Below are positions 1-64,000 of a stretch of DNA of 64,000 bases, piece after piece. The notes beneath the pieces are model-generated. The model ran no database searches. It was given only the letters and a program-made list of their open reading frames with translations, and was not told where the DNA came from. Made by a program: the position numbers and the translations under genes. The DNA is from Parcubacteria group bacterium. Lineage in GTDB: Bacteria; Patescibacteriota; Minisyncoccia; Phycocordibacterales; UBA2100. Location: positions 2,771 through 66,770 of the forward strand of contig CALRGX010000003.1 in the NCBI GenBank assembly GCA_943358385.1, read 5' to 3'. Each line of letters starts with the position of its first letter. Position 1 is the first letter of the stretch.

Positions 1-1
1 C

Positions 2-79
2 GTCGCACTGTTGCAGACGACCGCACTCATGTTCGCCAAGGAATTGGCGGCAGGAGAGGTGGTTGCAGAGCGTCGCTAA
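2..79 (+). CDS. 3' end of an upstream gene, partial, product unknown
   Basis: Open frame running from the window edge to TAA at 77-79, followed by a GC-rich hairpin terminator. Confidence 0.3.
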   Translation, partial: VALLQTTALMFAKELAAGEVVAERR

Positions 80-92
80 GCGACCAGAAAAA

Positions 93-126
93 GAGAGGCC
101 CGCGCAAAGCGCGGGCCTCTTCATAT
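93..126 (+). terminator. Rho-independent terminator
   Basis: Hairpin gaggcccgcgc-aaa-gcgcgggcctc followed by ttcatatatt. Confidence 0.6.
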
Positions 127-186
127 ATTGCTTTATTCAATTTACTGTGTTATAATTAAAAAAGAAGTTCTATAAAGGGGACGCTG

Positions 187-807
187 ATGAACATACGCAT
201 TACGTCGCGCGGCGCGGCGTGGGCAATACTGGCGGTGGCGCTTTTGTCATTTGGTGCGGTAGCGCTTCAAGGCGCATACATTCATCCGAAGCAAGAGACC
301 ACCCAGGTACGTCCTAAAAAATCCGCCGTGAAGGTCCCGACCCAGAAAAAGGTGGAGCCCGCGAAGCAGACACCTCCTGCGCCAACAGACATGGCAAAGG
401 AATTCGACTGCCTCGCGAAGAACATCTACTGGGAGGGGCACACGCAAGGCCTCAATGGTCAGCGTATGATCGGGTACGTGACGGTGAAGCGCAAAGGCGA
501 ACCGTCGTGGCCCAACACTATCTGCGGCGTCGTCCTTCAAAAGAGAGGGAAGACGGCGCAATTCAGCTGGACGATGCAGGTCTCGGCCAAACGCGCCCCA
601 CTCAATCGGGCGAAATGGCTGATCGCACGGGAAGTGGCGCGCGAAGTACTTGCCGGCTGGCAACCAACTAACCCCAAGTTTCGCTGCGCTCGTTTCTATA
701 AGCGCGACGACAACAAGGGAGTATCGCAGAAGAACGCTGACTGGTTCGATCGTGCGCTCCGCAAGGTGGGCACCGTTGAAGATCATGCGTACTACTGCGC
801 AACCTAA
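187..807 (+). CDS. SleB/CwlJ-like cell wall hydrolase with N-terminal signal/TM
   Basis: Motifs NIYWEGHTQGLNGQRMIGYVTVKR and PNTICGVVLQ...QFSW typical of Hydrolase_2 (SleB) domains. N-terminal hydrophobic segment. AAGGGG RBS before the ATG. Confidence 0.65.
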   Translation: MNIRITSRGAAWAILAVALLSFGAVALQGAYIHPKQETTQVRPKKSAVKVPTQKKVEPAKQTPPAPTDMAKEFDCLAKNIYWEGHTQGLNGQRMIGYVTVKRKGEPSWPNTICGVVLQKRGKTAQFSWTMQVSAKRAPLNRAKWLIAREVAREVLAGWQPTNPKFRCARFYKRDDNKGVSQKNADWFDRALRKVGTVEDHAYYCAT

Positions 808-863
808 TACGGAGGGGCCACCATGTGGCCCCTCCTACTTTTTTCATACGATATACTTGATGT

Positions 864-1532
864 ATGCCCTGGGATTCTTTGCACCACGCCTATCTCCTCA
901 CGGGGAGCGATGACGCATATGTGCAGGCGTTGAATTTTCTCTCTGCACATCAGATTACCGTTTCAGGATCCGCTGATGTCTTATATCGCGCCTACGATCG
1001 TTTGGGTATCGATGATGTCGTGCAGATTGTTGAGCGTTCGATAACGCGCCCCGTTGATCTGCCGCGGCGCGTCGTCATCCTCAGTTTTGCCGACGCGACC
1101 ACTGAAGCGCAAAATGCACTTTTGAAAATTTTGGAAGAGCCACCTGCGCCGAGTGTTTTTTTCATCATTACCCCGTCGCCACATGCGCTCCTTTCCACAC
1201 TTCGTTCGCGATTATCAGAAGTCGCTGGAGCGGCAGCAGTACCGATTTCAAACGACGCAAAGCAGTTTGCTGGGGCCAGTGTAGAAATGCGCCTGGAGAC
1301 CATCAAAGAAATGCTGGCAACTAAAGAAGATGACGACGTGCGCACACTCATGAATATCACCACGCTGCTGAATGGAGTGGAGCAGGTAATTGCATCCCAG
1401 CTCACAGAACCGTCGATGCGTCATGGATTGCGTTCCCTCTATGCTGCGAAGCGAGCGCTCACCACACCGGGGGCAGCACTCAAGCCAATGTTGGAGCAGT
1501 TGGCCATACTTTTACCTCGCCTGGGGGCGTAG
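864..1532 (+). CDS. holB: DNA polymerase III delta-prime-like subunit (short form)
   Basis: HAYLLTG N-terminus, ILEEPP box and TLRSR motif characteristic of HolB/clamp-loader delta-prime. Start is uncertain. Confidence 0.55.
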   Translation: MPWDSLHHAYLLTGSDDAYVQALNFLSAHQITVSGSADVLYRAYDRLGIDDVVQIVERSITRPVDLPRRVVILSFADATTEAQNALLKILEEPPAPSVFFIITPSPHALLSTLRSRLSEVAGAAAVPISNDAKQFAGASVEMRLETIKEMLATKEDDDVRTLMNITTLLNGVEQVIASQLTEPSMRHGLRSLYAAKRALTTPGAALKPMLEQLAILLPRLGA

Positions 1533-1546
1533 TATGATGCAGCTAT

Positions 1547-2098
1547 ATGGCATACGATTTTAAACAATTAGATAGCAAGTTGGTGGGGACCAAGGAATGG
1601 CTCGCGAGCGAGTATCAAAGTTTGCGTACCGGGCGTGCAGCACCTTCGCTTCTTGATGGGGTACATGTAGAAGCGTACGGCTCACGAACACCGTTGAAGC
1701 AGGTGGCCAACGTGGGCGTAGAAGATCCGCGCACCTTGGCGGTGAGCCCCTTTGATCCGGGGCTTTTGAAGGACGTTGAGCGTGCGATTACAGCGGCGAA
1801 CCTGGGGGTGGGAACCTCAGTGAATGGGCAGATCATCCGCGTGTCGTTTCCTGAACTGACGACCGAGCGCCGCACGGAACTGGTGAAGGTAGCCAAGGCA
1901 AAACTCGAAGACTCGCGTGTCGCTGTGCGTGGTATCAGAAATGAAGTCAGCGACGACATCGAGGCGAAAGAGAAGGCGGGTGAGATAAGTGAAGACGAGA
2001 AATTCAAGCTAAAAGAGGACATGCAAAAAAAGATTGATGTGGCGAATCAAGGGCTTGAGCAGCTGTTCAAGCGCAAGGAAGACGAGATGATGCTGTAA
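1547..2098 (+). CDS. frr: Ribosome recycling factor
   Basis: 183 aa. Full-length RRF-like sequence (VHVEAYGSRTPLKQVANV...RNEVSD). Confidence 0.93.
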   Translation: MAYDFKQLDSKLVGTKEWLASEYQSLRTGRAAPSLLDGVHVEAYGSRTPLKQVANVGVEDPRTLAVSPFDPGLLKDVERAITAANLGVGTSVNGQIIRVSFPELTTERRTELVKVAKAKLEDSRVAVRGIRNEVSDDIEAKEKAGEISEDEKFKLKEDMQKKIDVANQGLEQLFKRKEDEMML

Positions 2099-2189
2099 AA
2101 ATATCTCAGATTTCACCTATGAGATCTCAAAAATGAATCCTCATCCACCATTCTGTTTTTTTTAATTCTAATTTCTAATTTATCTGCTC

Positions 2190-3281
2190 ATGTCTGCACT
2201 CATACTTATAGCAATCCTCGTGGTCCTCATCGTGGCGCACGAATTCGGGCACTTCATTGCGGCAAAACTCTCGGGTGTTCGCGTGGAAGAATTTGGTGTG
2301 GGGTATCCACCGCGTGCGCTTACCCTGGCGACTATTCGTGGCACCGAGTACACGCTCAACTGGCTGCCTTTTGGAGGATTTGTACGCTTGCTTGAAGAGG
2401 ACGGCATGGAGCTTGATCCACGTGCAGCAAAGCGCGCCGGCAGTTTTGCGGCCGCACCGCGCTGGAAGCAGGCGGTGATTCTTGCGGCAGGAGTTTTTTG
2501 TAATGTGCTGGCAGGCTGGCTCTTGTTTGCGGGAGCATTGACGGTGGGTTTGCCGGCGGCAGTGGCACCTGAAACAGAAGGCGCGCAGCTGATCATTAGT
2601 GGCGTGATGCCAGGCTCTCCTGCAGATGTAGGCGGACTGCGTGGTGGCGATGTGCTTTTGCAAGTCTCCCAAGGAGGCGCTCGTGCGACTCTTGATCCCG
2701 AAGGAGTGTCGACATTTATTGGTGCGCGCGGCGGTAAAGAAATCTCATTTCAAATTGAACGAGCTGATGTGGTGGAAGAGTATGCAGTACAGCCAGCCCA
2801 TGCGGTCATCCCAGGGGATGCATCAAAACCAGCAGTAGGCGTGGAATTGGCGATGGTTGCATACACCAAACTGCCGTTTGGTGAGGCGCTTGTTGAGGCA
2901 GCAGAAAATACGTGGAGCTCGCTCAAAAGTATTGTCGTTGGTTTGGGCACCCTGATTCGAGATGCATTTAATGCGGAAGCAAAATTGAATACGCTGGTGG
3001 GTCCGGTTGGGCTGACTTCAATTGTGGGCGATGCGGCGGGGCAAGGTATTGGACAAATTCTCGCCCTGGCTGCGTTCATTTCGCTTAACCTTGCAGTCAT
3101 CAACCTGTTGCCGATTCCAGCTCTTGATGGTGGAAGGCTTGTATTTGTGGGCATCGAAACGATCATTCGTCGTCGCATTCCGACGATTGTTTCGCAAATT
3201 CTCAACACCGTTGGTTTCTTGGCCATCGTACTTTTGATGGTGGCGATTACGGTCCAGGATGTGGCGAAGTTGGTTGGGTAG
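2190..3281 (+). CDS. rseP: Site-2 protease RseP (M50 zinc metalloprotease with PDZ domain)
   Basis: HEFGH zinc motif in the first TM helix, a PDZ-like central region and a C-terminal LDGG motif. Confidence 0.9.
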   Translation: MSALILIAILVVLIVAHEFGHFIAAKLSGVRVEEFGVGYPPRALTLATIRGTEYTLNWLPFGGFVRLLEEDGMELDPRAAKRAGSFAAAPRWKQAVILAAGVFCNVLAGWLLFAGALTVGLPAAVAPETEGAQLIISGVMPGSPADVGGLRGGDVLLQVSQGGARATLDPEGVSTFIGARGGKEISFQIERADVVEEYAVQPAHAVIPGDASKPAVGVELAMVAYTKLPFGEALVEAAENTWSSLKSIVVGLGTLIRDAFNAEAKLNTLVGPVGLTSIVGDAAGQGIGQILALAAFISLNLAVINLLPIPALDGGRLVFVGIETIIRRRIPTIVSQILNTVGFLAIVLLMVAITVQDVAKLVG

Positions 3282-3286
3282 GAGAA

Positions 3287-3400
3287 GGTACAAGGGAGAA
3301 GTAAGTAGGGTCTAGGAAAGGCGGAAAGAAAGCAGGGGAAAAGTGCGAGGTGGAAGGTGGCAGGAAAAGCAGAGGCAAAAAACAAAATCCAAGACAGAAG
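3287..3400 (+). repeat. Purine-rich intergenic repeat (family member E)
   Basis: Begins acaagggagaagtaagtagggtctagg and ends gtgcgaggtggaaggtggcagg. Homologous to the reverse complement of 10000-10140 and to copies at 30003, 43333 and 57333. Confidence 0.6.
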
Positions 3401-3404
3401 TAGA

Positions 3405-3440
3405 TACAGAAAGCGGGCGCCGTAGGCGCCCGCTTCGGGT
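3405..3440. terminator. GC hairpin between convergent genes (bidirectional terminator candidate)
   Basis: agcgggcgcc-gta-ggcgcccgct with a T-rich run on the minus side. Confidence 0.45.
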
Positions 3441-3441
3441 T

Positions 3442-3834
3442 TCAAAAGGGAAGCAGTGGCTGAACAAGAAATGCTTCCTTTGTAGAGAGTACGTGTCCAA
3501 TGCCCCGATACTCGAGCAGCTGAATTTCGTAGTTGCCGCAGGTGCAGAACACGTCTTCGAGTATGTCGGTAGGAACCTGAGCCGTGAACAGAAGCGCACG
3601 TGTGCGTCCATGTTCCCGTGCAGGCAAGGACACTGGTTTTGCAAACTGCCAATGTTCTCGCCCCGCTTCCAAACCGAAGTGAGTTCGTGCGGCGGACGCC
3701 ACTACCGATTCATCAAGAACCGTGCTGGCATCGAATACGAGCCGCGGCACGCGCCATGATGCGTGTTCGACACACTTGCGGACGACCAGTAGTTCATCTG
3801 TACTGTGGATGCAGGCGACCACGATTTGCGTCAT
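3442..3834 (-). CDS. Hypothetical protein, possible PIN-like/Mut7-C-like fold
   Basis: ORF with internal Met start MTQIVVAC. No confident motif. Located between rseP and proS on the opposite strand. Confidence 0.3.
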   Translation of the reverse strand: MTQIVVACIHSTDELLVVRKCVEHASWRVPRLVFDASTVLDESVVASAARTHFGLEAGREHWQFAKPVSLPAREHGRTRALLFTAQVPTDILEDVFCTCGNYEIQLLEYRGIGHVLSTKEAFLVQPLLPF

Positions 3835-3917
3835 GGATATCTCCCAAATGAGCCATGTGCACAATCCCACGCGCAACATACATAGTCAATTTTGGTCTTT
3901 TCGAAAAGGGGCGTACA

Positions 3918-5177
3918 ATGAGTAAAAATATGAAGCAAACACAGCTCTTCACCAAAACAAGAAAAGACGCGCCAGCCGACGAAGTGGCCAAGAACGCGCA
4001 GCTCTTGATTCGCGCAGGATACATTCACAAAGAGATGGCCGGTGTCTATTCATACCTGCCATTGGGTTTGCGCGTGCTCAAGAAAATCGAGCAGGTCATC
4101 CGTGAAGAAATGAATAAGATTAACGGGCAGGAATTGTTTCTTTCTTCGCTTCATCCGAAAGAACGCTGGGAGGCAACCGGACGCTGGGACAGCCTGGACG
4201 TACTGTTTAAACTGAAGGACACGCTTGATCGTGAGTACGCGCTCGGTGCAACGCACGAGGAAATCATTACGCCGCTCGCGCAAGAGTACATTTCATCATA
4301 TCGCGACCTACCTTTCGCGGCGTATCAATTTCAAAATAAGTTCCGTGCTGAAGTCCGTTCGAAATCAGGCATCATGCGTGGACGCGAATTTATCATGAAA
4401 GATTTGTACTCGTTCCACGTGTCGCAGGAAGATCTCGATCAGTACTACGAGCGGGCGGTTGCGGCATACTTGCGCGTATTTGAGCGCTGTGGGCTCGGTG
4501 CACAGACATACCTTACCTATGCCAGTGGCGGTACCTTTTCAAAATACAGTCACGAATTTCAAACGCTTACTGATGCGGGGGAAGATATCATTCATCTCTG
4601 TGATACCTGCAAAGTGGCGGTAAACGAAGAAATTATTGCCGAGCAACCTGCTTGTCCGAAATGTGGCGGTGCACTTACCCCTCAAAAAGCAGCCGAGACG
4701 GGGAACATTTTCAAGCTCGGTACCAAATACTCGGCAGCCTTTAACCTCACCTTTAAAGACGCGGAAGGAAAAGAACAGCCGGTCATTATGGGTTGCTATG
4801 GGATTGGCCTGGGGCGCTTGATGGGTACTGCAGTAGAAGTGCTCTCCGATACAAAAGGAATTGTGTGGCCTCGCGAAATCGCGCCGTTTAAAGTGCACCT
4901 CATTTCGATTGCCGGTAAATCAGACGAAGCCATCAAAGAAGCAACGCGCGTATACGATGATCTGATTGAACACGGTGTGGAAGTCCTGTGGGATGATCGC
5001 GATGCACGCGCAGGAGAAAAATTCGCTGATGCTGATCTGATTGGTATCCCTTTGCGTCTGGTCGTGTCGGAACGCTCTATTGCCGAGGGTGGGTATGAAC
5101 TTACTGAGCGGAAAACAGGGCAGAGTAAATTGGTGCCCGAGAGTATGCTCCTGCAGACACTGAAATCAAACGTATGA
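3918..5177 (+). CDS. proS: Prolyl-tRNA synthetase (short form lacking an editing insertion)
   Basis: Class II aaRS motifs and a ProRS-like anticodon-binding C-terminus. ATG at 3918 (MSKNMKQTQLF). Confidence 0.92.
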   Translation: MSKNMKQTQLFTKTRKDAPADEVAKNAQLLIRAGYIHKEMAGVYSYLPLGLRVLKKIEQVIREEMNKINGQELFLSSLHPKERWEATGRWDSLDVLFKLKDTLDREYALGATHEEIITPLAQEYISSYRDLPFAAYQFQNKFRAEVRSKSGIMRGREFIMKDLYSFHVSQEDLDQYYERAVAAYLRVFERCGLGAQTYLTYASGGTFSKYSHEFQTLTDAGEDIIHLCDTCKVAVNEEIIAEQPACPKCGGALTPQKAAETGNIFKLGTKYSAAFNLTFKDAEGKEQPVIMGCYGIGLGRLMGTAVEVLSDTKGIVWPREIAPFKVHLISIAGKSDEAIKEATRVYDDLIEHGVEVLWDDRDARAGEKFADADLIGIPLRLVVSERSIAEGGYELTERKTGQSKLVPESMLLQTLKSNV

Positions 5178-6253
5178 GTACGGAGAACTCATTCACACAA
5201 TTTAAAGACCGCTTTCTCTCGCGTTTTTCAAACGACATCGGCATCGATTTAGGGACGGCTAATACACTGGTGTATGTGAAGGGGCGCGGCGTGGTGGTCA
5301 ATGAACCATCGATTGTCGCCATGAACCAGAAGACGGGGCAAGTGGTTGCCGTGGGGCAGCAGGCGCGCGACATGCTGGGCCGTACTCCTTCACACATTGT
5401 TGCGGTAAAGCCACTCGTCGACGGAGTGATTTCTGATTTCGAAGTGACCGAAGAGATGCTCTCGTACTTGATCAGCAAGGCACAGGGGCCGCACACGAAA
5501 TTTCTCGGGCCGCGCGTGGTGGTGGGGGTGCCTTCGGGCATCACCTCGGTAGAGGTGAGAGCCGTGCGTGACGCAGCTCGCAATGCAGGTGCGCGCGAGG
5601 TGCACATTATAGAGGAGCCACTTGCCGCAGCAATCGGGATTGGGCTCCCAGTACATGCCGCAACAGGAAGTATGATTATCGATATTGGCGGTGGCACCAC
5701 CGATATTGGAGTGGTATCACTCGGCGGCCTGGTGAGTGCACGCAATGTGCGCATCGCAGGGGAAAAGCTCAACACCGACATCATTTCATACATACGCAAT
5801 GAATTTAAAATATTGGTAGGCGAAAAAAGCGCCGAGGAACTGAAGATTGCTGTTTCATCGGTGTCGCTCAAGGATGCTCCGCTCGAAGCAATTATCCGCG
5901 GGCGTGACCTCATCACTGGCTTGCCGCGTGAAGTGATGGTGACGGACTCGGATGTGAGGAACGCTATCGGTCACTCTATCGAAGAGCTGATTGATGCGGT
6001 GAAAGAGGTCCTGGAGACGACGCCGCCAGAGGTCCTCGCAGATGTCATGCAGCGCGGTGTGTTTCTTGCGGGCGGTGGCGCGCTTATTCGCGGGTTGCCA
6101 GAATTACTTGCTGAATCGATTGGGATGCCGGTCAAGGTTGCCCCCGATCCTTTAACTGCAGTGGTGCGTGGTACGGGCATGGTCTTAGACGACATTGATG
6201 CATATCGCGAAACACTCCTTACCTCCGATGATGAACTCGCGCCGAAACAGTAA
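5174..6253 (+). CDS. mreB: Rod shape-determining protein MreB
   Basis: IGIDLGTANTLVYV and actin-fold motifs. 359 aa. Confidence 0.95.
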   Translation: MSTENSFTQFKDRFLSRFSNDIGIDLGTANTLVYVKGRGVVVNEPSIVAMNQKTGQVVAVGQQARDMLGRTPSHIVAVKPLVDGVISDFEVTEEMLSYLISKAQGPHTKFLGPRVVVGVPSGITSVEVRAVRDAARNAGAREVHIIEEPLAAAIGIGLPVHAATGSMIIDIGGGTTDIGVVSLGGLVSARNVRIAGEKLNTDIISYIRNEFKILVGEKSAEELKIAVSSVSLKDAPLEAIIRGRDLITGLPREVMVTDSDVRNAIGHSIEELIDAVKEVLETTPPEVLADVMQRGVFLAGGGALIRGLPELLAESIGMPVKVAPDPLTAVVRGTGMVLDDIDAYRETLLTSDDELAPKQ

Positions 6254-7031
6254 TAGCAGCAAAGTACGCTTGGGCATGTTTGCGCTGGTGCTCGTGGCGG
6301 TGCTCTTTTTTGCTACCGAGTATTTTTCGGGTGGCGCGATTCGCGCAGGTGCCCGTGATGTGGCGGCGGTCGTGTGGGGCACGTCGCGCAGCACCTACGA
6401 CACCACGGGAGCAAGTGGTTTTTTCAAATCTAAAGTGGTGTTGGCAAAAGAGAATCAAGCACTCCGAAAGGAGCGCGACGCACTTTTAACGATGCAGTTT
6501 CAAAACGATGTACTCCGCTCTGAAAATGCGTCTCTGCGCGCATTTCTGAATGCACATGAAGCACATCCTGACGGCATCGTGGCAGCAGTTTTGTCGCGCC
6601 CTGGTATTTCTCCGTACGATACGTTTGTGATTGGCATGGGTGAGGGCGATGGAGTGACGGTGGGCGATTGGGTATTGGTTGCACCGGGATTGGTGATTGG
6701 AGAAATCAAAGAGGTAGGGGCACAAACTGCATTGGTGTCACTTTTTTCAGCACCAGGGTATGCGAAAGAAGTACTGTTGCGTGAAGCACTGTTGACCTAC
6801 ACCGGTCAAGGGAGTGGCGGCGGTGTGGTGCAGGCTCCACGTGACTTAGAGGTGCAAGTGGGGGACCTCATCTATCTCGCGAATAGCGGGCTCTCACTCG
6901 GTGTGGTGGGTCACGTCTCTGCCAAACCAGAAGACGCCTATCACGAAGTATTGATTGCGCCCCCGGCAAATCTTCCGGCCCTCCGCTTTGTCGAGGTGGT
7001 ACACCCGCAGGTGGCGGCAGTGCAAGAGTAG
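6228..7031 (+). CDS. mreC: Rod shape-determining protein MreC
   Basis: Follows mreB. N-terminal TM then a coiled-coil (LAKENQALRKERDALL) and a beta-rich C-terminal domain. Start is ambiguous (6228 or 6276). Confidence 0.8.
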   Translation: MMNSRRNSNSSKVRLGMFALVLVAVLFFATEYFSGGAIRAGARDVAAVVWGTSRSTYDTTGASGFFKSKVVLAKENQALRKERDALLTMQFQNDVLRSENASLRAFLNAHEAHPDGIVAAVLSRPGISPYDTFVIGMGEGDGVTVGDWVLVAPGLVIGEIKEVGAQTALVSLFSAPGYAKEVLLREALLTYTGQGSGGGVVQAPRDLEVQVGDLIYLANSGLSLGVVGHVSAKPEDAYHEVLIAPPANLPALRFVEVVHPQVAAVQE

Positions 7032-7038
7032 CGTCTGT

Positions 7039-7293
7039 ATGATACGCGCGTTTATTTCCGGAGTTGCCATGGCGAGCGTCTTTTTTGCTCCCGCATGGGT
7101 GCCACTTTTGACGGTGGGAATGTTGGCGCTGCGGTTTGCGGCATGGGAAGCAGTGTTGGTTGGTTTTCTGGTAGACCTGCTCTACGCACCTGGTGGTTTT
7201 TTCTGGGGCATTCCGATGCCTGCAACGCTTTTGATGCTGGTGGTGGTCATCGCGCTCTACCCATGGCGCACACAGTTGGCTGTCAGCCGCTGA
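7039..7293 (+). CDS. mreD: MreD-like small membrane protein
   Basis: 84-aa polytopic hydrophobic ORF immediately downstream of mreC, by position and topology. Confidence 0.45.
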   Translation: MIRAFISGVAMASVFFAPAWVPLLTVGMLALRFAAWEAVLVGFLVDLLYAPGGFFWGIPMPATLLMLVVVIALYPWRTQLAVSR

Positions 7294-7349
7294 TTCGCCA
7301 TTATGCCTTCATATTTCCATAGCGAACGGTCGACGGGTATACTCTCTTC

Positions 7350-9011
7350 ATGGCACGCTTTCGACAAGCGATGATTGATCCAGAAAATATTTTTCTGGAT
7401 TCACAAAACATGGCAGAGTTCGACACGGCCCATTTTGAAGGGCGTGTTGAAAAGCCAGTCGCTCCTTCGGCGCTCTACGCGATCGGTGTGGTGTTTTTGA
7501 TTGCGGCGGCGCTCTTTTTGTACAAGATGTTTGATTTGCAAATTGTACAGGGTGCACAATACGCGCTCGCGGCGCAGGAAAATACACTCGCATACTCACT
7601 GGTGTTTGCGGAGCGTGGCATTTTGTACGACCGCACGGGGAAGGAATTGGCATGGAACGAGCCTGGTGAATATTTTGCGCGTCGCGCGTACAGCCTGCTC
7701 CCCGGGTTGGCGCATGTATTGGGGTATGTGCAGTATCCAAAGGCTGATGGTTCTGGTTTGTGGTGGCGCACCGAATATGCGGGCATCGCGGGTGCGGAAA
7801 AGGCCTTCGACCGTGAGCTCTCGGGTATCAATGGAAAAGAAATGGTGGAGGTGGACGCACATGGTGCGGTTGCACGGGGGCACGTGGTGGAACAACCCCA
7901 AGACGGTCAATCACTTCGCTTGAGTATCGACGCAGAGGTACAAAGCAAGTTACATACGACCATGGCTGCGCACGCGGCCAACAATCGCTTTCAAGGAGGG
8001 GCAGCAGTCATCATGGATGTGCGCACCGGCGAACTTTTAGCGCTCACTAGTTTTCCTGAGTTTACCCCGCAGCCGCTCGTTGATGGTGATTCCGAGAAAG
8101 TCGCTGCCTTTGCGAATGACCCGGCGAAGCCTTTTCTTGACCGTGCCATTTCCGGCGTATATACACCAGGCTCGATTGTGAAGCCACTCTTTGCTGCCGC
8201 CGCGCTGGCTGAAGGCATCATTTCACCAGACAAATCAATTTTTAGCCCAGGCTATATCACTATCCCGAACCCATACCATCCAGAGTTACCAACGATTATG
8301 AAAGACTGGCGGGCGCACGGATGGACCACGATGCGCAAAGCAATCGAGGTATCGTCTGACGTGTATTTTTACTCGATTGGCGGTGGGTACGAAGATCAAA
8401 AAGGGCTCGGCATCACCAAGCTTGATGAATACGCGCTCCGTTTTGGACTGGGAAAAGAAACAGGCGTTCCGCTTGAAGGGGAGGTGGTGGGCACTATCCC
8501 TACGCCTGCATGGAAGAAGGAAATTTTTGGTGCTGATGAAGAATGGCGCCTAGGAGATACGTACAACACATCGATTGGGCAGTATGGATTTCAGGTGACG
8601 CCCATTCAAATGGCGCGTGCAATCGCCTCTATTGCCAATGGTGGGACGTTACTCACGCCGCAGCTGCATGCCAGCTCCACTGCGCAAGGAACTGATATTG
8701 GCATCGATGCTGCGCAACTGAAAATAATTCGTGAAGGCATGCGCCAGGCGGTTGCCGGTGACGCCGGGACTGCACGTGCGCTGAATATATCTGGTATACA
8801 CATCGCCGGTAAAACAGGTACCGCTGAATTGGGAAATCGGAAGCAGTACATGAACTCGTGGGTGGTGGGATTTTGGCCGATGGAAAATCCTCGCTACTCC
8901 TTTGCTGTGGTGTTGGAACACGCGCCTGCAGGCACGCTCTCAGGAGCTTCGCCCGGCATGCGTGGTTTTTTTGAGTGGCTCGTCGCCACAAAACCAGAGT
9001 ACGTGCAGTAA
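7350..9011 (+). CDS. mrdA: Penicillin-binding protein 2 (elongasome transpeptidase)
   Basis: SIVKP (SxxK), SDV (SxN-like) and KTGTA motifs. N-terminal TM. Directly downstream of mreBCD. Confidence 0.9.
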   Translation: MARFRQAMIDPENIFLDSQNMAEFDTAHFEGRVEKPVAPSALYAIGVVFLIAAALFLYKMFDLQIVQGAQYALAAQENTLAYSLVFAERGILYDRTGKELAWNEPGEYFARRAYSLLPGLAHVLGYVQYPKADGSGLWWRTEYAGIAGAEKAFDRELSGINGKEMVEVDAHGAVARGHVVEQPQDGQSLRLSIDAEVQSKLHTTMAAHAANNRFQGGAAVIMDVRTGELLALTSFPEFTPQPLVDGDSEKVAAFANDPAKPFLDRAISGVYTPGSIVKPLFAAAALAEGIISPDKSIFSPGYITIPNPYHPELPTIMKDWRAHGWTTMRKAIEVSSDVYFYSIGGGYEDQKGLGITKLDEYALRFGLGKETGVPLEGEVVGTIPTPAWKKEIFGADEEWRLGDTYNTSIGQYGFQVTPIQMARAIASIANGGTLLTPQLHASSTAQGTDIGIDAAQLKIIREGMRQAVAGDAGTARALNISGIHIAGKTGTAELGNRKQYMNSWVVGFWPMENPRYSFAVVLEHAPAGTLSGASPGMRGFFEWLVATKPEYVQ

Positions 9012-9097
9012 CGTGTTTTTCGCAAGACTCGTACGAGAGGGAAGCCAAGTCTGCACCTCCCGCTCGCGCACCTCTTCATGATGGGCGCAAAAATTGT

Positions 9098-9130
9098 CCA
9101 CTTTGCTTTTCCTGGGGACAGGGTACAATG
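9098..9130 (+). promoter_or_regulatory. Sigma70-like promoter upstream of greA
   Basis: TTGCTT-N17-TACAAT upstream of the greA ATG. Confidence 0.4.
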
Positions 9131-9144
9131 ACCCCCATAGCTCT

Positions 9145-9612
9145 ATGAATGAAAACAACAACTACCTGACTCAGGAAAAGTTCGATGAATTGACGGCGGA
9201 ACTTAACCATTTGAAAACGGTGCGCCGCAAAGAAATTGCAGAGCAGCTCGAATACGCACGGTCTCTCGGGGATCTCTCAGAAAATGCTGAATACCAGGAA
9301 GCGCGCAACTTGCAGGGCGCAACCGAAGACCGCGTACGTCAGCTCGAGGCAGCCCTTGCACACGTGCAGATTATCGAGCACGCTAAGAGCAGCAAAATCA
9401 CCTTGGGCAGTGTCGCCACCATCCAAAAGCAGGGCGAAAAGGAAGAGCACACATATGAAATTGTGGGATCGGCCGAAGCAAACATGCTGGAAAGAAAGAT
9501 TTCACACCTCTCACCGATGGGCGCAGCTTTGATGGGGAAGAAGAAGGGAGATTCTTTTGAGTTCGACACGCCGAAAGGGAAGCAAAAGTATAAAATCATT
9601 GCTCTGAAATAG
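9145..9612 (+). CDS. greA: Transcription elongation factor GreA
   Basis: N-terminal coiled-coil with DLSENAEY acidic-tip motif and a C-terminal FKBP-like domain. ATG at 9145. Confidence 0.9.
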   Translation: MNENNNYLTQEKFDELTAELNHLKTVRRKEIAEQLEYARSLGDLSENAEYQEARNLQGATEDRVRQLEAALAHVQIIEHAKSSKITLGSVATIQKQGEKEEHTYEIVGSAEANMLERKISHLSPMGAALMGKKKGDSFEFDTPKGKQKYKIIALK

Positions 9613-9628
9613 GTGTAACCTCGTACAT

Positions 9629-9668
9629 AAAAGCAAGCCCTCGCCATGCGAGGGTTTGCTTTTATGTG
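9629..9668 (+). terminator. Rho-independent terminator of greA
   Basis: aagcaagccctcgc-catg-cgagggtttgctt followed by ttatgtg. Confidence 0.65.
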
Positions 9669-9714
9669 AATATATAGTATAATACTGCTGGTTTCCTCAA
9701 CTTGGGAGTTCACG

Positions 9715-9924
9715 ATGACCATCGAAGGTCTGTGGATACTACGTGATGCAGTGAGCAAGGCGGGGCAAGTACTTGCCGCCGGGGCCATGGTTGCCTCGTT
9801 GGTGGTTCTGCCGCATGGTTTTGCAGCTTTGGGTCAGGCATGGGCGGATCTGCCCTGCTTCGCCTACCTGTGCCTCACCGTATCATGCCTCCTCTTCGAG
9901 GACTGCCTGAGACCGGTTGAATAA
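9715..9924 (+). CDS. Possible small hydrophobic protein (69 aa)
   Basis: GGGAG RBS 7 nt before the ATG. Hydrophobic product. Followed by two hairpins (9905-9934, 9948-9980). No similarity recognised. Confidence 0.3.
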   Translation: MTIEGLWILRDAVSKAGQVLAAGAMVASLVVLPHGFAALGQAWADLPCFAYLCLTVSCLLFEDCLRPVE

Positions 9925-9947
9925 CTTGTCTCAGGCCACCTATCTCT

Positions 9948-9980
9948 GCGCGGGCACCTCTGGTGCCCGCGTTCTGTATT
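9948..9980 (+). terminator. Hairpin terminator candidate
   Basis: gcgcgggcacc-tctg-gtgcccgcg followed by ttctgtatt. Confidence 0.5.
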
Positions 9981-9999
9981 AGTGCGATGGTTCTGTCCT

Positions 10000-10270
10000 T
10001 TTTTCTGTCATTCCTACCACCTACCACCTCGCACCTTCTGCTTCCTCTCTTGTTTTTCTTCTCCCCTAGACGCTATACGCTTTTTCCCTGCGTCTAGTTT
10101 TCCTTATACGCTAACCCCTACTCCCTTGTTTTCTGTTCTTCCTCCCACCTGTAACCTTCCACCTCTTACCTCTGCTTCGTTCCCCCGACGCTGTACGCTT
10201 TTCCCTTGCTTCTAGTTTTCCTCGCACCTGAAACCTGCGACCTCGCACCTTCTCCCTCCTCCCTATATAC
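10000..10270 (-). repeat. Two tandem purine-rich repeat copies in the lysK leader (family members C and F, minus orientation, pyrimidine-rich on the plus strand)
   Basis: Plus strand carries ccacctaccacctcgcaccttc and direct subrepeats gacgctatacgctttttccctgcgtctagttttcct and gacgctgtacgcttttcccttgcttctagttttcct. The reverse complement matches repeat E. Confidence 0.6.
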
Positions 10271-10277
10271 TGCCCAT

Positions 10278-11852
10278 ATGTTCTGGCCCGACAAACACCT
10301 CACCGCTATTTCCGAGCGTTTTGCAAAAGACATTGCCGCTAAGCGGCAACTCGTCATTCGTGACGAAAAGACGGCGAGTGGGCGGGTGCATATTGGGTCC
10401 ATGCGTGGTGTTGCTATCCATGGTCTCGTTTCCGATGTGTTGAAAACGCAGGGGCTCGATGTGGTTTTTCGTTATGAAATCAACGACTTCGATCCAATGG
10501 ACGGTATACCTGCAGAACTGCCTGCTGAAGAATGGGGAAAATATTTGGGTTTGCCACTTAATAAAGTGCCATCACCAGATGGTATCGCCGAAAACTTTGC
10601 CGAGTTTTATGCTGCTGAATTTAAAACGGTCATTGCTGAGGCAGGATTTACACCAGAGTACTATCGCGCGAGCGAGCTCTATCTTTCCGGGCGCATGAAC
10701 GACGTCATCAAAATGGCGATCGAGCGTGCAGAAGATATCCGCCGTATCTACAAAGACATATCGGGCTCTACCAAGGAAGGTGCGTGGCTACCTATTTCGA
10801 TGGTGTGTACGCAGTGCGGCAAAGTGGGCACTACTCAGGCAGATGCATGGGATGGCACCAAGGTGCACTACCGTTGCACCAAGGGTCCCGGTGGGGCAGA
10901 GGGTTGTGGCTTTGAAGGCGAGAACGAGCCATGGGATGGTAAGGCAAAATTACCGTGGAAAGTGGAATGGCCTGCAAAGTGGAAAGTGGTGGGCGTTGAT
11001 ATAGAAGGCGCAGGTAAAGATCACAGCACCAAAGGTGGCGCGCGTGATGTCGCAAACAAAATCGCACAAGAAGTATTCGGCATGACATCGCCCTACGACA
11101 TGCCCTATGAATTTTTCCTCGACAAGGATGGCAAGAAAATGTCGTCATCAAAAGGTCGCGGTGTTTCATCGCGAGAAATTGCCGATAATTTTCCACCCAT
11201 CATTCTGCGCCTGGCCTTGATGGGGAAGGACCCTGTGCAGCAAACCTCAATTGATCCTGAAGGAGAGCTTTTGGCACTTCTCTACGATTGGCACGACAAA
11301 ATTGCAGAAAAGTATTGGAGTGGTGTTGCTGATGACGATGCGCGACTGTTCGAGCTTTTGTATCATGGCAAACCGCCAGAGCGTATGTATCTGCCGCGGT
11401 TTTCAGTGGTGACTTTTGTGTGCCAGATGACCCACCTTGATCCCATTGTGGAATTTGCGGCACTTAAGGAAGCAACACTTACACCCGACGAGGAGCGTGA
11501 ATTAACCGAGCGCATTATTTTTGCTAAGCGCTGGCTCTCGACCTACGCGCCAGATAAATACAAGTACATTTTGCAAAGCACGCTCCCCGACATGGCCGCA
11601 ACTCTAAGTGACATTCAAAAGTTGGCGCTCAAGGAAGTGTTTGCGTTTGTCGAAGGGCGCGAAAGTGTCGACGGTCCGACTTTTCACGCGGCACTACACG
11701 ACATCAAGACGAGACTCAACATCCCCCCAAAAGATTTCTTTGCCGCGCTGTACATCATTTTCCTCGGGCGGGATTCAGGGCCACAGGCAGGCTGGTTCCT
11801 CTCTACGTTAGACCGAGCATTTCTCGTCAAACGCTTGAGCGAGGCGGTGTAG
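10278..11852 (+). CDS. lysK: Lysyl-tRNA synthetase, class I
   Basis: Class I HIGH-like region (HIGSMRG) and a KMSSSKG (KMSKS) motif. Zinc-binding CxxC cluster. About 525 aa. Confidence 0.88.
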   Translation: MFWPDKHLTAISERFAKDIAAKRQLVIRDEKTASGRVHIGSMRGVAIHGLVSDVLKTQGLDVVFRYEINDFDPMDGIPAELPAEEWGKYLGLPLNKVPSPDGIAENFAEFYAAEFKTVIAEAGFTPEYYRASELYLSGRMNDVIKMAIERAEDIRRIYKDISGSTKEGAWLPISMVCTQCGKVGTTQADAWDGTKVHYRCTKGPGGAEGCGFEGENEPWDGKAKLPWKVEWPAKWKVVGVDIEGAGKDHSTKGGARDVANKIAQEVFGMTSPYDMPYEFFLDKDGKKMSSSKGRGVSSREIADNFPPIILRLALMGKDPVQQTSIDPEGELLALLYDWHDKIAEKYWSGVADDDARLFELLYHGKPPERMYLPRFSVVTFVCQMTHLDPIVEFAALKEATLTPDEERELTERIIFAKRWLSTYAPDKYKYILQSTLPDMAATLSDIQKLALKEVFAFVEGRESVDGPTFHAALHDIKTRLNIPPKDFFAALYIIFLGRDSGPQAGWFLSTLDRAFLVKRLSEAV

Positions 11853-11902
11853 GACTTTGTGTGAGTGCTGTGCAGAGTAGCCGGCGTGTCGACAAAAGAG
11901 AA

Positions 11903-11937
11903 CAGCCGACACTCTGTGTCGGCTGTTAATTTTTTTG
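11903..11937. terminator. Bidirectional terminator between convergent genes
   Basis: acagccgacac-tctg-tgtcggctgt followed by taattttttt. Confidence 0.7.
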
Positions 11938-11939
11938 CG

Positions 11940-12338
11940 TCATGAAGAGCGCAAGATGGTGGAGCGAACTCTGTAGGAGAATCCTTCGTGCTCGTCTGTG
12001 TATACCACTTTGATGACCGTGAGGTAGAAAGGTGTCAGGCCAATACCTTTGAGGTGGACCATAACCTTTTTCTCTCCGCCGACATCTGAGTACTCTTTGA
12101 GGATGCCGTCTCGCACCTCGCAGACCACACGACCCACTTCTGCGTTTAGTCGTTTTGCAGCCTTAGTAGGATGCAGACCAACTTTAGCCAAGTGCGGGAT
12201 GGCCTGTTCCACATACGCTGCACTGCTAAAAATTAATTCGCAAAAGCGTTGTCCGCGCATTGCGTCGCTGAACATGGGTGTCTCCTGTGTCCTTTTACTG
12301 CCGAGAGAATAGCATGGTGCGCGTTGTTTTTTATACAT
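11940..12338 (-). CDS. Hypothetical protein with possible helix-hairpin-helix motif
   Basis: ORF with a VHLKGIGLTPF HhH-like segment. Start is uncertain (12338 or 12275). Confidence 0.3.
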   Translation of the reverse strand: MYKKQRAPCYSLGSKRTQETPMFSDAMRGQRFCELIFSSAAYVEQAIPHLAKVGLHPTKAAKRLNAEVGRVVCEVRDGILKEYSDVGGEKKVMVHLKGIGLTPFYLTVIKVVYTDEHEGFSYRVRSTILRSS

Positions 12339-12415
12339 GATGCCCTTGCCGCACAGGGTATAGACATATAGTAAAAGCGTGGTATTATCCATCTCGGTGA
12401 GCAAAAAGCTCCCGT

Positions 12416-12718
12416 GTGACGCTTGAAAGAGGTTATCTTATGTCCATCTATCACCAGTACAAAGAAGTGCGTCGCGCCGCCCATAGCCCTCGCGAAGAGG
12501 GTGAGATGGTCGGCCACGTGGTCGGAAAGACATTGATCGCCACTGTTGCGACCATCGCTCTCGGCGTGGCGGTCGTCATGTTTGTCACAGATTCGAAGCC
12601 GTGGGCAGGGCCGCTCATTATCGGCTGCGCTCTCTTGGGCATCGTCGTTGGCGGCATGTGGGGCATGCGCACGGTTGTGCGCAAGTACACCCGCGTCGGC
12701 GGCACGACCACCGCGTAG
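12416..12718 (+). CDS. Small 2-TM membrane protein, hypothetical
   Basis: Two hydrophobic helices. No recognised domain. Confidence 0.35.
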   Translation: MTLERGYLMSIYHQYKEVRRAAHSPREEGEMVGHVVGKTLIATVATIALGVAVVMFVTDSKPWAGPLIIGCALLGIVVGGMWGMRTVVRKYTRVGGTTTA

Positions 12719-12859
12719 TGCCAATCGGTCGCTCGTAATTCTTGGCCCCACAGCATTCGCTGTGGGGCCTTCATCGTTTGTACATAGACGCCGGGATGTG
12801 CACAGAGGGTACTTCCATGCGCGATATACTGCAGTCATGGATAATAACTGTGCGCGCAT

Positions 12860-13576
12860 ATGATTTCTGGAGCATCACTCTCGGTGGCACTTTTGGCGGG
12901 TCTGGTCTCCTTTCTTTCACCTTGTGTTTTGCCGATTGTGCCGGGGTTTCTCGCATATCTGGCAGGTAGCACTACGCACGGTGTGCCGAGCCGCAGCAAG
13001 ACATTCGTCGCCAGTCTCTTTTTTGTGTCTGGGTTTTCAATCGTATTTGCAGTGATTGGAGTCCTCTTGAATACGATACTTTCCCAGATTGCCTACGATG
13101 CGCAGATATGGCTATCGCGCATCGGCGGCATGGTCATTATTTTTTTCGGTCTGTATCTGACAGGTATTATTCGCGTACGCTTTCTGGACCGGCCGCATAC
13201 GATAAAGGTGCGCACACTGTTTGGTTCGCGCGAGCTTACTGCATTTGCCTTTGGTGCAGCATTTGCGGCAGGGTGGACGCCGTGTGTGGGGGCTGCGCTC
13301 GGCGCGATTCTGGGGCTTGCCGCAAGTGAGCCCGCTGCCGCTTTCGCTCTTTTGATGGCATATGCACTAGGTCTCGGTGTGCCGTTTTTGCTCATCGGAC
13401 TGTTTGCGGGGGAATCAGGGGCATGGCTTTCACGCTGGGGAACAGTCGCGCGTTATGCGACGATCGCATTTGGATTGCTCTTGATAGGAGTTGGCTTGCT
13501 CATTTTCACCCAGCAGCTGGCAGCATTCGGCAACTTCGATTTTCTCACCAAGATGCTGTATATATTGCCTATATGA
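12860..13576 (+). CDS. ccdA: Cytochrome c-type biogenesis/thiol-disulfide transporter CcdA (DsbD family)
   Basis: Conserved Cys in TM1 (FLSPCVLP) and a six-TM DsbD-beta-like core. Confidence 0.85.
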   Translation: MISGASLSVALLAGLVSFLSPCVLPIVPGFLAYLAGSTTHGVPSRSKTFVASLFFVSGFSIVFAVIGVLLNTILSQIAYDAQIWLSRIGGMVIIFFGLYLTGIIRVRFLDRPHTIKVRTLFGSRELTAFAFGAAFAAGWTPCVGAALGAILGLAASEPAAAFALLMAYALGLGVPFLLIGLFAGESGAWLSRWGTVARYATIAFGLLLIGVGLLIFTQQLAAFGNFDFLTKMLYILPI

Positions 13577-14328
13577 ATACGTTTAGAACATTGAACACAC
13601 CGATGCAGGTACTGGCTGCAGTACTGGGTGTTGCACTACTTGGCGTTGTTGTGTTTTATCTCGGCAAGGACTCACCGCAGGATACGCCCCGCAAAGATGC
13701 ACCGACGATAGAAGTGCCGGTGCCTATTGTGCCCAACACACAGAAAGGAGCGCAGTACCCCACGGCAAAAGAATTGGAAGGTATCGCTGGCTACATCAAT
13801 AGCCCGAGTGCTGATGGTGGAGATACGCCCTTCAGAATCGCTGACTGGGTAGGGCGACGAGTGATCCTGCTTCAGTTCTGGAGTGCCAACTGCACGAATT
13901 GCAAACGAGTCCAGCCCTACATGAATGCGTGGCATGACAACTATAAAGAGAAGGGGCTGCTGACGATTGGTGTGCACACCCCCATAACACCAGAAGGAAG
14001 AGTATATGGGGTGGTGTCAGATGCGGTGCGGAATGAGCGTATTACCTACCCTGTCGTGGTGGACTCTGATTTCAAAACATGGGACGCGTATGAAAACGAC
14101 GCGTGGCCGCACCTGTATCTGATCGATACTGATGGATACGTGGTGTACGAGCACGTGGGCGAAGATGCGTACCTGGAAACGGAAATGAAGATACGCGAGC
14201 TTCTGATGGAACACGCTCAAAAACGAGGAAACCCGTTGCCCATATTGAATATGATCCCGAAAGAATCTCCTGCGGGAGAGGTAACGCGCGATCCGAGTGA
14301 TCCGGGCTACATAATGCGTGGTCAATAA
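13573..14328 (+). CDS. TlpA/ResA-like membrane-anchored thioredoxin
   Basis: WSANCTNC CxxC redoxin motif with an N-terminal TM anchor. ATGA start/stop overlap with ccdA. Confidence 0.8.
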   Translation: MNTFRTLNTPMQVLAAVLGVALLGVVVFYLGKDSPQDTPRKDAPTIEVPVPIVPNTQKGAQYPTAKELEGIAGYINSPSADGGDTPFRIADWVGRRVILLQFWSANCTNCKRVQPYMNAWHDNYKEKGLLTIGVHTPITPEGRVYGVVSDAVRNERITYPVVVDSDFKTWDAYENDAWPHLYLIDTDGYVVYEHVGEDAYLETEMKIRELLMEHAQKRGNPLPILNMIPKESPAGEVTRDPSDPGYIMRGQ

Positions 14329-14398
14329 TCCATTCGGCGTTTCGCTTTGTGTCGGGCTGTGATAAAACGGTACACGGCAGGAACAGAGGAGAACAGGC

Positions 14399-15043
14399 AT
14401 GCACAGGGCACTGTATTGCACCGTCGAGGACACCTTGGCAGAAATCGAGTCGAGAAATCGTGATGGTATCGAGCAAGGAAAGGTTTGCAACGTGGCACGG
14501 GCGCATGCGCTCCCGCTTCCTATTGACGGGATGGTCTTGTTACTAACTGCACTCGGCCATGACCGTTTTGAAGTGCTCGATTTGGGATGTGGTGTTGGTC
14601 GAGTGGCTGCCTATCTCATCGACCATGGAAAAGACTACACCGGGCTCGATTTTGCGCGCGGGTACTTGGACGAGGCGCGTGCATCCAACTCCGGTGTGCC
14701 TTTCGTCTGCGCCAGCATGAGTGCAATACCATTCCCTGACGAGAGTTTTGACGGTGTGTTCACTTGCTGCTCACTGCAGTACACACCAAAAATGTATGTA
14801 GGCACGGTATTGGAAAGCGTGCGCACTGTCTTACGCTCTCGCGGAGTCTTCGTGGCGATGCTTCCATACATTGGGGTGTCGTACGAGGAGATAATAGAGC
14901 GCGACGATGGATCCCAGCTGTACCACTCATGGTGGGATACGAGTGAGTTCGAGGAGGCATTGGATGCTACCGGCTTTTTTGTCGCAAACTCATGGGTCGC
15001 AGAACTCGATGGGACCAGCTACTTTCTCGCCATAAAGCGCTAG
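14399..15043 (+). CDS. Class I SAM-dependent methyltransferase
   Basis: Motif I VLDLGCGVGR and the downstream acidic motif. Confidence 0.75.
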   Translation: MHRALYCTVEDTLAEIESRNRDGIEQGKVCNVARAHALPLPIDGMVLLLTALGHDRFEVLDLGCGVGRVAAYLIDHGKDYTGLDFARGYLDEARASNSGVPFVCASMSAIPFPDESFDGVFTCCSLQYTPKMYVGTVLESVRTVLRSRGVFVAMLPYIGVSYEEIIERDDGSQLYHSWWDTSEFEEALDATGFFVANSWVAELDGTSYFLAIKR

Positions 15044-15167
15044 ACGTCAGCGAAGCAAATGGAAAGAAACGACCTCTTAGACCGTGCAGTGAGGCTGTGT
15101 ACAACCTTCCTTGCCCCCCGCTACAGCGGGGGGTATCGTTTATGCATTATCTACTTAATCGTCGTAC

Positions 15168-15198
15168 ATCCACGCACGGTATTGGTTTACCGTGCGTG
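15168..15198. promoter_or_regulatory. Perfect 11-bp inverted repeat upstream of the DoxX gene
   Basis: ccacgcacggta-ttggttt-accgtgcgtgg, 24 nt before the ATG at 15222. Confidence 0.35.
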
Positions 15199-15221
15199 GG
15201 CGTGCAATCAAAAAATACGAC

Positions 15222-15620
15222 ATGAACAGCTTTCTTAATGAGTGGGGTGCGCTTATCGCTCGCGTTTTTCTTTCGGCCCTCTTTATCGTTGGAGGTGCAG
15301 GTATGGCCATGAACTTTGGAGGTACTGCAGGGTTCCTGGGGTCACTTACACCAGTGCCGGGAGTGGTTATGGCGGCACTAGCAATACTCTTCAAGCTTGG
15401 TGGTGGTCTCGCTCTTCTCGTAGGTTGGAAGGCTCGTGAAGCTGCGTGGGCGCTTATTGCCTTCACGCTCGCTACGATTCTCTTGGCGCACATGAACTGG
15501 TCAGATCAGAATCAGATGACCCAGGCACTCAAGAACCTTGCCATCATTGGCGGTCTCTTGATGGTGGTGATTCATGGAGTAGGCAGCAAAGTGTTGGGCA
15601 GCAAATCAGGAGCGATGTAG
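15222..15620 (+). CDS. DoxX family membrane protein
   Basis: About 130-aa four-TM protein with a DoxX-like pattern (LIARVFLSALFIVGG). Confidence 0.7.
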   Translation: MNSFLNEWGALIARVFLSALFIVGGAGMAMNFGGTAGFLGSLTPVPGVVMAALAILFKLGGGLALLVGWKAREAAWALIAFTLATILLAHMNWSDQNQMTQALKNLAIIGGLLMVVIHGVGSKVLGSKSGAM

Positions 15621-15634
15621 TAGTGCTTTTTCAA

Positions 15635-15669
15635 CACAAAGTGCCCGCCTCCGGCGGGCACTTTGTGTT
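15635..15669 (+). terminator. Long perfect hairpin after DoxX
   Basis: acacaaagtgcccgcc-tcc-ggcgggcactttgtgt (16-bp stem). Confidence 0.5.
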
Positions 15670-15680
15670 ATGCTGAATCT

Positions 15681-16145
15681 ATGACAGAAAAGGGACACGT
15701 ATCCAAAGATCAGGCACTGTGGAATGCAGTCGCGACATTTGCGTTCGTCACGCTCGTGATTTTGGGTTTTGGACTCCTCACTCATGGCGGCAGGTTCACC
15801 AAGATTTTGTACTACATCGATTTCTTCGACGTCCTCATTATGGGGTTGGCGACGTTCCGAATCATTCGTCTGATCACCTACGACAAGATATTTTCCTTTG
15901 TGCGTGAGTTCTTTTTGCACGAAGTGGAGGGTGTATATGTAAAGCGTGATGGTGGCTTCAAGCGACTGGTATCAGAATTAATAGAATGTATGTGGTGCAC
16001 CGGCTTGTGGGCAGGGCTTTTCGTTTTCGTCGCGTATCTGGCGAATCCAGTGGGCACATTCCTCGTATATATCTTGGCCATCGCGGCCTTGGGGTCTTTC
16101 TTTCAAAATGTTTCAAAGGCGGTCGCTAGCACTTTTGAGAAATAG
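15681..16145 (+). CDS. DUF1360-like membrane protein
   Basis: RLITYDKI and CMWCTGLW motifs reminiscent of DUF1360. Confidence 0.45.
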   Translation: MTEKGHVSKDQALWNAVATFAFVTLVILGFGLLTHGGRFTKILYYIDFFDVLIMGLATFRIIRLITYDKIFSFVREFFLHEVEGVYVKRDGGFKRLVSELIECMWCTGLWAGLFVFVAYLANPVGTFLVYILAIAALGSFFQNVSKAVASTFEK

Positions 16146-16150
16146 AGCAT

Positions 16151-17536
16151 ATGGCGCGATACCAGCGCGCGCTGTTCTTATTTCGGCGTGATTTTAGATT
16201 GGAAGACAACACAGCACTGAATGCGGCTTTTAAGGATGCGGAAGAGGTGGTGTGTGCTTTTATCTTGGACGAGCGGCAAGTGAGTAAGCAAAATCCATAC
16301 GCGGGCGAGCACCTGCTGCAATTTATGGCAGAGAGTTTGATGGAAGTCGACGCTGAGCTGCAATTAAAAAAAGGGCGCCTGCACGTGTGGAACGGCATTG
16401 CAGAAGCAATTATTCCACGTCTCGCGCGCGAGGCCTCATGCCAGGCGGTGTATGTTAATCGTGACTACACGCCGTTTGCGCAGATGCGCGACGAAGCGAT
16501 TATGCAGGCATGTACTGCAGTCGGAGTAGTAATGCATACGTATGATGATGCTCTTTTGGTTGCCCCTGGAAAAGTACTTACGCAGAAAATAGAGCCATAC
16601 AGCGTCTTCACCCCTTTTTATCGCGCAGCAAGAACGGGGATGGTGCCGCACCCTGAAACGGCAGAGGGTAAGTACGCTGCGCTGCCAAGCGGTGCCGATG
16701 GTGGCGAGGCGCTCCTTGCACCATTCTTGCGCAACAAAATACTAGCTGCTCGCGGAGGGCGCGCAGCAGTACGCGCCGTACTCGATGATGTTGGACGACA
16801 TACACACTACAGCTATGAGCGTGACATGGTGGCGCACGCGGGTACCACGCTACTCTCGCCATACTTAAAGCACGGGTGCGTTTCAGTGCGTGAAGCGTAT
16901 TGGGCAATGAGAGAGCAGCTGCCGCACACGTATGAGCCGCTCACGCGGCAATTGTACTGGCGTGATTTTTTCACACACCTCGTGTTTTTCCATCCTGAAG
17001 TGCTGGGGAAAGCATTCAAGCCACAGTACGACCGCGTGCGATGGGACGAGCCAGGAGAAAATTTTGAACGCTGGAAGAAGGGCGAGACGGGTTTTCCAAT
17101 TGTGGATGCAGGCATGCGCCAGTTGAATGAAAGTGGGTGGATGCACAATCGCGCGCGCATGATTACTGCCAGTTTCCTTGTAAAAGATCTACACATAGAT
17201 TGGCGTGAAGGCGAGCGCTATTTTGCCACCAAACTCATCGACTACGACCCGGCAGTGAACAACGGTTCGTGGCAATGGGTAGCCGGAACAGGTGCAGATG
17301 CGGCGCCATACTTCCGCATTTTCAACCCCTGGTTGCAGCAGAAAAAATTTGATCCTGATGCTCTCTATATAAAGCGGTGGGTACCTGAGCTTGAGAGTGT
17401 GCCCATTAGTGATATTCACACATGGGACAAAAAGGCAGGCGGCCTCTTCGAGGCCGCCCTGTACCCTGCGCCCATGCTTGATCATCGCGAAGAAGCAGAA
17501 GAGGCTAAGCGCCGATTTGGTAAAGCGTTGAAGTAG
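16151..17536 (+). CDS. phr: Deoxyribodipyrimidine photolyase / cryptochrome family
   Basis: N-terminal photolyase alpha/beta domain and a C-terminal FAD-binding domain (WREGERYF...WQWVAGTGADAAPYFRIFNP). Confidence 0.9.
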   Translation: MARYQRALFLFRRDFRLEDNTALNAAFKDAEEVVCAFILDERQVSKQNPYAGEHLLQFMAESLMEVDAELQLKKGRLHVWNGIAEAIIPRLAREASCQAVYVNRDYTPFAQMRDEAIMQACTAVGVVMHTYDDALLVAPGKVLTQKIEPYSVFTPFYRAARTGMVPHPETAEGKYAALPSGADGGEALLAPFLRNKILAARGGRAAVRAVLDDVGRHTHYSYERDMVAHAGTTLLSPYLKHGCVSVREAYWAMREQLPHTYEPLTRQLYWRDFFTHLVFFHPEVLGKAFKPQYDRVRWDEPGENFERWKKGETGFPIVDAGMRQLNESGWMHNRARMITASFLVKDLHIDWREGERYFATKLIDYDPAVNNGSWQWVAGTGADAAPYFRIFNPWLQQKKFDPDALYIKRWVPELESVPISDIHTWDKKAGGLFEAALYPAPMLDHREEAEEAKRRFGKALK

Positions 17537-17603
17537 CGCACGGAATACGATAGGGTGCAGACAGAGACGGTATTGGCCGTTGGACGTTGAGGAGGAAAGA
17601 GAG

Positions 17604-18644
17604 ATGCTCGATAAACTTTTGGCAGATGCTGAGGCGCTGAGGACTGAGGTGCAGACCGATGCAGCCACGAGCCAGCAAAAACTGGCTGCTGCGTGTGCGG
17701 CTGTCCGTGCAGCAATCACAGGTGGAGAGACCACCGGCAGTCCTATCAAGGATGTGCTGTGTATGCGCGTGAGCCGTCTTGATTCCACGATGCTGGCGCA
17801 GTACGAAGCAATCGATGCGGCACTCAAAGGGAAAGTAGGGCAGTTAGTGTTGGTGGCGTTTGATGAAAGCGTGCGCACGAAGCATACGTTTACCGGCCAC
17901 GGGAACGAATACACGGTGATGCGTAAAGGTATACTGGGCGTACTTGCACGAGATGCGTTGCAGAGAAGTACGGACCTCACCAAGCACACACTATCGATCC
18001 CTACGAGCATGTTCGCCAGCCTAGGAGAGTACTCACTCACCGTGCAGCAAGGAGCGATTAGTGAAGGCTCATACTCGTTCAACTGGGGAACGTTTGTTGC
18101 AGACCCTAACGAGATGCCGTACTACCGCATGCATGAAGGGTCATGCGTGCCAAACGTTCAGGTGATCGCAGGGAATGCAGAAGTACTGGCGTACGTTGAG
18201 AAGCGCGCCTTTTCTTTGGGCTGCCTCAGCATCGACGTGGTGTTGCGTGCCAGTCTGCTCTTTCACATGAATATACCGCTCACTGATCGAATCATCGCTG
18301 CATATGAAAGCACGGTCGCCTTGGATTGCGCGCGGCTCACCGGTTTGCGTAGGGAAGCAGAATACGTCAGTGCGACCTTGGCTGACTTGCGCCGTGCTCG
18401 GCTGGAAAAGCAGCCGTTTATGCTGCTGGATCGGCAGACGATGCTCAACGCTCTAGATGCTGAAAAGTTTCAGCGCACTGAAAAGGAGCTCGTACGCCGC
18501 CTCGGCGAAATTCACACTGAAGTGGTGCGTGTGTTTGGTAACGGTGGCACGAGTAACGTTGGGTTGCTGCTCCCTTACTTCCATAGCCACCCCATCATTC
18601 CGTGGGCGCGCGGGTACATGTTGGAAAGTGAAATGAATAAGTAA
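17604..18644 (+). CDS. Hypothetical cytoplasmic protein (346 aa), no recognised domain
   Basis: GAGGAGG RBS. Clean ORF with its own terminator at 18651-18690. Confidence 0.55.
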   Translation: MLDKLLADAEALRTEVQTDAATSQQKLAAACAAVRAAITGGETTGSPIKDVLCMRVSRLDSTMLAQYEAIDAALKGKVGQLVLVAFDESVRTKHTFTGHGNEYTVMRKGILGVLARDALQRSTDLTKHTLSIPTSMFASLGEYSLTVQQGAISEGSYSFNWGTFVADPNEMPYYRMHEGSCVPNVQVIAGNAEVLAYVEKRAFSLGCLSIDVVLRASLLFHMNIPLTDRIIAAYESTVALDCARLTGLRREAEYVSATLADLRRARLEKQPFMLLDRQTMLNALDAEKFQRTEKELVRRLGEIHTEVVRVFGNGGTSNVGLLLPYFHSHPIIPWARGYMLESEMNK

Positions 18645-18650
18645 GAAAAC

Positions 18651-18690
18651 AGAGGCGGCCACGCAGTGGCCGCCTCTACCTGTTTTAATT
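18651..18690 (+). terminator. Rho-independent terminator
   Basis: agaggcggccac-gca-gtggccgcctct followed by acctgtttta. Confidence 0.65.
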
Positions 18691-18746
18691 GTGGAATGCT
18701 ACCCTGTGTGCGCGTCGTACGTGGCGCACCTATCTGCTGCATTGGG

Positions 18747-18819
18747 TCGGGGTATCGTATAGTGGTAGTACGCAAGGCTGGGGGTCTTGTAGCCCGAGTT
18801 CGATTCTCGGTACCCCGAC
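18747..18819 (+). tRNA. tRNA-Pro (anticodon GGG)
   Basis: Manual cloverleaf fold. Acceptor CGGGGTA/TACCCCG with C1:G72 and A73 typical of tRNA-Pro. D-arm with AGTGGTA loop. Anticodon loop CTGGGGG. T-arm CCGAG-TTCGATT-CTCGG. Confidence 0.85.
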
Positions 18820-18909
18820 CGAGTGCAGCGAGGGCGGGTACAGTAACCTGCCTGCGCAGGTTACGTCGAGAATCGAAGCGCCGCAGGATATGTTTGCGAG
18901 CACCACGAG
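18809..18909 (+). repeat. 101-bp direct repeat copy 1, starting inside the tRNA-Pro 3' end
   Basis: Identical to 18996-19096. Contains a gtaacctgc-ctgc-gcaggttac hairpin. Confidence 0.85.
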
Positions 18910-18995
18910 CAAACATCCGAGGCGCCGTCCGAGAACGCGAGGTCTTTTGTGAGGCCATGGGCCGAAGCAAAAGCCCGCGATTCTGGGACGATGAA

Positions 18996-19096
18996 GGTAC
19001 CCCGACCGAGTGCAGCGAGGGCGGGTACAGTAACCTGCCTGCGCAGGTTACGTCGAGAATCGAAGCGCCGCAGGATATGTTTGCGAGCACCACGAG
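18996..19096 (+). repeat. 101-bp direct repeat copy 2
   Basis: Perfect copy of 18809-18909, including the last 12 nt of tRNA-Pro (ggtaccccgacc). Confidence 0.85.
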
Positions 19097-19104
19097 CGCG
19101 CATT

Positions 19105-19148
19105 TAATTTTGTATAAAAAAGTGGTGCCCCGCGAACGTCGCGGGGCA
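19105..19148 (-). terminator. Rho-independent terminator of the NYN gene
   Basis: gtgccccgcga-acg-tcgcggggcac, followed on the minus strand by ttttttatac. Confidence 0.7.
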
Positions 19149-19169
19149 CCGAGTTGGATGGAGTACTGT

Positions 19170-19721
19170 TTATTCTTTGCGACCCCGCTCCTTGCCGAAC
19201 ACCTTCAGAAGATTGGCTAGGTCAATGAACTCGTCGGCTTGTCGCCGGAGTTCGTCAGCCGCGAACGGTGCGGCTGGGTCTATGCTCGAGACCACGATGA
19301 CCCGTCTTCCCATGTCCTGAATTGCTTCGACGAGAGGAGTGAAGTCGGCGTTGCCGCTGAAGAGAACAATCTCGTCAACGGTAGGAGCAATCGTAATCGC
19401 CTGCACTGCCAGCAGGACATCGATCGTTCCCCTCAAGCGACGGTTCCCAGAAGTGTCGCCGCGTTCCTTCGCTAGCCGGGTCACCATGGTATAACCATTG
19501 TAATCCAGCCAGTCGAGCAATGGACGAATGCTCTGCACACCGTCCTCACCCTCCTCAACGGTCGTGAAATAGTACGACCGAAGAAGGTGGCTTCTTGCTC
19601 GGGCCCACAGCGTCAGCTTCCGGTAGTCAACATCCATGCCGAACGCTCTCGCGCAGGAATAAGTGTTGGCTCCGTCGATGAGTACAGCGCTTTTAGGCTT
19701 GTACTCTACTTTGTCGGCCAT
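19170..19721 (-). CDS. NYN/LabA-like domain protein (putative RNase)
   Basis: AVLIDGANTY and GNADFTPLVEA...VIVVS motifs typical of LabA/NYN (PIN-like) domains. Confidence 0.7.
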   Translation of the reverse strand: MADKVEYKPKSAVLIDGANTYSCARAFGMDVDYRKLTLWARARSHLLRSYYFTTVEEGEDGVQSIRPLLDWLDYNGYTMVTRLAKERGDTSGNRRLRGTIDVLLAVQAITIAPTVDEIVLFSGNADFTPLVEAIQDMGRRVIVVSSIDPAAPFAADELRRQADEFIDLANLLKVFGKERGRKE

Positions 19722-19947
19722 GCCGACCTCCATCGCCGCTTCAATACCACCCTGGGAGGTGGCCACCTCCACAGATGTGGAGGCCGCAGACAGCGGCAAA
19801 CCTTACGTCATATGGATATTATACCACATATTAGAAATAACACAATGGACCAAAAAAGGCGTGTGCACAAAGCTTTTTTGGCACGTTTCCTCGCATGGTA
19901 CGCTGGGGGGCGTGTCTAGCTACGTTCATCAACTCCGTGACTTCCTG

Positions 19948-22059
19948 ATGAAGTCGACCGCCCCGCAGGTCTTGATCTTCTCGAGCGCCGCACTGTACTT
20001 CCTCTTGGAATTTATTGTTGGGAAGTATCTGCTGCCGATTTTCGGTGGCTCGTGGGCAGTGTGGATCACGGTGCTGTCTTTTTTCACCACTGCCTTACTG
20101 CTGGGGTATCTGTATGCGCATTGGCTCATTCAAAAAAATGCACAGACGCAGCGGCAGTGGCATCGCGCATTGCTTTTGTTGGCTGCGCTTTGTGTCGGTA
20201 GTGTCGGCGCGGCTGTTGCTTTGGGCGCCAACATTCCCGCATACTTCGGCGTCGGCAACTTACCACCAGCTCTGGAAATTATTCTGCTACTCCTCTGCAC
20301 CGTTGGCATCCCTGCAATCGCCCTAGCTGCCACCAATACCTTGGTACAGCACTGGAGCTATGAAAACGAAGGCACGTATCGCCTGTACGCACTTTCGAAT
20401 GCAGGATCATTTGTGGGGCTACTCAGCTATCCGTTTCTGGTGGAGCCGCTCCTTGCGGTCCCTACACAAGCCGCCTTGTGGGCACTAGGTTTTATCTTCT
20501 TTGCCTACCAGTTGCGTCGCTTTATACAAAAAGATGCGCACGCAGTAGCAACGCACGTACACAGTGAAAAAGTGTCTATTGGTACCAAATTGCTGTGGCT
20601 CACTCTGGCCGCATTCCCCGCGCTTCTGATGGTCGCCACTACCGCGCAAATCACACACGTCGTTGCCCCTATCCCGCTTCTCTGGATGGTGCCGCTTGGT
20701 TTGTATTTGCTTTCATACGTGCTCGCGTTTTCAGGGAGAGGTGGGGGGAGGGTGGCCACCGGGATGTTTCTTGCGGCGGCATGGGGGTCTCTCTACCTTC
20801 TTGATGCAGGGGTCACATCGTTTATGGAGCGGCTCGGGGTGTACCTTTCGCTTCTGTTCTTCGCGTCCTTGGTTCTCCATGCTCATCTATTTGCTGCACG
20901 GCCAAAAGGTGCGCAGCTTTCACTCTTTTACTTCTATGTATCACTCGGTGGCGCCCTGGGCACACTGCTGATTTCTTTTGGTGCACCGCTGGCCTTCAAT
21001 GATCTGTGGGAGTTTCCCATCGCGGTGCTCATAGGGGTGATACTTTCCACCGTATTCTTCCTTTACTCTTTGGTAGGGCCGAAATTTATTTGGCCAGTAC
21101 GCATCCTTGCCGTCGGCTTCGTCTTTATTGCAGTGAATCAATTCTACGTATTCACCCAGGCTGAATTTGGCTTTGAGGGGACCGAGCGCAACTTCTACGG
21201 CATCACGATGGTATACAAAACCGACGACAAGGTCTCGCTCTATCACGAGGAAACGTTGCACGGTTCGCAATTTACGGATGCTGAAAATTCGAGAAAGCCA
21301 ACGACGTACTATTCGTTGCATGGGGCAGTCGGGCGCTCGTTTGGCTACGAGCGTGTGGTGGCGCATCCTGAGGGTCCGCTTAATGTGGCGATTATAGGAC
21401 TAGGAACAGGTACGGTCGCTGCATATTGCCGTCCAGGAGACTCATTTGTGTACTACGAAATAGATCGACGCATGGAGCGTATTGCGCGCAACGATTTCAC
21501 GTATTTGTCGCACTGTCCGGGGGTCGAAGTGCGCATTGGCGACGCACGTCGTGTGATGGAATTGGAGGTAGATGCAGGAAAAAAACAAATGTATGACATC
21601 CTGATCATCGATGCGTTCAACGACGACAACATTCCCGCACATTTGGTGACCGTTGAGGCGCTCGAGACCTACGCACAGCTGATGCGGCACGACGACAGTA
21701 TCATCGCGTTCCATACATCGAATCGTTATCTAGAGCTGGCGCCGCTCGTAGTGTCTCTTGCCAAAGAAAAAGGTTTTGCGGCAGTCGTCATAGATGGTGG
21801 CGGTGAGGCAGATGTGGGCGGCACTTCATCTCAGTGGGTACTGCTCTCGAAAAACACCGATGTATTCAAGCGTGAGCTCTTTCTAGAAAATTCAGACGAA
21901 CTACCGACGTATCTGCCGCGCCCGTGGACCGACACCTACTCAAATATTCTCCCTATCATTTCCGTACCCACCTCTTTTGCAGACATAATTGGCGAGAGAA
22001 TATTTTTTCCTACTCCATGGCCGCTGTATGCATCCTCGACCCTTGATACGGCAGAATAA
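19948..22059 (+). CDS. Membrane-anchored spermidine-synthase-like protein (multi-TM N-domain plus aminopropyltransferase-like C-domain), paralog A
   Basis: About 10 TM helices. C-terminal GLGTGTVAAY...DILIIDAFNDDNIPAHL spermidine-synthase-fold motifs (COG4262-like). Confidence 0.75.
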   Translation: MKSTAPQVLIFSSAALYFLLEFIVGKYLLPIFGGSWAVWITVLSFFTTALLLGYLYAHWLIQKNAQTQRQWHRALLLLAALCVGSVGAAVALGANIPAYFGVGNLPPALEIILLLLCTVGIPAIALAATNTLVQHWSYENEGTYRLYALSNAGSFVGLLSYPFLVEPLLAVPTQAALWALGFIFFAYQLRRFIQKDAHAVATHVHSEKVSIGTKLLWLTLAAFPALLMVATTAQITHVVAPIPLLWMVPLGLYLLSYVLAFSGRGGGRVATGMFLAAAWGSLYLLDAGVTSFMERLGVYLSLLFFASLVLHAHLFAARPKGAQLSLFYFYVSLGGALGTLLISFGAPLAFNDLWEFPIAVLIGVILSTVFFLYSLVGPKFIWPVRILAVGFVFIAVNQFYVFTQAEFGFEGTERNFYGITMVYKTDDKVSLYHEETLHGSQFTDAENSRKPTTYYSLHGAVGRSFGYERVVAHPEGPLNVAIIGLGTGTVAAYCRPGDSFVYYEIDRRMERIARNDFTYLSHCPGVEVRIGDARRVMELEVDAGKKQMYDILIIDAFNDDNIPAHLVTVEALETYAQLMRHDDSIIAFHTSNRYLELAPLVVSLAKEKGFAAVVIDGGGEADVGGTSSQWVLLSKNTDVFKRELFLENSDELPTYLPRPWTDTYSNILPIISVPTSFADIIGERIFFPTPWPLYASSTLDTAE

Positions 22060-22074
22060 TGGAGCATCAGCTAC

Positions 22075-24144
22075 ATGTCTACTATGAAACAGATAATACA
22101 ATTCTTTAAACGCTTTAGTCCTGCGGAGACACTGATCTTCTCGAGCGCCGCACTGTACTTCCTCTTGGAATTTATTGTTGGGAAGTATCTGCTGCCGATT
22201 TTCGGTGGCTCGTGGGCAGTGTGGATCACGGTGCTGTCTTTTTTTACCGTCGCCCTTTTGTTGGGGTATGTGTATGCGCATTGGCTCACCAAGCGAACAG
22301 TTGCGGTACAACAAAAAATGCACCGGACGCTTCTTCTGGTTGCACTCGTGCCTGCGGCGCTCGTAGGTATAGCGATCATGAGTGGAGCGAGCGTGCCTGC
22401 ATACTTCGGCGTCGGCAACTTACCACCAGCTCTGGAAATTATTCTGCTACTCCTCTGCACCGTTGGCATCCCTGCAATCGCCCTAGCTGCCACCAATACC
22501 TTAGTACAGCACTGGAGCTATGAAAACGAAGGCACGTATCGCCTGTACGCACTTTCGAATGCAGGATCATTTGTGGGGCTCCTCAGCTATCCGTTTCTGG
22601 TGGAGCCGCTTTTTTCCGTGCGGGTGCAAGCGGTATTGTGGGTCATCGCATTTGTGTACTTTGTATATGCCATGCGGCACTTCATCCTGCATACCGCGGC
22701 CATAGAAGTGGCAAAAGATGAACATCACACACCCGTTTCAGTCTCACGGCGCCTCACGTGGCTTGGACTCGCCGCATTCCCCGCGCTTCTGATGGTCGCC
22801 ACTACCGCGCAAATCACACACGTCGTTGCCCCTATCCCGCTTCTCTGGATGGTGCCGCTTGGTTTGTATTTGCTTTCATACGTGCTCGCGTTTTCAGGGA
22901 GAGGTGGGGGGAAAGTCGTCATGACGCTCTTCGTTCTCTCTGCAGGAGGGTCGTTGTACCTACTGGACGCGAGCGTGCATGTGTACATGTTGCGCTTGTT
23001 TGTGTACTTGCCGCTTCTTTTCTTTGCATCACTCTCGATTCATGCTCTTTTGTATCGACTACGCCCTCATGGTGGGGCGCTGTCGTCTTTTTATCTGTAT
23101 CTGTCCCTTGGCGGGGCATTGGGCACGCTTTTGGTTTCTTTTGGTGCGCCGATCATTTTCAACGAGCTCTGGGAGTTTCCGCTTGCAGTGTTTGCCGCAT
23201 TTTTGGGAGGCTGTGCGCTCCTCTTGTACAGTGCATCTGCACACCTGTCGTCATGGGTGCCGCGTGTACTCATGGTGGCAGTGGCCTTTGGAGCGGGGCA
23301 GTTTTTCTATGCATTTACGCAGGAATATTTTGGTTTTGAAGGAGTGGAAAGAAATTTCTACGGCATCACCACGGTGGTAGATGGCCCTGACAAAGTGACC
23401 CTGTTGCACGAGCAAACGGTGCATGGCACACAGCTTAAGTTTGATGAGCGCGTACCTACCGCGTACTTTACGCTCCACAGCGCCATTGGAAGAACGTTTG
23501 GCTATCAGCGTGTGGTGGCACACCCCGATCGGCCGCTTTCGGTGGGCGTGATTGGATTGGGCGCAGGCACCATGGCGGCGTACTGTCGACCAGGAGACAC
23601 GTTTGTATATTACGAAATCGACGCACGCATGGAGCGCATTGCGCGCAACGATTTCACCTACCTATCGCACTGCCCCGGGATAGAAGTGCGCATCGGTGAT
23701 GGACGACGCTTGATGGAGCAAGAAGTGGCGGCGGGGCAGACGGGCGTCTACGATGTGCTGATGGTTGATGCATTCAACGACGACAACATTCCTGCACACT
23801 TGGTAACGGTAGAAGCGCTGGATGTCTACGGCAAACTATTGCGCGAGAAAGACAGTATCATCGTTTTTCAAGCATCGAATCGTTACATTGCCCTTGCGCC
23901 TTTGGTTATCGCACTCGCCAAAGAGCGTGGCTATTTCGCGGTAGTGATGGAAGGGGATGTGAGCATGGACACTGCGTCACTCACTTCGCAATACGTGCTT
24001 CTTTCGAAAGATCCGCACGTGTTTAGCCAGAAACTGTTCCTTGAGGCATCGGTGGAGCTGCCGAAGTATTTACCGACTGCATGGACTGATACCTACTCAA
24101 ACATTCTGCCGCTACTCACGCTGCCGAGCCCTTTTCGGGATTAA
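22075..24144 (+). CDS. Membrane-anchored spermidine-synthase-like protein, paralog B
   Basis: Same architecture as A. Three DNA blocks nearly identical to A (22127-22250, 22396-22620, 22770-22912). Confidence 0.75.
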   Translation: MSTMKQIIQFFKRFSPAETLIFSSAALYFLLEFIVGKYLLPIFGGSWAVWITVLSFFTVALLLGYVYAHWLTKRTVAVQQKMHRTLLLVALVPAALVGIAIMSGASVPAYFGVGNLPPALEIILLLLCTVGIPAIALAATNTLVQHWSYENEGTYRLYALSNAGSFVGLLSYPFLVEPLFSVRVQAVLWVIAFVYFVYAMRHFILHTAAIEVAKDEHHTPVSVSRRLTWLGLAAFPALLMVATTAQITHVVAPIPLLWMVPLGLYLLSYVLAFSGRGGGKVVMTLFVLSAGGSLYLLDASVHVYMLRLFVYLPLLFFASLSIHALLYRLRPHGGALSSFYLYLSLGGALGTLLVSFGAPIIFNELWEFPLAVFAAFLGGCALLLYSASAHLSSWVPRVLMVAVAFGAGQFFYAFTQEYFGFEGVERNFYGITTVVDGPDKVTLLHEQTVHGTQLKFDERVPTAYFTLHSAIGRTFGYQRVVAHPDRPLSVGVIGLGAGTMAAYCRPGDTFVYYEIDARMERIARNDFTYLSHCPGIEVRIGDGRRLMEQEVAAGQTGVYDVLMVDAFNDDNIPAHLVTVEALDVYGKLLREKDSIIVFQASNRYIALAPLVIALAKERGYFAVVMEGDVSMDTASLTSQYVLLSKDPHVFSQKLFLEASVELPKYLPTAWTDTYSNILPLLTLPSPFRD

Positions 24145-24240
24145 GCTGATGTAAAAAGAGCGCTCTATCGTACGAGTGCAAAACATGGCATAGTGCAGAA
24201 AGAGCAGCGCCGTGCTGCCAACTCAACAAGGAGAGACATC

Positions 24241-24552
24241 ATGACTGCATTTCGCGCGTTTTTGATCGCCCTCATCGTCGGTTTGGTTGGTGGGATGACT
24301 ACTTCTGCCATCCGCGCCGACGACCTGCAGAAGCCTGCGATACAGGTGGAAGCAACGGCTCCGGCCCTGCAAAAAATGGCGGTTCTCGCCACGAAACTGC
24401 CGGAAACCATGAGCCTTCCCTCGGGCGTCGTGCCCATCTGCAGCGCGCCGAAGATTTCCTGCGAGTCGTTCTGCTTCCAGTGTCGCGGCGGCCGCGGCTC
24501 CTGCATACGCGACTGCAAGAACCGCGGCAATCCCTGCGTGAGCCCGTGTTGA
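24241..24552 (+). CDS. Small secreted cysteine-rich protein (103 aa)
   Basis: N-terminal signal/TM. Eight Cys in the last 36 residues (C-x6-C-x3-C-x2-C-x6-C-x3-C-x6-C-x3-C). Own terminator. Confidence 0.5.
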   Translation: MTAFRAFLIALIVGLVGGMTTSAIRADDLQKPAIQVEATAPALQKMAVLATKLPETMSLPSGVVPICSAPKISCESFCFQCRGGRGSCIRDCKNRGNPCVSPC

Positions 24553-24574
24553 AGTGACGGCTCTGTTATTCCTT

Positions 24575-24610
24575 GCCGGCCCCGACTCTGTCGGGGCCGG
24601 CTTCTGTTTG
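24575..24610 (+). terminator. Rho-independent terminator
   Basis: gccggccccgac-tctg-tcggggccggc followed by ttctgtttg. Confidence 0.7.
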
Positions 24611-24675
24611 TGTGGATAAATGTGGTTGCGTGGTAGAAAGTGGCATATACTTGGAAACTAGTGGGAGAAAGTGGG
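24611..24675 (+). promoter_or_regulatory. MraZ operator: seven (G)TGG(G) direct repeats phased every 10 bp
   Basis: TGTGG at 24611 and 24621, then TGG/GTGG at 24631, 24641 and 24651, then GTGGG at 24661 and 24671, upstream of mraZ. Confidence 0.6.
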
Positions 24676-24823
24676 AACATGCCCAGGTGCACGATTAAGG
24701 ACGTGCGTCCTGAGTCTGGTGAATCCATTGGATTCAGCAGAGTCCCCGTGTCTTGAAAAAGATGCGGGGAACATGATGCCCCAGCACAACATGCTGGGAA
24801 CCACCTACATCTCACGAAAATAT

Positions 24824-25258
24824 ATGTTCATCGGCGAGTACGAACACGCGTTAGACGACAAAAAACGGGTGATGCTCCCGAAGGCATTCAAGAATGGGTT
24901 AGGTAAGAAAATGGTGATGACGCGGGGTTTTGACAATTGTTTGTTTGTCTACCCACAAGACGCGTGGAAGAAAGTTGCGGAAAAACTTCAGACACTTTCT
25001 TTTGCGCAGGCTGATACGCGTGGGTTCAGTCGCTTTCTGCTTTCAGGTGCGGCAGAGGTAGAGGTTGATGCTGCTGGTCGTGTGCTGATTCCGGAAAACC
25101 ACAAGCAATTCGCTGGTCTCAAAAGGACGGTGGTCTTTGCAGGGGTCTCGGATCGGGTCGAAGTGTGGGATGCAGGGCTGTGGAAGAGCTATAAAGCGCG
25201 CATTGAGAAGCAAGCTGATGCGATGGCCGAAAAGCTCGGTGAGATTGGAGTGCTGTAG
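24824..25258 (+). CDS. mraZ: Transcriptional regulator MraZ
   Basis: Two DxxxR motifs (DDKKRVMLP and DAAGRVLIP). MFIGEYEH N-terminus. Confidence 0.9.
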   Translation: MFIGEYEHALDDKKRVMLPKAFKNGLGKKMVMTRGFDNCLFVYPQDAWKKVAEKLQTLSFAQADTRGFSRFLLSGAAEVEVDAAGRVLIPENHKQFAGLKRTVVFAGVSDRVEVWDAGLWKSYKARIEKQADAMAEKLGEIGVL

Positions 25259-25299
25259 GTTTTTGGTTGCAGAGAGCTGCTAGAGGATTTGCATACGTC

Positions 25300-26238
25300 A
25301 TGCGCACGCGACGAACCACATCCTCTAGCAACTCGGTGCCACGAGAGACTGACCTGCACCCTAGTGTTCTTTTACATGAAGTTGTTGATGCGCTTGAACT
25401 CACCGGCAGTGAGACAATCGTCGACTGCACCCTGGGTGGTGCGGGGCATACCAAGGCAATTGCTGCAAAGCTGAAAGGCGACGGCAAACTGATAGGCCTT
25501 GATGCCGACCCTGCTGCAGTAGATCGTGCGCGGCGTGCACTAAAAAATGCGCAGCCACGAGTCTTGTTGTCGGTGAGCAACTTTCGCCACCTCAGAAGGA
25601 CTCTGGAAACACTCAAGATAGCGGCAGTCGATGGGTTTGTCTTCGACCTTGGGTGGAGCGGATACCAGCTGGTTGCCGAACGAGGATTTTCATTCATGGC
25701 TGATGAACCACTCTTGATGACCTATGGAGCCAAGGATGCCCACGTGTTTACTGCGTACGACGTGGTGAACAACTGGGAAGAGGAAAGCATTGCCGACATT
25801 CTCTATGGTTGGGGTGAAGAGCGATTTGCCCGGCGCATTGCCAAAGCCATTGTGGCGAGGCGTGAACTAAAGCCCATTGCAACCGCCAGAGAGCTCGGTG
25901 AATTGATTAGCCACGCGGTCCCACGCTTCTATGCGCGTGCAAAATTGCATCCGGCCACGAAAACATTCCAGGCAATCCGCATTGCGGTAAATGACGAGCT
26001 AGGCGCCTTGAATGACGGTCTTTCGCAAGCGCTGATATCGCTCGCACCTAAAGGAAAGATTGCGGTGATTACGTTCCACAGCATCGAGGACAGGGCAGTA
26101 AAGCGTCTTTTCCGTGAATGGCAAAACCGTGAACTGGGTATGGCGACGACCAAGAAGCCCATTCGACCATCAACTACTGAATTGAGTGCCAACCCACGCG
26201 CTCGCAGTGCAAAACTTCGTGTCTTTCAAAAAAACTAA
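25300..26238 (+). CDS. rsmH: 16S rRNA m4C1402 methyltransferase RsmH (MraW)
   Basis: HPSVLLHEVVDAL and DCTLGGAGH motifs. Start is uncertain (25267 or 25300). Confidence 0.9.
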   Translation: MRTRRTTSSSNSVPRETDLHPSVLLHEVVDALELTGSETIVDCTLGGAGHTKAIAAKLKGDGKLIGLDADPAAVDRARRALKNAQPRVLLSVSNFRHLRRTLETLKIAAVDGFVFDLGWSGYQLVAERGFSFMADEPLLMTYGAKDAHVFTAYDVVNNWEEESIADILYGWGEERFARRIAKAIVARRELKPIATARELGELISHAVPRFYARAKLHPATKTFQAIRIAVNDELGALNDGLSQALISLAPKGKIAVITFHSIEDRAVKRLFREWQNRELGMATTKKPIRPSTTELSANPRARSAKLRVFQKN

Positions 26239-26239
26239 C

Positions 26240-26584
26240 ATGCAACCCATAATTCCATACATACAGAAAACCAAAGCGCTCCTTGCAGAGGAGTATTTTT
26301 GGGAATCTCACCTGCGGCGGCTCTTGGTCCTCTGTACTGCGGTTGCGTTTGTGGCATACGTGTATTGTGTAGCGGCCTCTATTTTGAATGTGATTGCCCG
26401 CAAAGAGGCTGATGCGAAAACGGCGTCTTTTGCTGCTGCCATTTCGGCACATGAATCGACCTACTTTTCACTTACTCAGTCGATAAAAGAAGAGTCATTG
26501 GGAGAACATGGTTTGTTTGCGATTTCCGACAAACATTTTGTGACGCGAACGCCAACCCTCGGCTTCTCCGCGCATGTCCGGTAA
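26240..26584 (+). CDS. ftsL: FtsL-like cell division protein
   Basis: Small bitopic protein between rsmH and ftsI, by position and topology. Confidence 0.45.
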   Translation: MQPIIPYIQKTKALLAEEYFWESHLRRLLVLCTAVAFVAYVYCVAASILNVIARKEADAKTASFAAAISAHESTYFSLTQSIKEESLGEHGLFAISDKHFVTRTPTLGFSAHVR

Positions 26585-28298
26585 ATCAAAAGGGCTCGCT
26601 CGGTTTCAATGGCGAGTGCGCACAATATTGGGCTGTCTGATTGCAGTCGCACTCCTTCTCATTGCGCGACTCTACTTCGTGCAGGTCGTAAACGGCGCCG
26701 AATACCGTGCAGCGGCTGAAGGACAATACACTTCCACGGGTGCTGCAGCAGAAGCTCGAGGGGATATCTATTTCACGGAAAAAGACGGGCGCGCGTACGC
26801 TGCTGCAGTAATGCGCTCGGGCTACAAAATCGCCATCCAACCAAGTGTGCTCGAGAATCCGGAAAAAGTGTACGGACTTTTAAACGAAGTAACACCTATT
26901 TCAAAAGAGCGATTTTTTGCTGCAGTTGCCAAAACGACTGACCCGTATGAAGAGGTAGCCACCCGCGTGGATGAAGAGGCGGGAAGAATAGTACGCGACA
27001 TGGAGCTCTTGGGCGTGGTGGTGTCTCACGATCGCTGGCGCTTTTACCCTGCACAGGAGCGCGCAGCGCAGACGCTGGGATTTGTTGGGTTCCAAGGACA
27101 CGAGCGCGTAGGGCGCTATGGCTTGGAGCGCTACTGGCAAGACACACTGAAGCGCAATCCTCACGAACTCTATGGAAACTTCTTTGCAGATATTTTTGCC
27201 AACATTGAAGGCCTAGCAGCAACGACGAGTGCCGAAGGCGGGGATGTGATTACCACTATCGAACCTACCGTTGCGCAGCGATTGGAAGATGTGTTACACA
27301 AAATTGACGAAACGTACTCCCCAAAACTTTCAGGCGGTATTGTGATGGATCCAAAAACGGGTGCCATCATCGCTATGAGTGCGACACCGAGCTTTGACCC
27401 AAACAAGTACAACGAAGTAACCTCGCCTGCCGTGTTTAGTAATCCTATGGTTGAAAGTGTTTTTGAATTGGGCTCCATCATGAAGCCGCTCACCGTTGCT
27501 GCCGGCATCGATGCGGGGGTGATCAACGCAGGAACCACTTACAACGATACGGGTTGTATTACGCGTAGCGAATTCCGCGTGTGCAATTTCGATCACATAG
27601 CACGCGGGCGCGTGGCGATGCAGGAAGTTTTGAGTCAATCATTGAATACGGGTGCCACGTATGTTGCCGAGAAGCTTGGTTTTGATCGATTTGCCCAGTA
27701 TGTGCGAGCTTACGGCCTGGGTGAAGAAACAGGCATTGATGTGCCCAATGAAGTGCGCGGAAAGCTCGCCGGTTTGGACAGCGGCTCGGCAGTCGACTTG
27801 GCATCAGCATCATTTGGGCAGGGAATTGCTTTGACCCCGATTGCCATGACTCGCGCCCTTGCCTCGCTTGCAAACGGCGGCATTTTACCTGAACCGCACG
27901 TGGTGGATCGCATTGTGTACCCTTCAGGACTTTCAAAGAAAACCTGGCACATGGGTGAGACGCGGGTGATTTCCGCGGCAGCAGCAGAAGAAACAACACG
28001 CATGCTGGTGGAAGTGGTAGACACGGCGCTTTTGAAAGGAAAGGTAAAGCAAGCAGGGTATTCCATTGCCGCGAAGACGGGCACCGCACAAATCGCACAG
28101 CAAGGCGGCGGCTATTCAGCAGATAAATACCTGCACTCGTTCTTCGGCTATTTCCCTGCACATGACCCCAAATTCGTGGTCTTTCTCTTTACCGTAGAGC
28201 CGAAAAACGTGGAATATGCATCGCAGACCTTGACCGAGCCGTTTATGGACCTCGCTAAATTCCTCATTAGCTACTACGATATCCCTCCCGACCGCTAG
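26574..28298 (+). CDS. ftsI: Peptidoglycan D,D-transpeptidase FtsI (PBP3-like)
   Basis: N-terminal TM. SIMKP (SxxK) and KTGTAQ motifs. In the dcw cluster. Confidence 0.9.
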   Translation: MSGKSKGLARFQWRVRTILGCLIAVALLLIARLYFVQVVNGAEYRAAAEGQYTSTGAAAEARGDIYFTEKDGRAYAAAVMRSGYKIAIQPSVLENPEKVYGLLNEVTPISKERFFAAVAKTTDPYEEVATRVDEEAGRIVRDMELLGVVVSHDRWRFYPAQERAAQTLGFVGFQGHERVGRYGLERYWQDTLKRNPHELYGNFFADIFANIEGLAATTSAEGGDVITTIEPTVAQRLEDVLHKIDETYSPKLSGGIVMDPKTGAIIAMSATPSFDPNKYNEVTSPAVFSNPMVESVFELGSIMKPLTVAAGIDAGVINAGTTYNDTGCITRSEFRVCNFDHIARGRVAMQEVLSQSLNTGATYVAEKLGFDRFAQYVRAYGLGEETGIDVPNEVRGKLAGLDSGSAVDLASASFGQGIALTPIAMTRALASLANGGILPEPHVVDRIVYPSGLSKKTWHMGETRVISAAAAEETTRMLVEVVDTALLKGKVKQAGYSIAAKTGTAQIAQQGGGYSADKYLHSFFGYFPAHDPKFVVFLFTVEPKNVEYASQTLTEPFMDLAKFLISYYDIPPDR

Positions 28299-28356
28299 AA
28301 TCGACTAAAAGGATGTCTGCGACAGAAGGATGGTAAAAAGGTAGAATAAAGAAAAT

Positions 28357-29652
28357 ATGACATTCATACGCTCGATCGTAACGATGATTCTGACCTGGGA
28401 AGCTCGACTGATACTAAAAAAATATACGCCTTTTATTGTGGCGGTGACGGGTAGTGTGGGAAAGACAACGACCAAAGATGCGATTTACACGGTCCTCTCC
28501 AAGGACCGTGACACGCGCAAAAGCGATAAAAGTTTAAATAGTGAGCTCGGTATCCCGCTTACCATCATTGGTGCGGAAAGTGGCTGGTGGAACCCTATTT
28601 CGTGGCTCACCATCATGTGGAAAGGGCTGCTGTTGATTATTCTCCCCACGCGCTATCCAGAGGTGCTGGTTTTGGAAGTAGGGGCAGATCATCCTGGCGA
28701 TGTACGCCGTGCCGCGGTATGGCTCAAGCCGCACATTGCGGTGATCACGGGGATCCCCGAAATTCCTGCACACGTAGAATTTTTTGATTCACCTGATGCG
28801 GTGGTGAAGGAGAAAAAAGAATTAGCGCTGCATGTGCGTTCGGGCGGCTCGGTTATTTTGAATGGCGATGATGAACGTACTCGAGCCATGCATAGTGAGT
28901 TTCGCGCAACCGCGGTGCGCTATGGCCTCACCGCCGGAAACGAATTTACTGCATCACACGAAAGCGTGGTGTATCAGCAAGATGCACCACGAGGGATGCG
29001 TTTTCGTGTGGATCACAGTGGCTCGTCGGTCCCTATTACCATCATGGGTGCCCTAGGGCGCACACATATCCTGCCGTCTTTGGCAGCGTGTGCCGTTGCT
29101 GATGCAATGGGTATCGATCTGGTCGCTGCAGGCGGCGCACTTTTGTCGCATGAGCCAGGGCCAGGCCGTATGCGCGTGATCGAAGGCCTAGGGGGCAGCA
29201 CTATTATCGACGATACCTACAACGCCTCGCCTGCGGCCGTTGCTGCGGCCCTACAGACCCTACACGAGCTGGAAACAGGAGGGCGAAAGATTGCGCTTTT
29301 GGGCGACATGCTTGAATTGGGCAAATACAGTAACGCCGCACACGATGCGGTTGGCGCACAGGCGAGCGGCATTGTTTCTGAATTGGTGACGGTAGGCACT
29401 GAGGCAGCACGTATCGCAGAAAGTGCGCGTAATGCAGGACTCAACCCTGATCGTATTGTGGAATACAAACGAGGTGAATCACTCGCTGCTGGCGAGGCAT
29501 GTGCCAAGCAAATTCGCGAAGGCGATGTCATTTTAGTGAAAGGCTCGCAAGGTATTCGCATGGAGCGTGCGGTAAAGGCATTGATGGCCGAACCGCATCG
29601 GGCAAAAGAATTGCTGGTGCGCCAGAGCGATGAGTGGCTCGCGCTACCGTAG
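28357..29652 (+). CDS. murF: UDP-MurNAc-tripeptide--D-Ala-D-Ala ligase MurF
   Basis: VAVTGSVGKTTTKD P-loop and Mur ligase middle and C-terminal domains. Confidence 0.9.
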   Translation: MTFIRSIVTMILTWEARLILKKYTPFIVAVTGSVGKTTTKDAIYTVLSKDRDTRKSDKSLNSELGIPLTIIGAESGWWNPISWLTIMWKGLLLIILPTRYPEVLVLEVGADHPGDVRRAAVWLKPHIAVITGIPEIPAHVEFFDSPDAVVKEKKELALHVRSGGSVILNGDDERTRAMHSEFRATAVRYGLTAGNEFTASHESVVYQQDAPRGMRFRVDHSGSSVPITIMGALGRTHILPSLAACAVADAMGIDLVAAGGALLSHEPGPGRMRVIEGLGGSTIIDDTYNASPAAVAAALQTLHELETGGRKIALLGDMLELGKYSNAAHDAVGAQASGIVSELVTVGTEAARIAESARNAGLNPDRIVEYKRGESLAAGEACAKQIREGDVILVKGSQGIRMERAVKALMAEPHRAKELLVRQSDEWLALP

Positions 29653-29746
29653 GTCATACGTCTTGACTCACTACGCCTTGTCTTATGGGGGTAGAATATT
29701 TTTTATATCGTAACAGTCGTGCGCGTACAAATATAAGGAACACCAT

Positions 29747-30022
29747 ATGAGCAACCTACACAACACGGGCCCGTCACTTTTCGCGAGCGAAGCAGAGGCA
29801 CTTCTGGCACCTGGGAAAATCGTTCGGCATTATAAAGGCGGCATCTACCGCATTATCGACGAACACGTGCGTCACAGTGAGACGCTGGAAGAAGGCGTGC
29901 TCTACGAGCATCTGTGGCCCAACAAGCATGGGTTTTGGTTTCGACCTGTAGCCATGTTCTGGGGGAATGTAGAGCCAGAGAAGGGTGGTGGGCCGCGATT
30001 TACCGTTGTAGATAGGGAATAG
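29747..30022 (+). CDS. DUF1653-like small protein
   Basis: YKGGIYRIIDEHVRHSETLEEGVLYEHLWPN pattern matching the DUF1653 family. Confidence 0.55.
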   Translation: MSNLHNTGPSLFASEAEALLAPGKIVRHYKGGIYRIIDEHVRHSETLEEGVLYEHLWPNKHGFWFRPVAMFWGNVEPEKGGGPRFTVVDRE

Positions 30023-30062
30023 GGACAAGGGTTTAGGGATTAGCGTATAGAAAGGATAAGCA
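30003..30062 (+). repeat. Purine-rich intergenic repeat (family member A)
   Basis: agggacaagggtttagggattagcgtatagaaaggataagcaggaaga. Confidence 0.55.
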
Positions 30063-30079
30063 GGAAGACAAAAAAAGAA

Positions 30080-30104
30080 GAGGCCGGCGCATAGCGCCGG
30101 CCTC
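30080..30104 (-). terminator. Rho-independent terminator for the minus-strand two-gene unit
   Basis: gaggccggcgc-ata-gcgccggcctc, with tttttttct on the minus strand after the stem. Confidence 0.7.
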
Positions 30105-30125
30105 GATGCCTCTCTGGTGCTCACA

Positions 30126-30236
30126 CTAGCCATGGATAATCCACGGGAGTGCGATGATGGCCGAAAGTGCGAGCGCAAGCGCGATACCGAGTGCAATACC
30201 CCAGTATCCGAGCTTGTGCGTGCCTTCGTAGATCAT
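30126..30236 (-). CDS. Small hydrophobic peptide (36 aa: MIYEGTHKLGYWGIALGIALALALSAIIALPWIIHG)
   Basis: AAGGAGAG RBS 6 nt before the ATG. One TM helix. Terminator directly downstream. Too short for the ORF track. Confidence 0.4.
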   Translation of the reverse strand: MIYEGTHKLGYWGIALGIALALALSAIIALPWIIHG

Positions 30237-30253
30237 ATGTCTCTCCTTCGTTG

Positions 30254-30634
30254 CTACTTCTTTCGCTTCTTGGTTCTTTTGCCTTTGTTGCTGCCCTTGC
30301 GCTCACTTTTGGGTGGGGGCGGTGTAGGCAGATTTTCCGTGACTTGTCCCAACTCAACACTCAGTGAATCAAGTGCGTCGACTGCAGCTTCTACCCGGGC
30401 CATTGCTTCGTCTTGGAATACTTCCCATGTAGTGTTGAGTTGTACACGCAGTGCAGCAATCTGACTCGGGTCAGCTTTCACACGTTCGAGTTGCGTGAGG
30501 AACTGCTCGAGTGCGTGGTGCAATTGGGCACCGTCGTTGTTCAGAACGTGAGACGCGAGCTTCAATTCCGTGAGTAAGCGAGCAATACTTCCTGCAAGCT
30601 CGGCAAATCGCCGCTTGGTGATTTCGTCGGGCAT
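30254..30634 (-). CDS. Hypothetical coiled-coil protein with a Lys-rich C-terminal tail
   Basis: ORF with Met start MPDEITKRRF. Ends in KGSNKGKRTKKRKK. Confidence 0.4.
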   Translation of the reverse strand: MPDEITKRRFAELAGSIARLLTELKLASHVLNNDGAQLHHALEQFLTQLERVKADPSQIAALRVQLNTTWEVFQDEAMARVEAAVDALDSLSVELGQVTENLPTPPPPKSERKGSNKGKRTKKRKK

Positions 30635-30834
30635 AAGAGCCTCCCTATGCTTCAGCTGCCATGTTTCTATCACAGTATATCCATCCTCCAAAGGTACCCA
30701 AGTGGTAGGGGAACACTTTTGCATCGCGGCATAAAAAATCGTATGATATCGGGGCTTTGGCAGGGCGTGTGTTCTACTATGCTTTGCCTCAGCATCTGTC
30801 CTGGGTTTAGTGTCTGGTTTGTATTTGGGGCAGC

Positions 30835-30878
30835 GGCGCTATACCCTAAAACCTAAACCCTACTCCCTTGGCTTTCAT
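30835..30878 (-). repeat. Purine-rich intergenic repeat, partial (family member D, minus orientation)
   Basis: Reverse complement reads ccaagggagtagggtttaggttttagggtatagcg. Confidence 0.5.
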
Positions 30879-30950
30879 GGCCCTATCGTCTAGCGGCTAG
30901 GACACGGCCTTCTCAAGGCTGTAACCGGGGTTCGATTCCCCGTAGGGTCA
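30879..30950 (+). tRNA. tRNA-Glu (anticodon CTC)
   Basis: Cloverleaf with acceptor GGCCCTA/TAGGGTC, D-arm GTCT-AGCGGCTA-GGAC, anticodon loop TTCTCAA and T-arm CGGGG-TTCGATT-CCCCG. Resembles E. coli tRNA-Glu. Confidence 0.85.
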
Positions 30951-32476
30951 CATTCAGAAACTTGGTCGGAAGTAAGCGCGAAATCTGGGCGCGCCGAAGG
31001 CGCGCTGTATGGCGAGGGAATGAAATCCGTCTTGCGGGCGCGGGCGAATTCGGAGGGCGGGCAAAATGAGATCGAAATAGTTTTGTCTTTTAGCGCGGGG
31101 TTCGTTCCGAAGGAACGCAGAAAATCTCGCATTTCGTGGAGATTTTCACTGGTTGCCAGAAACCCCGCGCGTTTTGAATCCAAAATCCACTTCCGCAGGG
31201 GTTCGACCCAATTCTTTCTCTCGGCTCGGGCAGATGAAGATTTTGCTTGAAGCGAGCTCCTTTGACGCATGAGCGCGTCCTTTTTCGTTAGATATATGTC
31301 GCGCTCAATATCGTGGTTTAAGTACAAATCCACGAGTGCGTCGAGCTTCGCTTCAAGCGTTTTCAAATCTTCCTTCATCTGCCCGAGCCGATTTCCCGAA
31401 GCGTGAATTTCGTCATGCTCAAAAACCTCTACTTTTTTGAGCATATAATTTGCCCACGCTTCGGGAAGCGACACTGTTTGAAGCTGTTCCTTTACTTGGA
31501 GAGCGAGCGCATCTTCCTGCAAATATCCTTGACCACATTTTCCTTTCTTTTTCGTACAACGATAATAGCGATACCGACCGCCCATTTTTCCAGTACACCA
31601 TTGAGCAGTTATCATCGAGCCACATTCCCCACAACGAAAAAGTCCGGTGAAAGGAAAATTGTGAGATATTTTGCTATGCCTCGGATGCGCTCGCACGAGA
31701 AGTTGTTTCTGCACAGCTTCAAACAGTGTCGGAGAAAGAATTGGCGCAAAGCTTCCGGGAAAATATTCCTCACGATGCTTGGTAAATCCCAAGTATGCAC
31801 GATTCGTCAAGATCCTTTTCACGGAAGCTTTGCCAAGGGGCGTTCCGGACTTTTGAGCAACACCGTGGTCAGCCAAAAATTGCGACAACGAAATGAGGGT
31901 ATGTGTTCCTTTTACATACTCGCCAAACGCGCGCACAATAATTTTAGATTTCACCGGATTAGGTTCGATATTTCGTGTGGTGGGGTTGTTCACATACCCG
32001 AATGGAGCGCGGGTTAGCCATTCTCCGCGTCGCAATTTTTGGCGCATACCTCGCTCAACATTTTGCTTCAAATTGTCGGAATAATATTTGCTCTGTCCGA
32101 ACGCCACTTGAAGCATAAATAGCCCCTGCGGAGTGGGTTCAAACCAAAATGTCGGAAAACGCAAAGAGATGATTTTTGAAGTGTCTACGGCGTAAATGAT
32201 GCGTCCTCCGTCAATACTATTTCTCGCTAGTCGGTCAGGATGCCATGCGAGGATGCCAACATTGCCTAACTTATCAATTTTGAGCATCATTTCGCCGAAC
32301 ACTTCTCGTCCCGGACTCTTTGCGCTTTTCGACTCTTGAAATTCCTCAAGAATTTCAAGATTTTCTCTGCTCGCAAATTCACGAAGTTCCACAAGTTGAG
32401 CTGGAATACTCATCACTTGCTTATCGTCATCTTCGGTGCTCTTGCGAGCATAGAGAAAATATTTTGGTTTGTTCAT
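30890..32476 (-). CDS. Large serine recombinase (resolvase catalytic domain, recombinase domain, zinc-ribbon, coiled-coil)
   Basis: YARKSTEDDDKQVMSIPAQ with catalytic Ser, and a DRLAR motif. CGECGS...YYRCTKKKGKCGQGY zinc ribbon. The last ~57 codons are encoded by IR-A plus the antisense of tRNA-Glu. Confidence 0.85.
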   Translation of the reverse strand: MNKPKYFLYARKSTEDDDKQVMSIPAQLVELREFASRENLEILEEFQESKSAKSPGREVFGEMMLKIDKLGNVGILAWHPDRLARNSIDGGRIIYAVDTSKIISLRFPTFWFEPTPQGLFMLQVAFGQSKYYSDNLKQNVERGMRQKLRRGEWLTRAPFGYVNNPTTRNIEPNPVKSKIIVRAFGEYVKGTHTLISLSQFLADHGVAQKSGTPLGKASVKRILTNRAYLGFTKHREEYFPGSFAPILSPTLFEAVQKQLLVRAHPRHSKISHNFPFTGLFRCGECGSMITAQWCTGKMGGRYRYYRCTKKKGKCGQGYLQEDALALQVKEQLQTVSLPEAWANYMLKKVEVFEHDEIHASGNRLGQMKEDLKTLEAKLDALVDLYLNHDIERDIYLTKKDALMRQRSSLQAKSSSARAERKNWVEPLRKWILDSKRAGFLATSENLHEMRDFLRSFGTNPALKDKTISISFCPPSEFARARKTDFIPSPYSAPSARPDFALTSDQVSECDPTGNRTPVTALRRPCPSR

Positions 32477-32646
32477 AAATAGTTTTTGGATTCAAAAAAA
32501 GAAACTATTAAGATCTCATTTCTTGCTTTCCGCCCGCCCTCCGAATTCGCCCGCGCCCGCAAGACGGATTTCATTCCCTCGCCATACAGCGCGCCTTCGG
32601 CGCGCCCAGATTTCGCGCTTACTTCCGACCAAGTTTCTGAATGTGA
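30948..32646 (-). mobile_element. Large serine recombinase gene bounded by perfect 115-bp inverted repeats (IR-A), abutting the tRNA-Glu 3' end
   Basis: 30948-31062 is the exact reverse complement of 32532-32646. The left IR starts in the last 3 nt of tRNA-Glu. Confidence 0.8.
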
Positions 32647-32866
32647 TCTAATCATATCCTTTGCGCGAACCTTTTTCGAGAGCTAATCGCACGCTCCGCG
32701 TGCGTGGTGGCTTTAGACCAATGCGTACGCTCCGATTGCGTGGTGACTCTCACAATCCGACCAGCGCCTCGCGGACTCGGCGCTCCGCCCTCGCCCCGTT
32801 CCGCCTTTCCATACTTATTTTTTCGCGGGGGGGGATTTTTTTAAAATTGAATGGGCGGAAACGGGG
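32644..32866 (+). repeat. IR-B left copy (223 bp)
   Basis: Reverse complement of 38872-39092. Internal ~22-bp subrepeats (acgctccg..tgcgtggtg x2). G8 and T7 homopolymer tracts (the right copy has C6 and A7). Confidence 0.85.
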
Positions 32867-32872
32867 CGAGGG

Positions 32873-33298
32873 CTACGAACGTAACTTCTTATAAAGAACA
32901 AATCCTATAAACATAGCCGCACCTCCTATCACGAGATGTGGCGTGTTAAGAACCAATCTCGTAAACATATCTGCAACTGGCTCTGTATCAAAATGAAAAA
33001 GATTGAGATTGAGGTATGCTTTACCAGCAAAAACTCCCACGACACCGTCAAGGAAATAAGCTGTCCCAAATGCTCTAAAATAGAACAAGGCGGCGCCACG
33101 AGAATACCACGCTGCAAGTGCAGCCCAGATTCCGGAGAGGATATGCAGATTGTTTGCTATGGGTTCAAGTTTGAAAAAGCCGAATATCAAGCCGTTTTCC
33201 GCAATAATGAAAGGCATGTAATTCATTGCAGCCAAAAAAGTAAACATAGCTGTAAATAACCACGCCAAATTTTGAACTGTAAAATATTTATAGACCAT
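32873..33298 (-). CDS. Small polytopic membrane protein (141 aa), DUF4383-like guess
   Basis: Four predicted TM helices. First gene inside the IR-B cassette. Confidence 0.4.
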   Translation of the reverse strand: MVYKYFTVQNLAWLFTAMFTFLAAMNYMPFIIAENGLIFGFFKLEPIANNLHILSGIWAALAAWYSRGAALFYFRAFGTAYFLDGVVGVFAGKAYLNLNLFHFDTEPVADMFTRLVLNTPHLVIGGAAMFIGFVLYKKLRS

Positions 33299-33359
33299 GA
33301 GGGTGTCGCTAGTTATTAGTAAAATGTATTATAATAATAGCACAGCTTAAATACGTCCT

Positions 33360-34964
33360 GTGGCAAAACTACGATCACACTTGAAACCGAAAATCTCAAG
33401 CATCCTGCTTGTCTTTTTTGCGCTTCTCGCCTTGATTCTTGGAAAGAAAACATACGATCTCGCCGCCGCGCCGAAAAATGAGAGAGATTGCAATTTTGTC
33501 TATCCGTATACGACCGATAAAACAACGATTGAAATACGATATTCCGGTTTGGATGAATCAGGACTCGAAGTGCTTCAAAAGGGCGGGACGATCAATGATG
33601 CGAGCTGTCTCAATAAAACGAATGTATATGCGATTGTGCAGGTCAGGAGCGAGGACGATATCGAGGCCGCGCTCCAATTCGCCCGTGAGCATGATCTCAA
33701 AGTCACTCCTGCAGGTGAGCATCACAGTATGGGCGGACAGAGTTTCTCCCGCGGTGGTCTCGTGCTCGACATGCGAGAGTTTGACCAGATAAAGGTAGAC
33801 AAAGCAAACAAGATACTCAATGTACAAAGCGGCGCGTCATGGAAAGAAGTACAGGCAGTGCTTGATCCGTTGGGACTTGCGGTAAAGGCGATGCAATCCA
33901 TCAACATCTTCACAGTGGGAGGAACGCTAAGCGTCAATGCTCACGGCATTGTGCATGATCCGGGACAGATCGCCCCGACGGTGCGTCAGATTCGAGTCAT
34001 GTTGAGTTCCGGAGAAATTAAAACTGCAAGCCCCACCATAAATCCTGAATTGTTTAGCGCTGTGCTCGGCGGCTACGGCCTCTCCGGCATTATTCTCGAT
34101 GTTGATCTTGATATCGTTGACAACGAGTCATATGCGTGGAAGACGGAATACATGGATTTCAAAGATTTTCCCGAATATTATCGGAACGAGATTATCGGGA
34201 ACGACGACGTCGGACTTTTTTATGCGCGACTCTCGATTGCGCCGGGCTCTTATCTCACAGAGACGGCAATTCATCGGTATGAAAAACTTGATTTTGAGAT
34301 GGAGCCGGAGCCGCTACGGGGTGCATCAAAAGTTTGGATAAAGCGTCTTATCTTCAATATTTCAAAAACCGGAGGACTTGGCCGATGGATGCGCTGGACT
34401 ACCGAAAAATATCTTGAGCCGGGCGTGCATACCTGTATCTCCCGCAACCAAGCGATTGCGACTGGCCATGAGGAGGAGATTTGTGTGGCAAGTCGAAACA
34501 ACAAAATGAATCAATCAATGGAATACCTTGACGTCCGACAGAAAGATACCAACATCCTGCACGAATACTTTATCCCTCTTGAAAACTCGGTAGCGTTTAT
34601 CGAGGGATTGAAAAAAGTAGTAAGGGAGGATGACGTAAATCTTTTGAATGTGACCCTGCGCATCGTCACGAAGGATACGATTACCGCGCTGCCATACGCA
34701 AAAGACGACCGCATCGCATTCGTGCTTTACTTCAATCAAAAATTGAACGAAAAGGACAGCAAGAAATTGGAGAAAGCGACCGTGGACTTGATTGATCTCG
34801 CTGTTGCAAACGGAGGAACATATTATCTCCCGTATCAACTCTATTACTCAAAAGAACAGTTGCGCGCAGCGTATCCCGAAATAGACCGCTTCTTTGGACT
34901 GAAGCACAGATATGACCCGATTGGTTTATTCTCTAACTCCTTTTACGAAAAGTACGGCGACTGA
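33360..34964 (+). CDS. FAD-linked oxidoreductase (FAD_binding_4 / vanillyl-alcohol-oxidase or DprE1-like fold) with N-terminal TM anchor
   Basis: LKVTPAGEHHSMGGQSFSRGGLVLDM FAD-binding (PCMH) motif. 534 aa. N-terminal TM. Confidence 0.7.
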   Translation: MAKLRSHLKPKISSILLVFFALLALILGKKTYDLAAAPKNERDCNFVYPYTTDKTTIEIRYSGLDESGLEVLQKGGTINDASCLNKTNVYAIVQVRSEDDIEAALQFAREHDLKVTPAGEHHSMGGQSFSRGGLVLDMREFDQIKVDKANKILNVQSGASWKEVQAVLDPLGLAVKAMQSINIFTVGGTLSVNAHGIVHDPGQIAPTVRQIRVMLSSGEIKTASPTINPELFSAVLGGYGLSGIILDVDLDIVDNESYAWKTEYMDFKDFPEYYRNEIIGNDDVGLFYARLSIAPGSYLTETAIHRYEKLDFEMEPEPLRGASKVWIKRLIFNISKTGGLGRWMRWTTEKYLEPGVHTCISRNQAIATGHEEEICVASRNNKMNQSMEYLDVRQKDTNILHEYFIPLENSVAFIEGLKKVVREDDVNLLNVTLRIVTKDTITALPYAKDDRIAFVLYFNQKLNEKDSKKLEKATVDLIDLAVANGGTYYLPYQLYYSKEQLRAAYPEIDRFFGLKHRYDPIGLFSNSFYEKYGD

Positions 34965-35891
34965 TTAGCGGTGTTCATACTTATCCCGCATCTTCTTCGC
35001 AAGTGGTGGTTCGTCCGTGACGAGGCCGTATGAATTCTTGCGAAGCGCGAAGTCAACCGACGTTTCGTCGTTGACCGACCAGAGAAACACCGGGTATCCC
35101 TTCGCAAGGAGTTTATCGATCACGGCTTCATCAACTTGATACTGAATACTGACCGCATCGGGCTTTACAAGTTTTCTAATCAGAGTCCGCGTCCACTCCG
35201 TTTGTAAGTACCACGGCAATGTAACTCGGTCTTCTTCCTTCGTTTCCGCAATCCGTTTCGGATCCCACCCTGTATCCATGAATATGAAAACCGTCTTGAT
35301 GCGCGGATCCATTTTTTTGAGGCGATGCAGGACAACCGGATTGAACGAACTTATATACACCCGCTCATACGCATTATGTTTTGCTAGTACCTCGTTCACG
35401 CGCCGCTCGATGCCTGTATCCGACGCGGCGGGCACTTTCAACTCAACCATCAGGTATGCATCGGGTGTTATCTCCTTGACAAAATCCTCGAACGTCTTGA
35501 TGTATACGCCAGAAAATCCGTTCCCATACTTTGTTCCGAGATCATACGTTTGCAGTTCTGTAAGCGTCTTTGCATCAATGCGGCCTTCGCCCGTTGTAAA
35601 CCGCTCAAGGGACACGTCATGGAAAATCACCACTTCTTCATCCTGCGAGAATTGAGCATCAACATCTACACCGTCAAACCCTTGTGCAACGGCAATTCGC
35701 GCTCCCTCCAAGCTGTTGTCAGGCGCATGATTACCAAAACCGCGATGTGCAAACACCAATATTTGTTCGTCAGTTGAAATTAAGCCTTTGTATTTTGGCT
35801 CGTATAAAAACAGGTACGCTGGAAGTGCAACGACCACCAAGACAATAACCGAGGTGTATTTGAATATTTTTCCTTTTGCGAAAGTGGGCAT
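34965..35891 (-). CDS. Glycerophosphodiester phosphodiesterase family protein, membrane-anchored
   Basis: HRGFGNHAPDNSLEG and FDGVDVDAQFSQDEEVVIFHD GDPD catalytic motifs. Confidence 0.75.
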   Translation of the reverse strand: MPTFAKGKIFKYTSVIVLVVVALPAYLFLYEPKYKGLISTDEQILVFAHRGFGNHAPDNSLEGARIAVAQGFDGVDVDAQFSQDEEVVIFHDVSLERFTTGEGRIDAKTLTELQTYDLGTKYGNGFSGVYIKTFEDFVKEITPDAYLMVELKVPAASDTGIERRVNEVLAKHNAYERVYISSFNPVVLHRLKKMDPRIKTVFIFMDTGWDPKRIAETKEEDRVTLPWYLQTEWTRTLIRKLVKPDAVSIQYQVDEAVIDKLLAKGYPVFLWSVNDETSVDFALRKNSYGLVTDEPPLAKKMRDKYEHR

Positions 35892-35940
35892 ATTCTCCTA
35901 TATCAAGATATACTAACAGTATACTTCCTTTCACAAACGA

Positions 35941-36828
35941 ATGACATTCTCTGCTTTCAAAAAACATAAGGTGGTGCGCTTGATTGCGCGAGTGGCTATC
36001 GGTACAGTCGTACTTTTCGCAATTCTTGTGTTATCACTTCTGTTGTTTCGCGAGCCTTCAAACGATAGGGATTGGGCGTTTGATCAGTCAATATTGCCGT
36101 ATGCAATTTTTGACGGCGACATAGTGACGATAAAAAATATCCGCAACTTCTCCTATGCGTCGCGCAACGAATATGCGCCAAACTATTACGACAAGACGTT
36201 TGATTTACGAACGATAGAATCAGTGGATTATATTGTTGAGCCACTTGCCAGCATCGCCGCCGCGCACACGTTTTTGAGTTTCGGCTTTAAGAATGGCGAT
36301 CATGTTGCCATCTCCATTGAAATACGAAAAGAAAAGGGCGAGGAATTTTCCCCGTTCCGAGCACTCGTCAACGAGTACGAGATCATGTATGTCATCGTTG
36401 ATGAGCGCGACACTATACAACTCCGTGCTATACATCGGGACAACCCTGTTTATCTCTATTCTGCCAAAGTATCGCCTGATAAGATAAGACCGCTATTCGT
36501 TGATATACTGGAGCGAGCAAACAAGCTGAAAGAGAAGCCGGAATTTTACAACACTCTTACAAACACCTGCGCAACGAACATTGCAGACCATATCAACAAT
36601 ATCTCGCCTGGACGCATCTCGTTTGATTGGCGAATTTTGCTTCCACTTGATTCCGATCAATTTGCCTACGAACTTGGATTGATTGACAACTCACTGCCGT
36701 TTGAGGAAGTACGCCAGAAACATCTTATAAACGATTTTATAAAAGAGTACGCAGACGACCCCGACTTTTCCGTCAAGATACGCGAAGCGCAACAGCGCTC
36801 GCTCGCTAATACCGACTCATCCCAGTAA
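35941..36828 (+). CDS. DUF4105-like (Lnb N-terminal-domain-like) protein
   Basis: N-terminal TM. YNTLTNTCATN motif resembling the DUF4105 signature. Confidence 0.5.
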   Translation: MTFSAFKKHKVVRLIARVAIGTVVLFAILVLSLLLFREPSNDRDWAFDQSILPYAIFDGDIVTIKNIRNFSYASRNEYAPNYYDKTFDLRTIESVDYIVEPLASIAAAHTFLSFGFKNGDHVAISIEIRKEKGEEFSPFRALVNEYEIMYVIVDERDTIQLRAIHRDNPVYLYSAKVSPDKIRPLFVDILERANKLKEKPEFYNTLTNTCATNIADHINNISPGRISFDWRILLPLDSDQFAYELGLIDNSLPFEEVRQKHLINDFIKEYADDPDFSVKIREAQQRSLANTDSSQ

Positions 36829-38371
36829 ATTCTCCAAAACGATACCAAAGTGTCTTGCCGATGCTTGTGCCGGCGTACGTCTCGTAATCTGTCGAGTAGG
36901 TCTTGCCCTCTGTATTGTTCCAGCTCGCGTTAAAGAACGCCATCGCATCGTTGATTGCCCTAACTCCAGCATCACCGGAGACAAGGACGTTCGTTTCCAG
37001 ATTAAGATTGTCGAGATTGCGCCTCGTGAGGTTTGCCGAGCCTTGAATAATTGAATTCGCACCGTTTTTCTTGAAAATGAGTAATTTACTATGACACTGC
37101 TCGCCGTGCGTATCGCACCAGCGAATCGTAGTATTGCCGTTCGTGTACTCTGCAAGTTCATGCGCGACTTGTCGGTTCGGAATTCCGTTTTTCTCTCTGC
37201 CGAAAGCGTCTTTATTCGGATCAAGTAAAAGGCGTATTTTCACACCACGTTCGTCCGCTTGCTTGAGTGCTCGCACGATGTCACGATCTGAAAGATAGAA
37301 CATCGCCATATCAAATTCATCGTTGCTCCCAAGTTCTGCTAACAGTTCAAGTATCTTCTTCTCGATTGCTCGCTCTGTGAGTAGTTGTACGCGCACATCA
37401 CCATTCCGGTCATTAATCGTGTCGAGAATATGCTTAGATGGTTCTATAAAGTTTGCATCAGAAAAACGAGCTACTACGCGTTCGCTTCGAAGCACATCTT
37501 GCCACAAATTGTCATCAACTCGTATTGCTGTATTACTATGTGCGCTTGAGCCATCGTGAGGGTTGGCGGAGGTTATGAGTACCGAAAAGCCGCTGGTTCT
37601 TTCTCTTGCATCGTCCGTCATGAGCACCTTTCGATGGTTTGCTTTGAAGTTGAACGAATTGAGATACGAGACGATGTTTATGTTTGGTTTTCGAGCATCA
37701 AGCGCGTTTGGTACTATGTCGCCAAGTCCTTGATCCGGTAGCCACCTAAAAAATGTTCTCCACAAAGCACTAAATACAGGATTGCTGTCACGAAGCGGAA
37801 TGAGATTTGTTGTTATGACGGAAATACCCGCGCGCTCCAAATCTTTGAAGTGATCGGGGGTGTATCCTCCGTACATTGAGTTGATAGGGTCGGTAATCAC
37901 TTGGATAACGATGTCCGGTTTTTGTGTTTTCTTTTCAATCAGTAGGTCGGTGAGTTCCTTAGAGAGTTGTCGGTGCGACGTAGTCGCAGTTCCTAAAAAG
38001 TCGCTGAAAAAAAACATGTCGAGCAGGATATATGTCTCGGCATTTTTGATCATACGAAACGCCTCGTCAAATATCTGCTGGTCGGAATGTCGTACACCGC
38101 CTTTGTCGATGTACGTTCGGTCACTAAAAAAATCTATACTCGAATTCGGAACAGTGTACGATTGACTTTCGAGCGTTAAACCGTTTGGGAGCGGTTTGTA
38201 TGCTCCGTATAATCCTACAATGGCGACGAGAGCAACGACTCCAAAAATTATTTTTCTTATCACATAGATATTGTACCGCAGAAGCAGTTCTGATTTTAGG
38301 GAGTCCCGCCCGCGACCCCTTCCGCCCTTCGCGGGCGGGATGTGCGCGCACTGGGTGGGAGGGGCAAGCAC
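36806..38371 (-). CDS. Phospholipase D family protein / cardiolipin-synthase-like (two HKD motifs), membrane-anchored
   Basis: HRKVLMTD...SANPHDGS and HSKLLIF...GSANLTRRNL HxK(x)4D motifs. N-terminal TM. The first ~30 codons overlap a GC hairpin, so the true start may be downstream. Confidence 0.75.
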   Translation of the reverse strand: MLAPPTQCAHIPPAKGGRGRGRDSLKSELLLRYNIYVIRKIIFGVVALVAIVGLYGAYKPLPNGLTLESQSYTVPNSSIDFFSDRTYIDKGGVRHSDQQIFDEAFRMIKNAETYILLDMFFFSDFLGTATTSHRQLSKELTDLLIEKKTQKPDIVIQVITDPINSMYGGYTPDHFKDLERAGISVITTNLIPLRDSNPVFSALWRTFFRWLPDQGLGDIVPNALDARKPNINIVSYLNSFNFKANHRKVLMTDDARERTSGFSVLITSANPHDGSSAHSNTAIRVDDNLWQDVLRSERVVARFSDANFIEPSKHILDTINDRNGDVRVQLLTERAIEKKILELLAELGSNDEFDMAMFYLSDRDIVRALKQADERGVKIRLLLDPNKDAFGREKNGIPNRQVAHELAEYTNGNTTIRWCDTHGEQCHSKLLIFKKNGANSIIQGSANLTRRNLDNLNLETNVLVSGDAGVRAINDAMAFFNASWNNTEGKTYSTDYETYAGTSIGKTLWYRFGEFTGMSRY

Positions 38372-38871
38372 ATACGGCTTCGCGCCTCGGACATTTCCGC
38401 TAGGGCGTCCACGCCCTTGGATGAGCGCCGCCGTAATCTTGCAATACAGAAATTCGAAGCGGAAGCGACACCACGAACGCTATTTTGAAAACGAGAAGGG
38501 GGTTGTGCGAGGGAGGACTCCGAAGGCACAAACAACGAAGGCAAAGACATAGGTAAACTACTAACTAAAATAAAGCACTGAATACTCTAGCAAACCACTG
38601 CGAGGAGGAGACCGAAGCTGGGGGGAGGATTCCTTCCTACCCCCAAACAGCATGGCGCCCGAGCACCCGCTCCGCAGAGCGGGAGTGCGAGGAGAAGCGC
38701 CAAACCTAGACATCTAGGCGCGAGTAGCCCTAGCGGAAATGTTCCGAGGCGGATGCCGAGGATGGACTCCATGGGCTGGACGAACCACTAGCGATAAAAA
38801 ATGACACGAGGCTCAATATTGAATTTGCATTTTCTTCCGACTGCTTCTTCCTTAGAAGAAGCCCGGCCGAG

Positions 38872-39092
38872 CCCCGTTTCCGCCCATTCAATTTTAAAAA
38901 AATCCCCCCGCGAAAAAATAAGTATGGAAAGGCGGAACGGGGCGAGGGCGGAGCGCCGAGTCCGCGAGGCGTTGGTCGGATTGTGAGAGTCACCACGCAA
39001 TCGGAGCGTACGCATTGGTCTAAAGCCACCACGCACGCGGAGCGTGCGATTAGCTCTCGAAAAAGGTTCGCGCAAAGGATATGATTAGATCA
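38872..39092 (-). repeat. IR-B right copy (221 bp)
   Basis: Reverse complement of 32644-32866 except for homopolymer tract lengths. Confidence 0.85.
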
Positions 39093-39308
39093 CCAGTGTG
39101 GAGACAAGATTCGATTCGGAGTGGTTTTCTTTGGCGGCTGCCAAAGAAAACCACTGATTCTGGGCGATGCCGCGCGCTGCGCGCGAGTCTTGAGCCTCCT
39201 TTCGGGTGGATACCAGAAGCGTCACGCGGAGAGCATTGTAAAAATCGCTGCACGGATCAAAAGCTCTTGCGTTATAACGCGCACTTTTGGGCGCTTACTA
39301 CGGAAAGT

Positions 39309-39608
39309 ATGTGGCTAGGTATTCATGCAGAGGTTGCCTATCGTGCGCCGCTGTATCGCTGCACACATTGTTGGGTCGAGGAAAGCCATATGCACCGCGT
39401 CACGATTACTCGATGCGCAGATGTGGGAGAACTGTGTCAGAAGTATGACCTTTCTGCCAAGGACATATATATCCGTCTCAGCGATGTGGTGAAGGGGTGG
39501 CTTGCGGAAGCGCGCCAGCGTGCCGCTACTGCAGAGGCAGTTGCTGGTGCCGTCGCCCGTGAGGAAAGCGTGCTGTGGACGCTGTATGCCAACCATCCAC
39601 GCGACTGA
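39309..39608 (+). CDS. Hypothetical protein (99 aa) with Cys/His cluster
   Basis: ORF with ATG at 39309 and a YRCTHCW..H.H cluster. No recognised family. Confidence 0.3.
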   Translation: MWLGIHAEVAYRAPLYRCTHCWVEESHMHRVTITRCADVGELCQKYDLSAKDIYIRLSDVVKGWLAEARQRAATAEAVAGAVAREESVLWTLYANHPRD

Positions 39609-39667
39609 ATGAGCGCAGCCCCCAACCTTGTTGGGGGCTGCTTTGGTTATGGTATTATGGACGGTAT

Positions 39668-40027
39668 ATGGCAGGAGAAGGCCCAAAAAAGAGAAAGCCT
39701 GGATTTGGCAAGCGTGGGGTTTCGCCAGCTGCACCAAAAGACATGCTTAAAGAAACACGTGAATCAGGCGCCAGTGCGTTCTCCTTCGAAGAGATCATGC
39801 ATTTTGTGGCTAATACGGATGACCATTTTAAAGCCCCACCTGGCGCACGAGTGGAGGGTCTGGCTTTTGCGCCACTGCGCGATAACCTCCTTAAAATAGG
39901 TGGCATGCTGGCGCAGATTCGACACATTGATAACGACCCAACTGCACACGGCGAGAAAAAAGAGCGGGATATTAAGTCGCTTGTGGATCACATCAATCGC
40001 ACATTGCGTCTCGGTTCTACTCAGTAA
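39668..40027 (+). CDS. Hypothetical basic N-terminal protein (119 aa)
   Basis: ATG at 39668 (MAGEGPKKRKPGFGKRG). Confidence 0.35.
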   Translation: MAGEGPKKRKPGFGKRGVSPAAPKDMLKETRESGASAFSFEEIMHFVANTDDHFKAPPGARVEGLAFAPLRDNLLKIGGMLAQIRHIDNDPTAHGEKKERDIKSLVDHINRTLRLGSTQ

Positions 40028-40875
40028 TCACAGAGCACGGCATCGTATCCCAGTGCTGTAGAGAGCACTGCTTTTGCGGTGGCGCGATTGCCCATCATAT
40101 CGACGAGGCCTTCATTCAAGGCGAGTGCGCCAGGGAGCGCCGAGCCATCAGCGAGGCGCACTACTTTTTCACGTTCCATCGAGCGTGATTTTGCTACCAA
40201 GTCTACAAAGTGTTCGTGCCATGCAGCCATATCGCGCTCGAAGAGTGCTCGCTCTTCTGCGGTGAGTGGTTTGTTTGGATTGCCCGAGTCTTTAAACTTT
40301 CCGGATGCAAGGGAAACAAATTCGAGACCTTCTTTGGTGTTTTGCCCGACTGTTTGCAGGTACGAGCTGGTGATGCCAATCGAGCCAACATCTGAAAATG
40401 GCGAAGCGATGATGGTGTCGGCACCCATTGCTGCCATGTATGCGCCCGAGGTACCTGCTTCGCGGATCAATGCCACGGAAGGTTTCGTTAGTTCGTTCAT
40501 CGCATCCAGAATCACCTCTGACGCGACGGGTGTGCCGCCATAGGAATCAATCTGGAGCATGACGGCAGACACATTTGGATCTTGTTCGGCGTTGTGCAAC
40601 AGGCTCACTATGAAATCAGCGTCGGTGTAGGGAAGTGATGCGCCACCTTCATCAGTAGGGCCGAGCGCAGCATAGGGATTCCCAAAAAGAATATCGCCAC
40701 TGAGAGGTACGACGACGGTATTACACACGCCGTCCGAGAGCCATGGACTGTACGGAAAGGTGCGCGCGTCGTTCCATAATCCATACATGTTGAGACCCAT
40801 TTTAAAAACAATGAGCGCGGCGACGCTCCAGAGGAGAGGTTTACCAACCAGCTTTACTATTTTTTCAGTAGGCAT
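40021..40875 (-). CDS. sppA: Signal peptide peptidase SppA (S49 family, 36K type)
   Basis: DSYGGTPVASE and GAYMAAMGADTI S49 motifs. N-terminal TM. Confidence 0.85.
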   Translation of the reverse strand: MPTEKIVKLVGKPLLWSVAALIVFKMGLNMYGLWNDARTFPYSPWLSDGVCNTVVVPLSGDILFGNPYAALGPTDEGGASLPYTDADFIVSLLHNAEQDPNVSAVMLQIDSYGGTPVASEVILDAMNELTKPSVALIREAGTSGAYMAAMGADTIIASPFSDVGSIGITSSYLQTVGQNTKEGLEFVSLASGKFKDSGNPNKPLTAEERALFERDMAAWHEHFVDLVAKSRSMEREKVVRLADGSALPGALALNEGLVDMMGNRATAKAVLSTALGYDAVLCDY

Positions 40876-40933
40876 ATGCGACAGTATATCCCACCGAATC
40901 TGACTCAATCGCTCGCTCTGGTATAGTGGGTGC

Positions 40934-41800
40934 ATGGGAAATGAAGTAACACAGGTGTTAAGCATCGCCGATATGCTGCAGTTACAGCTGCTCGATTTTG
41001 CGCCGAAACTTATACTCAGCGTGATAGTGCTGGTAACAGGGTGGCTGGCTATCAATGTGTTGGTGCGCGCGCTGCGGACCGTGCTTTTGAAATACGAGTT
41101 TGATCAGGCGCTCGAGCGCTTTGTGGAAAGTATCACTAACGCTCTTCTGAAAGTGGTGTTGGTGGTAACGGTGGCTGGCATCGCAGGAATTGAAACCACG
41201 TCTCTCGTGGCACTTTTGGGTGCCGCAGGACTTGCCATTGGATTGGCGCTTCAGGGTTCGCTCTCGAATTTCGCGGGCGGCGTTTTGATTTTGATGCTCA
41301 AGCCATTCAAGTATGACGACTACATCGTGGCGCAAGGAGTGGAGGGGAAGGTGCAGAAAATAGAAATCTTTAGTACGACCATCAACACTATTGATAATCA
41401 GCGCATTGTGATCCCCAATGGCGCACTCGTGAATGGAGTGATTGTGAACAGAACGGGCAAAGAGACGCGCCGCATCGACCTCATGATTGGTATTGGGTAC
41501 GACGCCGCGGTTGATCATGCTCGACAAGTGGCGCTCGCCACCGTGGCGACTGATGCGCGCGTGCTACACGACCCGCTGCCTGAAGTGGTCTTGACTGCAC
41601 TTGGGGATAGTGCACAGCACATCGAAGTGCGTTTCTGGGTGCATACGGTGGATTTTGCGGCAAAATTTGATTTGCTCGAGCGTGTGAAGTTGGCCTTTGA
41701 TGATGCGGGCATTACCATTCCGTATCCGCAGCGTGTGATGCACACGGTGCCCGAGAAAGCACCGAAGACTAAAAAAGCTTCGAAGAAAGCGACCTCATAA
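40934..41800 (+). CDS. mscS: Small-conductance mechanosensitive channel
   Basis: Three TM helices followed by an MscS beta-domain (QRIVIPNGALVNGVIVNRT). Confidence 0.85.
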   Translation: MGNEVTQVLSIADMLQLQLLDFAPKLILSVIVLVTGWLAINVLVRALRTVLLKYEFDQALERFVESITNALLKVVLVVTVAGIAGIETTSLVALLGAAGLAIGLALQGSLSNFAGGVLILMLKPFKYDDYIVAQGVEGKVQKIEIFSTTINTIDNQRIVIPNGALVNGVIVNRTGKETRRIDLMIGIGYDAAVDHARQVALATVATDARVLHDPLPEVVLTALGDSAQHIEVRFWVHTVDFAAKFDLLERVKLAFDDAGITIPYPQRVMHTVPEKAPKTKKASKKATS

Positions 41801-41839
41801 CGTATACTCTCGGCAGCTCATCTTTGAGGAGGATAGACG

Positions 41840-42331
41840 ATGATCTTCGATACGATTCCTGCTGATTTCGTGCCGCGTTTTGACGTGGCCGCGACACTTC
41901 TTGAATACCATCCAAAAGATGGCGGGCCGCTCTCGGTCTTGTTCCTCTTGCGGCACATCGACAAACCGCAGGGTGGCACGTGGTGTTTGCCTGGAGGAAA
42001 AGTTGATCCAGGAGAGTCACTCGTGCACGCCGCAGCACGCGAGCTTTTTGAAGAGACGGGGTTACGTGTGCCCGAAGCGGAGCTTTCGTTTGTGGAGAGT
42101 GTGGCAGTACGTCACGCACCAGAACATGGTGGATATCAATTCTGGTACCACATGTTTCGCTATCGCATGTCAGAAATTCTTGCTGTGGACCCATCACGTC
42201 AAAAGCCGCTCATTCTGAATCCGCACGATCATACGACCGTCTACTGGTGCCCGCCGTGGATCGCCTGGCAATCCATCAATCTGATTCCGGACGAAGCGCC
42301 GTGCCTGAAGCGGGTGTACGGTTTTCGGTAA
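41840..42331 (+). CDS. NUDIX hydrolase
   Basis: Nudix box [32 protein letters not shown]. Confidence 0.8.
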
Positions 42332-42422
42332 GAACGACTACAAGAGCCGCCTCGAAGAGGCGGCTCTTTCATGCTTTTTGTGACGCGGCCACCTCTCGTA
42401 TACCGCGATTTCTTGTGGTAAA

Positions 42423-43334
42423 ATGCCGCCGATGTACGCCATCGCAGGACTCACGGGAATGCTTTCCTCACTCTTCGCCACTACTGCTTTTGCGGTAGAA
42501 GAATCGCACGCGGTAGTGGCGCAAGGTGTAGCTACCACGACGGCACTGGTAGAACATGCGCCAGAAGCAGCGCACACCGGCATTCACGTGGTACTTGCGG
42601 CCGAACGGCTGGGGTCTTTCATGGGCATTCCCATCACGAACACACTCATTACGGCATGGGTGGTCATGGCGATACTTATTGGCCTTGCATTTATGGTGAG
42701 ACGCCGACTGTCTTTGGTCCCGGGGAAACTGCAGCTGGTGTTCGAGGAGGTCATTGAATTCATCCACGGGTTTGTGCGCGACACGTTGGAAAACGATACA
42801 CTGGCGCGCAAGGTCCTGCCGCTCTTGCTCACGCTCTTCCTTTTCATTTTCTTTTGTAACGCATTGGAATTCGTACCGGGCATAGGGTCTGTCGGCTTTT
42901 ACCAGCCAGATCCTGCAGGGCATGGTGAGGTATTCCATCCACTCTTTCGCAGTGTAAACACTGATTTAAATGTGACGCTCGCTTTGACTATTATTGTGGT
43001 CTTGGTGATCGAATTCCTGGGCATCATCACGCTTGGTTTCTTTACCTACGCTGGCAAGTTCATCAACTTTAGCTCGCCCGTGAATTTCTTTGTGGGCATC
43101 ATCGAGTTGGTGGGAGAGTTGGCGCGCCTGGTTTCATTCTCGTTCCGATTGTTCGGCAATATATTTGCTGGCGAAGTGTTGATAGGAGTGGCGACATTTT
43201 TCGTACCATACATTCTACCGAGCGGGCTGATGGCATTTGAATTATTTGTTGGTTTTGTGCAAGCGGCGATCTTTACGCTGCTCACTCTTTTCTTCATTAA
43301 ACTGGCGGTGACGAATCCGCATGAAGCGCATTAG
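42423..43334 (+). CDS. atpB: F0F1 ATP synthase subunit a
   Basis: Conserved Arg in RLFGNIFAGE and polytopic topology. Confidence 0.9.
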   Translation: MPPMYAIAGLTGMLSSLFATTAFAVEESHAVVAQGVATTTALVEHAPEAAHTGIHVVLAAERLGSFMGIPITNTLITAWVVMAILIGLAFMVRRRLSLVPGKLQLVFEEVIEFIHGFVRDTLENDTLARKVLPLLLTLFLFIFFCNALEFVPGIGSVGFYQPDPAGHGEVFHPLFRSVNTDLNVTLALTIIVVLVIEFLGIITLGFFTYAGKFINFSSPVNFFVGIIELVGELARLVSFSFRLFGNIFAGEVLIGVATFFVPYILPSGLMAFELFVGFVQAAIFTLLTLFFIKLAVTNPHEAH

Positions 43335-43425
43335 TAGGGAGAAGGGACAAGGGTTTAGCGTTTAGCGCATAGGTAAAGTAAGAAAAACAAGAGGGAACGG
43401 TCGAGTTGCGGAGGATGGTGGGGGA
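43333..43425 (+). repeat. Purine-rich intergenic repeat (family member B)
   Basis: agggacaagggtttagcgtttagcgcatag...ggaggatggtgggggaag. Confidence 0.55.
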
Positions 43426-43691
43426 AGATATAGTTGCGGCAGGTCAGTCCCTTCTAGAGGGGATGAGAGGCGTCTTCGCCTTCAGGTTAAGTTGCGCCCC
43501 TCGGGACGCAATGGTGGTGGGGAATCACCTTCTTGTGCCGTTCTGGAGCAAGTTTGTTTGGGACGAGTCCCAGACAGTAAAGGAAATACCACATAGGTGC
43601 GGTTCTACGGAGCCGTGCACCCAAAGATTTATCGCCACACCCTGACCTCGCTTTTCGGCCCGCGCACCCTGTGCGCGGGCCACTTCTTTTT
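43395..43691 (+). ncRNA. Candidate structured non-coding transcript / long atpB 3' UTR ending in tandem terminators
   Basis: About 350 nt without a credible ORF. Several GC stems. Terminator hairpins at 43658-43691 and 43710-43742. Confidence 0.2.
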
Positions 43692-43709
43692 AATATTTGC
43701 CAAAACGAA

Positions 43710-43742
43710 GGGCGCAGACTGAAAGTCTGCGCCCTTTTTGGT
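43710..43742. terminator. Second terminator hairpin (bidirectional)
   Basis: gggcgcagac-tgaaa-gtctgcgccc followed by tttttggtg. Confidence 0.65.
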
Positions 43743-43758
43743 GTCGTGTGGGTGTTGC

Positions 43759-43995
43759 TTAGCGGCGAGCGATGTTGGCCGGAGGGCGCACGTTTTTCAC
43801 GACGTGCGGAATCTTCCGGATTGTCATGCCGGCCGCGAGCATGGCCGTCTCGACCTTCTCGGCAGGATGCCGTGCGCACGCCACTCCGGTGTTGTACTTG
43901 GAGAGACGGTCGCTGCAGACGATGCAGCAGCGCGCTTCCGTGCGCTGCTTCAGCGGGGTGCCAAGATGGTCGAACGCGACAGCATACGTAAGCAT
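43759..43995 (-). CDS. Small Cys-containing hypothetical protein (78 aa), antisense to the atp operon
   Basis: ORF with CCIVCSD and CARH cluster. Flanked by a terminator. Confidence 0.3.
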   Translation of the reverse strand: MLTYAVAFDHLGTPLKQRTEARCCIVCSDRLSKYNTGVACARHPAEKVETAMLAAGMTIRKIPHVVKNVRPPANIARR

Positions 43996-44106
43996 GTGTT
44001 TTATTCCCATACGGTTGTAACCTTTGGTATTATATCACAGATATGGGGTTATGCAAGTATGTCGAGACAAGCGCTTTCTGTGCCCATGTCTCTCTCGTGT
44101 GTCTAG

Positions 44107-44391
<285 letters not shown>

Positions 44392-44419
44392 CGCACGTGG
44401 GCATTGCGCCCCAACTACC

Positions 44420-44866
44420 ATGGGAGAATTCTTCACCACTTTCGGCGTTAACTGGAAACTGCTCATAATACAAGCAGTAAATTTCGGTGTGCTCCTCGGA
44501 GCCCTGAGCTACCTTTTGTACACCCCGGTCATGAAGATGCTCGACGAACGCAAAGCGCTGGTGGCAAAGGGTGTGCAAGACGCAGCCGACGCAAAAAATC
44601 GTCTTGAGAGTGCGTCGGTTGAATCGCGTAACCTGGTAGGCAAAGCCGCTCTTGAAGCAGAGGGTATTGTGTCGCATGCGCGCGAACACGCGGTTTCGCG
44701 TGGTGCTGACATCGAGCGCGTTGCCAAAGAGCGTGCGGATGCAATGGTGAAGGAAGCGGCAGAGCGTGCCGAGGCGCTGAAAGTGAGTGCCATGAAAGAG
44801 AGTGATGCCGCGATTGCAAAGGCTGCAGTCCTCGCTGCTGAAAAGATTTTGCAAGGAAAAAAATAG
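44420..44866 (+). CDS. atpF: F0F1 ATP synthase subunit b
   Basis: N-terminal TM then a long Ala/Glu/Lys-rich helix. Confidence 0.85.
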   Translation: MGEFFTTFGVNWKLLIIQAVNFGVLLGALSYLLYTPVMKMLDERKALVAKGVQDAADAKNRLESASVESRNLVGKAALEAEGIVSHAREHAVSRGADIERVAKERADAMVKEAAERAEALKVSAMKESDAAIAKAAVLAAEKILQGKK

Positions 44867-44867
44867 T

Positions 44868-45224
44868 ATGCCCCACAACTACACTCATGCGCTGATGCAC
44901 ATTGCACACACGACCGAGCCAAAACGGGCGGTGTCGCTTTTGACTGACGCGCTGCGTGCACGTGGGCGCCTCAAGCTACTTCCTAAAATGAAGGCACTCC
45001 TCGTGCGCGAATCCTTGCGCGCAGAGCGCCAGCCGGCAGCCGAACTTTTTGTCGCGGTTGAATCGGGTGAGAAAAGTGCTCGTGCGGCGTCGGGGCTTCA
45101 GGATGCGCCGCTGATTATCGACCCCACCATTGTGGGCGGATACCAGGCACGAGTGGGTGACACCATGACCGATGCATCTTTCAAAAAGCAATTACAAGAT
45201 TTATATAACCGCGCGACCGCGTAA
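44868..45224 (+). CDS. atpH: F0F1 ATP synthase subunit delta (short, 118 aa)
   Basis: Position between atpF and atpA. OSCP-like C-terminal segment (GGYQARVGD). Confidence 0.65.
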
Positions 45225-45229
45225 GCACC

Positions 45230-46795
45230 ATGGCTGACAAAACTATCATCGACAAGATCATCCGAGAGATTGAGCTCGTGACACCACAGGGCGAGGAATC
45301 GCACGTGGGCCGCGTGGTTGCAGTAGGCGACGGTGTTGTTTCAATCGACGGTCTTTCAAAAGCGGTTATGAGTGAGGTCATTGAATTTCAGACCGACGCA
45401 GGAAAACCGCTTGCAGATTCGCTTGGCGGCGCTGCCATATTCGGCCTCGTCTTGAACCTCGAAGAAGATAGTGTGAAAGCGGTGGTGTTGGGTGATTCAA
45501 GTTTGATTGGCGAAGGGATGCTCGCAAAATCAACGGGCCGTGTTCTCTCCATTCCTGTATCAGATGCGATGGTAGGCCGCGTAGTAAATGCGCTGGGAGA
45601 ACCAATTGACGGCAAAGGGCCGATTAAAGACGGAAAATTTGTACCGATTGAACGTGAAGCGTATGGCGTGATGCAGCGCCAGTCAGTTGGTACGCCACTA
45701 CATACGGGAGTGAAAGCAATCGATGCCATGGTGCCGATTGGCCGTGGTCAGCGCGAGCTGATTATTGGTGACCGTTTTACGGGAAAGACCACGATTGCGA
45801 TTGATACCATCATCAACCAAAAAGCAGAGCCAAAAGGAAGCCGCCCTATTTGTATATATGTCGCCATTGGACAGAAGGAAAGTAAGACGGCGCGTATCAT
45901 GCAACAGCTCACGGATGCGGGCGCGATGGAATACACCATTATTGTGAACTCTCCTGCGTCAGCTCCTGCTGCATTGCAGTACCTCGCGCCATTTGCCGGC
46001 GCTTCAATTGGCGAACATTTCATGGACCAGGGCAAAGACGCGTTGGTGATTTACGACGACCTCTCAAAGCAGGCAGTAGCGTATCGTGAGTTGTCGCTCC
46101 TCTTACGTCGCCCACCAGGACGTGAAGCGTACCCAGGCGATGTGTTTTATCTACACTCACGCCTGCTCGAACGTGCAGCGAAGCTCTCTGCAGAAAAGGG
46201 TGGGGGTTCATTGACTGCGTTGCCGATTATCGAAACACAGGAAGGCGACATCTCTGCCTACATTCCGACCAACGTGATTTCGATTACCGATGGACAAATC
46301 TTCCTGGATGCAAGTCTTTTCAACAAAGGCATTCGCCCAGCCATTAACGTGGGTGATTCCGTATCACGCGTAGGCTCTGCAGCACAGACGAAAGCAATGA
46401 AAGGAATTTCAGGCACCCTCAAACTTTCGCTTGCACAGTTCCGCGAACTTGAAGCATTCGTGCAATTTGCATCTGATCTGGATGAGGCAACCGCAAAGCG
46501 CATCGACGATGGGCGTCGCATGGTGGAGCTGTTGAAGCAAGGTAAAGGTGCACCGATGCCGTTTGAAGAGCAGGTGGTCGTGATTTACGCGGCGACCAAA
46601 GGATTGTTGCATGGCGCGGCAATTAGCAATTTGCGCAACGTAGAAGTGGCGCTGAGCCAGTACATGCGCGACCAGCAAAGCGAGGTACTAACGCTCATTC
46701 GTGAATCGGCGAAAATTGACGACACTACAAAAGAAAAGCTTGAGAAAGCGATTGATACATTCAAGGCTGCCCACACAGAATGGTTCGCACAGTAA
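45230..46795 (+). CDS. atpA: F0F1 ATP synthase subunit alpha
   Basis: P-loop GDRFTGKT and alpha-specific motifs. Confidence 0.95.
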
Positions 46796-46800
46796 ACAGT

Positions 46801-47043
46801 ATGGATGATCTGTTTGAAAAAATGAGGCAACACCGAGTCGTAGCACGCTTTTTGGGCGCGTTTGCTCTCGCTGCGCTCCTCGCGATGATCCTCTTTTTCG
46901 GAGGATACATCTATGGTGCTTTCACTACCACCGAAGTAGACCCACCAATTTCTGCGGGGACTGACCTCCTGCTTACCTGGTGGCCCGCTGTCGCTTTTGT
47001 GTTCGCGGTCGTGTTTATAAAAGGTGGTAGACACGTTTCCTAA
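46801..47043 (+). CDS. Small 2-TM membrane protein (80 aa) inserted between atpA and atpG
   Basis: ATG 6 nt after the atpA stop. Two hydrophobic helices. Confidence 0.4.
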   Translation: MDDLFEKMRQHRVVARFLGAFALAALLAMILFFGGYIYGAFTTTEVDPPISAGTDLLLTWWPAVAFVFAVVFIKGGRHVS

Positions 47044-47049
47044 TTGCGT

Positions 47050-47970
47050 ATGGCCGGCCTCAAAAACATAAAAATCAAAATTCAGTCCGTAAAGAAAACG
47101 GGGAAGGTTACGCGCGCCATGGAAGCGGTGTCTGCCGTAAAGATGCGCAAGAGCCAACAGCGGGCACTTTCGGCACGCCCATATGCACTTTCGGCGCTCA
47201 CTGTACTTGCAAAAGTTGCCGGCACCAACGAGCTGCAGCAGTATCCATTGGGCATAGCACGCGAGGGCAAAACTGCCATAGTGATTGTGACCAGCGACAA
47301 AGGACTGGCTGGGGCATTGAACAGTTCGGTCTTGAAAATTGCCGAGCGCACATTAACGGCAAAAAACTTGAACAAAGACAACACCGTGTTGATTTGTATC
47401 GGGCGTCGCGGTGCAGACTACTTCCAGAATCGCGGTTATGACGTACGCGTGCGAGAAGAAAACATGAGCGATGGGGTCACCACGGATGAATTGCAAGCGG
47501 TGACCAATAATCTTTTGGCATGGCACGCCATCGGTGACATCGGTGCAGCGTTTGTGATTTACACCAACTTTCTCTCAACCTTTGAGCAAAAAGCAGTCGC
47601 GCGCCAGATTGTTCCTCTTACCAATGCGCTGATGAAAGAGGTGGTAGAAGGAATTCCTGCCACTAAAGGAAAGTTTGCCGGCTTTTCACGGCCGGAGCTT
47701 TCTATAGAAGGCACTACCTACACGATTGAACCGTCACCTGAATCCGTGCTCGCCGCTATATTGCCCCGCCTCTTGAACGTCGTTACCTACCATGCCTTGA
47801 TGGAGGCGAAGGCATCAGAACACAGTGCGCGCATGGTCGCTATGAAGAACGCGACGGACAAATCGAAGGAGGTGGCGAAGGAATTGACCTTGAAGTACAA
47901 TAAGGCGCGCCAGGCGGCAATCACCCGTGAGGTGTCGGAAATCACGAGCGGTATTGAGGCGATGAGGTAG
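47050..47970 (+). CDS. atpG: F0F1 ATP synthase subunit gamma
   Basis: MAGLKNIKIKIQSVKKTGKVTRAMEAVSAVKMRK N-terminus and conserved C-terminal helix. Confidence 0.9.
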   Translation: MAGLKNIKIKIQSVKKTGKVTRAMEAVSAVKMRKSQQRALSARPYALSALTVLAKVAGTNELQQYPLGIAREGKTAIVIVTSDKGLAGALNSSVLKIAERTLTAKNLNKDNTVLICIGRRGADYFQNRGYDVRVREENMSDGVTTDELQAVTNNLLAWHAIGDIGAAFVIYTNFLSTFEQKAVARQIVPLTNALMKEVVEGIPATKGKFAGFSRPELSIEGTTYTIEPSPESVLAAILPRLLNVVTYHALMEAKASEHSARMVAMKNATDKSKEVAKELTLKYNKARQAAITREVSEITSGIEAMR

Positions 47971-47996
47971 ATTATCTAAATTTAACAAAATTTCGT

Positions 47997-48245
47997 ATGA
48001 ACATGGAAAGACCACAGCAACATAACGCTTCTTCTGAGAGCGCGTCAAAACCAAAGTTAACTGCCGAAGAAAAAGCACTGATTTTGGAACTATACAATGG
48101 TGACCAGATTCTTGCAGAAGTTTTGGAAGAAGAAATTGAAGCATCCATGCATGCTGACCCGTCGACTGGTGACGAAGTTATCTCAGACCCCACTGCACGC
48201 CAAAATTTTATTCGATTGTACGTTGAGAAACGTCAAAAAATGTAA
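47997..48245 (+). CDS. Small acidic hypothetical protein (82 aa) between atpG and atpD
   Basis: Highly acidic ORF, no recognised domain. Confidence 0.35.
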   Translation: MNMERPQQHNASSESASKPKLTAEEKALILELYNGDQILAEVLEEEIEASMHADPSTGDEVISDPTARQNFIRLYVEKRQKM

Positions 48246-48278
48246 CAGCGACGAGTTACGTTGTTGTGCACACAGTAG

Positions 48279-49685
<1,407 letters not shown>

Positions 49686-49691
49686 GCGCCT

Positions 49692-49934
49692 ATGGCTCGC
49701 GCGTTCCACTTAACGATTGCATCACCTTCAGAAGTATTTTTTGATGGGGATGCTTCTGAAGTGTCACTTCCGGGGAGCGATGGACGGTTGCAGATTCTGG
49801 CGGGGCACGAGCCACTAATTACGACACTACGCCAAGGCGCCGTTACCTACACAGCATCAGATACTGAAAAAACCATGCACATTGAGAGTGGTGTTGTGGA
49901 AGTTGCCGAGAATCATTGCACCATACTGCTATAG
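49692..49934 (+). CDS. atpC: F0F1 ATP synthase subunit epsilon (N-terminal beta-sandwich only, 80 aa)
   Basis: Position after atpD and conserved N-terminal motif. The C-terminal helical hairpin is absent. Confidence 0.75.
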   Translation: MARAFHLTIASPSEVFFDGDASEVSLPGSDGRLQILAGHEPLITTLRQGAVTYTASDTEKTMHIESGVVEVAENHCTILL

Positions 49935-49941
49935 TAGGTGC

Positions 49942-51960
49942 ATGAATAAGGGTTTCGCCGTGCTTTTGATGGCGCTCGTTTGTGGAGCGCCATATGTGGT
50001 ACGCGCCGCCACACCACCAGAAACACCGGTCGCGCCGACTGAAGTAAAAAATGGTTGCGCCCCTGCGGCACCCACTGGTGTTGCGCCTCCTGCAGGTACT
50101 GCACCGAAACCACGAGAAATTCAAGGGAAAAATGTCGGCGACATTATCAAGCAGCTTGATCCTTCCACACATGACACAATTACCGTGGGTGGAAATGGAA
50201 AGGTAACCGTTACGTCTCGCTGCGGCATGTTGGGGCAGCAGGGTTCGGTCACGATGTGTCTTATGACCGGCATTTGTGTGAAAGTGGTGAAAGATAAGGC
50301 CATCACTGCGAAAGTAGAAGAGTTACAGAAGGACCTGCGCTTCCAAGATATTTTGAATAGCGACAAGCCTGAACGTGCGGCGCAGGAATTAGTAAAGCAG
50401 CTGTTTGCTGTAAAGCCAGGGTTGCAGCAAGAACTATCACGTTCAGTGAGCGGTATTCTGGGGCGTGCGTTTGGCGATACAGGTATGATCGCCGGCATGG
50501 TAAAAGACGAAGTTCAGAAACCAGCGGATGAAATCATTCGCGCCTTGGCGCAAGGTGATTTCGAAGCGGTCGCAAAGTCATCCCAAGAATTGGCGGCAAA
50601 ACTGAAAAGTTCAGGGATTCTTGAGGAGCTCACCAACCCAAAACAGTGGAGTACGTTACTTGAAAAAATTAGTGGCGGGCAACTTACTCCACAAGCTCGT
50701 GAAGCATTTAAAGCGCTTGCCGGTGTTGCGTGTGATTTAACCGGGCAAGATTGCGCTCAGGTCACGGGCCTGGGAAGGGTGCCGCGACTAGGTAGCGAGC
50801 CCGTACGCGCCGGTATCGATAGAAAAATAGACCCTGTTGAATTTGCGCATCGGGTGGCCTATAAAATTTCACAGTCGCCCTTAAACGGTGTGGCGCCGAC
50901 CGCGCTTCATCGATTTGGTGTTACTACCGGATCCCCGCAAGAATGGGCGCGTTTCTTCACGATGCTCACGAATCAGGAATCGGGCTTGCGGGTGGCGACT
51001 GTTGATACTGACGGATCTCTCATTCGTTTTGCATCAACACTCGCGGGTGAGAATTCGTTTGGGCCAGGCCAGTTTACTATTGGCCAGTATGGCCTTAAAA
51101 CATGGGCTGAGGTGAATGACCCGGATAGGGTCATTGATGCGTATATTAAAGTGGCGGAGCAAGGCAACCTTTTTAGATACTTTGGATCGTTGCAACGACC
51201 CGAAGAGACGCTGAAACATGATCCGTGGTACCAGACGGCCGTTGCGCCGTATGTCGACGGTGGTGTGCCCTATGCTCGTCCAGTGACTACTGCCGCTACA
51301 ACGTTCGAGCAGGTGGTGCGAACGGCTGCCTCAGGGCAAACGCCCACGTCGCTCGGGGGTTTGGGCCAAGCCTTTTCGAGTATTTTTGGAGGTACTGGGC
51401 AAAATGGCATCGGTGGGATGCTCGGCTCGCTCCTCGGCGGCAATTCGCCACTGAGCGGCCTTATGAGCATGTTGCCGAAACTTCTAGGAGGATTGAGTGG
51501 GCTCGGTGGGTCAGGTGGGTCTAGTGGGTCATCAGGAACCTCAGGTGGGGGAACGGGCGGTGACTCATCAGGAGCAACGGGAGGGCAACCTACACCAACG
51601 GTAGGTGGCACACCGCAAACAGGCACACCACCTACACCGGGAGCAGTGGTGCCCGTAGAACAGCCAATTACGCAGGTAGCGATTCGTTTGGTGGCGAGCC
51701 CGCGAACACTACGGAAAGGAGACACCTATTCAATTATTTGGGCGGCAACCGGCGTTGATGAGGCGCGAGCGTGCAGACTTTTTGAAGAAGGGCAGAATCG
51801 TTCGCAGATTGCTATTGGAAATACTGATTCGCTCGTGCGCCAAGTGCCCGCCGTAACTTCTCTGCGCGAGCTCGTTTTCTCTCTCGAGTGCACGCCTAAA
51901 GACACTCGCGCAGATAGTACAAAGGCAAAGGCGACCGTGCGTATTACAATTGGCTCATGA
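49942..51960 (+). CDS. Secreted 672-aa protein with Pro-rich and Gly/Ser-rich linkers and a possible lysozyme/lytic-transglycosylase-like segment
   Basis: Signal peptide MNKGFAVLLMALVCGAPYVVRA. Low-complexity GGSGGSSGSSGTSGGG. The ES..GPGQF segment is only weakly SLT-like. Confidence 0.55.
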   Translation: MNKGFAVLLMALVCGAPYVVRAATPPETPVAPTEVKNGCAPAAPTGVAPPAGTAPKPREIQGKNVGDIIKQLDPSTHDTITVGGNGKVTVTSRCGMLGQQGSVTMCLMTGICVKVVKDKAITAKVEELQKDLRFQDILNSDKPERAAQELVKQLFAVKPGLQQELSRSVSGILGRAFGDTGMIAGMVKDEVQKPADEIIRALAQGDFEAVAKSSQELAAKLKSSGILEELTNPKQWSTLLEKISGGQLTPQAREAFKALAGVACDLTGQDCAQVTGLGRVPRLGSEPVRAGIDRKIDPVEFAHRVAYKISQSPLNGVAPTALHRFGVTTGSPQEWARFFTMLTNQESGLRVATVDTDGSLIRFASTLAGENSFGPGQFTIGQYGLKTWAEVNDPDRVIDAYIKVAEQGNLFRYFGSLQRPEETLKHDPWYQTAVAPYVDGGVPYARPVTTAATTFEQVVRTAASGQTPTSLGGLGQAFSSIFGGTGQNGIGGMLGSLLGGNSPLSGLMSMLPKLLGGLSGLGGSGGSSGSSGTSGGGTGGDSSGATGGQPTPTVGGTPQTGTPPTPGAVVPVEQPITQVAIRLVASPRTLRKGDTYSIIWAATGVDEARACRLFEEGQNRSQIAIGNTDSLVRQVPAVTSLRELVFSLECTPKDTRADSTKAKATVRITIGS

Positions 51961-52256
51961 TATTCATCCGCGTGGTAGAACAGTTTTCGTGCGAGCGCTG
52001 TGCCACGTTGGTGCAAGGTAATGGGTACACCAATCACTGTCCGAAATGTTTGTGGAGCAAGCATGTAGATACGAACCCAGGCGACCGCGCGGCACTCTGT
52101 GGTGGCATGATGCAGCCCGAGCTTTTAGAAAGAGGTGGTGACGTATGGATTCTGACGCACAAATGTGTGGCATGCGGCCATCGCAAACGTAACCGACTCT
52201 CACCACATGATGATTTTGATGCAGCGCTCGAGGCTGTCGCTCCCAAAAAAGAATAG
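51957..52256 (+). CDS. RNHCP domain zinc-ribbon protein
   Basis: YTNHCPKCLWSKH and CVACGH motifs. ATGA overlap with the upstream gene. Confidence 0.55.
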   Translation: MIFIRVVEQFSCERCATLVQGNGYTNHCPKCLWSKHVDTNPGDRAALCGGMMQPELLERGGDVWILTHKCVACGHRKRNRLSPHDDFDAALEAVAPKKE

Positions 52257-52514
52257 ACGGGACGGGTACACGAAAAGTAGTGGCCGCAGCACGGAGTGCT
52301 GCGGCCAAGGATCAGTGGAGAAGCGGAGCGCGACGCCATGGAACAGGTCACCGTCCTCCTTGATGCGCATTTCGGTTCATGCTGGTAGCTCACTATTCCA
52401 CGTAGTGAGCAGGCAGAACGTTATAGCGCATCGTCGCGGATATCCAACGCGGCATATTGCCCACCTGTCACAAACTGCTGGCGTGATTTAATCACGCACC
52501 ATGTAATGGCGCAA

Positions 52515-55500
52515 CTAGTTGCGGATGACCCCTTTCGGGAGCTTTTTTCCAGGCCAGCGGTACACCAGAAGAGGGATGAATACCAAGGTGAGAATCATCG
52601 CAAAGGTAAGGCCGAAGAGAATCGCGTACGCGAGCGGACTCCAGAGGCCTGATGCGTGCGTGAGTGGAATCATACCCAAAACGGTGGTGATGGTCGTGAG
52701 GAAGATAGGGCGCAGGCGCGTGGTCGCTGCCTCGATGACGATGTCGAGAAAGAGTCGGCCTTCACCTGCATGCAGGCGCGTGATGATGCTATCCATCAGA
52801 ATGATTGCATGGTTGATGATCACGCCCGCTAGCGCAATAACACCCAAGAGTGATGGGAAGGAGAGTGCCTGGCCCATGAGTGCGAGCCCGGCAAACACGC
52901 CGATAAGAGAAAGTGGTACGGTGAGTAAGAGGTACGTCGTGAAGCGATATGAATCAAATGCCAAGACCAGAATAACGAACATCAGTGCGAGCCCGGCGAG
53001 AAGGGCATACCCCATTTCAGCGAAGGATTGATTTGTCTCTTCGTTTTCGCCACCTATTTGCATAGTGACGCCTTTCGGAAGCTCTACCTCCTTCATGCGT
53101 TCGTTAAAGCTTGCCAAAACCTGAGCTGAGGTGAAATTGGGTGCGAGTGAACTGGTGAGGGTGAGGAGACGCTCGCGGTCTTCATGCACAATGGTTGCGT
53201 TACTCTTGCGCAAACCTTCGCGCATGAGAGAGCCCAGCAAGACCGTGTTTCCGGTGGGTGAGGTGATGGTGATCTGGCGCAGCGCATCAATCGAGACGGC
53301 ATTTGCGTCGTGAGGGTCCACAAAAGAAGGGTTAAGGTTCATAGAGACGATCACATCGACGTCTTTGTCTCCGCCGGTGAGTTTTGTAGCGGTAGTGCCG
53401 GATACTGCCGTGCGCAAGGTGGAAGCCACTGCGGCAGGAGTCAGACCGGCTGCAGCCAATTTTGCACGATCGATGTCGAGTACGTACTCAATGCCGTTAT
53501 TTTTGCTTGAAGTATCTACCGACGTGGCGCCTTCTGTTTGCGCCAATACATCGCGGCCAATTGAAACAGCGCTATCAAGTGCGTCGCGGTCTTTGCCGGT
53601 GAATTTTATGAGAATTTCTGCGCCAACGGGCGGCCCACCTGTTGGTTGGCCGGCACGGATTTCTGCGCGCGCCGTGAGTGGTGTGGTGGCACTGCGGATC
53701 TCTTGAAGGACTTCGCTGGAGGTGAAATCACGCTCGCTAGGAAGATTTATCGTGACGTTAGCATAGCGTGAATCACGCTGGGGGTTGTTGCTGAATTGGC
53801 TTGTGGCACCCACGGTCGTGACAAATGACTCGATGCGACTGATTGGGTAGAGCGATTCTTCGACGGCGCGTGCCATGAGGTCGGTCTGAGCAAGAGGTGT
53901 CCCTTGCGGCATTTCAATATCGATGTACACAAAATCAATGTCTTCCTGTGGGAAAAAATCTACAGGAATGGCACCAATGATAGGGAGCGAAAGTGCCACA
54001 AAGAAGCCCACAATAATGGTCACCAAGAAACGGTTCTGATCACCCCGCGAGGTAAGGAAGCGGCGCAGCATAGTTGCGTATGCCTCTTTCGCACGCTCGG
54101 CCCATTCGTCCTGCAATTTAGCAAAGCGTGACGGCTCTGCGGCGCTGGTGAGCATCAAGGTAAGGGTCGGGACCATGCCGAGTGCTACCACAATGGATGC
54201 CAAAAGGACGAAGATGATGGTGAAAGGAATGGTTGCAATAAATTTGCCCACGATTCCCGATATGAAGAAAAGAGGCACGAACACGGCGACGGTGGTCATG
54301 GTTCCGCCAATCAAAGGCCACGCATACTCACGGATGGCTTCTACTGCCGCCGCGTCTTTGCCGTGTGTTTTGATACGCGTATGAATTGCTTCCACTACCA
54401 CAATGCCCGAGTCCACCAAAATACCAATGGCGAGAATGAGTGAGAAAAGGGAGACGAAGTTGATGGTGTTCCCTGAGTACAGAAGGCCAATGAAGGCAAT
54501 GAGGAAAGAGAGCGGAATGGAAAGTCCAGCAACAATTGATTCACGCCAGCCAATCGTGAGAAAGAGTGAAATCATCACCAGAGCGACGGTTTCAAGGCCG
54601 GTGCGTATCAATTGGGTCAAATCTCGCTGTACTTCCTTTCCTGCGTCTTGGACAATCACCACCTCACTCCCCGCAAGCAGTGTCGTTTCCATGACGGTGA
54701 GTTTTTCTCGCACCTGTGCGGTTGTGAGGGTCACGTCTTGGCCGCGCACTTTATATACAGAAAGAGTGAATGCCTGGCGTGAAGGTTCACCCGAGAGAGA
54801 CACGCGAGTGAACGAATTGGCATCCACCACTCCATCAGAGACGGTTGCGATGTCTCGCAAATAAATAGGCTGGCCACCAACGGAGAGGATGGGAAGGGTC
54901 TCGAAGTTTTCCACGCGATCGAGCCCACCATCAAATGCCACATTGTAGGACACATCATTAGTGATGATAGAACCAACGGGAAGCGTGGCATTTGAGGCTG
55001 CCAGAGCACCCACTACCTGCTGCAAAGTAAGACCGTAGCGTTCGAGTTCTTCTTTCTTTACCACTACCTGCACTTCGCGGTCACGCACGCCGGAAACTTC
55101 TACACGCGATACACCACGCACACTCTGGAGCTCGCTTTTAACCTGCTCGCTTAAATCAGCGAGTGATGCAAAAGGCGCATCAGCAGAGACAGTGATGATT
55201 TGTACAGGCTGATCGACAAAGTTCACGTCGGTGACGCTCGGGTCCGTGGCGTCTTCTGGAAGGTCGCCTTTTGCTTTGTCGACCTCGTCTTTTAGCTTCT
55301 GGATTGATTTGTCTAGGTCAGCGGATGCGTTGAACTCTGCGGTGATGACGGAAACACTCTCGCGAGAGGTTGAGGTGAGCTTATTCAAATCAGCGAGATT
55401 CGCCAATTTTTCTTCCAGTTTGTTGGTGACCAATCGTTCCACTTCTTCAGGTGAAGCACCCGGAAGCACCGTACTTACGATACCTACTGGAATCTGCACT

Positions 55501-55619
55501 TCAGGCGCCGACTCTTTGGTAATGGAGACCACCGCAATGGTGCCCCACAAAACCAGCCCTGCCATGAGGAGCAAGGTAAATTGGCGCTTATGGAGAAAGA
55601 AGGTCCAAAGTGAATGCAT
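52515..55619 (-). CDS. RND superfamily efflux transporter (AcrB/HAE-type)
   Basis: 1034 aa. Twelve TM helices with two large periplasmic loops. Confidence 0.9.
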   Translation of the reverse strand: MHSLWTFFLHKRQFTLLLMAGLVLWGTIAVVSITKESAPEVQIPVGIVSTVLPGASPEEVERLVTNKLEEKLANLADLNKLTSTSRESVSVITAEFNASADLDKSIQKLKDEVDKAKGDLPEDATDPSVTDVNFVDQPVQIITVSADAPFASLADLSEQVKSELQSVRGVSRVEVSGVRDREVQVVVKKEELERYGLTLQQVVGALAASNATLPVGSIITNDVSYNVAFDGGLDRVENFETLPILSVGGQPIYLRDIATVSDGVVDANSFTRVSLSGEPSRQAFTLSVYKVRGQDVTLTTAQVREKLTVMETTLLAGSEVVIVQDAGKEVQRDLTQLIRTGLETVALVMISLFLTIGWRESIVAGLSIPLSFLIAFIGLLYSGNTINFVSLFSLILAIGILVDSGIVVVEAIHTRIKTHGKDAAAVEAIREYAWPLIGGTMTTVAVFVPLFFISGIVGKFIATIPFTIIFVLLASIVVALGMVPTLTLMLTSAAEPSRFAKLQDEWAERAKEAYATMLRRFLTSRGDQNRFLVTIIVGFFVALSLPIIGAIPVDFFPQEDIDFVYIDIEMPQGTPLAQTDLMARAVEESLYPISRIESFVTTVGATSQFSNNPQRDSRYANVTINLPSERDFTSSEVLQEIRSATTPLTARAEIRAGQPTGGPPVGAEILIKFTGKDRDALDSAVSIGRDVLAQTEGATSVDTSSKNNGIEYVLDIDRAKLAAAGLTPAAVASTLRTAVSGTTATKLTGGDKDVDVIVSMNLNPSFVDPHDANAVSIDALRQITITSPTGNTVLLGSLMREGLRKSNATIVHEDRERLLTLTSSLAPNFTSAQVLASFNERMKEVELPKGVTMQIGGENEETNQSFAEMGYALLAGLALMFVILVLAFDSYRFTTYLLLTVPLSLIGVFAGLALMGQALSFPSLLGVIALAGVIINHAIILMDSIITRLHAGEGRLFLDIVIEAATTRLRPIFLTTITTVLGMIPLTHASGLWSPLAYAILFGLTFAMILTLVFIPLLVYRWPGKKLPKGVIRN

Positions 55620-55642
55620 ACGGGTCGATGTATTGGTAACAG

Positions 55643-57298
55643 CTATTCAACCGTGACGATTTGATTGGGGCGCAAGCCGCGCACGTCGGTAACGATGTAG
55701 GTATCCAGAGTGAGCCCGTCGCGGATTTCAACACGATCACCCAAAAGCGTACCAATGGTTACTTTTTGCTCGATCAGTTTGTTATCCTCCACGGTGAAAA
55801 TTGATTCTCCGTCCGCGGTGATGCGCAAGGCGGTAATCGGGATGGTGATGCGTTGGGCAATCTTCGTCGCAGCAGGCTTTTCCGTGAAGGTGAGAATCGC
55901 CGCAGAACCATTCACGAGTGCTGCTGCGCCTTTGGTGACGGCAACACGCACTTCAACTTTTTTGGTGAGCGGATCAACACCGGCACCCATGCGAGTGATG
56001 ACGCCTTCCGCACCGCCTTCGATAGACACTTTGCCGCCCACGCGCAAAAGTCGTGCGTCAGAGTCAGTTACAAAGGTGCTGATTTCAAGTGTGCCGTTAT
56101 TTGCAATAGTTGCAGCGGGGGAGAATGCCTGCACAAAATCGCCCTTGGTGAGTGAGAACGCGTTAATGGTACCGGAAATGGGTGCACGAATGATTGATTT
56201 TTCGTATGCAGCGCTTGCTTGTGCGAGTGCACCTTGAGCCTGCTTTACTGCAGCTTGTGCAGAGGCAATGTCATTCTTGTCTCCACCCGTAACACCTTGG
56301 CTCAGCGTTTGTTCGGCAATGGTGAGTGCATTTTGGCGCGTAGCGATGGCTTCGCGGGCAGCGTTCAATCCAGAAAGTGAAGACACGATACCGGCACGAG
56401 CTCCGGATGCACTTGCTTGATATGCAGCTATTGCTGCGGAAGATACATTAGTGGTTGGCAATGCTGAGTTTAGCGCAGTGATGATTTTATCGAAGAACGT
56501 GAGGAGCGTGCGCAGCTCGGCCTCGGTCGTGGTGAGCTCTGTTGCCAAATCTGATCGGCTGGTGAGTGTTTTTCCTGCGGTAGTCTGGCGGGTGAGGGTG
56601 GCGTTCAGGCCAATGCGTGCATTTTCAATGTCGAGCTCGATTTGTGATTGCGACGTGGGTACAGAAAATTGCGGGACGGCACTCGAAGGATTTGAAATCA
56701 TGCTGTCAGCGGTGACGCGGATAGCATTTTCCACTGAAGCATATGTAGCCAGAAGAGTGTTCACTGTACTTTCGCGGGTGCTTTCAAGAGCTGCGGTGGC
56801 AGAATCTTTGCTCGCGCCAAGGATGGTCTTTTGTTCATCGCGAGAACCGCCCGTGACACGGCGCAGATTCGCCTGGGCTGCATCAAGAGCGCCTTGCGCA
56901 GAGAGAAGAGAGGCACGCTCCGAAGCACTGTCTATTTCGGCGATGATGCTCCCGGCGCTGATTCGGTCACCAAGCTTACGCATTACGCGGGTCACTTTGC
57001 CACCTTTTTCTGCGAGGACGGTAGCCTGTGCTTCCGAAGTGATGGTGCCCACGGTAGTGAGCGACGTACCGGAAGAGGAAAGAATACCGACGTTTTCAAG
57101 TGTCACTTTTCGGTCCAATGCCTCGGTTACTACTTGCTCTGTGCCAGAAAAAAGGAGACGACCAGCGATGGATCCCCCAATAATGACGAGAGTGAGAATG
57201 GTTGCTGCCCACACTTTATGAGCAAGGGCGAACGTTTTAACGGAAGTATAAACTCGCTGTGCGAGGTTGAAAACAAAGGCTTTTATAGATGACAACAT
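55643..57298 (-). CDS. Efflux periplasmic adaptor / membrane-fusion protein (HlyD family)
   Basis: N-terminal TM, long Ala-rich coiled-coil, and C-terminal beta-barrel and lipoyl-like segments. Upstream of the RND gene. Confidence 0.75.
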   Translation of the reverse strand: MLSSIKAFVFNLAQRVYTSVKTFALAHKVWAATILTLVIIGGSIAGRLLFSGTEQVVTEALDRKVTLENVGILSSSGTSLTTVGTITSEAQATVLAEKGGKVTRVMRKLGDRISAGSIIAEIDSASERASLLSAQGALDAAQANLRRVTGGSRDEQKTILGASKDSATAALESTRESTVNTLLATYASVENAIRVTADSMISNPSSAVPQFSVPTSQSQIELDIENARIGLNATLTRQTTAGKTLTSRSDLATELTTTEAELRTLLTFFDKIITALNSALPTTNVSSAAIAAYQASASGARAGIVSSLSGLNAAREAIATRQNALTIAEQTLSQGVTGGDKNDIASAQAAVKQAQGALAQASAAYEKSIIRAPISGTINAFSLTKGDFVQAFSPAATIANNGTLEISTFVTDSDARLLRVGGKVSIEGGAEGVITRMGAGVDPLTKKVEVRVAVTKGAAALVNGSAAILTFTEKPAATKIAQRITIPITALRITADGESIFTVEDNKLIEQKVTIGTLLGDRVEIRDGLTLDTYIVTDVRGLRPNQIVTVE

Positions 57299-57332
57299 AG
57301 GTGAATAGTAACACAGATTTGTCAAATTAGCA

Positions 57333-57385
57333 AGGAACAGGTGATAGGTGGAAGGAGTTAGGTGTTAGAAGGTGCACGCGCAGGA
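57333..57385 (+). repeat. Purine-rich intergenic repeat, partial (family member G)
   Basis: caaggaacaggtgataggtggaaggagttaggtgttagaaggtgcacgcgcagg. Confidence 0.45.
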
Positions 57386-57399
57386 AATGCAACAAAATG
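57383..57399 (+). promoter_or_regulatory. Shared 17-mer ggaaatgcaacaaaatg (copy 1)
   Basis: 16 of 17 nt identical to 62129-62145. Both lie upstream of plus-strand genes of unknown function. Confidence 0.4.
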
Positions 57400-57517
57400 T
57401 GTCTCACCGCAGGTGATTTCCGCTAGCTTCCTTTACAGAATTAGCGGGTAGCCTAGGTATATGTGGCGCTCGCTGTAAAACCGTTTTTTATGAGATGCTG
57501 ATTGCACGCTAGGCCCC

Positions 57518-58696
57518 GTGACCTTGTGGTACACTGCGACAACTACTCCTCTTGGTACGCTCGCCACAGCAGCAGTTACACCGTGTATGCATCCGCTTTA
57601 TGTCTGGACCCTGTCTTTAACTGCCATATTGATTATGGCCATTGTTGGTATATGTACCTGGCCAAGTACTGTTCTGTATACCAGTGACTATGCGGGGAAG
57701 AGCGCGGTGACCATACTCAAGGCACCAGAACTGGACAAACGTGTGTACGACCAAAAAATGTTGGCGCTTGCACAGGTGTCTACAACAACGATTGCTGCAC
57801 TCACGTATGCAACAACATCAGGCAACACCACTCTTTCTAGTTATACTCCTGAGTCTCTTGCTTCAAGCACGATTGGCCGGTGGCCAACTCGTGTAGCCTA
57901 CCCAAAACACGGAGCGATCTTGCCTGATAGGCGCATCATCGCCTACTACGGCAACTTCTACTCGAAAGGCATGGGTGTACTAGGGCAGTACGACGAGGCT
58001 GAAGTGCTGCGCAAGTTGCGCGAAGAAGTGGCTGCATGGAATAACGCTGATCCATCTACACCTGTGCTTCCCGCGATTGATTACATAGCCACAACTGCCC
58101 AAGAAAGTCCTGGCAAAGAAGGGCTCTATACACTCCGCATGCCCGACTCACAGATTGACCACGCACTTGAGTTGGCCGCAAAAGTTGACGGCATTGTGAT
58201 CTTGGAGTTACAGATAGGGCTCAGTGACCTGAAGAGAGAGCTACTCCTTTTAGAAAAATATTTAAAAATGCCTCAGGTGCACTTGGCACTCGATCCTGAA
58301 TTTGCAATGCATGGGAATAGTGCGCCAGGCACGGTGGTAGGTTCTTTTGATGCGGCAGAAATTAACTATGCTTCAAAATACTTGGCAGGACTCGTCGATA
58401 CCTATCGACTGCCACCAAAAGTGCTCATTGTGCATCGCTTTACGGAAGACATGGTGACCAACTATAAAAAAATCACTCCATTACCGCAAGTGCAGATTGT
58501 CATGGACATGGATGGCTGGGGTGAGCCAGCAAAAAAGAAGAATACGTATAACAGAGTTATTGCGCCGCAACCAGTACAATTCACCGGGTTTAAGCTGTTC
58601 TATAAAAATGATTTGAAACCTCCGTCAACACGACTTCTTACGCCTGCAGAGGTTTTAGAGTTAACGCCGGCACCCTCGTTTATTCAGTATCAGTAG
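57518..58696 (+). CDS. Hypothetical membrane-anchored protein (possible TIM-barrel glycoside-hydrolase-like fold)
   Basis: N-terminal TM. No confident motif. 392 aa. Confidence 0.45.
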   Translation: MTLWYTATTTPLGTLATAAVTPCMHPLYVWTLSLTAILIMAIVGICTWPSTVLYTSDYAGKSAVTILKAPELDKRVYDQKMLALAQVSTTTIAALTYATTSGNTTLSSYTPESLASSTIGRWPTRVAYPKHGAILPDRRIIAYYGNFYSKGMGVLGQYDEAEVLRKLREEVAAWNNADPSTPVLPAIDYIATTAQESPGKEGLYTLRMPDSQIDHALELAAKVDGIVILELQIGLSDLKRELLLLEKYLKMPQVHLALDPEFAMHGNSAPGTVVGSFDAAEINYASKYLAGLVDTYRLPPKVLIVHRFTEDMVTNYKKITPLPQVQIVMDMDGWGEPAKKKNTYNRVIAPQPVQFTGFKLFYKNDLKPPSTRLLTPAEVLELTPAPSFIQYQ

Positions 58697-58792
58697 ACTG
58701 TTTTCCTCCGGCATGTAGCTCCTCAGGTTTCAAGCCGATTGATGTCGGGAGGGGGTAGATGCAGGCAGCACGCGGTTTGTTATACTCTCGCG

Positions 58793-59020
58793 ATGCTTAA
58801 ACAATTTTTGATGAAGAAGCTGATTGCACGCCAGCTTGCGTCGCTGCCTGCAGATCAGCGCAAAATGATAGAAGACTTGGTGGAAAAGAATCCTGATCTC
58901 TTCATGCAGTTGGCACAGGAGGTGCAGGCAGAAATGGCAGCCGGGAAATCTCAGCAAGACGCTATGATGGCCGTTGCTATGAAAAATAAAGAGACGTTGG
59001 GGAAGTTGATGGGGAAGTAG
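58793..59020 (+). CDS. Small helical hypothetical protein (75 aa)
   Basis: ORF beginning MLKQFLMKKLIARQLASLPADQRK. Confidence 0.3.
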   Translation: MLKQFLMKKLIARQLASLPADQRKMIEDLVEKNPDLFMQLAQEVQAEMAAGKSQQDAMMAVAMKNKETLGKLMGK

Positions 59021-59082
59021 GCTTCCGTTTTATACCCACAGCGCGGATTTCTGTCGCCTATAGCTCAGGTATACTTTGCCCC

Positions 59083-59664
59083 ATGGAATCCAAAAAGGTC
59101 TTCGTGCTCTTGGGGCATCCCGACAAAGACACCTACACTGGCGCACTCGCTGATGCCTACGAGCGTGCTGCCAAAGAATCAGGGCACGAGGTCCGGCGCA
59201 TGAATATAGAAGAAATGGCGTTCGATCCTATCCTGCACAAGGGATACAAAGCCATCCAAGAGCTAGAGCCAGTACTCAAAGAAATGCAAGAAAACATCCG
59301 CTGGGCGGATCACTTTATGGTGATCTATCCCAATTGGTGGTGCACTATGCCGGCAAAACTAAAAGGCATGTTTGATCGTGCCTGGCTTCCTGGGTTTGCA
59401 TTCAACTTCGACAAGCCGACCGGCAAGTTGATTAAGCGACTCTCTGGAAAAACGGCGCGCGTGATGGTGATTGCTGGATCGCACAGTCCTTTCATGACGT
59501 GGTGGAAGTTTGGTGACTTCACGAATGAAATCTCGCGCGGCATTCTTGGATTCGCAGGTATGGACGTTTCCGTCTCTACCTTTGGGCCATGCGATCACTG
59601 CACCGTGGGTGAGCGCGAGACGTGGCAGAAGCAGGTAGAAGCTTTGGGTCGCGCCGCGCAGTAG
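59083..59664 (+). CDS. NAD(P)H dehydrogenase (quinone) / flavodoxin-like FMN reductase
   Basis: KVFVLLGHPDKDTYTGALADAY and Flavodoxin_2 family pattern. Confidence 0.8.
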   Translation: MESKKVFVLLGHPDKDTYTGALADAYERAAKESGHEVRRMNIEEMAFDPILHKGYKAIQELEPVLKEMQENIRWADHFMVIYPNWWCTMPAKLKGMFDRAWLPGFAFNFDKPTGKLIKRLSGKTARVMVIAGSHSPFMTWWKFGDFTNEISRGILGFAGMDVSVSTFGPCDHCTVGERETWQKQVEALGRAAQ

Positions 59665-59725
59665 GAAAGAATATGTACACAGTGAGGGCCGCACCACGAA
59701 GTGGTGCGGCTCTGGATGTTGGCCA

Positions 59726-60025
59726 TTATGTACTTTCGAGCTCGGCGCGAAACCGCATTGCACGACTGAGGATGCCGAACATTGCAGCTCCATGCAACGC
59801 AAAGATATGCAGAGAGTGCGTGGGTGAGTAATGCGGCCGCAGTATTGCCGTGATGGCGAGCAGCGCGACCATTATTTGCAAAATGCGAGTACTCGTCTCT
59901 AATGGACATATTTTGAGTATGCGGTAGCTAATCTGCGAGATGAGTATGAACGCAAAGAATGACATTGGAATGGCATATAGGAGCCTCGCAATATCTATTC
60001 CTGGTGCGATGGAATCAGCGGGCAT
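59726..60025 (-). CDS. Hypothetical small membrane protein
   Basis: ORF with three hydrophobic segments. No homology recognised. Confidence 0.25.
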   Translation of the reverse strand: MPADSIAPGIDIARLLYAIPMSFFAFILISQISYRILKICPLETSTRILQIMVALLAITAILRPHYSPTHSLHIFALHGAAMFGILSRAMRFRAELEST

Positions 60026-60154
60026 GGTTGTCCTCACGGTTGCATTAGTCTTGCGCTAGCATGCCCGACATGCGGGAGTACTGTCAAACATCATGCATTA
60101 CTGGTGGTCCGAGCATATTGCTGCTTGATACTTTGTGTGTCAGAATATCGCGAC

Positions 60155-61258
60155 ATGTCACTTTCTATTGGAATTGTGGGTCTGCCAAACGTCGGTAAAT
60201 CGACGCTTTTTAATGCGCTCACCAAAAAGAGTGTGCCCGCAGAGAATTACCCTTTCTGCACTATCGATCCATCAGTAGGTATCGTGCCGGTTCCTGACCC
60301 GCGCTTGCAAGCACTCTCGACGATGAGTAAGACGCAGAAAATTGTTCCTGCAGTGGTTGAATTTGTAGATATTGCCGGCTTAGTGAAGGGGGCCTCTGAA
60401 GGTGAGGGTCTAGGGAATCAGTTTCTTTCAAACATCCGGGAAGTTGATGCTATTGCTGAGGTGGTGCGCATGTTTGATGACGAAGATATTACTCATGTGC
60501 ATGGTGACGTAGACCCGCTCCACGATATCGAAGTCATTAATCTCGAGCTCATCCTTGCTGATTTTCAGGTGGTCTCAAAGCGGCTTGACCGCGTCAGTCG
60601 AGAAGCGCGCTCTGGCGACAAAGATGCTATTGCAGAAGAGGAGGTCCTGAAGATGCTGAATGAAGTACTTGAGAAAGGGAAACTGGCGAGCACTGTTCAT
60701 TTTGAAGCGCGCCAAGAACCAATCGTAAAGGCATTACAACTGTTGACTACGAAGCCATTTCTCTATGTCCTCAACCGTAAGAGTGGGGTAGTGAACGTTG
60801 ATGCAGAAAATGCAGAGCGTTGGAGAGTGTTGCAACAATTTTTTAAAGACACCGGTGCCCATTACGTGTTTGTGGATGCGGCAACCGAAAGGGAATTGAA
60901 TGATGTGCACGACGACGAGCGCGACCAATTTCGCCGCGAAATGGGTATTGCGGAAAGCGGCATTGACGCCCTTATTCGTGCCGGCTACGAAACACTCGAT
61001 TTGATTTCATACTTCACCACTGGTGAGAAGGAGACGCGTGCATGGACCGTAAAGCGTGGATCGACTGCGCCCCAGGCAGCAGGTGCGATTCATACTGATT
61101 TTGAGGCAAAATTTATTCGCGCGGAAGTGATTCAGTGGTCTGACTTGGTGCAGGCTGGCTCATTTGCCGCTGCGCGTGAGAAAGGACTGGTACGCACGGA
61201 AGGCAAAGAGTATATATTTCAAGATGGTGACGTCACGGAATTTCGACACGGCGCGTAG
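60155..61258 (+). CDS. ychF: Ribosome-binding ATPase YchF (Obg-family GTPase)
   Basis: [19 protein letters not shown]1 motif, and TGS domain at the C-terminus. Confidence 0.9.
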
Positions 61259-61339
61259 CTTGCATACTTTGAAAATAGTGGCATAGTGCTTTTGGTATCG
61301 CATCGATAGCCGATGTGAACTAGCAACAAGGAGCTCTCC

Positions 61340-61768
61340 GTGGAGAGAACACTGACGGATCTGGTTCATCGCCTGGGCCAGAATCTCGATGCCGCCTTCG
61401 AAGGGCGCACGAAAGGGTCGGCCATCACGCCTAGGCAGCTCGCTGTTTTGCGTGCCGCCAAGGAGTGGAACGGTGTCTCGCAAACGACGCTTGTCGAAAA
61501 AACCGGTGTCGATCGCTCGACACTGGCCGATATTGTGAAGCGCCTGGTCCAGCGTGGGTGGCTCAGTAGGCGTCGTGCCAAAGACGATGCGCGTGCGTAT
61601 GTGGTGCGCTGCACCACCGAAGGCGCGGGCATCATCAATGCGCATGTGCCGGCGCTTCTCGCGATCGAGAAAGCTGCGCTTGCTTCGCTTACAAAAGCAG
61701 AAGCAGATGCTTTGAAGCTCGCGCTTGATCGCATGAACAATCACTTGGAGGGCGATGCGAAGAAGTAG
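61340..61768 (+). CDS. MarR family transcriptional regulator
   Basis: GTG start after a CAAGGAG RBS. Winged-helix (TPRQLAVLRAA...VSQTTLVEKTGVDRSTLADIVKRLVQRGWL). Confidence 0.8.
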   Translation: MERTLTDLVHRLGQNLDAAFEGRTKGSAITPRQLAVLRAAKEWNGVSQTTLVEKTGVDRSTLADIVKRLVQRGWLSRRRAKDDARAYVVRCTTEGAGIINAHVPALLAIEKAALASLTKAEADALKLALDRMNNHLEGDAKK

Positions 61769-61796
61769 CGCAGCCAGTGAGGTGTGCGTATGCCGG

Positions 61797-61830
61797 CGGA
61801 CCAATGGTCCGCCGGCATTTCTGTATCAGG
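61797..61830. terminator. Bidirectional terminator
   Basis: tgccggcggacc-aat-ggtccgccggca followed by tttctgtatc. Confidence 0.65.
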
Positions 61831-62065
61831 CTTTGAACTGCTCGATAAACGACGCACGGTCGCGCGCGTGCAGTTTGATAACCGAAGCCACTCTGCTTGC
61901 TTTTAGTCCAGGGCACTCGATGCGCAGTTCATCAGCAATAGAGGCGTACGAACGACTCTCAGCGAGTAGTGCTGCTACGCGCCCAAACAAAGTGCGCGGG
62001 ATATCAGTGTGCGCTCGCGGACAGTATGTCGTTTTTGCTTTCTTATGAGCAAAGGTGTATGTCAT
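61826..62065 (-). CDS. Small HTH-like hypothetical protein (79 aa)
   Basis: SYASIADELRIECPGLKASRVASVIK resembles a helix-turn-helix. Confidence 0.3.
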   Translation of the reverse strand: MTYTFAHKKAKTTYCPRAHTDIPRTLFGRVAALLAESRSYASIADELRIECPGLKASRVASVIKLHARDRASFIEQFKA

Positions 62066-62128
62066 GGCACACGCTCCTTTGGTTGCCGGTCCTCGCGGAT
62101 TGTAAATTTTATACACGACAGCGCAAGA

Positions 62129-62145
62129 GGAAATGCAACAAGATG
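62129..62145 (+). promoter_or_regulatory. Shared 17-mer ggaaatgcaacaagatg (copy 2)
   Basis: 78 nt upstream of the ATG at 62207. Matches 57383-57399. Confidence 0.4.
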
Positions 62146-62206
62146 GGGACAGTCGTATCATTTTTCAGCCGGTTGCGCGCTCAGGGGCGCATGCTAGGCT
62201 TCCTCT

Positions 62207-63157
62207 ATGGAACACACATCAACTACTGGCCCCAAAGATTTCTTTCTGTGGGTAGCCGCAACCGTGGCGTTATACGTCAGCGTGGTTAGTTTACTTGCAC
62301 TCTGGTTCGAGCTCATAGACCGCGTGTTTGTAGCGCCGAGCTTCTCGGGGTACGTCGACCCCTATTCAACGGGGATTCGCATCGCGGTGGCGTCACTCAT
62401 CGTTATTTTCCCCTTATACGTGTATTTCATGCGGCTACTGCACACTGATATACGCCTTCACCATGAAAAGAAGGAGCTCTGGGTACGCCGCTGGCTCTTG
62501 GTGGCGTCTCTTTTTATTGCAGGATTGACGCTGGTGATTGATCTCATTGTGTTGATTAACGCGTTTTTGGGCGGGGAAGAGCTCACGGCAGCCTTTGTGC
62601 TCAAGATTCTTGCCGTGTTTGTCGTCGTGGGTGGTTCCTTCTTGTACTACGTTCATGAGGTGAAAGGTACGTGGGAGCGCTCGGAAGGTCTCTCGAAAGG
62701 AATCGCCGCCGGTGTGGCGGCCGTTGTCCTGGCTTCTGTGGCTGCCGCGTTTATGTTCATCGGCTCTCCCGCAACACAGAGAATGATGCGCTACGATGCG
62801 CAGAAAGTATCGGATCTCCAAAGCATGCAGTATCAAATTACCGACTTCTATCAGCAGAAGGAACGCCTCCCACTTTCTCTCGACGAATTGAAAGATCCGC
62901 TGCGTGGCAATGTGGTGCCTGTAGATCCGCAAGAAGCTGATGGCTTTGTCTACGAGTATCGACCAGTGACGCCTTTGAGTTTTATGATCTGCGCCACATT
63001 CAATCTGGAGAATATTCAGGAAAAAGTGACGAGCCCACGGCCAGTGGATATGTACGTAGATCCGGCTATGGAATACTGGCAGCACAAATCGGGCGAGACG
63101 TGTTTCGTCCGCGAAGTTGACCCAGAAAAGTTTCCTCCCTACGAAAAAGCGCGATAG
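62207..63157 (+). CDS. Polytopic membrane protein with a C-terminal pilin-like extracytoplasmic domain (DUF5671-like guess)
   Basis: Four or five N-terminal TM helices. C-terminal region with a pseudopilin-like pattern (RYDAQKVSDLQSMQYQITDFYQQKERLP). Confidence 0.45.
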   Translation: MEHTSTTGPKDFFLWVAATVALYVSVVSLLALWFELIDRVFVAPSFSGYVDPYSTGIRIAVASLIVIFPLYVYFMRLLHTDIRLHHEKKELWVRRWLLVASLFIAGLTLVIDLIVLINAFLGGEELTAAFVLKILAVFVVVGGSFLYYVHEVKGTWERSEGLSKGIAAGVAAVVLASVAAAFMFIGSPATQRMMRYDAQKVSDLQSMQYQITDFYQQKERLPLSLDELKDPLRGNVVPVDPQEADGFVYEYRPVTPLSFMICATFNLENIQEKVTSPRPVDMYVDPAMEYWQHKSGETCFVREVDPEKFPPYEKAR

Positions 63158-63159
63158 TT

Positions 63160-63474
63160 ATGCCGGAAAAAGGCCCGTGGGGTAAAGCGCCCGAACACGC
63201 ACCGAAAAATCTCGAGATGATGCGCACTGAATGCAGCGACTCGCTCCTAGACTATGCGCGTGAACGTGCGAAAGAACTGCAGGTGGACTACACCGTTGAA
63301 TTAGGCGACGCGACCGCTAGCGGAAGATTGTTGCGCATTACTCATGGTGATGCTGATGCGTTTGGACGCGAACTCGAAGAGGCAGGGAGGCGTGCAGAGG
63401 AGCTGTACCCAAGCGAAGTACACCCCATAGTGACGTACACTCCTGCTTCTCGCGAGGTGGTTATCTTGGTATAG
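63160..63474 (+). CDS. Hypothetical protein (104 aa)
   Basis: ORF 3 nt after the previous stop. No motif recognised. Confidence 0.35.
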
Positions 63475-63514
63475 GTCGCTTTGGCTCATACGAGTCGTGT
63501 GCTATCGTTTTCGC

Positions 63515-64000
63515 ATGAGCAAGCAGTACGACCATCAGGAGATTGAGCGGCGTTGGCAGCACCTGTGGCGTGAGGCGAATATCTACCAGGCCAAAGAAGA
63601 GAAAGACAAACCAAAAGCGTACGTGCTGGACATGTTTCCGTATCCATCCGGTGAGGGATTGCATGTGGGCCATCCCAAAGGCTATATAGCCACTGACGTC
63701 TTTTCACGTATGAAGCGCATGCAGGGGCACAGTGTGCTTCATCCCATGGGATGGGATGCGTTTGGTCTCCCTGCAGAAAATTACGCCATCAAAAATAAAG
63801 TGCATCCGCGTGTCGCCGTCGAAAAGAACGTGGCGCGCTTTAAAGAGCAGCTCGAAGGTATTGGGTTTGACTATGATTGGTCGCGAGAAATAAATACGAC
63901 CGATCCTGAATTTTATCGCTGGACGCAATGGATTTTTCTCAAGCTTTTCGAGCGTGGATTGGCCTATGAATCACACGAGCCAATAAATTGGTGCCCATCG
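63515..64000 (+). CDS. leuS: Leucyl-tRNA synthetase, N-terminal part (runs off the window)
   Basis: [20 protein letters not shown] region and a GWDAFGLP motif. Confidence 0.9.

Follow-up and report, generated by a model that had tools for sequence, protein, structure and literature searches.

Degenerate G-rich heptamer arrays at gene ends in a Paceibacterota-labelled bacterium: probable lineage-specific members of a known simple-sequence class

The 64,000-nt stretch of DNA analysed here (the window) carries strand-asymmetric, G-rich tracts beside its genes, and the question that they raise is what they are, how they arose, and what, if anything, they do. An earlier note had described seven such segments; all seven bear arrays, and they resolve into six loci (R1 to R6). 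Two modules make up the arrays: A (ACAAGGG-nn-TAGGG-nn-TAGCGTATAG) and B (AGGTGCG-AGGTGGn-AGGTGGn), with units (TAGGGnn or TAGCGnn in module A, AGGTGnn in module B) that are all degenerate. The loci, and the hairpins at three of them, are as follows.

R1, 3279-3400, G-rich on the plus strand: starts at the TAG stop of an M50 site-2 protease gene (2190-3281); weak module A at 3284-3318, module B (AAGTGCG AGGTGGA AGGTGGC AGG) at 3326-3372, then an A-rich tail.
Hairpin, 3414-3436: GC-rich, GCGGGCGCC-GTAG-GCGCCCGC, between R1 and the stop of the convergent minus-strand gene 3442-3834.
Hairpin, 9948-9972, plus strand: terminator-like, 3' of a 69-aa ORF (9715-9924); its T-rich tail runs into the C-rich strand of R2.
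R2, 10005-10264, G-rich on the minus strand: two sub-copies, R2a and R2b.
R2b, 10005-10136, minus strand: full composite copy, with module B (AGGTGCG AGGTGGT AGGTGGT AGG) at 10005-10053 and module A at 10095-10136.
Hairpin inside R2b, 10066-10097: 8 bp, CTAGACGC paired with GCGTCTAG.
R2a, 10133-10264, minus strand: tandem partner of R2b at a spacing of ~118 nt, with two AGGnnnn runs (10133-10181 and 10220-10264).
R3, 30009-30079, plus strand: module A (TAGGGAA TAGGGAC AAGGGTT TAGGGAT TAGCGTA TAG), then an A-rich tail.
Hairpin, 30080-30104, minus strand: terminator-like, serving the minus-strand genes 30724 to 30126; the A-rich tail of R3 is complementary to its T-run (TTCTTTTTTT).
R4, 30837-30878, minus strand, and so C-rich on the plus strand: module A (CAAGGGAG TAGGGTT TAGGTTT TAGGGTA TAG).
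R5, 43335-43425, plus strand: module A (TAGGGAG AAGGGAC AAGGGTT TAGCGTT TAGCGCA TAG), then a purine-rich tail.
R6, 57327-57385, plus strand: module B alone (AGGTGAT AGGTGGA AGGAGTT AGGTGTT AGAAGGTG).

Repeat period, unit core and module content

A strict 7-nt period, a feature missing from the earlier note, runs through the arrays. Autocorrelation at lag 7 was 0.497 compared to 0.324 in shuffles (z=9.8), and lags 14 and 21 gave z=4.9 and z=2.7. A motif-free scan of the window for 7-nt periodicity returned 5 regions compared to 0 in shuffles, 4 of the 5 being these arrays, and a heptad regex scan gave 18 matches where 1.4 are expected by chance. Similarly, CAAGGGNNTAGSGNNTAG occurs 4 times in the window and 0 times in 100 shuffles, and AGGTGNNAGGTGNNAGG at one mismatch or fewer occurs 11 times (0.05 expected). 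Local alignments scored against shuffles reached z values of 14.0 for R3-R5, 11.1 for R2a-R2b, 10.7 for R1-R2b, 10.4 for R3-R4, and ~7 for R2b against R3, R4, or R5; R6 reached just ~3. The copies are thus alike in position and not in composition only, and these results together bear out the earlier claim of a true repeat family, as opposed to chance low complexity.

On one strand, a core of AGG, TAG, or GGG recurs every 7 nt, and the final two or three positions of the unit are free. A logo of 34 units of module B shows 1.6-1.8 bits at AGG, compared to 0.26 and 0.05 bits at positions 6 and 7. Nearly every unit contains AGG or GGG, as G3 tracts in module A and G2 tracts in module B. Four G3 tracts with 4-nt loops occur in R3 alone (30015-30038), a canonical G4 motif that would be a candidate for quadruplex folding; in the other arrays, the G3 tracts number two or three, or the tracts are G2. 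The G-rich strand is 77% purine (A 38%, G 39%, T 13%, C 10%) and its complement contains C 39% and G 10%, so that the reported strand asymmetry holds, and the phrase "almost no pyrimidines" was an overstatement.

Modules are found singly, combined, or as the ~118-nt higher-order duplicate in R2. Both occur together in R2b alone, and weakly in R1; R3, R4, and R5 contain only module A, and R2a and R6 only module B. The proposal of one 60-130 nt element with a common start and end therefore describes R2b and, loosely, R1, and fails for the family. Non-periodic words, ACAAGGG and AAGCAG, recur in the same order at different loci, which implies that slippage alone is insufficient to account for the copies. 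Tandem Repeats Finder (TRF) scored the arrays at 30-44 and missed most of them; the units are too degenerate for a classical simple-sequence repeat (SSR), and classical tandem-repeat tools are therefore unsuitable here. We searched for the family with nhmmer sequence profiles of the modules; these, the regex, and the periodicity scan detected no more arrays in the 9.1 kb upstream and 9.2 kb downstream of the window (18.3 kb).

Gene ends, hairpins, and RNA structure

At all six loci, the array adjoins the ORF or tRNA that lies 5' of it on the G-rich strand, and each array occupies a short non-coding strip at that 5'-side ORF or tRNA. R1, R3, and R5 lie on or overlap the TAG stops of rseP, a DUF1653 gene, and atpB, respectively: R3 overlaps the final codons and the stop (30020-30022) of the DUF1653 ORF (29747-30022), and R5 begins immediately 3' of the atpB stop (43332-43334). 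R2, R4, and R6 are found 8-40 nt upstream of lysK, tRNA-Glu, and an HlyD-like gene, on the strand that is non-coding. The end of R2a is 13 nt from the lysK ATG (10278) and flush with a TATATACT box, the end of R4 coincides with the 5' end of tRNA-Glu (30879-30951), and R6 is ~30-40 nt upstream of the start of the minus-strand HlyD-family gene (57298), on the non-coding strand of that gene. The arrays are accordingly almost, and not entirely, intergenic as had been reported, the exception being R3, with R1 and R5 beginning on or directly after a stop. Three of the six loci fall between convergent genes and two between divergent genes. Position is not consistent with respect to the 5' or 3' ends of transcripts, one form of regularity that the earlier note had raised; what is consistent is the strand-polar rule, by which each array adjoins the feature on the 5' side of its G-rich strand. 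An explanation by replication strand was rejected because array orientations alternate (+,-,+,-,+,+ for R1 to R6) within 55 kb.

We found no sign of conserved RNA structure in the arrays. Folding in both orientations gave minimum free energy z values of -0.9 to +0.4 relative to shuffles, the local 8-bp hairpin in R2 being the exception. An Rfam search of the whole window at the gathering threshold returned two tRNAs and no match to the arrays; a search around R6 gave no match at E<=1, and the conserved stretch adjacent to R6, considered as a structured RNA, gave z=+1.08 and no Rfam match. A promoter scan called no sigma-70-like promoter in or beside the arrays. A terminator scan supported the hairpins at R2 and R3 only, both with their T-tails on the C-rich side, and the consensus scan made no terminator call for the hairpin at 3414-3436.

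These results bear on the proposal that the arrays are a small-RNA family, or a common 5'-leader or 3'-UTR module, transcribed as discrete RNAs. R1, R2, and R3 do adjoin terminator-like hairpins, R1, R3, and R5 would fall in the 3' UTRs of rseP, DUF1653, and atpB, and R6 lies within a 173-nt stretch identical between sister species (see below). But a module of this kind is hard to reconcile with structure no better than that of shuffles, the blank Rfam searches, the lack of a promoter call, the mixed orientation of the arrays to their flanking genes, and the T-tails at R2 and R3 that belong to the opposite, C-rich strand. We consider a discrete RNA family very improbable.

The GGAGG-like units, earlier called Shine-Dalgarno-like, appear to be compositional. 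Only 13 of the 47 gene starts in the window have a Shine-Dalgarno-like tetramer upstream, and a -10-like box stands 4-18 nt before the ATG of equally many, a pattern suggestive of leaderless mRNAs for many genes in the window. A Shine-Dalgarno or ribosome-sponge role was rejected on this basis.

Conservation and turnover among relatives

We compared the window's species (species A) with a sister species (species B, ~88% nucleotide identity, range 78-91%) and with congeners at ~75% identity. Species B has arrays at all five orthologous sites compared (R2 to R6), two of which are perfectly conserved (R3 and R6) and two remodelled by module-sized indels (R2 and R5). R3 is 100% identical over a 92-nt run (29999-30090), and R6 lies inside the longest identical run at its locus (173 nt, 57309-57481); both are among the most conserved stretches between the two species, at loci that are 87-91% identical overall. 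R4 is ~85% identical, with substitutions within units. At R2, the longest identical run is 9927-9978, and the R2a site differs by indels of 21 nt and ~34 nt; at R5, a five-unit AGGTGnn module and a second copy of module A are additional in species B. Some of the indels between the species are not multiples of 7. Among strains, 12 SNPs occur in 11.5 kb, and two fall in R1 (3352 and 3364), where they strike module B, one of them in an AGG core. Arrays also coincide with breaks in metagenome contigs, one of which (L002) begins ~30 nt past R5.

By contrast, we found no arrays in the congeners over ~59 kb spanning the R1, R2, R5, and R6 sites. The orthologous R1 site is without an array in congeners L127 and L128, as are the R5 and R6 sites in L126, and comparison of these empty sites with the array sites revealed no clean insertion boundaries. 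The hairpin at 3414-3436 is retained in congeners that do not have the R1 array, and hairpins of the same GCGGGCGCC...GGCGCCCGC type stand at both the R1 and R2 sites of array-less congeners. We therefore rejected the hairpin common to R1 and R2b as a sign of copying, since it is a lineage-general terminator type.

Copying by a transposase or RAYT-type enzyme, as in a non-autonomous REP/BIME- or MITE-like element, would be consistent with several of these features: dispersed copies that align with z values of 7 to 14, an R1/R2b alignment of ~110 nt that includes the hairpin, R3 and R4 in inverted orientation on either side of a two-gene cassette, 788 nt apart, and congener sites without arrays. 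However, the search for terminal inverted repeats, palindromes, and target-site duplications in or at the ends of the arrays came up empty; the arrays are strand-asymmetric and vary in length and module content from copy to copy. Copies start exactly at stop codons or promoter boxes and not at random intergenic points, the R1/R2b hairpin is shared with the array-less congener R1 site, the 18.3 kb flanking the window holds no extra copies, and the sole nearby recombinase belongs to a separate tRNA-Glu insertion. The REP/MITE-like reading of the earlier note thus has very little chance of being correct.

The same comparisons bear on neutral slippage, by which the arrays would be decaying heptamer microsatellites that have no function and survive where non-coding space permits. 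Arrays are present in species A and B and absent from congeners, indels and module gain or loss separate the two species, and R1 is enriched in strain SNPs. Heptanucleotides are also the commonest class of long SSR in prokaryotes and have been ascribed to polymerase slippage, according to the account of Mrazek et al. (2007) given in PMC4679880. Yet decay is uneven over the seven unit positions, R3 and R6 are conserved above the flanking coding sequence, placement is strand-polar at 6/6 loci, and identical ordered non-periodic words recur at different loci. The identity of R3 and R6 between species, together with an invariant AGG core and drifting spacers, points to constraint or to a binding function, neither of which is expected under neutral SSR dynamics. 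Neutral slippage by itself is therefore an unlikely explanation.

The constraint could instead reflect multivalent binding, in which a ring-shaped or oligomeric protein would read one AGG or TAG core per 7 nt on single-stranded RNA or DNA and would regulate termination, stability, or promoter use at the gene boundary in the manner of HutP or TRAP. The invariant AGG core at strict 7-nt spacing with positions 6-7 free, the TAG-N4-TAG-N4-(A/T)AG layout of module A, the unstructured and therefore accessible arrays, the full identity of R3 and R6 between species A and B at loci of 87-91% overall identity, and the strict placement at gene ends (6/6) are all in keeping with such a platform. In Nostoc, deletion of heptamer repeats altered the output of a reporter, and the study proposed an unknown binding partner (bioRxiv 10.1101/2022.06.06.494920). 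Against a platform, the idea comes without a candidate protein; congeners with the same genes have no arrays, which implies that the arrays are dispensable; entire modules have been gained or lost between sister species; the arrays are not in 5' leaders before a terminator, where HutP and TRAP sites act; and strain SNPs strike R1 module B, including one AGG core. We regard a protein-binding platform as fairly unlikely on this balance.

Origin, possible action, and relation to known systems

We conclude that the arrays are probably a lineage-specific, degenerate, G-rich heptamer class of simple sequence, similar to cyanobacterial short tandemly repeated repetitive (STRR) sequences, that grew by slippage and recombination. 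The arrays would have grown and been remodelled through events in heptad or module register, namely slippage and unequal recombination, and copies of the modules may have passed between loci by short-patch recombination and not by transposition. If the arrays act at all, they would most likely do so in cis, as boundary tracts whose effect depends on strand asymmetry and involves no secondary structure. The G-rich strand would present TAG stops in all three frames just past a gene, plus phased G-tracts. The other strand would offer, in the space from an upstream hairpin terminator to the next gene, an unstructured tract rich in C and poor in G. That tract could load Rho or a heptad-reading factor and so insulate the adjacent gene from incoming transcription. 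A specific insulator or termination effect of this kind is possible but doubtful; it fits R1, R2, R3, and R5 and is weak for R4 and R6, which lie between divergent genes. Taken as a whole, the combination of heptamer class, origin, and cis-acting boundary tract is our best explanation, to which we give somewhat better than even credence.

Similar arrays are not confined to this lineage. A scan of genome contigs with ACAAGGGNNTAGSGNNTAG returned matches that are generic (nnTAGGG)n arrays of many phyla; among the matches listed, 84 of 120 belong to longer arrays in 7-nt register, and at least seven phyla are represented (Cyanobacteria, Acidobacteriota, Planctomycetota, Chloroflexota, Bacteroidota, Gemmatimonadota, and Patescibacteria), some of the matches being Nostoc and Rivularia arrays of the STRR type. 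A crude cross-phylum sample, also among the matches listed, had 34 arrays nearer the 5' ORF and 20 nearer the 3' ORF (p=0.08). The lineage-specific pattern ACAAGGGNNTAGSGNTTAGCGYATA gave 0 matches in the metagenome contigs scanned. A bolder reading, which we think improbable, is that AGG/TAG arrays in heptad phase mark gene boundaries across phyla, as a signal read once every 7 nt by an oligomeric, conserved factor that binds single-stranded nucleic acid; the reader may be Rho, with its six primary sites, or a HutP-like ring protein. If that were so, the degenerate units, invariant core, strict placement, and conservation of R3 and R6 would represent selection for binding and not slippage debris. 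On our preferred reading, the window alone adds one more example of a class and no new mechanism. Its arrays have an invariant 3-nt core, free spacers, and partial deep conservation in a Paceibacterota-labelled lineage, with similar arrays in at least seven phyla, and in annotation the names MITE, sRNA, and ribosome-binding site should be avoided for such tracts.

Among known systems, the HutP site of Bacillus is (UAGNNNN)3, and TRAP binds NAG repeats. The spacing of module A fits the HutP site, and the RNA would be unstructured, but location does not fit, since the arrays follow stops or lie on the non-coding strand upstream of starts, and none occupies a 5' leader that precedes an antiterminated terminator. 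We know of no hutP or mtrB gene in this lineage. A Rho utilization (rut) tract is an unstructured RNA, rich in C and poor in G, of about 70-80 nt or longer, located upstream of the zone in which Rho-dependent termination takes place. The C-rich strand would be a candidate by its composition and lack of structure, and at R2 and R3 by its position after hairpin terminators; rut sites are not known to need a 7-nt period.

The TAACTGA heptamer direct repeats of marine Beggiatoaceae, Cyanobacteria, and Bacteroidetes are exact copies, not G-rich, that lie a few nt upstream of starts on the coding strand (MacGregor, 2015; PMC4679880), whereas the start-proximal arrays here occupy the non-coding strand, and the other half of our arrays come after stops. 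The cyanobacterial STRR sequences and long SSRs, as summarized in the same source, share with our arrays intergenic tandem heptanucleotides, lineage-specific abundance, and slippage as a proposed origin. STRR sequences and long SSRs are near-perfect copies of one unit; here, neighbouring units need not match, and TRF barely detects them.

A further relative is the class of G-rich heptameric simple-sequence repeats described in Xanthomonas (GGGAATC) and Nostoc (GGGGA(C/T)T) (Rehm et al., 2015, PLoS One; PMC4692102). Those repeats adjoin the ORF that is their 5' neighbour on the G-rich strand. When carried by the coding strand, they overlap the stop or come within 50 bp of it; when carried by the non-coding strand, they are at most 50 bp upstream of the start. 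Their position is stable across related species, their length and sequence vary, they are not associated with insertion sequences, they have no known function, they show a preference for four units and for G-quadruplex formation, and they prefer co-oriented genes and avoid divergent ones (PMC4692102). Our arrays share the 7-nt units with one G-tract each, the strong strand asymmetry, the non-coding bias, the 5'-neighbour-ORF rule (6/6 loci), and the retention of sites between species A and B with varying length and sequence. They differ in that 3/6 loci are convergent and 2/6 divergent, that module B has GG tracts only and four G3 tracts occur in R3 alone, that the arrays are composites of two modules and A-rich linkers with a ~118-nt higher-order duplication, and that the host is labelled Paceibacterota/Minisyncoccota. 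Because the TAGGGnn, TAGCGnn, and AGGTGnn units differ in sequence from the published, near-identical GGGNATC and GGGGA(C/T)T units and are far more degenerate, we assign the arrays to the same class as a different sequence family. They would thus be a new example, in a candidate-phyla-radiation-type bacterium, of a class known from Xanthomonas and cyanobacteria, and the recurrence of the same positional rule in a small-genome lineage outside these two taxa suggests a general gene-boundary process and not a quirk of either.

Heptad anatomy and two modules

The seven segments named in the earlier note all contain the motifs that it described, and these motifs are spread over the following six loci of purine-rich heptad (7-nt unit) arrays.

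Array loci in the window
R1: 3279-3400, G-rich strand +, heptad array
R2: 10005-10264, G-rich strand -, heptad array with sub-copies R2a and R2b
R3: 30009-30079, G-rich strand +, heptad array
R4: 30837-30878, G-rich strand -, heptad array
R5: 43335-43425, G-rich strand +, heptad array
R6: 57327-57385, G-rich strand +, heptad array

The repeat family is real. Matches in the window compared to shuffles numbered 4 versus 0 for CAAGGGNNTAGSGNNTAG and 11 versus 0.05 for AGGTGNNAGGTGNNAGG with at most one mismatch, and a heptad regex scan gave 18 matches versus 1.4 by chance. Local alignment against composition-matched shuffles gave z-scores of 14.0 (R3-R5), 11.1 (R2a-R2b), 10.7 (R1-R2b), 10.4 (R3-R4), ≈7 for R2b with each of R3, R4, and R5, and ≈3 at most for R6. 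As had been proposed, this is not chance low complexity: the alignment scores, weak only for R6, imply that the similarity between copies is positional and exceeds mere composition.

We show that the arrays have a heptad anatomy, which the earlier description overlooked while getting the motifs right. Written as 7-nt blocks, the arrays fall into phase (e.g., TAGGGAA TAGGGAC AAGGGTT TAGGGAT TAGCGTA TAG; AGGTGCG AGGTGGT AGGTGGT AGG). Lag-7 identity reaches 0.497, compared to 0.324 for shuffled sequence (z=9.8), and harmonics appear at lags 14 (z=4.9) and 21 (z=2.7); a motif-free periodicity scan returned five regions in the window versus none in shuffles, four of which are these arrays. TRF detects the arrays weakly, because their units are degenerate. 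TRF and the periodicity scan also detected (TTCTAAT)n, a further heptamer array that is T-rich, lies just 5' of the M50 protease gene (2142-2183), and is unrelated in sequence to the G-rich family. Pooled array composition is A 38%, G 39%, T 13%, and C 10%; hence, the arrays are C-poor rather than almost devoid of pyrimidines, as had been stated.

Two unit types make up the arrays: module A, ACAAGGG-nn-TAGGG-nn-TAGCGTATAG, and module B, AAGCAG...AGGTGCG-AGGTGGn-AGGTGGn-AGGAA. R3, R4, and R5 carry only module A, and R2a and R6 only module B; R2b combines the two, as does R1, though weakly. The proposed start and end motifs are correct, but they belong to two variously combined modules instead of a single element with fixed ends. 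R2 is a tandem duplication with a period of ≈118 nt. Information content over 34 module B units is 1.6-1.8 bits at each position of the AGG core, 0.84 bits at T4, 0.61 bits at G5, and 0.26 and 0.05 bits at positions 6 and 7.

Polar placement of unstructured arrays

Placement of the arrays is polar: at all six loci, the array adjoins the feature on its 5' side, as read on the G-rich strand. R1 starts at the TAG that terminates the M50 protease gene, R3 includes the TAG stop codon of a DUF1653 ORF, and the atpB TAG stop immediately precedes R5. The other three arrays lie on the non-coding strand of the adjoined feature: R2 stops 13 nt short of the lysK ATG and abuts a TATATACT box, R4 stops at the 5' end of tRNA-Glu, and R6 lies ≈30-40 nt upstream of the start of an HlyD-family gene. 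On the far side of R1, R2, and R3, opposite to the adjoined feature, is a GC-rich hairpin. Those at R2 (9948-9972, +) and R3 (30104-30080, -) scanned as terminator-like with T-tails on the C-rich strand, which implies the C-strand order hairpin, T-rich stretch, C-rich array, and next gene.

The arrays had been interpreted as REP/MITE-like elements or as a shared small-RNA or leader module. REP and MITE identity was rejected, because neither terminal inverted repeats nor palindromes were revealed in the arrays by repeat search or alignment. Array RNA is unstructured in both orientations (MFE 0 to -10 kcal/mol per 66-124 nt; z -0.9 to +0.4), with a local 8-bp hairpin in R2 (10066-10097) as the sole exception. 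Rfam searches returned only two tRNAs over the window and nothing around R6 at E≤1, and no sigma-70-type promoter was called within or adjoining any array. The lack of structure, of an Rfam match, and of promoter calls speaks against a small RNA or shared leader, and small-RNA identity was rejected.

The Shine-Dalgarno-like appearance of the units seems to be compositional, since independent gene calls place an SD-like tetramer upstream of 13 of 47 gene starts. A TAnnnT box (often TATACT) lies 4-18 nt before the ATG at 13/47 starts. Throughout the window, numerous genes lack a Shine-Dalgarno motif and carry a TATACT-like -10 box 6-12 nt ahead of the ATG (e.g., starts at 864, 7350, 10278, 48288, 57298(-), and 59083), a sequence pattern suggesting that leaderless mRNAs are widespread in this lineage.

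Several other features of the window were observed. In the region 30879-32646, perfect 115-nt inverted repeats (30948-31062/32532-32646) flank the gene of a large serine recombinase (30890-32476, -; domains Resolvase, Recombinase, and Zn_ribbon_recom), which is inserted at the tRNA-Glu 3' end. The insertion looks recent, because the sequence past tRNA-Glu differs in the sister species B. Immediately adjoining it, a 198-nt inverted repeat pair (32643-32840/38896-39093; 98% complementary) encloses ≈6 kb encoding an FAD-linked oxidase, a GDPD phosphodiesterase, an Lnb_N-domain protein, and a PLD-like protein; this segment may be invertible or a composite mobile segment. A perfect 102-nt direct repeat (18809-18910/18996-19097), which starts within the 3' end of tRNA-Pro (18748-18820), looks like an att-type duplication from integration. 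Two large tandem paralogous genes (19663-24144; 798 and 689 aa) lack Pfam domains and have common segments of 72-94% nt identity spaced ≈2160 nt apart. The 830-nt atpB-atpE gap (43335-44163), unusually long for an ATP synthase operon, is conserved in part among relatives, with small minus-strand ORFs called (e.g., 43759-44010). The start of a 33-kb metagenome contig from the same strain falls at window position 43454, ≈30 nt past R5, and the arrays may cause assembly breaks.

Restriction to two sister species

Proteins ≥90% identical to those of the window are labelled as from a Candidatus Pacebacteria/Paceibacterota MAG, now Minisyncoccota. We show that the arrays are restricted to the source species (A) and species B (GCA_021733565.1; 78-91% nt identity), where conservation is mixed with remodelling. 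Contigs of species A are 99.9-100% identical to the window, and 2 of 12 SNPs in one strain (11.5 kb) fall within module B of R1, at 3352 and 3364. Orthologous sites of R2 to R6 in species B all carry arrays. Identical runs span 92 nt at R3 and 173 nt at R6, the latter being the longest of its locus; R4 differs by substitutions within units, and R2 and R5 by module-sized indels. After its atpB stop, species B has a five-unit AGGTGnn module and a second module A.

The identical R6 stretch (57309-57481; locus overall 91%) is intergenic, reaches ≈100 nt past R6, and contains a hairpin, CCGCTAGC...TTAGCGG; it has no Rfam match, and its predicted folding is not better than that of shuffles (z=+1.08). 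Species B has an additional array pair between atpG and atpD: the atpG stop is followed by a short G-rich module, and the atpD start is preceded by an inverted C-rich one (6360-6503 of its locus L130). In species A, this gap (47971-48287) contains an 82-aa ORF with low GC3 (47997-48245).

In more distant congeners (≈75% nt identity), regex and nhmmer searches found no array in ≈59 kb spanning the R1, R2, R5, and R6 sites, where hairpins and flanking genes are kept. Immediately before the congener lysK ATG is a single CCCCTAGACGCT...CTATACGCT stretch, words of which recur in the R2 arrays. No further arrays were found in 18.3 kb beyond both window ends.

Possible origin, role, and known heptamer repeats

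Slippage together with unequal recombination, in unit or module register, probably gave rise to the arrays, and recombination probably spread modules between loci. Neutral SSR dynamics account neither for the invariant AGG core with free spacers nor for R3 and R6 being perfectly conserved. For these two reasons we retain the idea that the arrays are a putative binding platform, although we consider it unlikely. Our preferred guess is a strand-asymmetric gene-boundary tract without structure. Its G-rich strand would give TAG stops in three frames and phased G-tracts, and its C-rich strand would put a C-rich, G-poor tract between terminator and next gene. The boundary tract fits R1, R2, R3, and R5, and fits R4 and R6 poorly.

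The window repeats belong to the known class of G-rich heptamer SSR/STRR-like repeats, of which no earlier description in this lineage was found in the literature searched. Heptanucleotide repeats are reported to form the most frequent class of long SSRs in prokaryotes (Mrazek et al., 2007, as summarised in PMC4679880), and further heptamer families close to gene starts have been described (PMC4679880; bioRxiv 10.1101/2022.06.06.494920). Our scan of other genomes, biased by its search pattern, gave at least 120 loci. Among the matches listed, 84/120 sit in longer arrays in 7-nt register, from Cyanobacteria, Acidobacteriota, Planctomycetota, Chloroflexota, Bacteroidota, Gemmatimonadota, and Patescibacteria. 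Of these, 21 have an inverted C-rich array ≤300 nt away, and, by crude ORF calls, 34 arrays are closer to the 5' ORF versus 20 to the 3' ORF (p=0.08).

The G-rich heptamers GGGAATC of Xanthomonas and GGGGA(C/T)T of Nostoc are enriched in non-coding DNA, have no mobile-element association, and are of unknown function according to Rehm et al. (2015; PMC4692102). They lie almost exclusively closer to the 5'-neighbour ORF in either ORF orientation, ≤50 bp from or overlapping the stop codon when on the coding strand and ≤50 bp upstream of the start when on the non-coding strand; their intergenic positions are kept in related species, and their length and sequence vary extensively (PMC4692102). The window arrays obey this positional rule at 6/6 loci and show the same evolutionary pattern.

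What the first reader, a model, noticed from the sequence alone, without database searches (positions are those of the whole stretch)
18747..19148. tRNA-Pro(GGG) 3' end duplicated as part of a perfect 101-bp direct repeat only 187 bp away
Copy 1 (18809-18909) begins with the last 12 nt of the tRNA (ggtaccccgacc). Copy 2 (18996-19096) is identical, separated by an 86-bp unique spacer. Each copy holds a 9-bp-stem hairpin (gtaacctgc-ctgc-gcaggttac). Duplication of a tRNA 3' end is the classic attL/attR signature of an integrase-mediated insertion. Here the would-be element is only 86 bp and no integrase is adjacent. Options are a decayed integrative-element scar, a hotspot after excision and re-integration, or a tandem structure with another role, for example a second acceptor-stem-mimicking transcript.
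Basis: seen in the sequence. Interest (0 to 1): 0.6.

Follow-up and report, generated by a model that had tools for sequence, protein, structure and literature searches.

The report
Tandem structured trailer module after tRNA-Pro
The perfect repeat after this tRNA-Pro gene is real, but it is two tandem copies of a conserved, strongly folding module found after tRNA genes in several Patescibacteria, and I found no sign of a recent integrase insertion.

Summary
tRNA-Pro(GGG) lies at 18748-18818, and a perfect 102-nt direct repeat (18809-18910 and 18996-19097) is separated by 85 nt. The "element" is a ~175-nt hairpin-rich module, here called E. It follows tRNA-Pro in related Patescibacteria (L038, L008, L026, L009/L035). 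Diverged copies follow tRNA-Pro(CGG), tRNA-Pro(GGG) and tRNA-Arg in more distant ones.

Each module ends in a short copy of the tRNA from T-loop G57 to its 3' end. Its 5' part is the reverse complement of the tRNA's T-loop, T-stem and acceptor 3' strand. Together they fold into a three-way junction that is kept by compensatory changes: 94.9% of cells paired and 24 of 34 pairs doubly changed.

The window has one full copy plus an old truncated copy. In relatives that truncated copy is decayed and carries a 56-nt insertion. Here the full copy has overwritten it, which explains the perfect identity. Two independent assemblies of the same strain lack exactly one 187-bp unit, so the copy number varies within this strain.

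No integrase, larger element, phage match or Rfam family was found. The most likely role is a structured RNA co-transcribed with the tRNA, but that is inferred. A non-autonomous mini-element remains a serious rival.

The parts
18651..18677 (+). Terminator hairpin of the upstream 346-aa gene. It marks the start of the tRNA-Pro transcription unit.
   Evidence: Terminator scan. It is conserved in L038, L008, L026 and L009.
18736..18757 (+). 5' leader plus the tRNA 5' acceptor strand. It is complementary to 18808-18829 and to the same sequence in copy 2 (18998-19016).
   Evidence: Inverted repeats I2 and I4. In the minimum-free-energy (MFE) fold of 18700-19160 it pairs with the second copy.
18748..18818 (+). 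tRNA-Pro(GGG). CCA is not encoded; the gene is followed by CCG.
   Evidence: ARAGORN; Rfam RF00005, 57.5 bits.
18802..18820 (+). tRNA segment from T-loop G57 to the 3' end plus CC (GATTCTCGGTACCCCGACC). This is the part that is re-copied at the end of each module. The perfect repeat starts at 18809.
   Evidence: In L008, L026 and L019 the downstream copy starts at the same T-loop position.
18809..18910 (+). Perfect repeat, copy 1 (102 nt): the tRNA end (12 nt) plus the first 90 nt of module E.
   Evidence: the repeat finder D1.
18821..18995 (+). Full module E (175 nt), made of loop, acceptor mimic, hairpin 1, E-box, hairpin 2 and domain III.
   Evidence: 98.2% identical to the L038 module over 166 nt, against 85-91% in the flanks. 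RNA fold of 18800-19000: -104.2 kcal/mol, z = -8.5.
18836..18841 (+). Acceptor mimic GGGTAC. It pairs with GTACCC of the tRNA acceptor 3' strand or of its downstream copy.
   Evidence: Inner stem. It co-varies with the tRNA: GGATGC pairs with GCATCC in L008 and L026.
18843..18864 (+). Hairpin 1 (9-bp stem, CTGC loop). It branches from the junction.
   Evidence: Compensatory variants occur in L008 and L026; 99% of cells are paired across 11 copies.
18867..18877 (+). E-box CGAGAATCGAA, the exact reverse complement of the tRNA T-loop plus T-stem 3' strand (18799-18809).
   Evidence: 3 matches against 0.05 expected. It follows the cognate tRNA in L008/L026 (CGGGAATCGAA) and in L025 (CGGGAATTGAA against T-loop TTCAATT).
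18886..18918 (+). Hairpin 2 (GGATATGTTTGC...GCAAACATCC). It spans the end of repeat copy 1, so it is complete only in the first copy.
   Evidence: It is conserved with compensatory changes in L008, L026 and L035.
18911..18995 (+). The 'unique spacer' S (85 nt). It is the 3' half of module E.
18927..18989 (+). Domain III, a long hairpin. GTCCGAGAACGCG pairs with CGCGATTCTGGGAC (a degenerate second E-box and T-arm pair), with an inner CTTTTG/CAAAAG stem.
   Evidence: Folds. Conserved in L038.
18996..19097 (+). Perfect repeat, copy 2. It consists of the tRNA-end copy (18996-19007) plus E' (19008-19097), a 3'-truncated old module copy homogenised to E.
   Evidence: The orthologous E' in L038 and L008 ends at the same point but is decayed and carries a shared 56-nt insertion in the hairpin-1 loop.
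19124..19150 (-). Terminator of the convergent NYN-domain gene. It is the first strong hairpin after the module array. In L026 it follows the last tRNA-end copy almost directly.
19170..19637 (-). NYN (LabA-like) domain gene, the conserved right-hand neighbour. I do not claim it is part of the element.
   Evidence: Pfam PF01936; synteny.

Best explanation
The locus is a short tandem array of a conserved, highly structured tRNA trailer module, which I call E.

Architecture (shown):
- Each module starts directly after the tRNA 3' end.
- Each module ends with a short direct copy of the tRNA, running from T-loop G57 to a few bases past the discriminator.
- The 5' part of the module is the reverse complement of the tRNA's T-loop, T-stem 3' strand and acceptor 3' strand, interrupted by a 9-bp hairpin.
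- A tRNA-end copy plus the module therefore folds into a three-way junction, followed by further hairpins.

State in the window (shown): there is one full module (18821-18995) and an old, 3'-truncated one (19008-19097).

Origin of the perfect repeat (the overwriting is inferred from the comparison; the missing unit is shown): the full copy has overwritten the truncated copy by gene conversion or unequal crossing-over. The same recombination continues, because some cells of the same strain have lost exactly one 187-bp unit.

Function (inferred): the array is transcribed together with tRNA-Pro. The module acts as a structured RNA whose pairing with the tRNA-end sequence builds a helix like the acceptor and T stems of a tRNA. 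That helix could guide RNase P or RNase Z processing, or compete with folding of the tRNA.

Origin of the first tRNA-end copy (open): it could come from recombination at the T-loop or from decay of a neighbouring tRNA-Pro gene.
For: Tandem architecture in relatives:
- L038: full E, then a tRNA-end copy, then a decayed E'.
- L008: the same arrangement, with a different E subtype.
- L026: 164-bp units in tandem, with at least three tRNA-end copies, the last joined directly to the flank.
- The L009 contig ends right at the start of the module, and the L035 contig begins inside it.

Concerted evolution: E' of L038 and L008 shares a 56-nt insertion and the same truncation point. The window's E' lacks the insertion and equals E exactly.

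Copy-number polymorphism: L002/L043 and L045 are 100% identical to the window apart from one missing 187-bp unit. L045 comes from a different sample and is a k141 assembly.

Structure:
- z = -8.5 for the + strand.
- The same three-way junction is predicted separately in window, L038, L008, L026 and L025. L019 keeps the outer stem only.
- RNAalifold on 4 copies gives no broken pair in the junction helices and 10 pairs with compensatory changes.
- Across 11 copies, 94.9% of cells are paired, 24 of 34 pairs have changes on both sides, 0 of 500 shuffles reach this, and slid controls give 28-50%.

Family:
- A covariance model trained only on the window clade finds untrained modules after tRNA-Pro(CGG) in L018 (41 bits) and L025 (35 bits), and after tRNA-Arg in L018 (29 bits).
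- The E-box follows the cognate tRNA, including the rare T-loop variant TTCAATT in L025.

Constraint:
- E is 98% identical between window and L038, while the flanks are 85-91%.
- E is 94-100% identical between L008 and L026, while the flanks are 75-87%.
- Insertions sit in loops.

Transcription: the module has the same orientation as the tRNA, with no terminator between tRNA and module. The + strand folds better than the - strand in 5 of 7 units.
Against: - There are no expression data, so transcription and processing are inferred.
- Helices 1-3 are almost purely Watson-Crick, with very few G-U pairs. That fits a DNA-level or single-stranded-DNA structure as well as an RNA one.
- One-copy strains keep only the truncated module, so a complete module is dispensable at least in the short term.
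- L039 and L040 have tRNA-Pro(GGG) and no module, so it is not essential to tRNA-Pro.
- The distal copy decays in L038 and L008, so the duplication itself is not selected.
- The E subtype is incongruent with the flank similarity: L008 carries the L026 type next to its tRNA. This is easier to explain by transfer than by vertical descent.
- The alignment used for the covariation counts was fitted to the model structure and holds few independent lineages.
Confidence: 0.5

Rival explanations
1. E is a non-autonomous miniature integrative element. It inserts site-specifically at the T-loop and 3' end of tRNA-Pro genes using a recombinase encoded elsewhere. It carries its own copy of the tRNA end so that the tRNA stays intact. 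Its internal complement of the target may let a single strand fold into a mimic of the double-stranded target site, as in CTX phage or integron attC sites. Tandem copies arise from repeated insertion or from unequal crossover.
For: - In L008, L026 and L019 the direct repeats begin at the same T-loop position (TTC^GATT). L015 and L020 carry insertions at that same point, and the window and L038 keep a degenerate copy from there.
- L019 and L031 form a filled/empty pair with the same tRNA.
- L008 carries the L026-type module next to its tRNA although its flanks are closer to the window.
- The module sits after different tRNAs in different genomes: Pro-GGG, Pro-CGG and Arg.
- Foreign tRNA-Pro 3' fragments lie downstream of tRNA-Pro in L015 and L022.
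- The helices are purely Watson-Crick.
- Copy number varies within one strain.
Against: - No integrase is next to any of the loci examined.
- The only recombinase in the window is a large serine recombinase 12 kb away, at tRNA-Glu.
- No autonomous relative or phage carries the module.
- A circle of 164-187 bp is very small for double-strand site-specific recombination.
- The ends of E are not inverted repeats of each other.
- Variation in copy number needs only homologous recombination between 102-bp repeats.
Confidence: 0.25
2. The repeat is an inert scar. A prophage or island once integrated into tRNA-Pro through a tyrosine integrase and was then almost completely deleted, leaving attL, 85 bp and attR.
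For: Duplication of a tRNA 3' end is the classic signature of such integration, and partial tRNA genes commonly arise this way (PMC9897764). Small genomes with strong deletion bias could shrink an element quickly (my own inference).
Against: - The sequence between the repeats is a conserved family with the same architecture in at least five lineages, and a model not trained on them finds it.
- It keeps its helices through compensatory changes.
- It is more conserved than the flanking genes.
- Independent decay would not converge on the same 100-200-nt structure.
- The repeat extends 90 nt beyond the tRNA into the module, which is not what an att core looks like.
- No larger variant exists in any relative.
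Confidence: 0.08
3. The structure is the remnant of a tandem tRNA-Pro gene array. The module is an ordinary inter-tRNA spacer, and the downstream tRNA-end copy is what is left of a second tRNA-Pro gene that lost positions 1-56. It has no function of its own.
For: In L031 and L018 a spacer of the same build lies between tRNA-Val and a complete tRNA-Pro(CGG). It has a box complementary to the upstream tRNA's 3' end, then an AGCCGGAGC motif, then hairpins. Patescibacteria cluster Val, Pro(CGG) and Pro(GGG) genes in varying order.
Against: - The recurrent, precise boundary at T-loop position 56/57 in several lineages is not expected from random deletion.
- The tRNA-end copy and the E-box stay matched to the cognate tRNA.
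- A junk spacer would not keep 95% pairing with 24 doubly changed pairs.
- This reading would explain the origin of the module but not its conservation.
Confidence: 0.12
4. The repeat, or the one-copy variant, is an assembly artefact.
For: Short tandem repeats can be collapsed or expanded by short-read assemblers, and several contigs break in or near this region (L009, L035).
Against: The two-copy form is identical in the window, L001 and L003/L044. The one-copy form occurs in L002/L043 and L045. L044 and L045 are both contigs named k141 from different samples, and a k of 141 exceeds the 102-bp repeat. Relatives have the same architecture with different sequence.
Confidence: 0.03

Closest known systems
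attL/attR duplications of tRNA 3' ends by integrases, and integrase-less att-flanked remnants (CIMEs)
   Same: There is a direct repeat of the tRNA gene from the T-loop to the 3' end, with the intact tRNA on the left. Filled and less-filled variants coexist. Units occur in tandem.
   Different: The unit is only 164-208 bp. No integrase or autonomous relative was found. The interior is a conserved folded module that contains the reverse complement of the target. In the window the perfect repeat extends 90 nt past the tRNA because two module copies were homogenised.
Functional RNAs derived from tRNA 3' trailers or spacers (for example 3'ETS-leuZ of E. coli; from my own knowledge)
   Same: The sequence lies directly downstream of a tRNA in the same orientation. 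It has no terminator of its own before it and has strong predicted structure.
   Different: No expression data exist here. The module is repeated and bounded by tRNA-end copies, and it pairs with the tRNA's own 3' third. That is not a described feature of those RNAs.
Structured intergenic repeat families such as REP/BIME and ERIC (from my own knowledge)
   Same: The units are small and hairpin-rich, occur in tandem or in several copies, and are conserved across related genomes. The related 'X module' is dispersed in L018, L031, L032 and L023.
   Different: The family is tied to tRNA 3' ends, and part of its sequence is dictated by the neighbouring tRNA.
Folded single-strand recombination sites: integron attC and the CTX phage attP(+) (from my own knowledge)
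   Same: An imperfect palindrome folds so that one strand rebuilds a double-stranded copy of a recombination target. Here the tRNA-end copy plus the E-box and mimic reproduce the T-arm and acceptor duplex of the tRNA gene. The pairs are almost all Watson-Crick.
   Different: No IntI or Xer-type recombinase association has been shown, and there is no evidence of single-stranded intermediates. This is a structural analogy only.
tRNA-like structures: the tmRNA tRNA-like domain and mascRNA-type mimics (from my own knowledge)
   Same: In the fold of E plus the downstream tRNA-end copy, the mimic and that copy form an acceptor-like stem that ends in the discriminator A plus CC.
   Different: There is no T-loop and no D- or anticodon-like arm of normal size. 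Neither ARAGORN nor the Rfam tRNA model recognises it.

Membership tests
Integrase-mediated integrative element (attL/attR at a tRNA gene) | Direct repeat of the tRNA 3' portion bounding the insert | tested here: met
   GGTACCCCGACC occurs at 18809 and 18996. Longer copies from T-loop G57 occur in L008, L026 and L019.
Integrase-mediated integrative element (attL/attR at a tRNA gene) | Integrase or recombinase gene inside or next to the insert | tested here: not met
   The neighbours are a photolyase, an orphan 346-aa protein, an NYN protein and membrane proteins. None of the called neighbouring genes in the syntenic loci carries a recombinase Pfam family. The only recombinase in the window is a serine recombinase at 30890-32476, beside tRNA-Glu.
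Integrase-mediated integrative element (attL/attR at a tRNA gene) | Cargo-sized element between the repeats in this genome or in relatives | tested here: not met
   The insert is 85 nt unique here. Units are 164-208 bp in relatives. No repeat partner was found at kb distance in about 25 tRNA-Pro(GGG) loci.
Integrase-mediated integrative element (attL/attR at a tRNA gene) | Matching attP in a phage or plasmid | tested here: not met
   Four scans of IMG/VR with module patterns gave nothing, or one chance hit in coding DNA.
Integrase-mediated integrative element (attL/attR at a tRNA gene) | Empty site in close relatives | tested here: inconclusive
   One-copy variants of the same strain exist, but they still keep a truncated module. 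In L026 the last tRNA-end copy joins the flank directly. L039 and L040 lack the module but are distant.
Non-autonomous att-flanked element (CIME-like) | att repeats without a recombination module, related to an autonomous element using the same site | tested here: inconclusive
   Repeats without an integrase are present. No autonomous relative was found in the collections searched. Mobilisation in trans cannot be tested here.
MITE (miniature inverted-repeat transposable element) | Terminal inverted repeats and a short target-site duplication | tested here: not met
   No inverted repeat joins the two ends of E. The flanking repeat is 12-24 nt or more of tRNA sequence, not a 2-10-bp duplication.
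Any described RNA family (Rfam 15) | Covariance-model match | tested here: not met
   Scans at E-value up to 1 of window 17000-21000 and of L026, L025, L019 and L038 found only tRNAs and weak unrelated hits, and none overlaps a module.
Structured RNA under selection | Helices conserved through compensatory base changes | tested here: met
   94.9% of cells are paired, 24 of 34 pairs have changes on both sides, 0 of 500 shuffles reach this, and slid controls give 28-50%. RNAalifold finds 10 compensatory pairs in 4 copies. Caveats: the lineages are few and the alignment was fitted to the model.
Structured RNA under selection | Transcribed and accumulating as RNA | not testable with these tools
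   No expression data. The only support is the same orientation as the tRNA and the lack of an intervening terminator.
Diversity-generating retroelement (template and variable repeats) | Reverse transcriptase nearby, and repeats that differ at adenines within a coding target | tested here: not met
   The repeats are identical and non-coding, and there is no reverse transcriptase among the neighbours.
Folded single-strand recombination site (attC or CTX-like) | Associated IntI or XerCD-type recombinase and single-stranded substrate | not tested
   Only the structural analogy was seen. No recombinase association was examined beyond the window.

The most novel reading that the evidence does not exclude
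E represents an undescribed family of tRNA-linked modules in Patescibacteria. Each module carries the reverse complement of the 3' third of its own tRNA together with a fresh copy of that tRNA end. Two readings fit. In one it is a cis-acting RNA that mimics or sequesters the acceptor/T-arm helix and so controls maturation of tRNA-Pro. In the other it is a self-templating mini-element whose folded single strand imitates its tRNA target site. Either would be a new way of coupling a small element to a tRNA gene.
Probability: 0.3. Interest if true: 0.75.

Novelty: new variant of a known kind. Interest (0 to 1): 0.55.

Why it matters
Duplicated tRNA 3' ends are routinely read as footprints of integrases. 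This case shows a different cause. A small, conserved, strongly folding module is built partly from the reverse complement of the neighbouring tRNA. It multiplies and shrinks by recombination within a single strain.

Patescibacteria have tiny genomes with little non-coding DNA. A non-coding module that is kept, co-varies with its tRNA and is absent from Rfam is therefore a good candidate for a new functional RNA or a new kind of miniature mobile element.

It also matters in practice. Island-finding tools that key on tRNA-end repeats would mislabel such loci, and the repeats break short-read assemblies at tRNA-Pro.

Tried and rejected
Searches that gave nothing useful:
- Relatives through the adjacent 354-aa ORF (the 346-aa gene read from an upstream start) in genome contigs: no confirmed hit. 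That protein has only three homologues in the large protein database.
- Exact-pattern scans of viral contigs with the hairpin, the E-box/hairpin-2 motif, the tRNA-end plus module start, and the family motif: nothing, or one chance hit inside a gene.
- The single metagenome scan: one chance match in coding DNA (L033) and one tRNA-Pro with only a weak module-like start (L034).
- Rfam at permissive thresholds: no family.
- Four literature searches: no description of such a module. They returned only general work on partial tRNA genes.

Explanations considered and rejected:
- Plain tandem duplication. The sequence after copy 2 is not the spacer, so the layout is repeat-spacer-repeat and not a repeated 187-bp unit.
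- CRISPR-like array. A 102-nt repeat occurs only twice in the window.
- Diversity-generating retroelement. The repeats are identical and there is no reverse transcriptase.
- Protein-coding. The 184-aa ORF at 18666-19220 runs across the tRNA and was called as a gene in some assemblies. I treat it as spurious.
- A retrovirus-like primer-binding site for tRNA-Pro. The complement is interrupted, lacks the 3' terminal bases, and there is no reverse transcriptase.
- Action of the serine recombinase at 30.9-32.5 kb. The module junction shows no palindromic half-sites, and tRNA-Glu has no repeat partner in the window.
- NYN gene homologues as a route to more loci. They gave only very short contigs (L035, L037) or a non-syntenic locus (L036).
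Full report
**1. The observation**

ARAGORN places tRNA-Pro(GGG) at 18748-18820 and Rfam at 18748-18818. The repeat finder reports a 100% identical direct repeat of 102 nt at 18809-18910 and 18996-19097, 187 bp apart. The spacer is 85 nt (18911-18995).

Copy 1 begins with GGTACCCCGACC, the end of the acceptor stem, the discriminator A and two C's. Each copy holds the 9-bp hairpin GTAACCTGC/GCAGGTTAC. A 21-mer from the repeat start is expected 0.00 times by chance. The structure is identical in two other assemblies, L001 and L003.

**2. Organism and surroundings**

The tRNA body matches 23 loci in genome contigs, and nearly all of them are Patescibacteria (CPR) MAGs. Syntenic relatives are labelled Paceibacterota or Pacebacteria.

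The neighbours are a photolyase, an orphan 346-aa gene, the tRNA, a convergent NYN-domain gene and two large paralogous membrane proteins. None is a recombinase. The upstream gene ends in a terminator at 18651-18677. The next terminator-like hairpin, at 19124-19150, belongs to the NYN gene on the other strand. Nothing separates the tRNA from the repeats.

**3. Population variation**

Exact-protein look-ups gave further assemblies of the same strain.
- L001 and L003/L044 have two copies.
- L002/L043 and L045 have one copy. They lack exactly 187 bp and are otherwise 100% identical over 3.7-21 kb.
- L044 and L045 are contigs named k141 from different samples. A k of 141 exceeds the 102-bp repeat, so collapse by the assembler is unlikely.

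Copy number therefore differs within what is otherwise a single strain.

**4. Relatives show a module**

I call the sequence after the tRNA "E".
- L038 (flanks 85-91% identical) has the tRNA, then E, then GGTACCTCGACC, then E'. Its E is 98% identical to the window's over 166 nt and carries an extra 21-nt mini-hairpin in a loop. Its E' is visibly decayed: a 56-nt insertion sits in the hairpin-1 loop, the E-box is mutated, and it is truncated at ...CAGGAG (CACGAG in the window and L008).
- L008 (flanks 78-85%) has the tRNA, a second subtype of E, a tRNA-end copy that starts at T-loop G57, and an E' with the same 56-nt insertion and the same truncation point.
- L026 has 164-bp units in tandem, with at least three tRNA-end copies around an assembly gap. 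The last copy joins almost directly to the NYN terminator, which shows what a module-free junction looks like.
- The L009 contig ends right at the start of the module. The L035 contig, from the same sample, starts inside a copy that still has a complete hairpin 2.
- More distant syntenic genomes, L039 and L040, have tRNA-Pro(GGG) without any module.

The two-copy layout is therefore older than the window's lineage, and the distal copy is a relic. In the window the relic lacks the 56-nt insertion and equals the first 90 nt of E exactly. The simplest account is recent gene conversion or unequal crossing-over. That process also explains the 102-bp perfect identity and the one-copy variants.

**5. 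Anatomy of the module**

The 5' part of E is the reverse complement of the tRNA's 3' third.
- The window has GGGTAC (18836-18841) and CGAGAATCGAA (18867-18877). The reverse complement of the tRNA 3' third is GTCGGGGTAC-CGAGAATCGAA.
- Hairpin 1 is inserted between these two pieces.
- The E-box is an exact 11-mer match to the T-loop plus T-stem, with 3 matches against 0.05 expected.

A tRNA-end copy plus E therefore folds into a three-way junction.
- The outer stem has 11 bp, from the T-loop and T-stem 3' strand paired with the E-box.
- The inner stem has 6-7 bp, from the acceptor 3' strand paired with the mimic.
- Hairpin 1 forms the branch.

Hairpin 2 follows the junction. It spans the end of repeat copy 1, so only the first copy has it whole. 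After it comes a long hairpin, domain III, that fills the "spacer".

The energies are extreme. The + strand gives -104.2 kcal/mol for 201 nt with z = -8.5, and the - strand gives -94.3 with z = -6.0.

In silico, the transcript tRNA-E-copy prefers a fold in which the tRNA's own 3' third pairs with E and the tRNA 5' strand pairs with the downstream copy. That fold scores -132.8 kcal/mol against -119.3 when the parts are folded apart. This is a prediction only.

**6. Conservation of structure**

RNAalifold on the four tRNA-proximal copies gives no broken pair in the junction helices or hairpin 2, and 10 pairs with compensatory changes.
- Hairpin 1 reads GTAACCTGC in the window, GCAACGTGC in L008 and GCAATGTGC in L026, each with the matching 3' arm.
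- The E-box and the mimic follow the tRNA of their own genome.

On 11 copies aligned with a covariance model, 94.9% of cells pair and 24 of 34 pairs have changes on both sides. No shuffle out of 500 reaches this, and slid controls give 28-50%. The caveats are few independent lineages and an alignment fitted to the model.

All three insertions seen lie in loops or junctions. Helices 1-3 are almost purely Watson-Crick, so these data cannot tell RNA from single-stranded DNA.

**7. A wider family**

Model R1 was trained only on the window clade. It finds three modules it was not trained on:
- after tRNA-Pro(CGG) in L018, at 41 bits;
- after tRNA-Pro(CGG) in L025, at 35 bits;
- after tRNA-Arg(CCG) in L018, at 29 bits.

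L025's module has the E-box CGGGAATTGAA, which matches its own tRNA's unusual T-loop TTCAATT. It ends in a copy of that tRNA's 3' end.

L019 has a shorter module and a tRNA-end copy after tRNA-Pro(GGG). L031 has the same tRNA and no module.

The 3' half of the L019 module belongs to a dispersed hairpin repeat, the "X module". It also lies upstream of tRNA genes in L018, L031, L032 and L023. In L031 and L018 the spacer after tRNA-Val likewise begins with the complement of that tRNA's 3' end.

No Rfam family matches any module, and four literature searches found no description.

**8. What it is not**

- No integrase is adjacent. No neighbouring gene in the window or among those called in the syntenic loci has a recombinase domain.
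- There is no cargo-sized variant and no repeat partner at kb distance in about 25 tRNA-Pro(GGG) loci.
- There is no phage or viral counterpart.
- The repeat runs 90 nt past the tRNA only because two module copies are homogenised.
- Independent decay of islands would not converge on the same folded 100-200-nt unit in several lineages.
- A large serine recombinase lies 12 kb away at tRNA-Glu, but nothing links it to this site.

**9. Best explanation and rivals**

Shown:
- a tandem array of a conserved structured module bounded by tRNA-end copies;
- concerted evolution between copies;
- ongoing gain or loss of one unit.

Inferred:
- the module is transcribed with tRNA-Pro and works as RNA;
- its pairing with the tRNA-end sequence builds an acceptor/T-like helix that could direct RNase P or RNase Z, or compete with tRNA folding.

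The main rival is a non-autonomous mini-element that inserts at the T-loop.
- For it: the recurrent boundary at TTC^GATT, the L019/L031 filled/empty pair, the module appearing after different tRNAs, and the incongruent subtype in L008. L008's E is 94-100% identical to L026's while their flanks are 75-87% identical.
- Against it: no recombinase partner or free form was found.

The inert-scar, tRNA-array-remnant and assembly-artefact readings are less likely. The reasons are given with each rival.

**10. Verdict**

The module family appears undescribed, but it sits between known kinds: tRNA-end repeats, tRNA trailers and structured intergenic repeats. I rate it a new variant of a known kind, with moderate to high interest. 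The function is unproven.

Noticed in passing
window 30879-32476 and about 31000-38400: A large serine recombinase (528 aa; Resolvase, Recombinase and Zn_ribbon_recom domains) lies on the - strand, and its 3' end overlaps tRNA-Glu(CTC) at 30879-30951. It is followed by a low-GC block (46% against 52-55%). This is probably an island integrated at tRNA-Glu. No repeat of the tRNA-Glu 3' end occurs elsewhere in the window.
   Followed up: partly
window 32679-32748 and 38988-39057: Two 70-bp segments, each made of two 34-nt sub-repeats, are inverted copies of each other: the outer sub-repeats match exactly and the inner ones at one mismatch. They bracket about 6.3 kb that carries FAD-oxidase, GDPD, Lnb_N and PLD-domain genes. 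This may be an invertible or transposon-like segment inside the low-GC block.
   Followed up: no
window 19663-22059 and 22075-24144: Two adjacent large membrane-protein genes are paralogues (about 71% nucleotide identity) with no Pfam match. The pair is conserved in L008 and L038.
   Followed up: no
window 17604-18644: The 346-aa gene between the photolyase and tRNA-Pro is an orphan. It has only three homologues in the 5.8-billion-protein database, and it is absent from the closest relative L038, where the photolyase is followed directly by the same terminator and tRNA leader.
   Followed up: partly
This suggests horizontal acquisition next to tRNA-Pro.
   Followed up: no
L008 9228-9284 and L038 6772-6825: A 56-nt insertion that itself forms a hairpin (GATTTTCA...TGAAAATC) sits in the loop of hairpin 1 of the distal module copy in two species. 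L038 also has a 21-nt CCCCCC/GGGGGG mini-hairpin inserted in a loop of both copies. Small hairpin insertions appear to target loops.
   Followed up: partly
L018 682-810 and 2707-2770; L031 about 4490-4542; L032 about 3002; L023 about 3595: A dispersed hairpin repeat, the 'X module' (...CGAGGCGGGGTCGCG-AAATTTC...GAAATT-ATGCGTGACCACAAA), occurs several times. It often lies just upstream of tRNA genes and once as a tandem pair away from any tRNA. It may be a tRNA promoter or leader cassette, or a REP-like element.
   Followed up: partly
L015 about 7040-7290, L020 about 1460-1580, L022 about 7790-7830: Other Patescibacteria carry tRNA-Pro 3' fragments downstream of tRNA-Pro(GGG). Some come from a different tRNA-Pro variant. 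Two have a shared 19-nt insertion (TCCTCCMGAGGCGGACAGG) exactly at T-loop position 56/57.
   Followed up: no
L019 about 750-878: The tRNA-Val gene region carries hairpin-rich insertions in the D-loop and a duplicated 5' part.
   Followed up: no
L026 3960-4059: A run of N in this public MAG falls inside the tandem module array, so its true copy number is unknown. The L009 and L035 contigs also break in or at the edge of the module, which shows that these repeats fragment short-read assemblies.
   Followed up: no

Follow-up and report, generated by a model that had tools for sequence, protein, structure and literature searches.

How can two adjacent genes diverge until their synonymous sites are saturated over most of their length and still share three internal segments that match almost letter for letter? 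The question is raised by a tandem pair in a 64,000-nucleotide stretch of Parcubacteria DNA (the window, i.e., the whole stretch analyzed), in which gene A (19948..22059, 703 aa) and its tandem paralog gene B (22075..24144, 689 aa) are open reading frames on the forward (+) strand, as are the blocks, the small downstream gene, and the hairpin located below. The predicted product combines an MFS-like membrane domain with a fused spermidine-synthase-like domain. Gene A has, at its C-terminus, an extension of 24 aa that B lacks, a gap of 15 nt separates the stop codon of A from the start of B, and the two genes are probably co-transcribed. The start of A was set at ATG 19948 because a longer open reading frame overlaps the divergent NYN gene and the orthologue in the related genome L001 is likewise a 703-aa call; the longer starts (GTG 19663 or 19759, as called in assembly L002) were rejected on these grounds.

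Downstream of B lies a small open reading frame (24241..24552, ~103 aa) with an N-terminal hydrophobic segment, a Cys-rich C-terminus, and no Pfam match, which is kept 3' of B in L001 (79%) and in L005 (53%). The A-B operon probably ends with this gene, which probably encodes a membrane or secreted protein, and a terminator-like hairpin before mraZ (24575..24601; 12 pairs, 11 of them G-C) would close this putative transcription unit. The NYN-A-B-mraZ locus is common to three other genomes besides the window genome, with identical synteny. This context provides no functional clue, as the linkage to NYN and mraZ is confined to the clade and absent at other Patescibacteria loci; a loose proximity to mraZ was observed at one of the latter (L011). 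No third paralog was found in the window, where the 692-aa open reading frame at 49882-51960 is unrelated. Orthologue dN/dS relative to L001 is ~0.03 for both A and B, indicating that both genes are functional and under strong purifying selection.

Aligned by codon, A (19948-22056) and B (22075-24141) are 68.1% identical in nucleotides and 67.5% in amino acids over 677 codons. A previous, sequence-only reading of this locus had held that A and B share one architecture and are diverged over most of their length, apart from three blocks nearly identical down to their synonymous sites, and the alignment bears this out. Block 1 (19973..20084 in A, 22133..22244 in B) is a 112-nt exact match whose codons specify helix 1 and the PIFGGS loop and reach halfway through helix 2, and it extends at 94% identity to 20128 in A and 22288 in B. 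Block 2 (20239..20450 in A, 22399..22610 in B) comprises 212 nt with 2 mismatches (exact runs of 104, 77, and 29 nt) and encodes the loop before helix 4 together with helices 4 and 5, while block 3 (20608..20749 in A, 22771..22912 in B) is a 142-nt exact match encoding all but the first third of helix 7, together with helix 8 and the GRGGG loop. The boundaries originally drawn lay within ~5-20 nt of these, but block 2 had been carried ~20 nt too far (to 20470) and block 3 is offset by 2163 nt rather than 2170 nt. Together the blocks occupy ~470 nt of the 2.1 kb gene length; within them identity is 99-100%, as against ~50-60% in the flanks, and the longest identical run elsewhere in the pair is 20 nt.

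Where A and B encode the same amino acid by a degenerate codon, the same codon is used at 145/150 positions in the blocks vs 112/290 outside (Fisher p = 2.5e-37), and same-codon runs measured 44, 34, 34, and 24, a result never reached in 20000 permutations (0/20000; permuted maximum, 29). The dS per segment, which the sequence-only reading had named among its checks, was 0.05 in the blocks (Nei-Gojobori), compared to saturation outside (pS 0.77-0.79), and uniform divergence was not found. Since homogenization reaches synonymous sites, protein-level constraint is no explanation for the blocks. GC-biased conversion was also considered and rejected, GC3 in the blocks (0.55-0.67) being not consistently above that elsewhere.

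The history of these blocks was read from the related genomes, namely L001 (86% nucleotide identity to the window, same synteny), a Ca. Pacebacteria MAG (L005/L007, hereafter P5), and the most distant relative, L003. In L001 and P5 the same three blocks are homogenized, each with its own genome's sequence: A/B block identity within a genome is 0.98-0.99 in the window genome, 0.93-0.99 in L001, and 0.94-0.95 in P5, vs 0.77-0.90 between genomes. Block 3, for example, is 99% identical between A and B of L001 and 84% identical between the window and L001, with both window copies differing from both L001 copies at the same 21 sites; its protein sequence is the same in the window genome, L001, and P5, yet at the DNA level these genomes differ by 16-20% from one another, and the A and B copies of any one genome are 94-100% identical. 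Counts of informative sites in the blocks favor grouping by genome over grouping by paralog at 43:1 for the window vs L001 and 63:0 for the window vs P5, whereas outside the blocks the counts are 12 by genome to 306 by paralog and 31 to 139, respectively. Neighbor-joining trees of the regions outside the blocks accordingly recovered an A group and a B group from the window, L001, and P5, each with 100% bootstrap. Inside the blocks, pairing by genome obtained 80 for L001, 97 for P5, 96 for L003, and only 16 for the window pair, the last because the block proteins of the window and L001 are nearly identical. All eight A/B sequences are monophyletic relative to single-copy outgroups (100% bootstrap).

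Grouping by paralog outside the blocks means that the duplication is older than speciation, and that the blocks have been re-homogenized separately in each lineage. Thus, patchy gene conversion between tandem paralogs, as initially proposed, is upheld by blocks homogenized independently in sister genomes and by regions between and beyond them that retain clear A/A and B/B orthology. The description of this conversion as recent holds for the window genome in view of its dS of 0.05, but the process has gone on for long and has recurred in several species. Between species the block synonymous sites do change, orthologue dS there being 0.57-0.68 vs L001 and 1.6-1.8 vs P5; block values are about half those outside (0.6 vs 1.0-1.4), a reduction that may reflect slight additional constraint on synonymous sites or the noise of estimates close to saturation. 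The signal is weak in L003, where paralogs are closer only in block 1 (dS 0.49) and partly in block 3, and the same-codon run test is non-significant (P = 0.53). A search for alternative mosaics among strains, also suggested by the sequence-only reading, yielded none: L002 (GCA_943354405.1), an independent assembly of the same strain (99.98% identical), has the same blocks and differs from the window by 2 SNPs over 12 kb, none of them in A or B, and JGI metagenome contigs searched by protein and by a degenerate 78-nt block-3 pattern contained no further clade members or alternative mosaics.

The family to which A and B belong is recognizable at a distance. NCBIfam NF037959 ("fused MFS/spermidine synthase") scores 46.4 bits with B, above its curated cut-off of 40, and 37.1 with A, below it; PRK04457 (NCBIfam) reaches 25-31 bits against a cut-off of 304, and no Pfam family, including PF01564 (SpeE) and MFS, matches either protein at E <= 0.01. 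The best PDB sequence match is the polyamine aminopropyltransferase 7xif, at an E-value of only 8e-4, and a full-length profile search against PDB sequences returned no matches. In spermidine synthases, the acidic residue of the GGG(D/E)G loop favors decarboxylated SAM. This residue is missing here (the GGGEG of 7xif corresponds to GLGAG in B, and A has GLGTG), and the position is not conserved across the family alignment. The label "spermidine-synthase-like" therefore conveys no more than a weak family resemblance. In an AlphaFold model of B (pLDDT 90.2, pTM 0.90), 13 hydrophobic helices are present, and four strands at 422-454 precede an alternating beta/alpha fold, the alignment to 7xif spanning both parts; as modeled, B has the spermidine-synthase layout of an N-terminal beta-hairpin subdomain followed by a Rossmann fold. 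Foldseek searches with this model matched MFS transporters and class I methyltransferases, with MFS proteins at the top (5ayn, E = 3e-5, TM-score 0.57 on target; also GLUT1/3 and VMAT2; rmsd 6-9 Å, identity 10-15%). MFS motif A (G-x-x-x-D-R-x-G-R-[KR]) is absent from the helix 2-3 loop, which reads HWLTKRTVAV in B and HWLIQKNAQT in A. The architecture predicted for A and B is an MFS-like membrane domain of ~13 helices fused to a spermidine-synthase-like Rossmann domain. A literature search on the family found no papers and no member with a tested function.

The blocks coincide with invariant columns of a 40-sequence family alignment and with helices 1-2, 4-5, and 7-8 of the model, in keeping with their earlier assignment to conserved transmembrane helices; the variable segments had been placed in loops and the C-terminal region, but they include the entire helices H3, H6, and H9-H13. 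The C-terminal domain also contains strongly conserved motifs (identical runs of at most 20 nt), which display normal synonymous divergence and no conversion. A pure model in which conservation permits conversion is insufficient by itself to account for these unconverted motifs. Homologues number in the thousands and occur in Patescibacteria, Betaproteobacteria, Acidobacteriota, Planctomycetota, and Chloroflexota, and of 80 family loci sampled, 78 have no second copy within 6 kb on either side, the contig-scan matches listed in this survey being distant relatives (at most 40% identity). The tandem pair and its conversion are specific to the present clade. As a negative control, two tandem pairs of family members in Bryobacterales (L077 and L085), independent of A/B and similarly divergent overall, have no identical run above 26 nt, which shows that protein conservation alone gives no such blocks.

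The reading we favor, with a probability of about 0.93, is that the three segments have been homogenized by segment-restricted concerted evolution, that is, by recurrent interlocus gene conversion after an old tandem duplication. A duplication in the ancestor of a small Pacebacteria-like clade of the candidate phyla radiation would have produced A and B, most of whose length has since diverged to synonymous saturation. Short-tract, non-reciprocal homologous recombination between the direct copies, 2.16 kb apart, would repeatedly overwrite three segments of 110-210 nt, and would do so separately in each descendant lineage, leaving these segments in concert and the remainder of each gene an independent orthologue. 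The tracts may be confined because the segments encode the family-invariant core helices (1-2, 4-5, and 7-8), such that the uninterrupted identity needed for recombination was never lost and overwriting is costless. Elsewhere, the ~50% identical flanks may block heteroduplex extension, or selection may remove conversion from regions in which A and B are functionally distinct. We infer both the recombination itself and the cause of its patchiness from sequence comparison of assemblies. No recA was seen among the open reading frames scanned in the window. Unequal crossing-over was rejected as the sole mechanism, as it would homogenize from the crossover point to one gene end rather than in three internal patches.

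Conversion may also be real and its patchiness actively selected, if A and B cooperate (as a heteromer, or through a shared partner or substrate path) and need an identical core alongside distinct outer helices and catalytic-like domains. This is unlikely in our estimation, although several observations suit it: the same three segments, with similar boundaries, are affected in at least three lineages, both genes are kept under strong purifying selection in what is probably one operon, and the conserved C-terminal motifs are left unconverted. By their order, the blocks also match helices 1, 4, and 7 and their neighbors, and in canonical MFS transporters helices 1, 4, and 7 line the central cavity. 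Against this, synonymous identity brings no protein-level benefit, the motifs are invariant family-wide (single-copy genomes included), and a neutral, homology-dependent process gives the same pattern. More speculatively, and with a low probability, the blocks could be the shared, exchangeable core of an A/B heteromer, with the spermidine-synthase-like domains perhaps facing outward, or in-frame crossover points for reversible A/B hybrids or copy-number change, with selection keeping nucleotide identity as a recombination substrate.

Three further explanations dispense with conversion, and each is very improbable. Without any recombination, block DNA might be under nucleotide-level selection (acting on an embedded RNA, on a regulatory element, or through extreme codon constraint) or the protein might simply be invariant; that the blocks encode the family's most conserved motifs and have the reduced orthologue dS noted above fits this idea, which is nevertheless contradicted by the between-genome differences in DNA encoding an unchanged block 3 protein, by the 43:1 site pattern, by Bryobacterales pairs with the same motifs and no identical runs, and by the normal synonymous divergence of the conserved C-terminal motifs. 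No more credible is a recent, independent duplication in each genome, with divergent segments imported later from foreign alleles and the blocks as remnants: a tandem layout and perfect blocks would fit a very young duplication, but the divergent segments are orthologous across the window genome, L001, and P5, features that tell A from B, such as a 2-residue indel and A's C-terminal extension, recur even in L003, synteny is identical, and it is implausible that three or four lineages each imported the same segments on their own. Finally, an assembly or binning artefact (paralogous stretches collapsed or homogenized during metagenomic assembly, or a chimera) can be dismissed almost entirely. 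In its favor, all genomes are metagenome-derived, the blocks are near short-read length, and the P5 assembly is broken at precisely blocks 1 and 2, which real repeats would also cause. Yet two independent strain assemblies agree, three further genomes from different projects have the same architecture with blocks that keep a few copy-specific differences (93-99% identity), meaning that assemblers resolved the copies, no variable segment has changed places between A and B when compared with orthologues, and polishing does not turn 20-50% divergence into 100% identity.

Segment-restricted gene conversion at this locus is an unusually clean natural case with internal controls, comprising three or four species with the locus and unconverted tandem pairs of the same family. 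The locus offers a way to learn whether tract boundaries in bacteria depend on a minimum of identity or on selection that protects diverged parts from being overwritten, and it indicates that homologous recombination acts on targets of 100-200 nt in a reduced-genome lineage of the candidate phyla radiation. The pattern also divides a very widespread, uncharacterized fused MFS/spermidine-synthase-like family into a core intolerant of divergence (helices 1-2, 4-5, and 7-8) and paralog-specialized regions, which could guide mutagenesis once a function is established. From a practical perspective, such repeats break short-read assemblies (here, one MAG) and can mislead orthology calls.

Segmental conversion with homogenized ends and divergent middles occurs in babA/babB and hopM/hopN of Helicobacter pylori, dispersed outer-membrane loci involved in antigenic and adhesin variation under host pressure. 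These pairs resemble A and B in being mosaic paralogs with homogenized conserved segments and distinct specificity-determining segments; A and B differ in being tandem, in encoding a polytopic inner-membrane protein, and in showing no sign of strain variation in the L002 comparison. Relative to NF037959 members, which have the same architecture and are mostly single-copy, the present pair stands apart by its duplication. Eukaryotic parallels, in which tandem paralogs subject to interlocus gene conversion diverge as mosaics, are described for TLR1/TLR6 (PMC2077338) and in modelling of HMA4 (bioRxiv 10.1101/2025.10.29.685298); there, too, as far as the consulted parts of these sources go, conversion limits divergence in some stretches of tandem copies and is excluded from others, although these are meiotic or mitotic systems and no mechanistic link is implied. 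Concerted evolution of bacterial duplicates by gene conversion is reported for tufA/tufB, mtrA-1/mtrA-2, and the 26 genes of Wang and Chen (2018; PMC6053082), in which, according to the sections consulted, paralogs are likewise closer to each other than to orthologues, synonymous sites included, recurrently in several lineages after an old duplication. Unlike those genes, A and B are adjacent copies that evolve in concert only in three short patches, the rest being fully diverged, and they belong to an uncharacterized family in a bacterium of the candidate phyla radiation; a term search of PMC6053082 found no discussion of partial or mosaic conversion. The A/B pair is thus a clear new instance of a familiar process, rather than a new kind of system.

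Gene A (19948-22059, plus strand, 703 aa) and gene B (22075-24144, plus strand, 689 aa) are tandem paralogs with a 15-nt gap, flanked on one side by an NYN-domain gene (19170-19799, minus strand, divergent from A; Pfam NYN, 2.6e-25) and on the other by the mraZ-rsmH-ftsL-PBP division cluster. In a codon-aware alignment the two genes share 68% nucleotide and 67.5% amino acid identity overall, and this identity is strongly bimodal along the alignment. Block 1 is exact over 112 nt (A 19973-20084 = B 22133-22244), block 2 spans 212 nt with 2 mismatches (A 20239-20450 = B 22399-22610), and block 3 is exact over 142 nt (A 20608-20749 = B 22771-22912). Between the blocks, 60-nt windows drop to 40–55% identity, and the longest identical run anywhere outside them is 20 nt. 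At degenerate positions with identical amino acids, the same codon was used in 145/150 cases within the blocks versus 112/290 outside (Fisher p = 2.5e-37); Nei-Gojobori dS is 0.05 in the blocks, and pS outside is saturated at 0.77–0.79. The observed same-codon runs (44, 34, 34, and 24 codons) were not reached in 20000 permutations, the longest permuted run being 29. Thus, alignment, codon usage, dS, and permutation all uphold the three near-identical blocks described in the sequence-only reading, with small corrections to their coordinates.

Protein searches with B and contig look-ups recovered four further assemblies, all of which share the layout NYN(-)-A-B-small ORF-mraZ. One of them, L002 (GCA_943354405.1), is an independent assembly of the window strain (99.98% identity, with 2 SNPs across 12 kb, both of them outside A and B) and carries the same blocks. 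L001 (GCA_021733565.1) is ~86% identical to the window at the DNA level, and the proteins of L003 (Logan contigs from two runs) are only 55–57% identical. In P5 (GCA_018060545.1, a Ca. Pacebacteria MAG), the locus is divided between contigs L007 and L005, with breaks directly after block 1 and within block 2, which is the behaviour of real repeats in short-read assembly. These breaks leave incomplete A and B genes, annotated as ‘partial’ (L007, whole contig; L005, 1-130), and illustrate how repeats shorter than a gene can fragment a MAG in practice.

Grouping by genome or by paralog was assessed through regional identity matrices, per-codon mismatch strings, and informative-site counts, all of which were concordant. 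Within genomes, A/B block identity is 0.98–0.99 in the window, 0.93–0.99 in L001, and 0.94–0.95 in P5; between genomes it is only 0.77–0.90 for either copy. The block 3 protein is identical in 6/6 sequences, and both window copies differ from both L001 copies at the same 21 nt positions. Between the window and L001, 43 informative sites in the blocks group by genome and 1 by paralog, and elsewhere in the genes 12 group by genome and 306 by paralog; the corresponding genome:paralog counts for the window and P5 are 63:0 and 31:139. Neighbor-joining trees built from the membrane part outside the blocks and from the C-terminal domain each unite the A copies of the window, L001, and P5, and likewise the B copies, with 100% bootstrap. 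In trees of the block columns, paralogs instead pair by genome for L001 (80%), P5 (97%), and L003 (96%); the window pair receives only 16%, because the window and L001 block proteins are nearly identical. All A/B copies (8/8 sequences) are monophyletic relative to single-copy outgroups (bootstrap 100%). Since the blocks group by genome and their flanks by paralog, the duplication predates the species split, and the blocks were re-homogenised later and separately in each lineage. The pattern is concerted evolution by interlocus gene conversion confined to three patches, a reading to which we assign a probability of roughly 0.93; site counts, identity matrices, and trees across genomes therefore bear out the conversion between tandem copies that had been proposed from the window itself. 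GC-biased conversion is not evident in the A/B blocks.

The signal in L003 is older and weaker than in the other genomes: dS between its paralogs is 0.49 in block 1 and 1.2 in block 3, no conversion was found in block 2, and the same-codon run test was not significant. L3_B (the L003 copy of B) is nevertheless B-type and L3_A A-type by a shared 2-residue deletion and signature residues, suggesting that the duplication also predates the L003 split. Separately, orthologue dS between the window and L001 was about half as large in the blocks (0.57–0.68) as outside (1.0–1.36) when blocks such as 20608-20749 and 20239-20450 were compared with L001 segments including 8525-8643; this could reflect noise close to saturation, additional constraint on the codons of the core helices, or conversion history.

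In a 40-sequence family alignment, the invariant or near-invariant membrane-domain columns concentrate in exactly the three block segments (e.g., L40, P41, F43, G44, G45, V49, and W50; S161, N162, L169, Y172, and E177; P255, W258, P261, L262, Y265, L266, and F273). On the AlphaFold model of B (pLDDT 90.2, pTM 0.90), block 1 covers helix 1 and helix 2 as far as its midpoint; block 2 covers the loop preceding helix 4 together with helices 4 and 5; and block 3 covers all but the first third of helix 7, together with helix 8 and the GRGGG loop. The blocks leave out helices 3, 6, and 9–13, the helix 6–7 linker, and the entire C-terminal domain, so the earlier suggestion that the variable segments correspond to loops does not hold. 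In E. coli, the uninterrupted identity that seeds conversion amounts to a few tens of nt. If conversion here requires such a seed, strong purifying selection may have preserved seeds in the block segments only; every conversion would then refresh identity in a self-perpetuating state, and the flanks, once at ~50% identity, would have escaped permanently. Alternatively, conversions extending into the flanks may have been removed because A and B specialised. We infer that seeds maintained by selection provide the simplest model of the patchiness. Direct selection for an identical core, for example in a heteromer, seems unlikely, and the conserved C-terminal motifs, whose identical runs of up to 20 nt fall just below a plausible seed length and which show no conversion, are compatible with both accounts.

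Constraint at the nucleotide or protein level might be thought to keep the blocks identical without recombination, but this fails because their synonymous sites diverge between species (orthologue dS of 0.57–0.68 to L001 and 1.6–1.8 to P5). Moreover, two Bryobacterales loci carry independent tandem pairs from this family, with the same conserved motifs and similar overall divergence, and in neither is there an identical run >26 nt. These pairs (L077, 6001-10252; L085, 3939-8040) share 58% and 52% amino acid identity between copies, respectively, and show no sign of conversion; the first L077 copy was matched as two tblastn pieces and may contain a frameshift. Explanations by recent, separate duplications or by imported divergent segments fail as well, since those segments are orthologous across genomes by neighbor-joining trees and site counts. 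Unequal crossing-over as the sole process was rejected, being unable to leave three internal patches with diverged DNA between them. Finally, an assembly artefact is refuted by two concordant assemblies of the window strain, by the same architecture in three more genomes from other projects, by copy-specific differences surviving inside the L001 and P5 blocks, and by variable segments that always keep their A or B identity when compared with orthologues.

Neither protein matches Pfam at E <= 0.01, and against NF037959 (NCBIfam ‘fused MFS/spermidine synthase’; cut-off 40) B scores 46.4 bits and A 37.1. In Foldseek, residues ~1–420 match MFS transporters (5ayn, a ferroportin homologue, E = 3e-5; GLUT1/3; VMAT2) at low identity and an rmsd of 6–9 Å, and the C-terminal part matches class I methyltransferases, COMT among them. 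By sequence, the C-terminal domain is closest in the PDB to the polyamine aminopropyltransferase 7xif (E = 8e-4), in an alignment spanning the N-terminal beta-hairpins and the Rossmann fold. The acidic residue of GGG(D/E)G is an aminopropyltransferase hallmark; because B has Ala here and A has Thr, and the family as a whole does not conserve the position, we do not classify the two proteins as spermidine synthases. Both proteins retain the family-invariant C-terminal residues YYEID, GD-RR, DAFNDDNIPAHL, and SNRY, and dN/dS against orthologues is ~0.03 for each; judged by these sequence features, both are functional. The B model contains 13 hydrophobic helices instead of 12 (B residues 394–418 and onward; likewise in A), and Lys/Arg are confined to odd-numbered loops, placing the N-terminus inside, a topology drawn from sequence and secondary structure only. 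Should helix 13 be membrane-spanning, the spermidine-synthase-like domain would be extracellular, an odd location for a SAM- or dcSAM-dependent enzyme and perhaps a hint of a role that is non-enzymatic or otherwise different.

The small conserved ORF 3′ of B (24241-24552, ~103 aa) has a hydrophobic N-terminal segment and a Cys-rich C-terminus (CxxxxCxxC...C...C...C), and no Pfam match. It is kept directly 3′ of B in L001 (79%) and P5 (53%), precedes a strong terminator-like hairpin (24575-24601), and may act as a partner to A and B. MraZ (24800-25258) is unusually strongly conserved in this clade, with 98.6–99.3% protein identity between genomes versus 80–88% for neighbouring genes and ~86% for window and L001 DNA. 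The window is an unremarkable stretch of chromosome from a Patescibacteria / Ca. Pacebacteria-like organism: it encodes an M50 protease, ProRS, MreB, PBP2, class I LysRS, photolyase, the dcw cluster, ATP synthase, and RND efflux genes, and the nearest named relatives in the protein search with B were ‘Candidatus Pacebacteria bacterium’ MAGs. An 8.1-kb segment (30952-39089) of low GC (~46% vs 52% elsewhere), missing from the 99.98%-identical L002, begins exactly at the 3′ end of tRNA-Glu(ctc) (30879-30951), with TCAC at each junction. It has a large serine recombinase (30890-32476, minus strand; Resolvase + Recombinase + Zn_ribbon_recom) and lipid-related cargo (GDPD phosphodiesterase, PLD-like protein, FAD/ALO-type oxidase, Lnb_N, DUF4383), and looks like an integrative element recently gained or lost in a candidate-phyla-radiation genome. 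The ORF at 49882-51960 (692 aa), with a signal-like N-terminus and a Gly/Ser/Thr/Pro-rich low-complexity tract near its C-terminus, has no Pfam match and is unrelated to A and B.

The A/B protein family is very widespread (>6900 matches with B), spans many phyla among the matches listed, and is usually single-copy (78/80 sampled loci); a literature search on it found no paper. Gene conversion is an established cause of concerted evolution among duplicated bacterial genes (tuf, mtrA, and others), and Wang and Chen (2018; PMC6053082) describe the process as rare yet long-lasting in prokaryotes; mosaic conversion between eukaryotic tandem paralogs is also well described. The A/B case belongs to this known class and requires no new mechanism. 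What sets it apart is the sharpness of the sub-genic patches, their recurrence in at least three species, the negative controls that the family itself supplies, and the host lineage.
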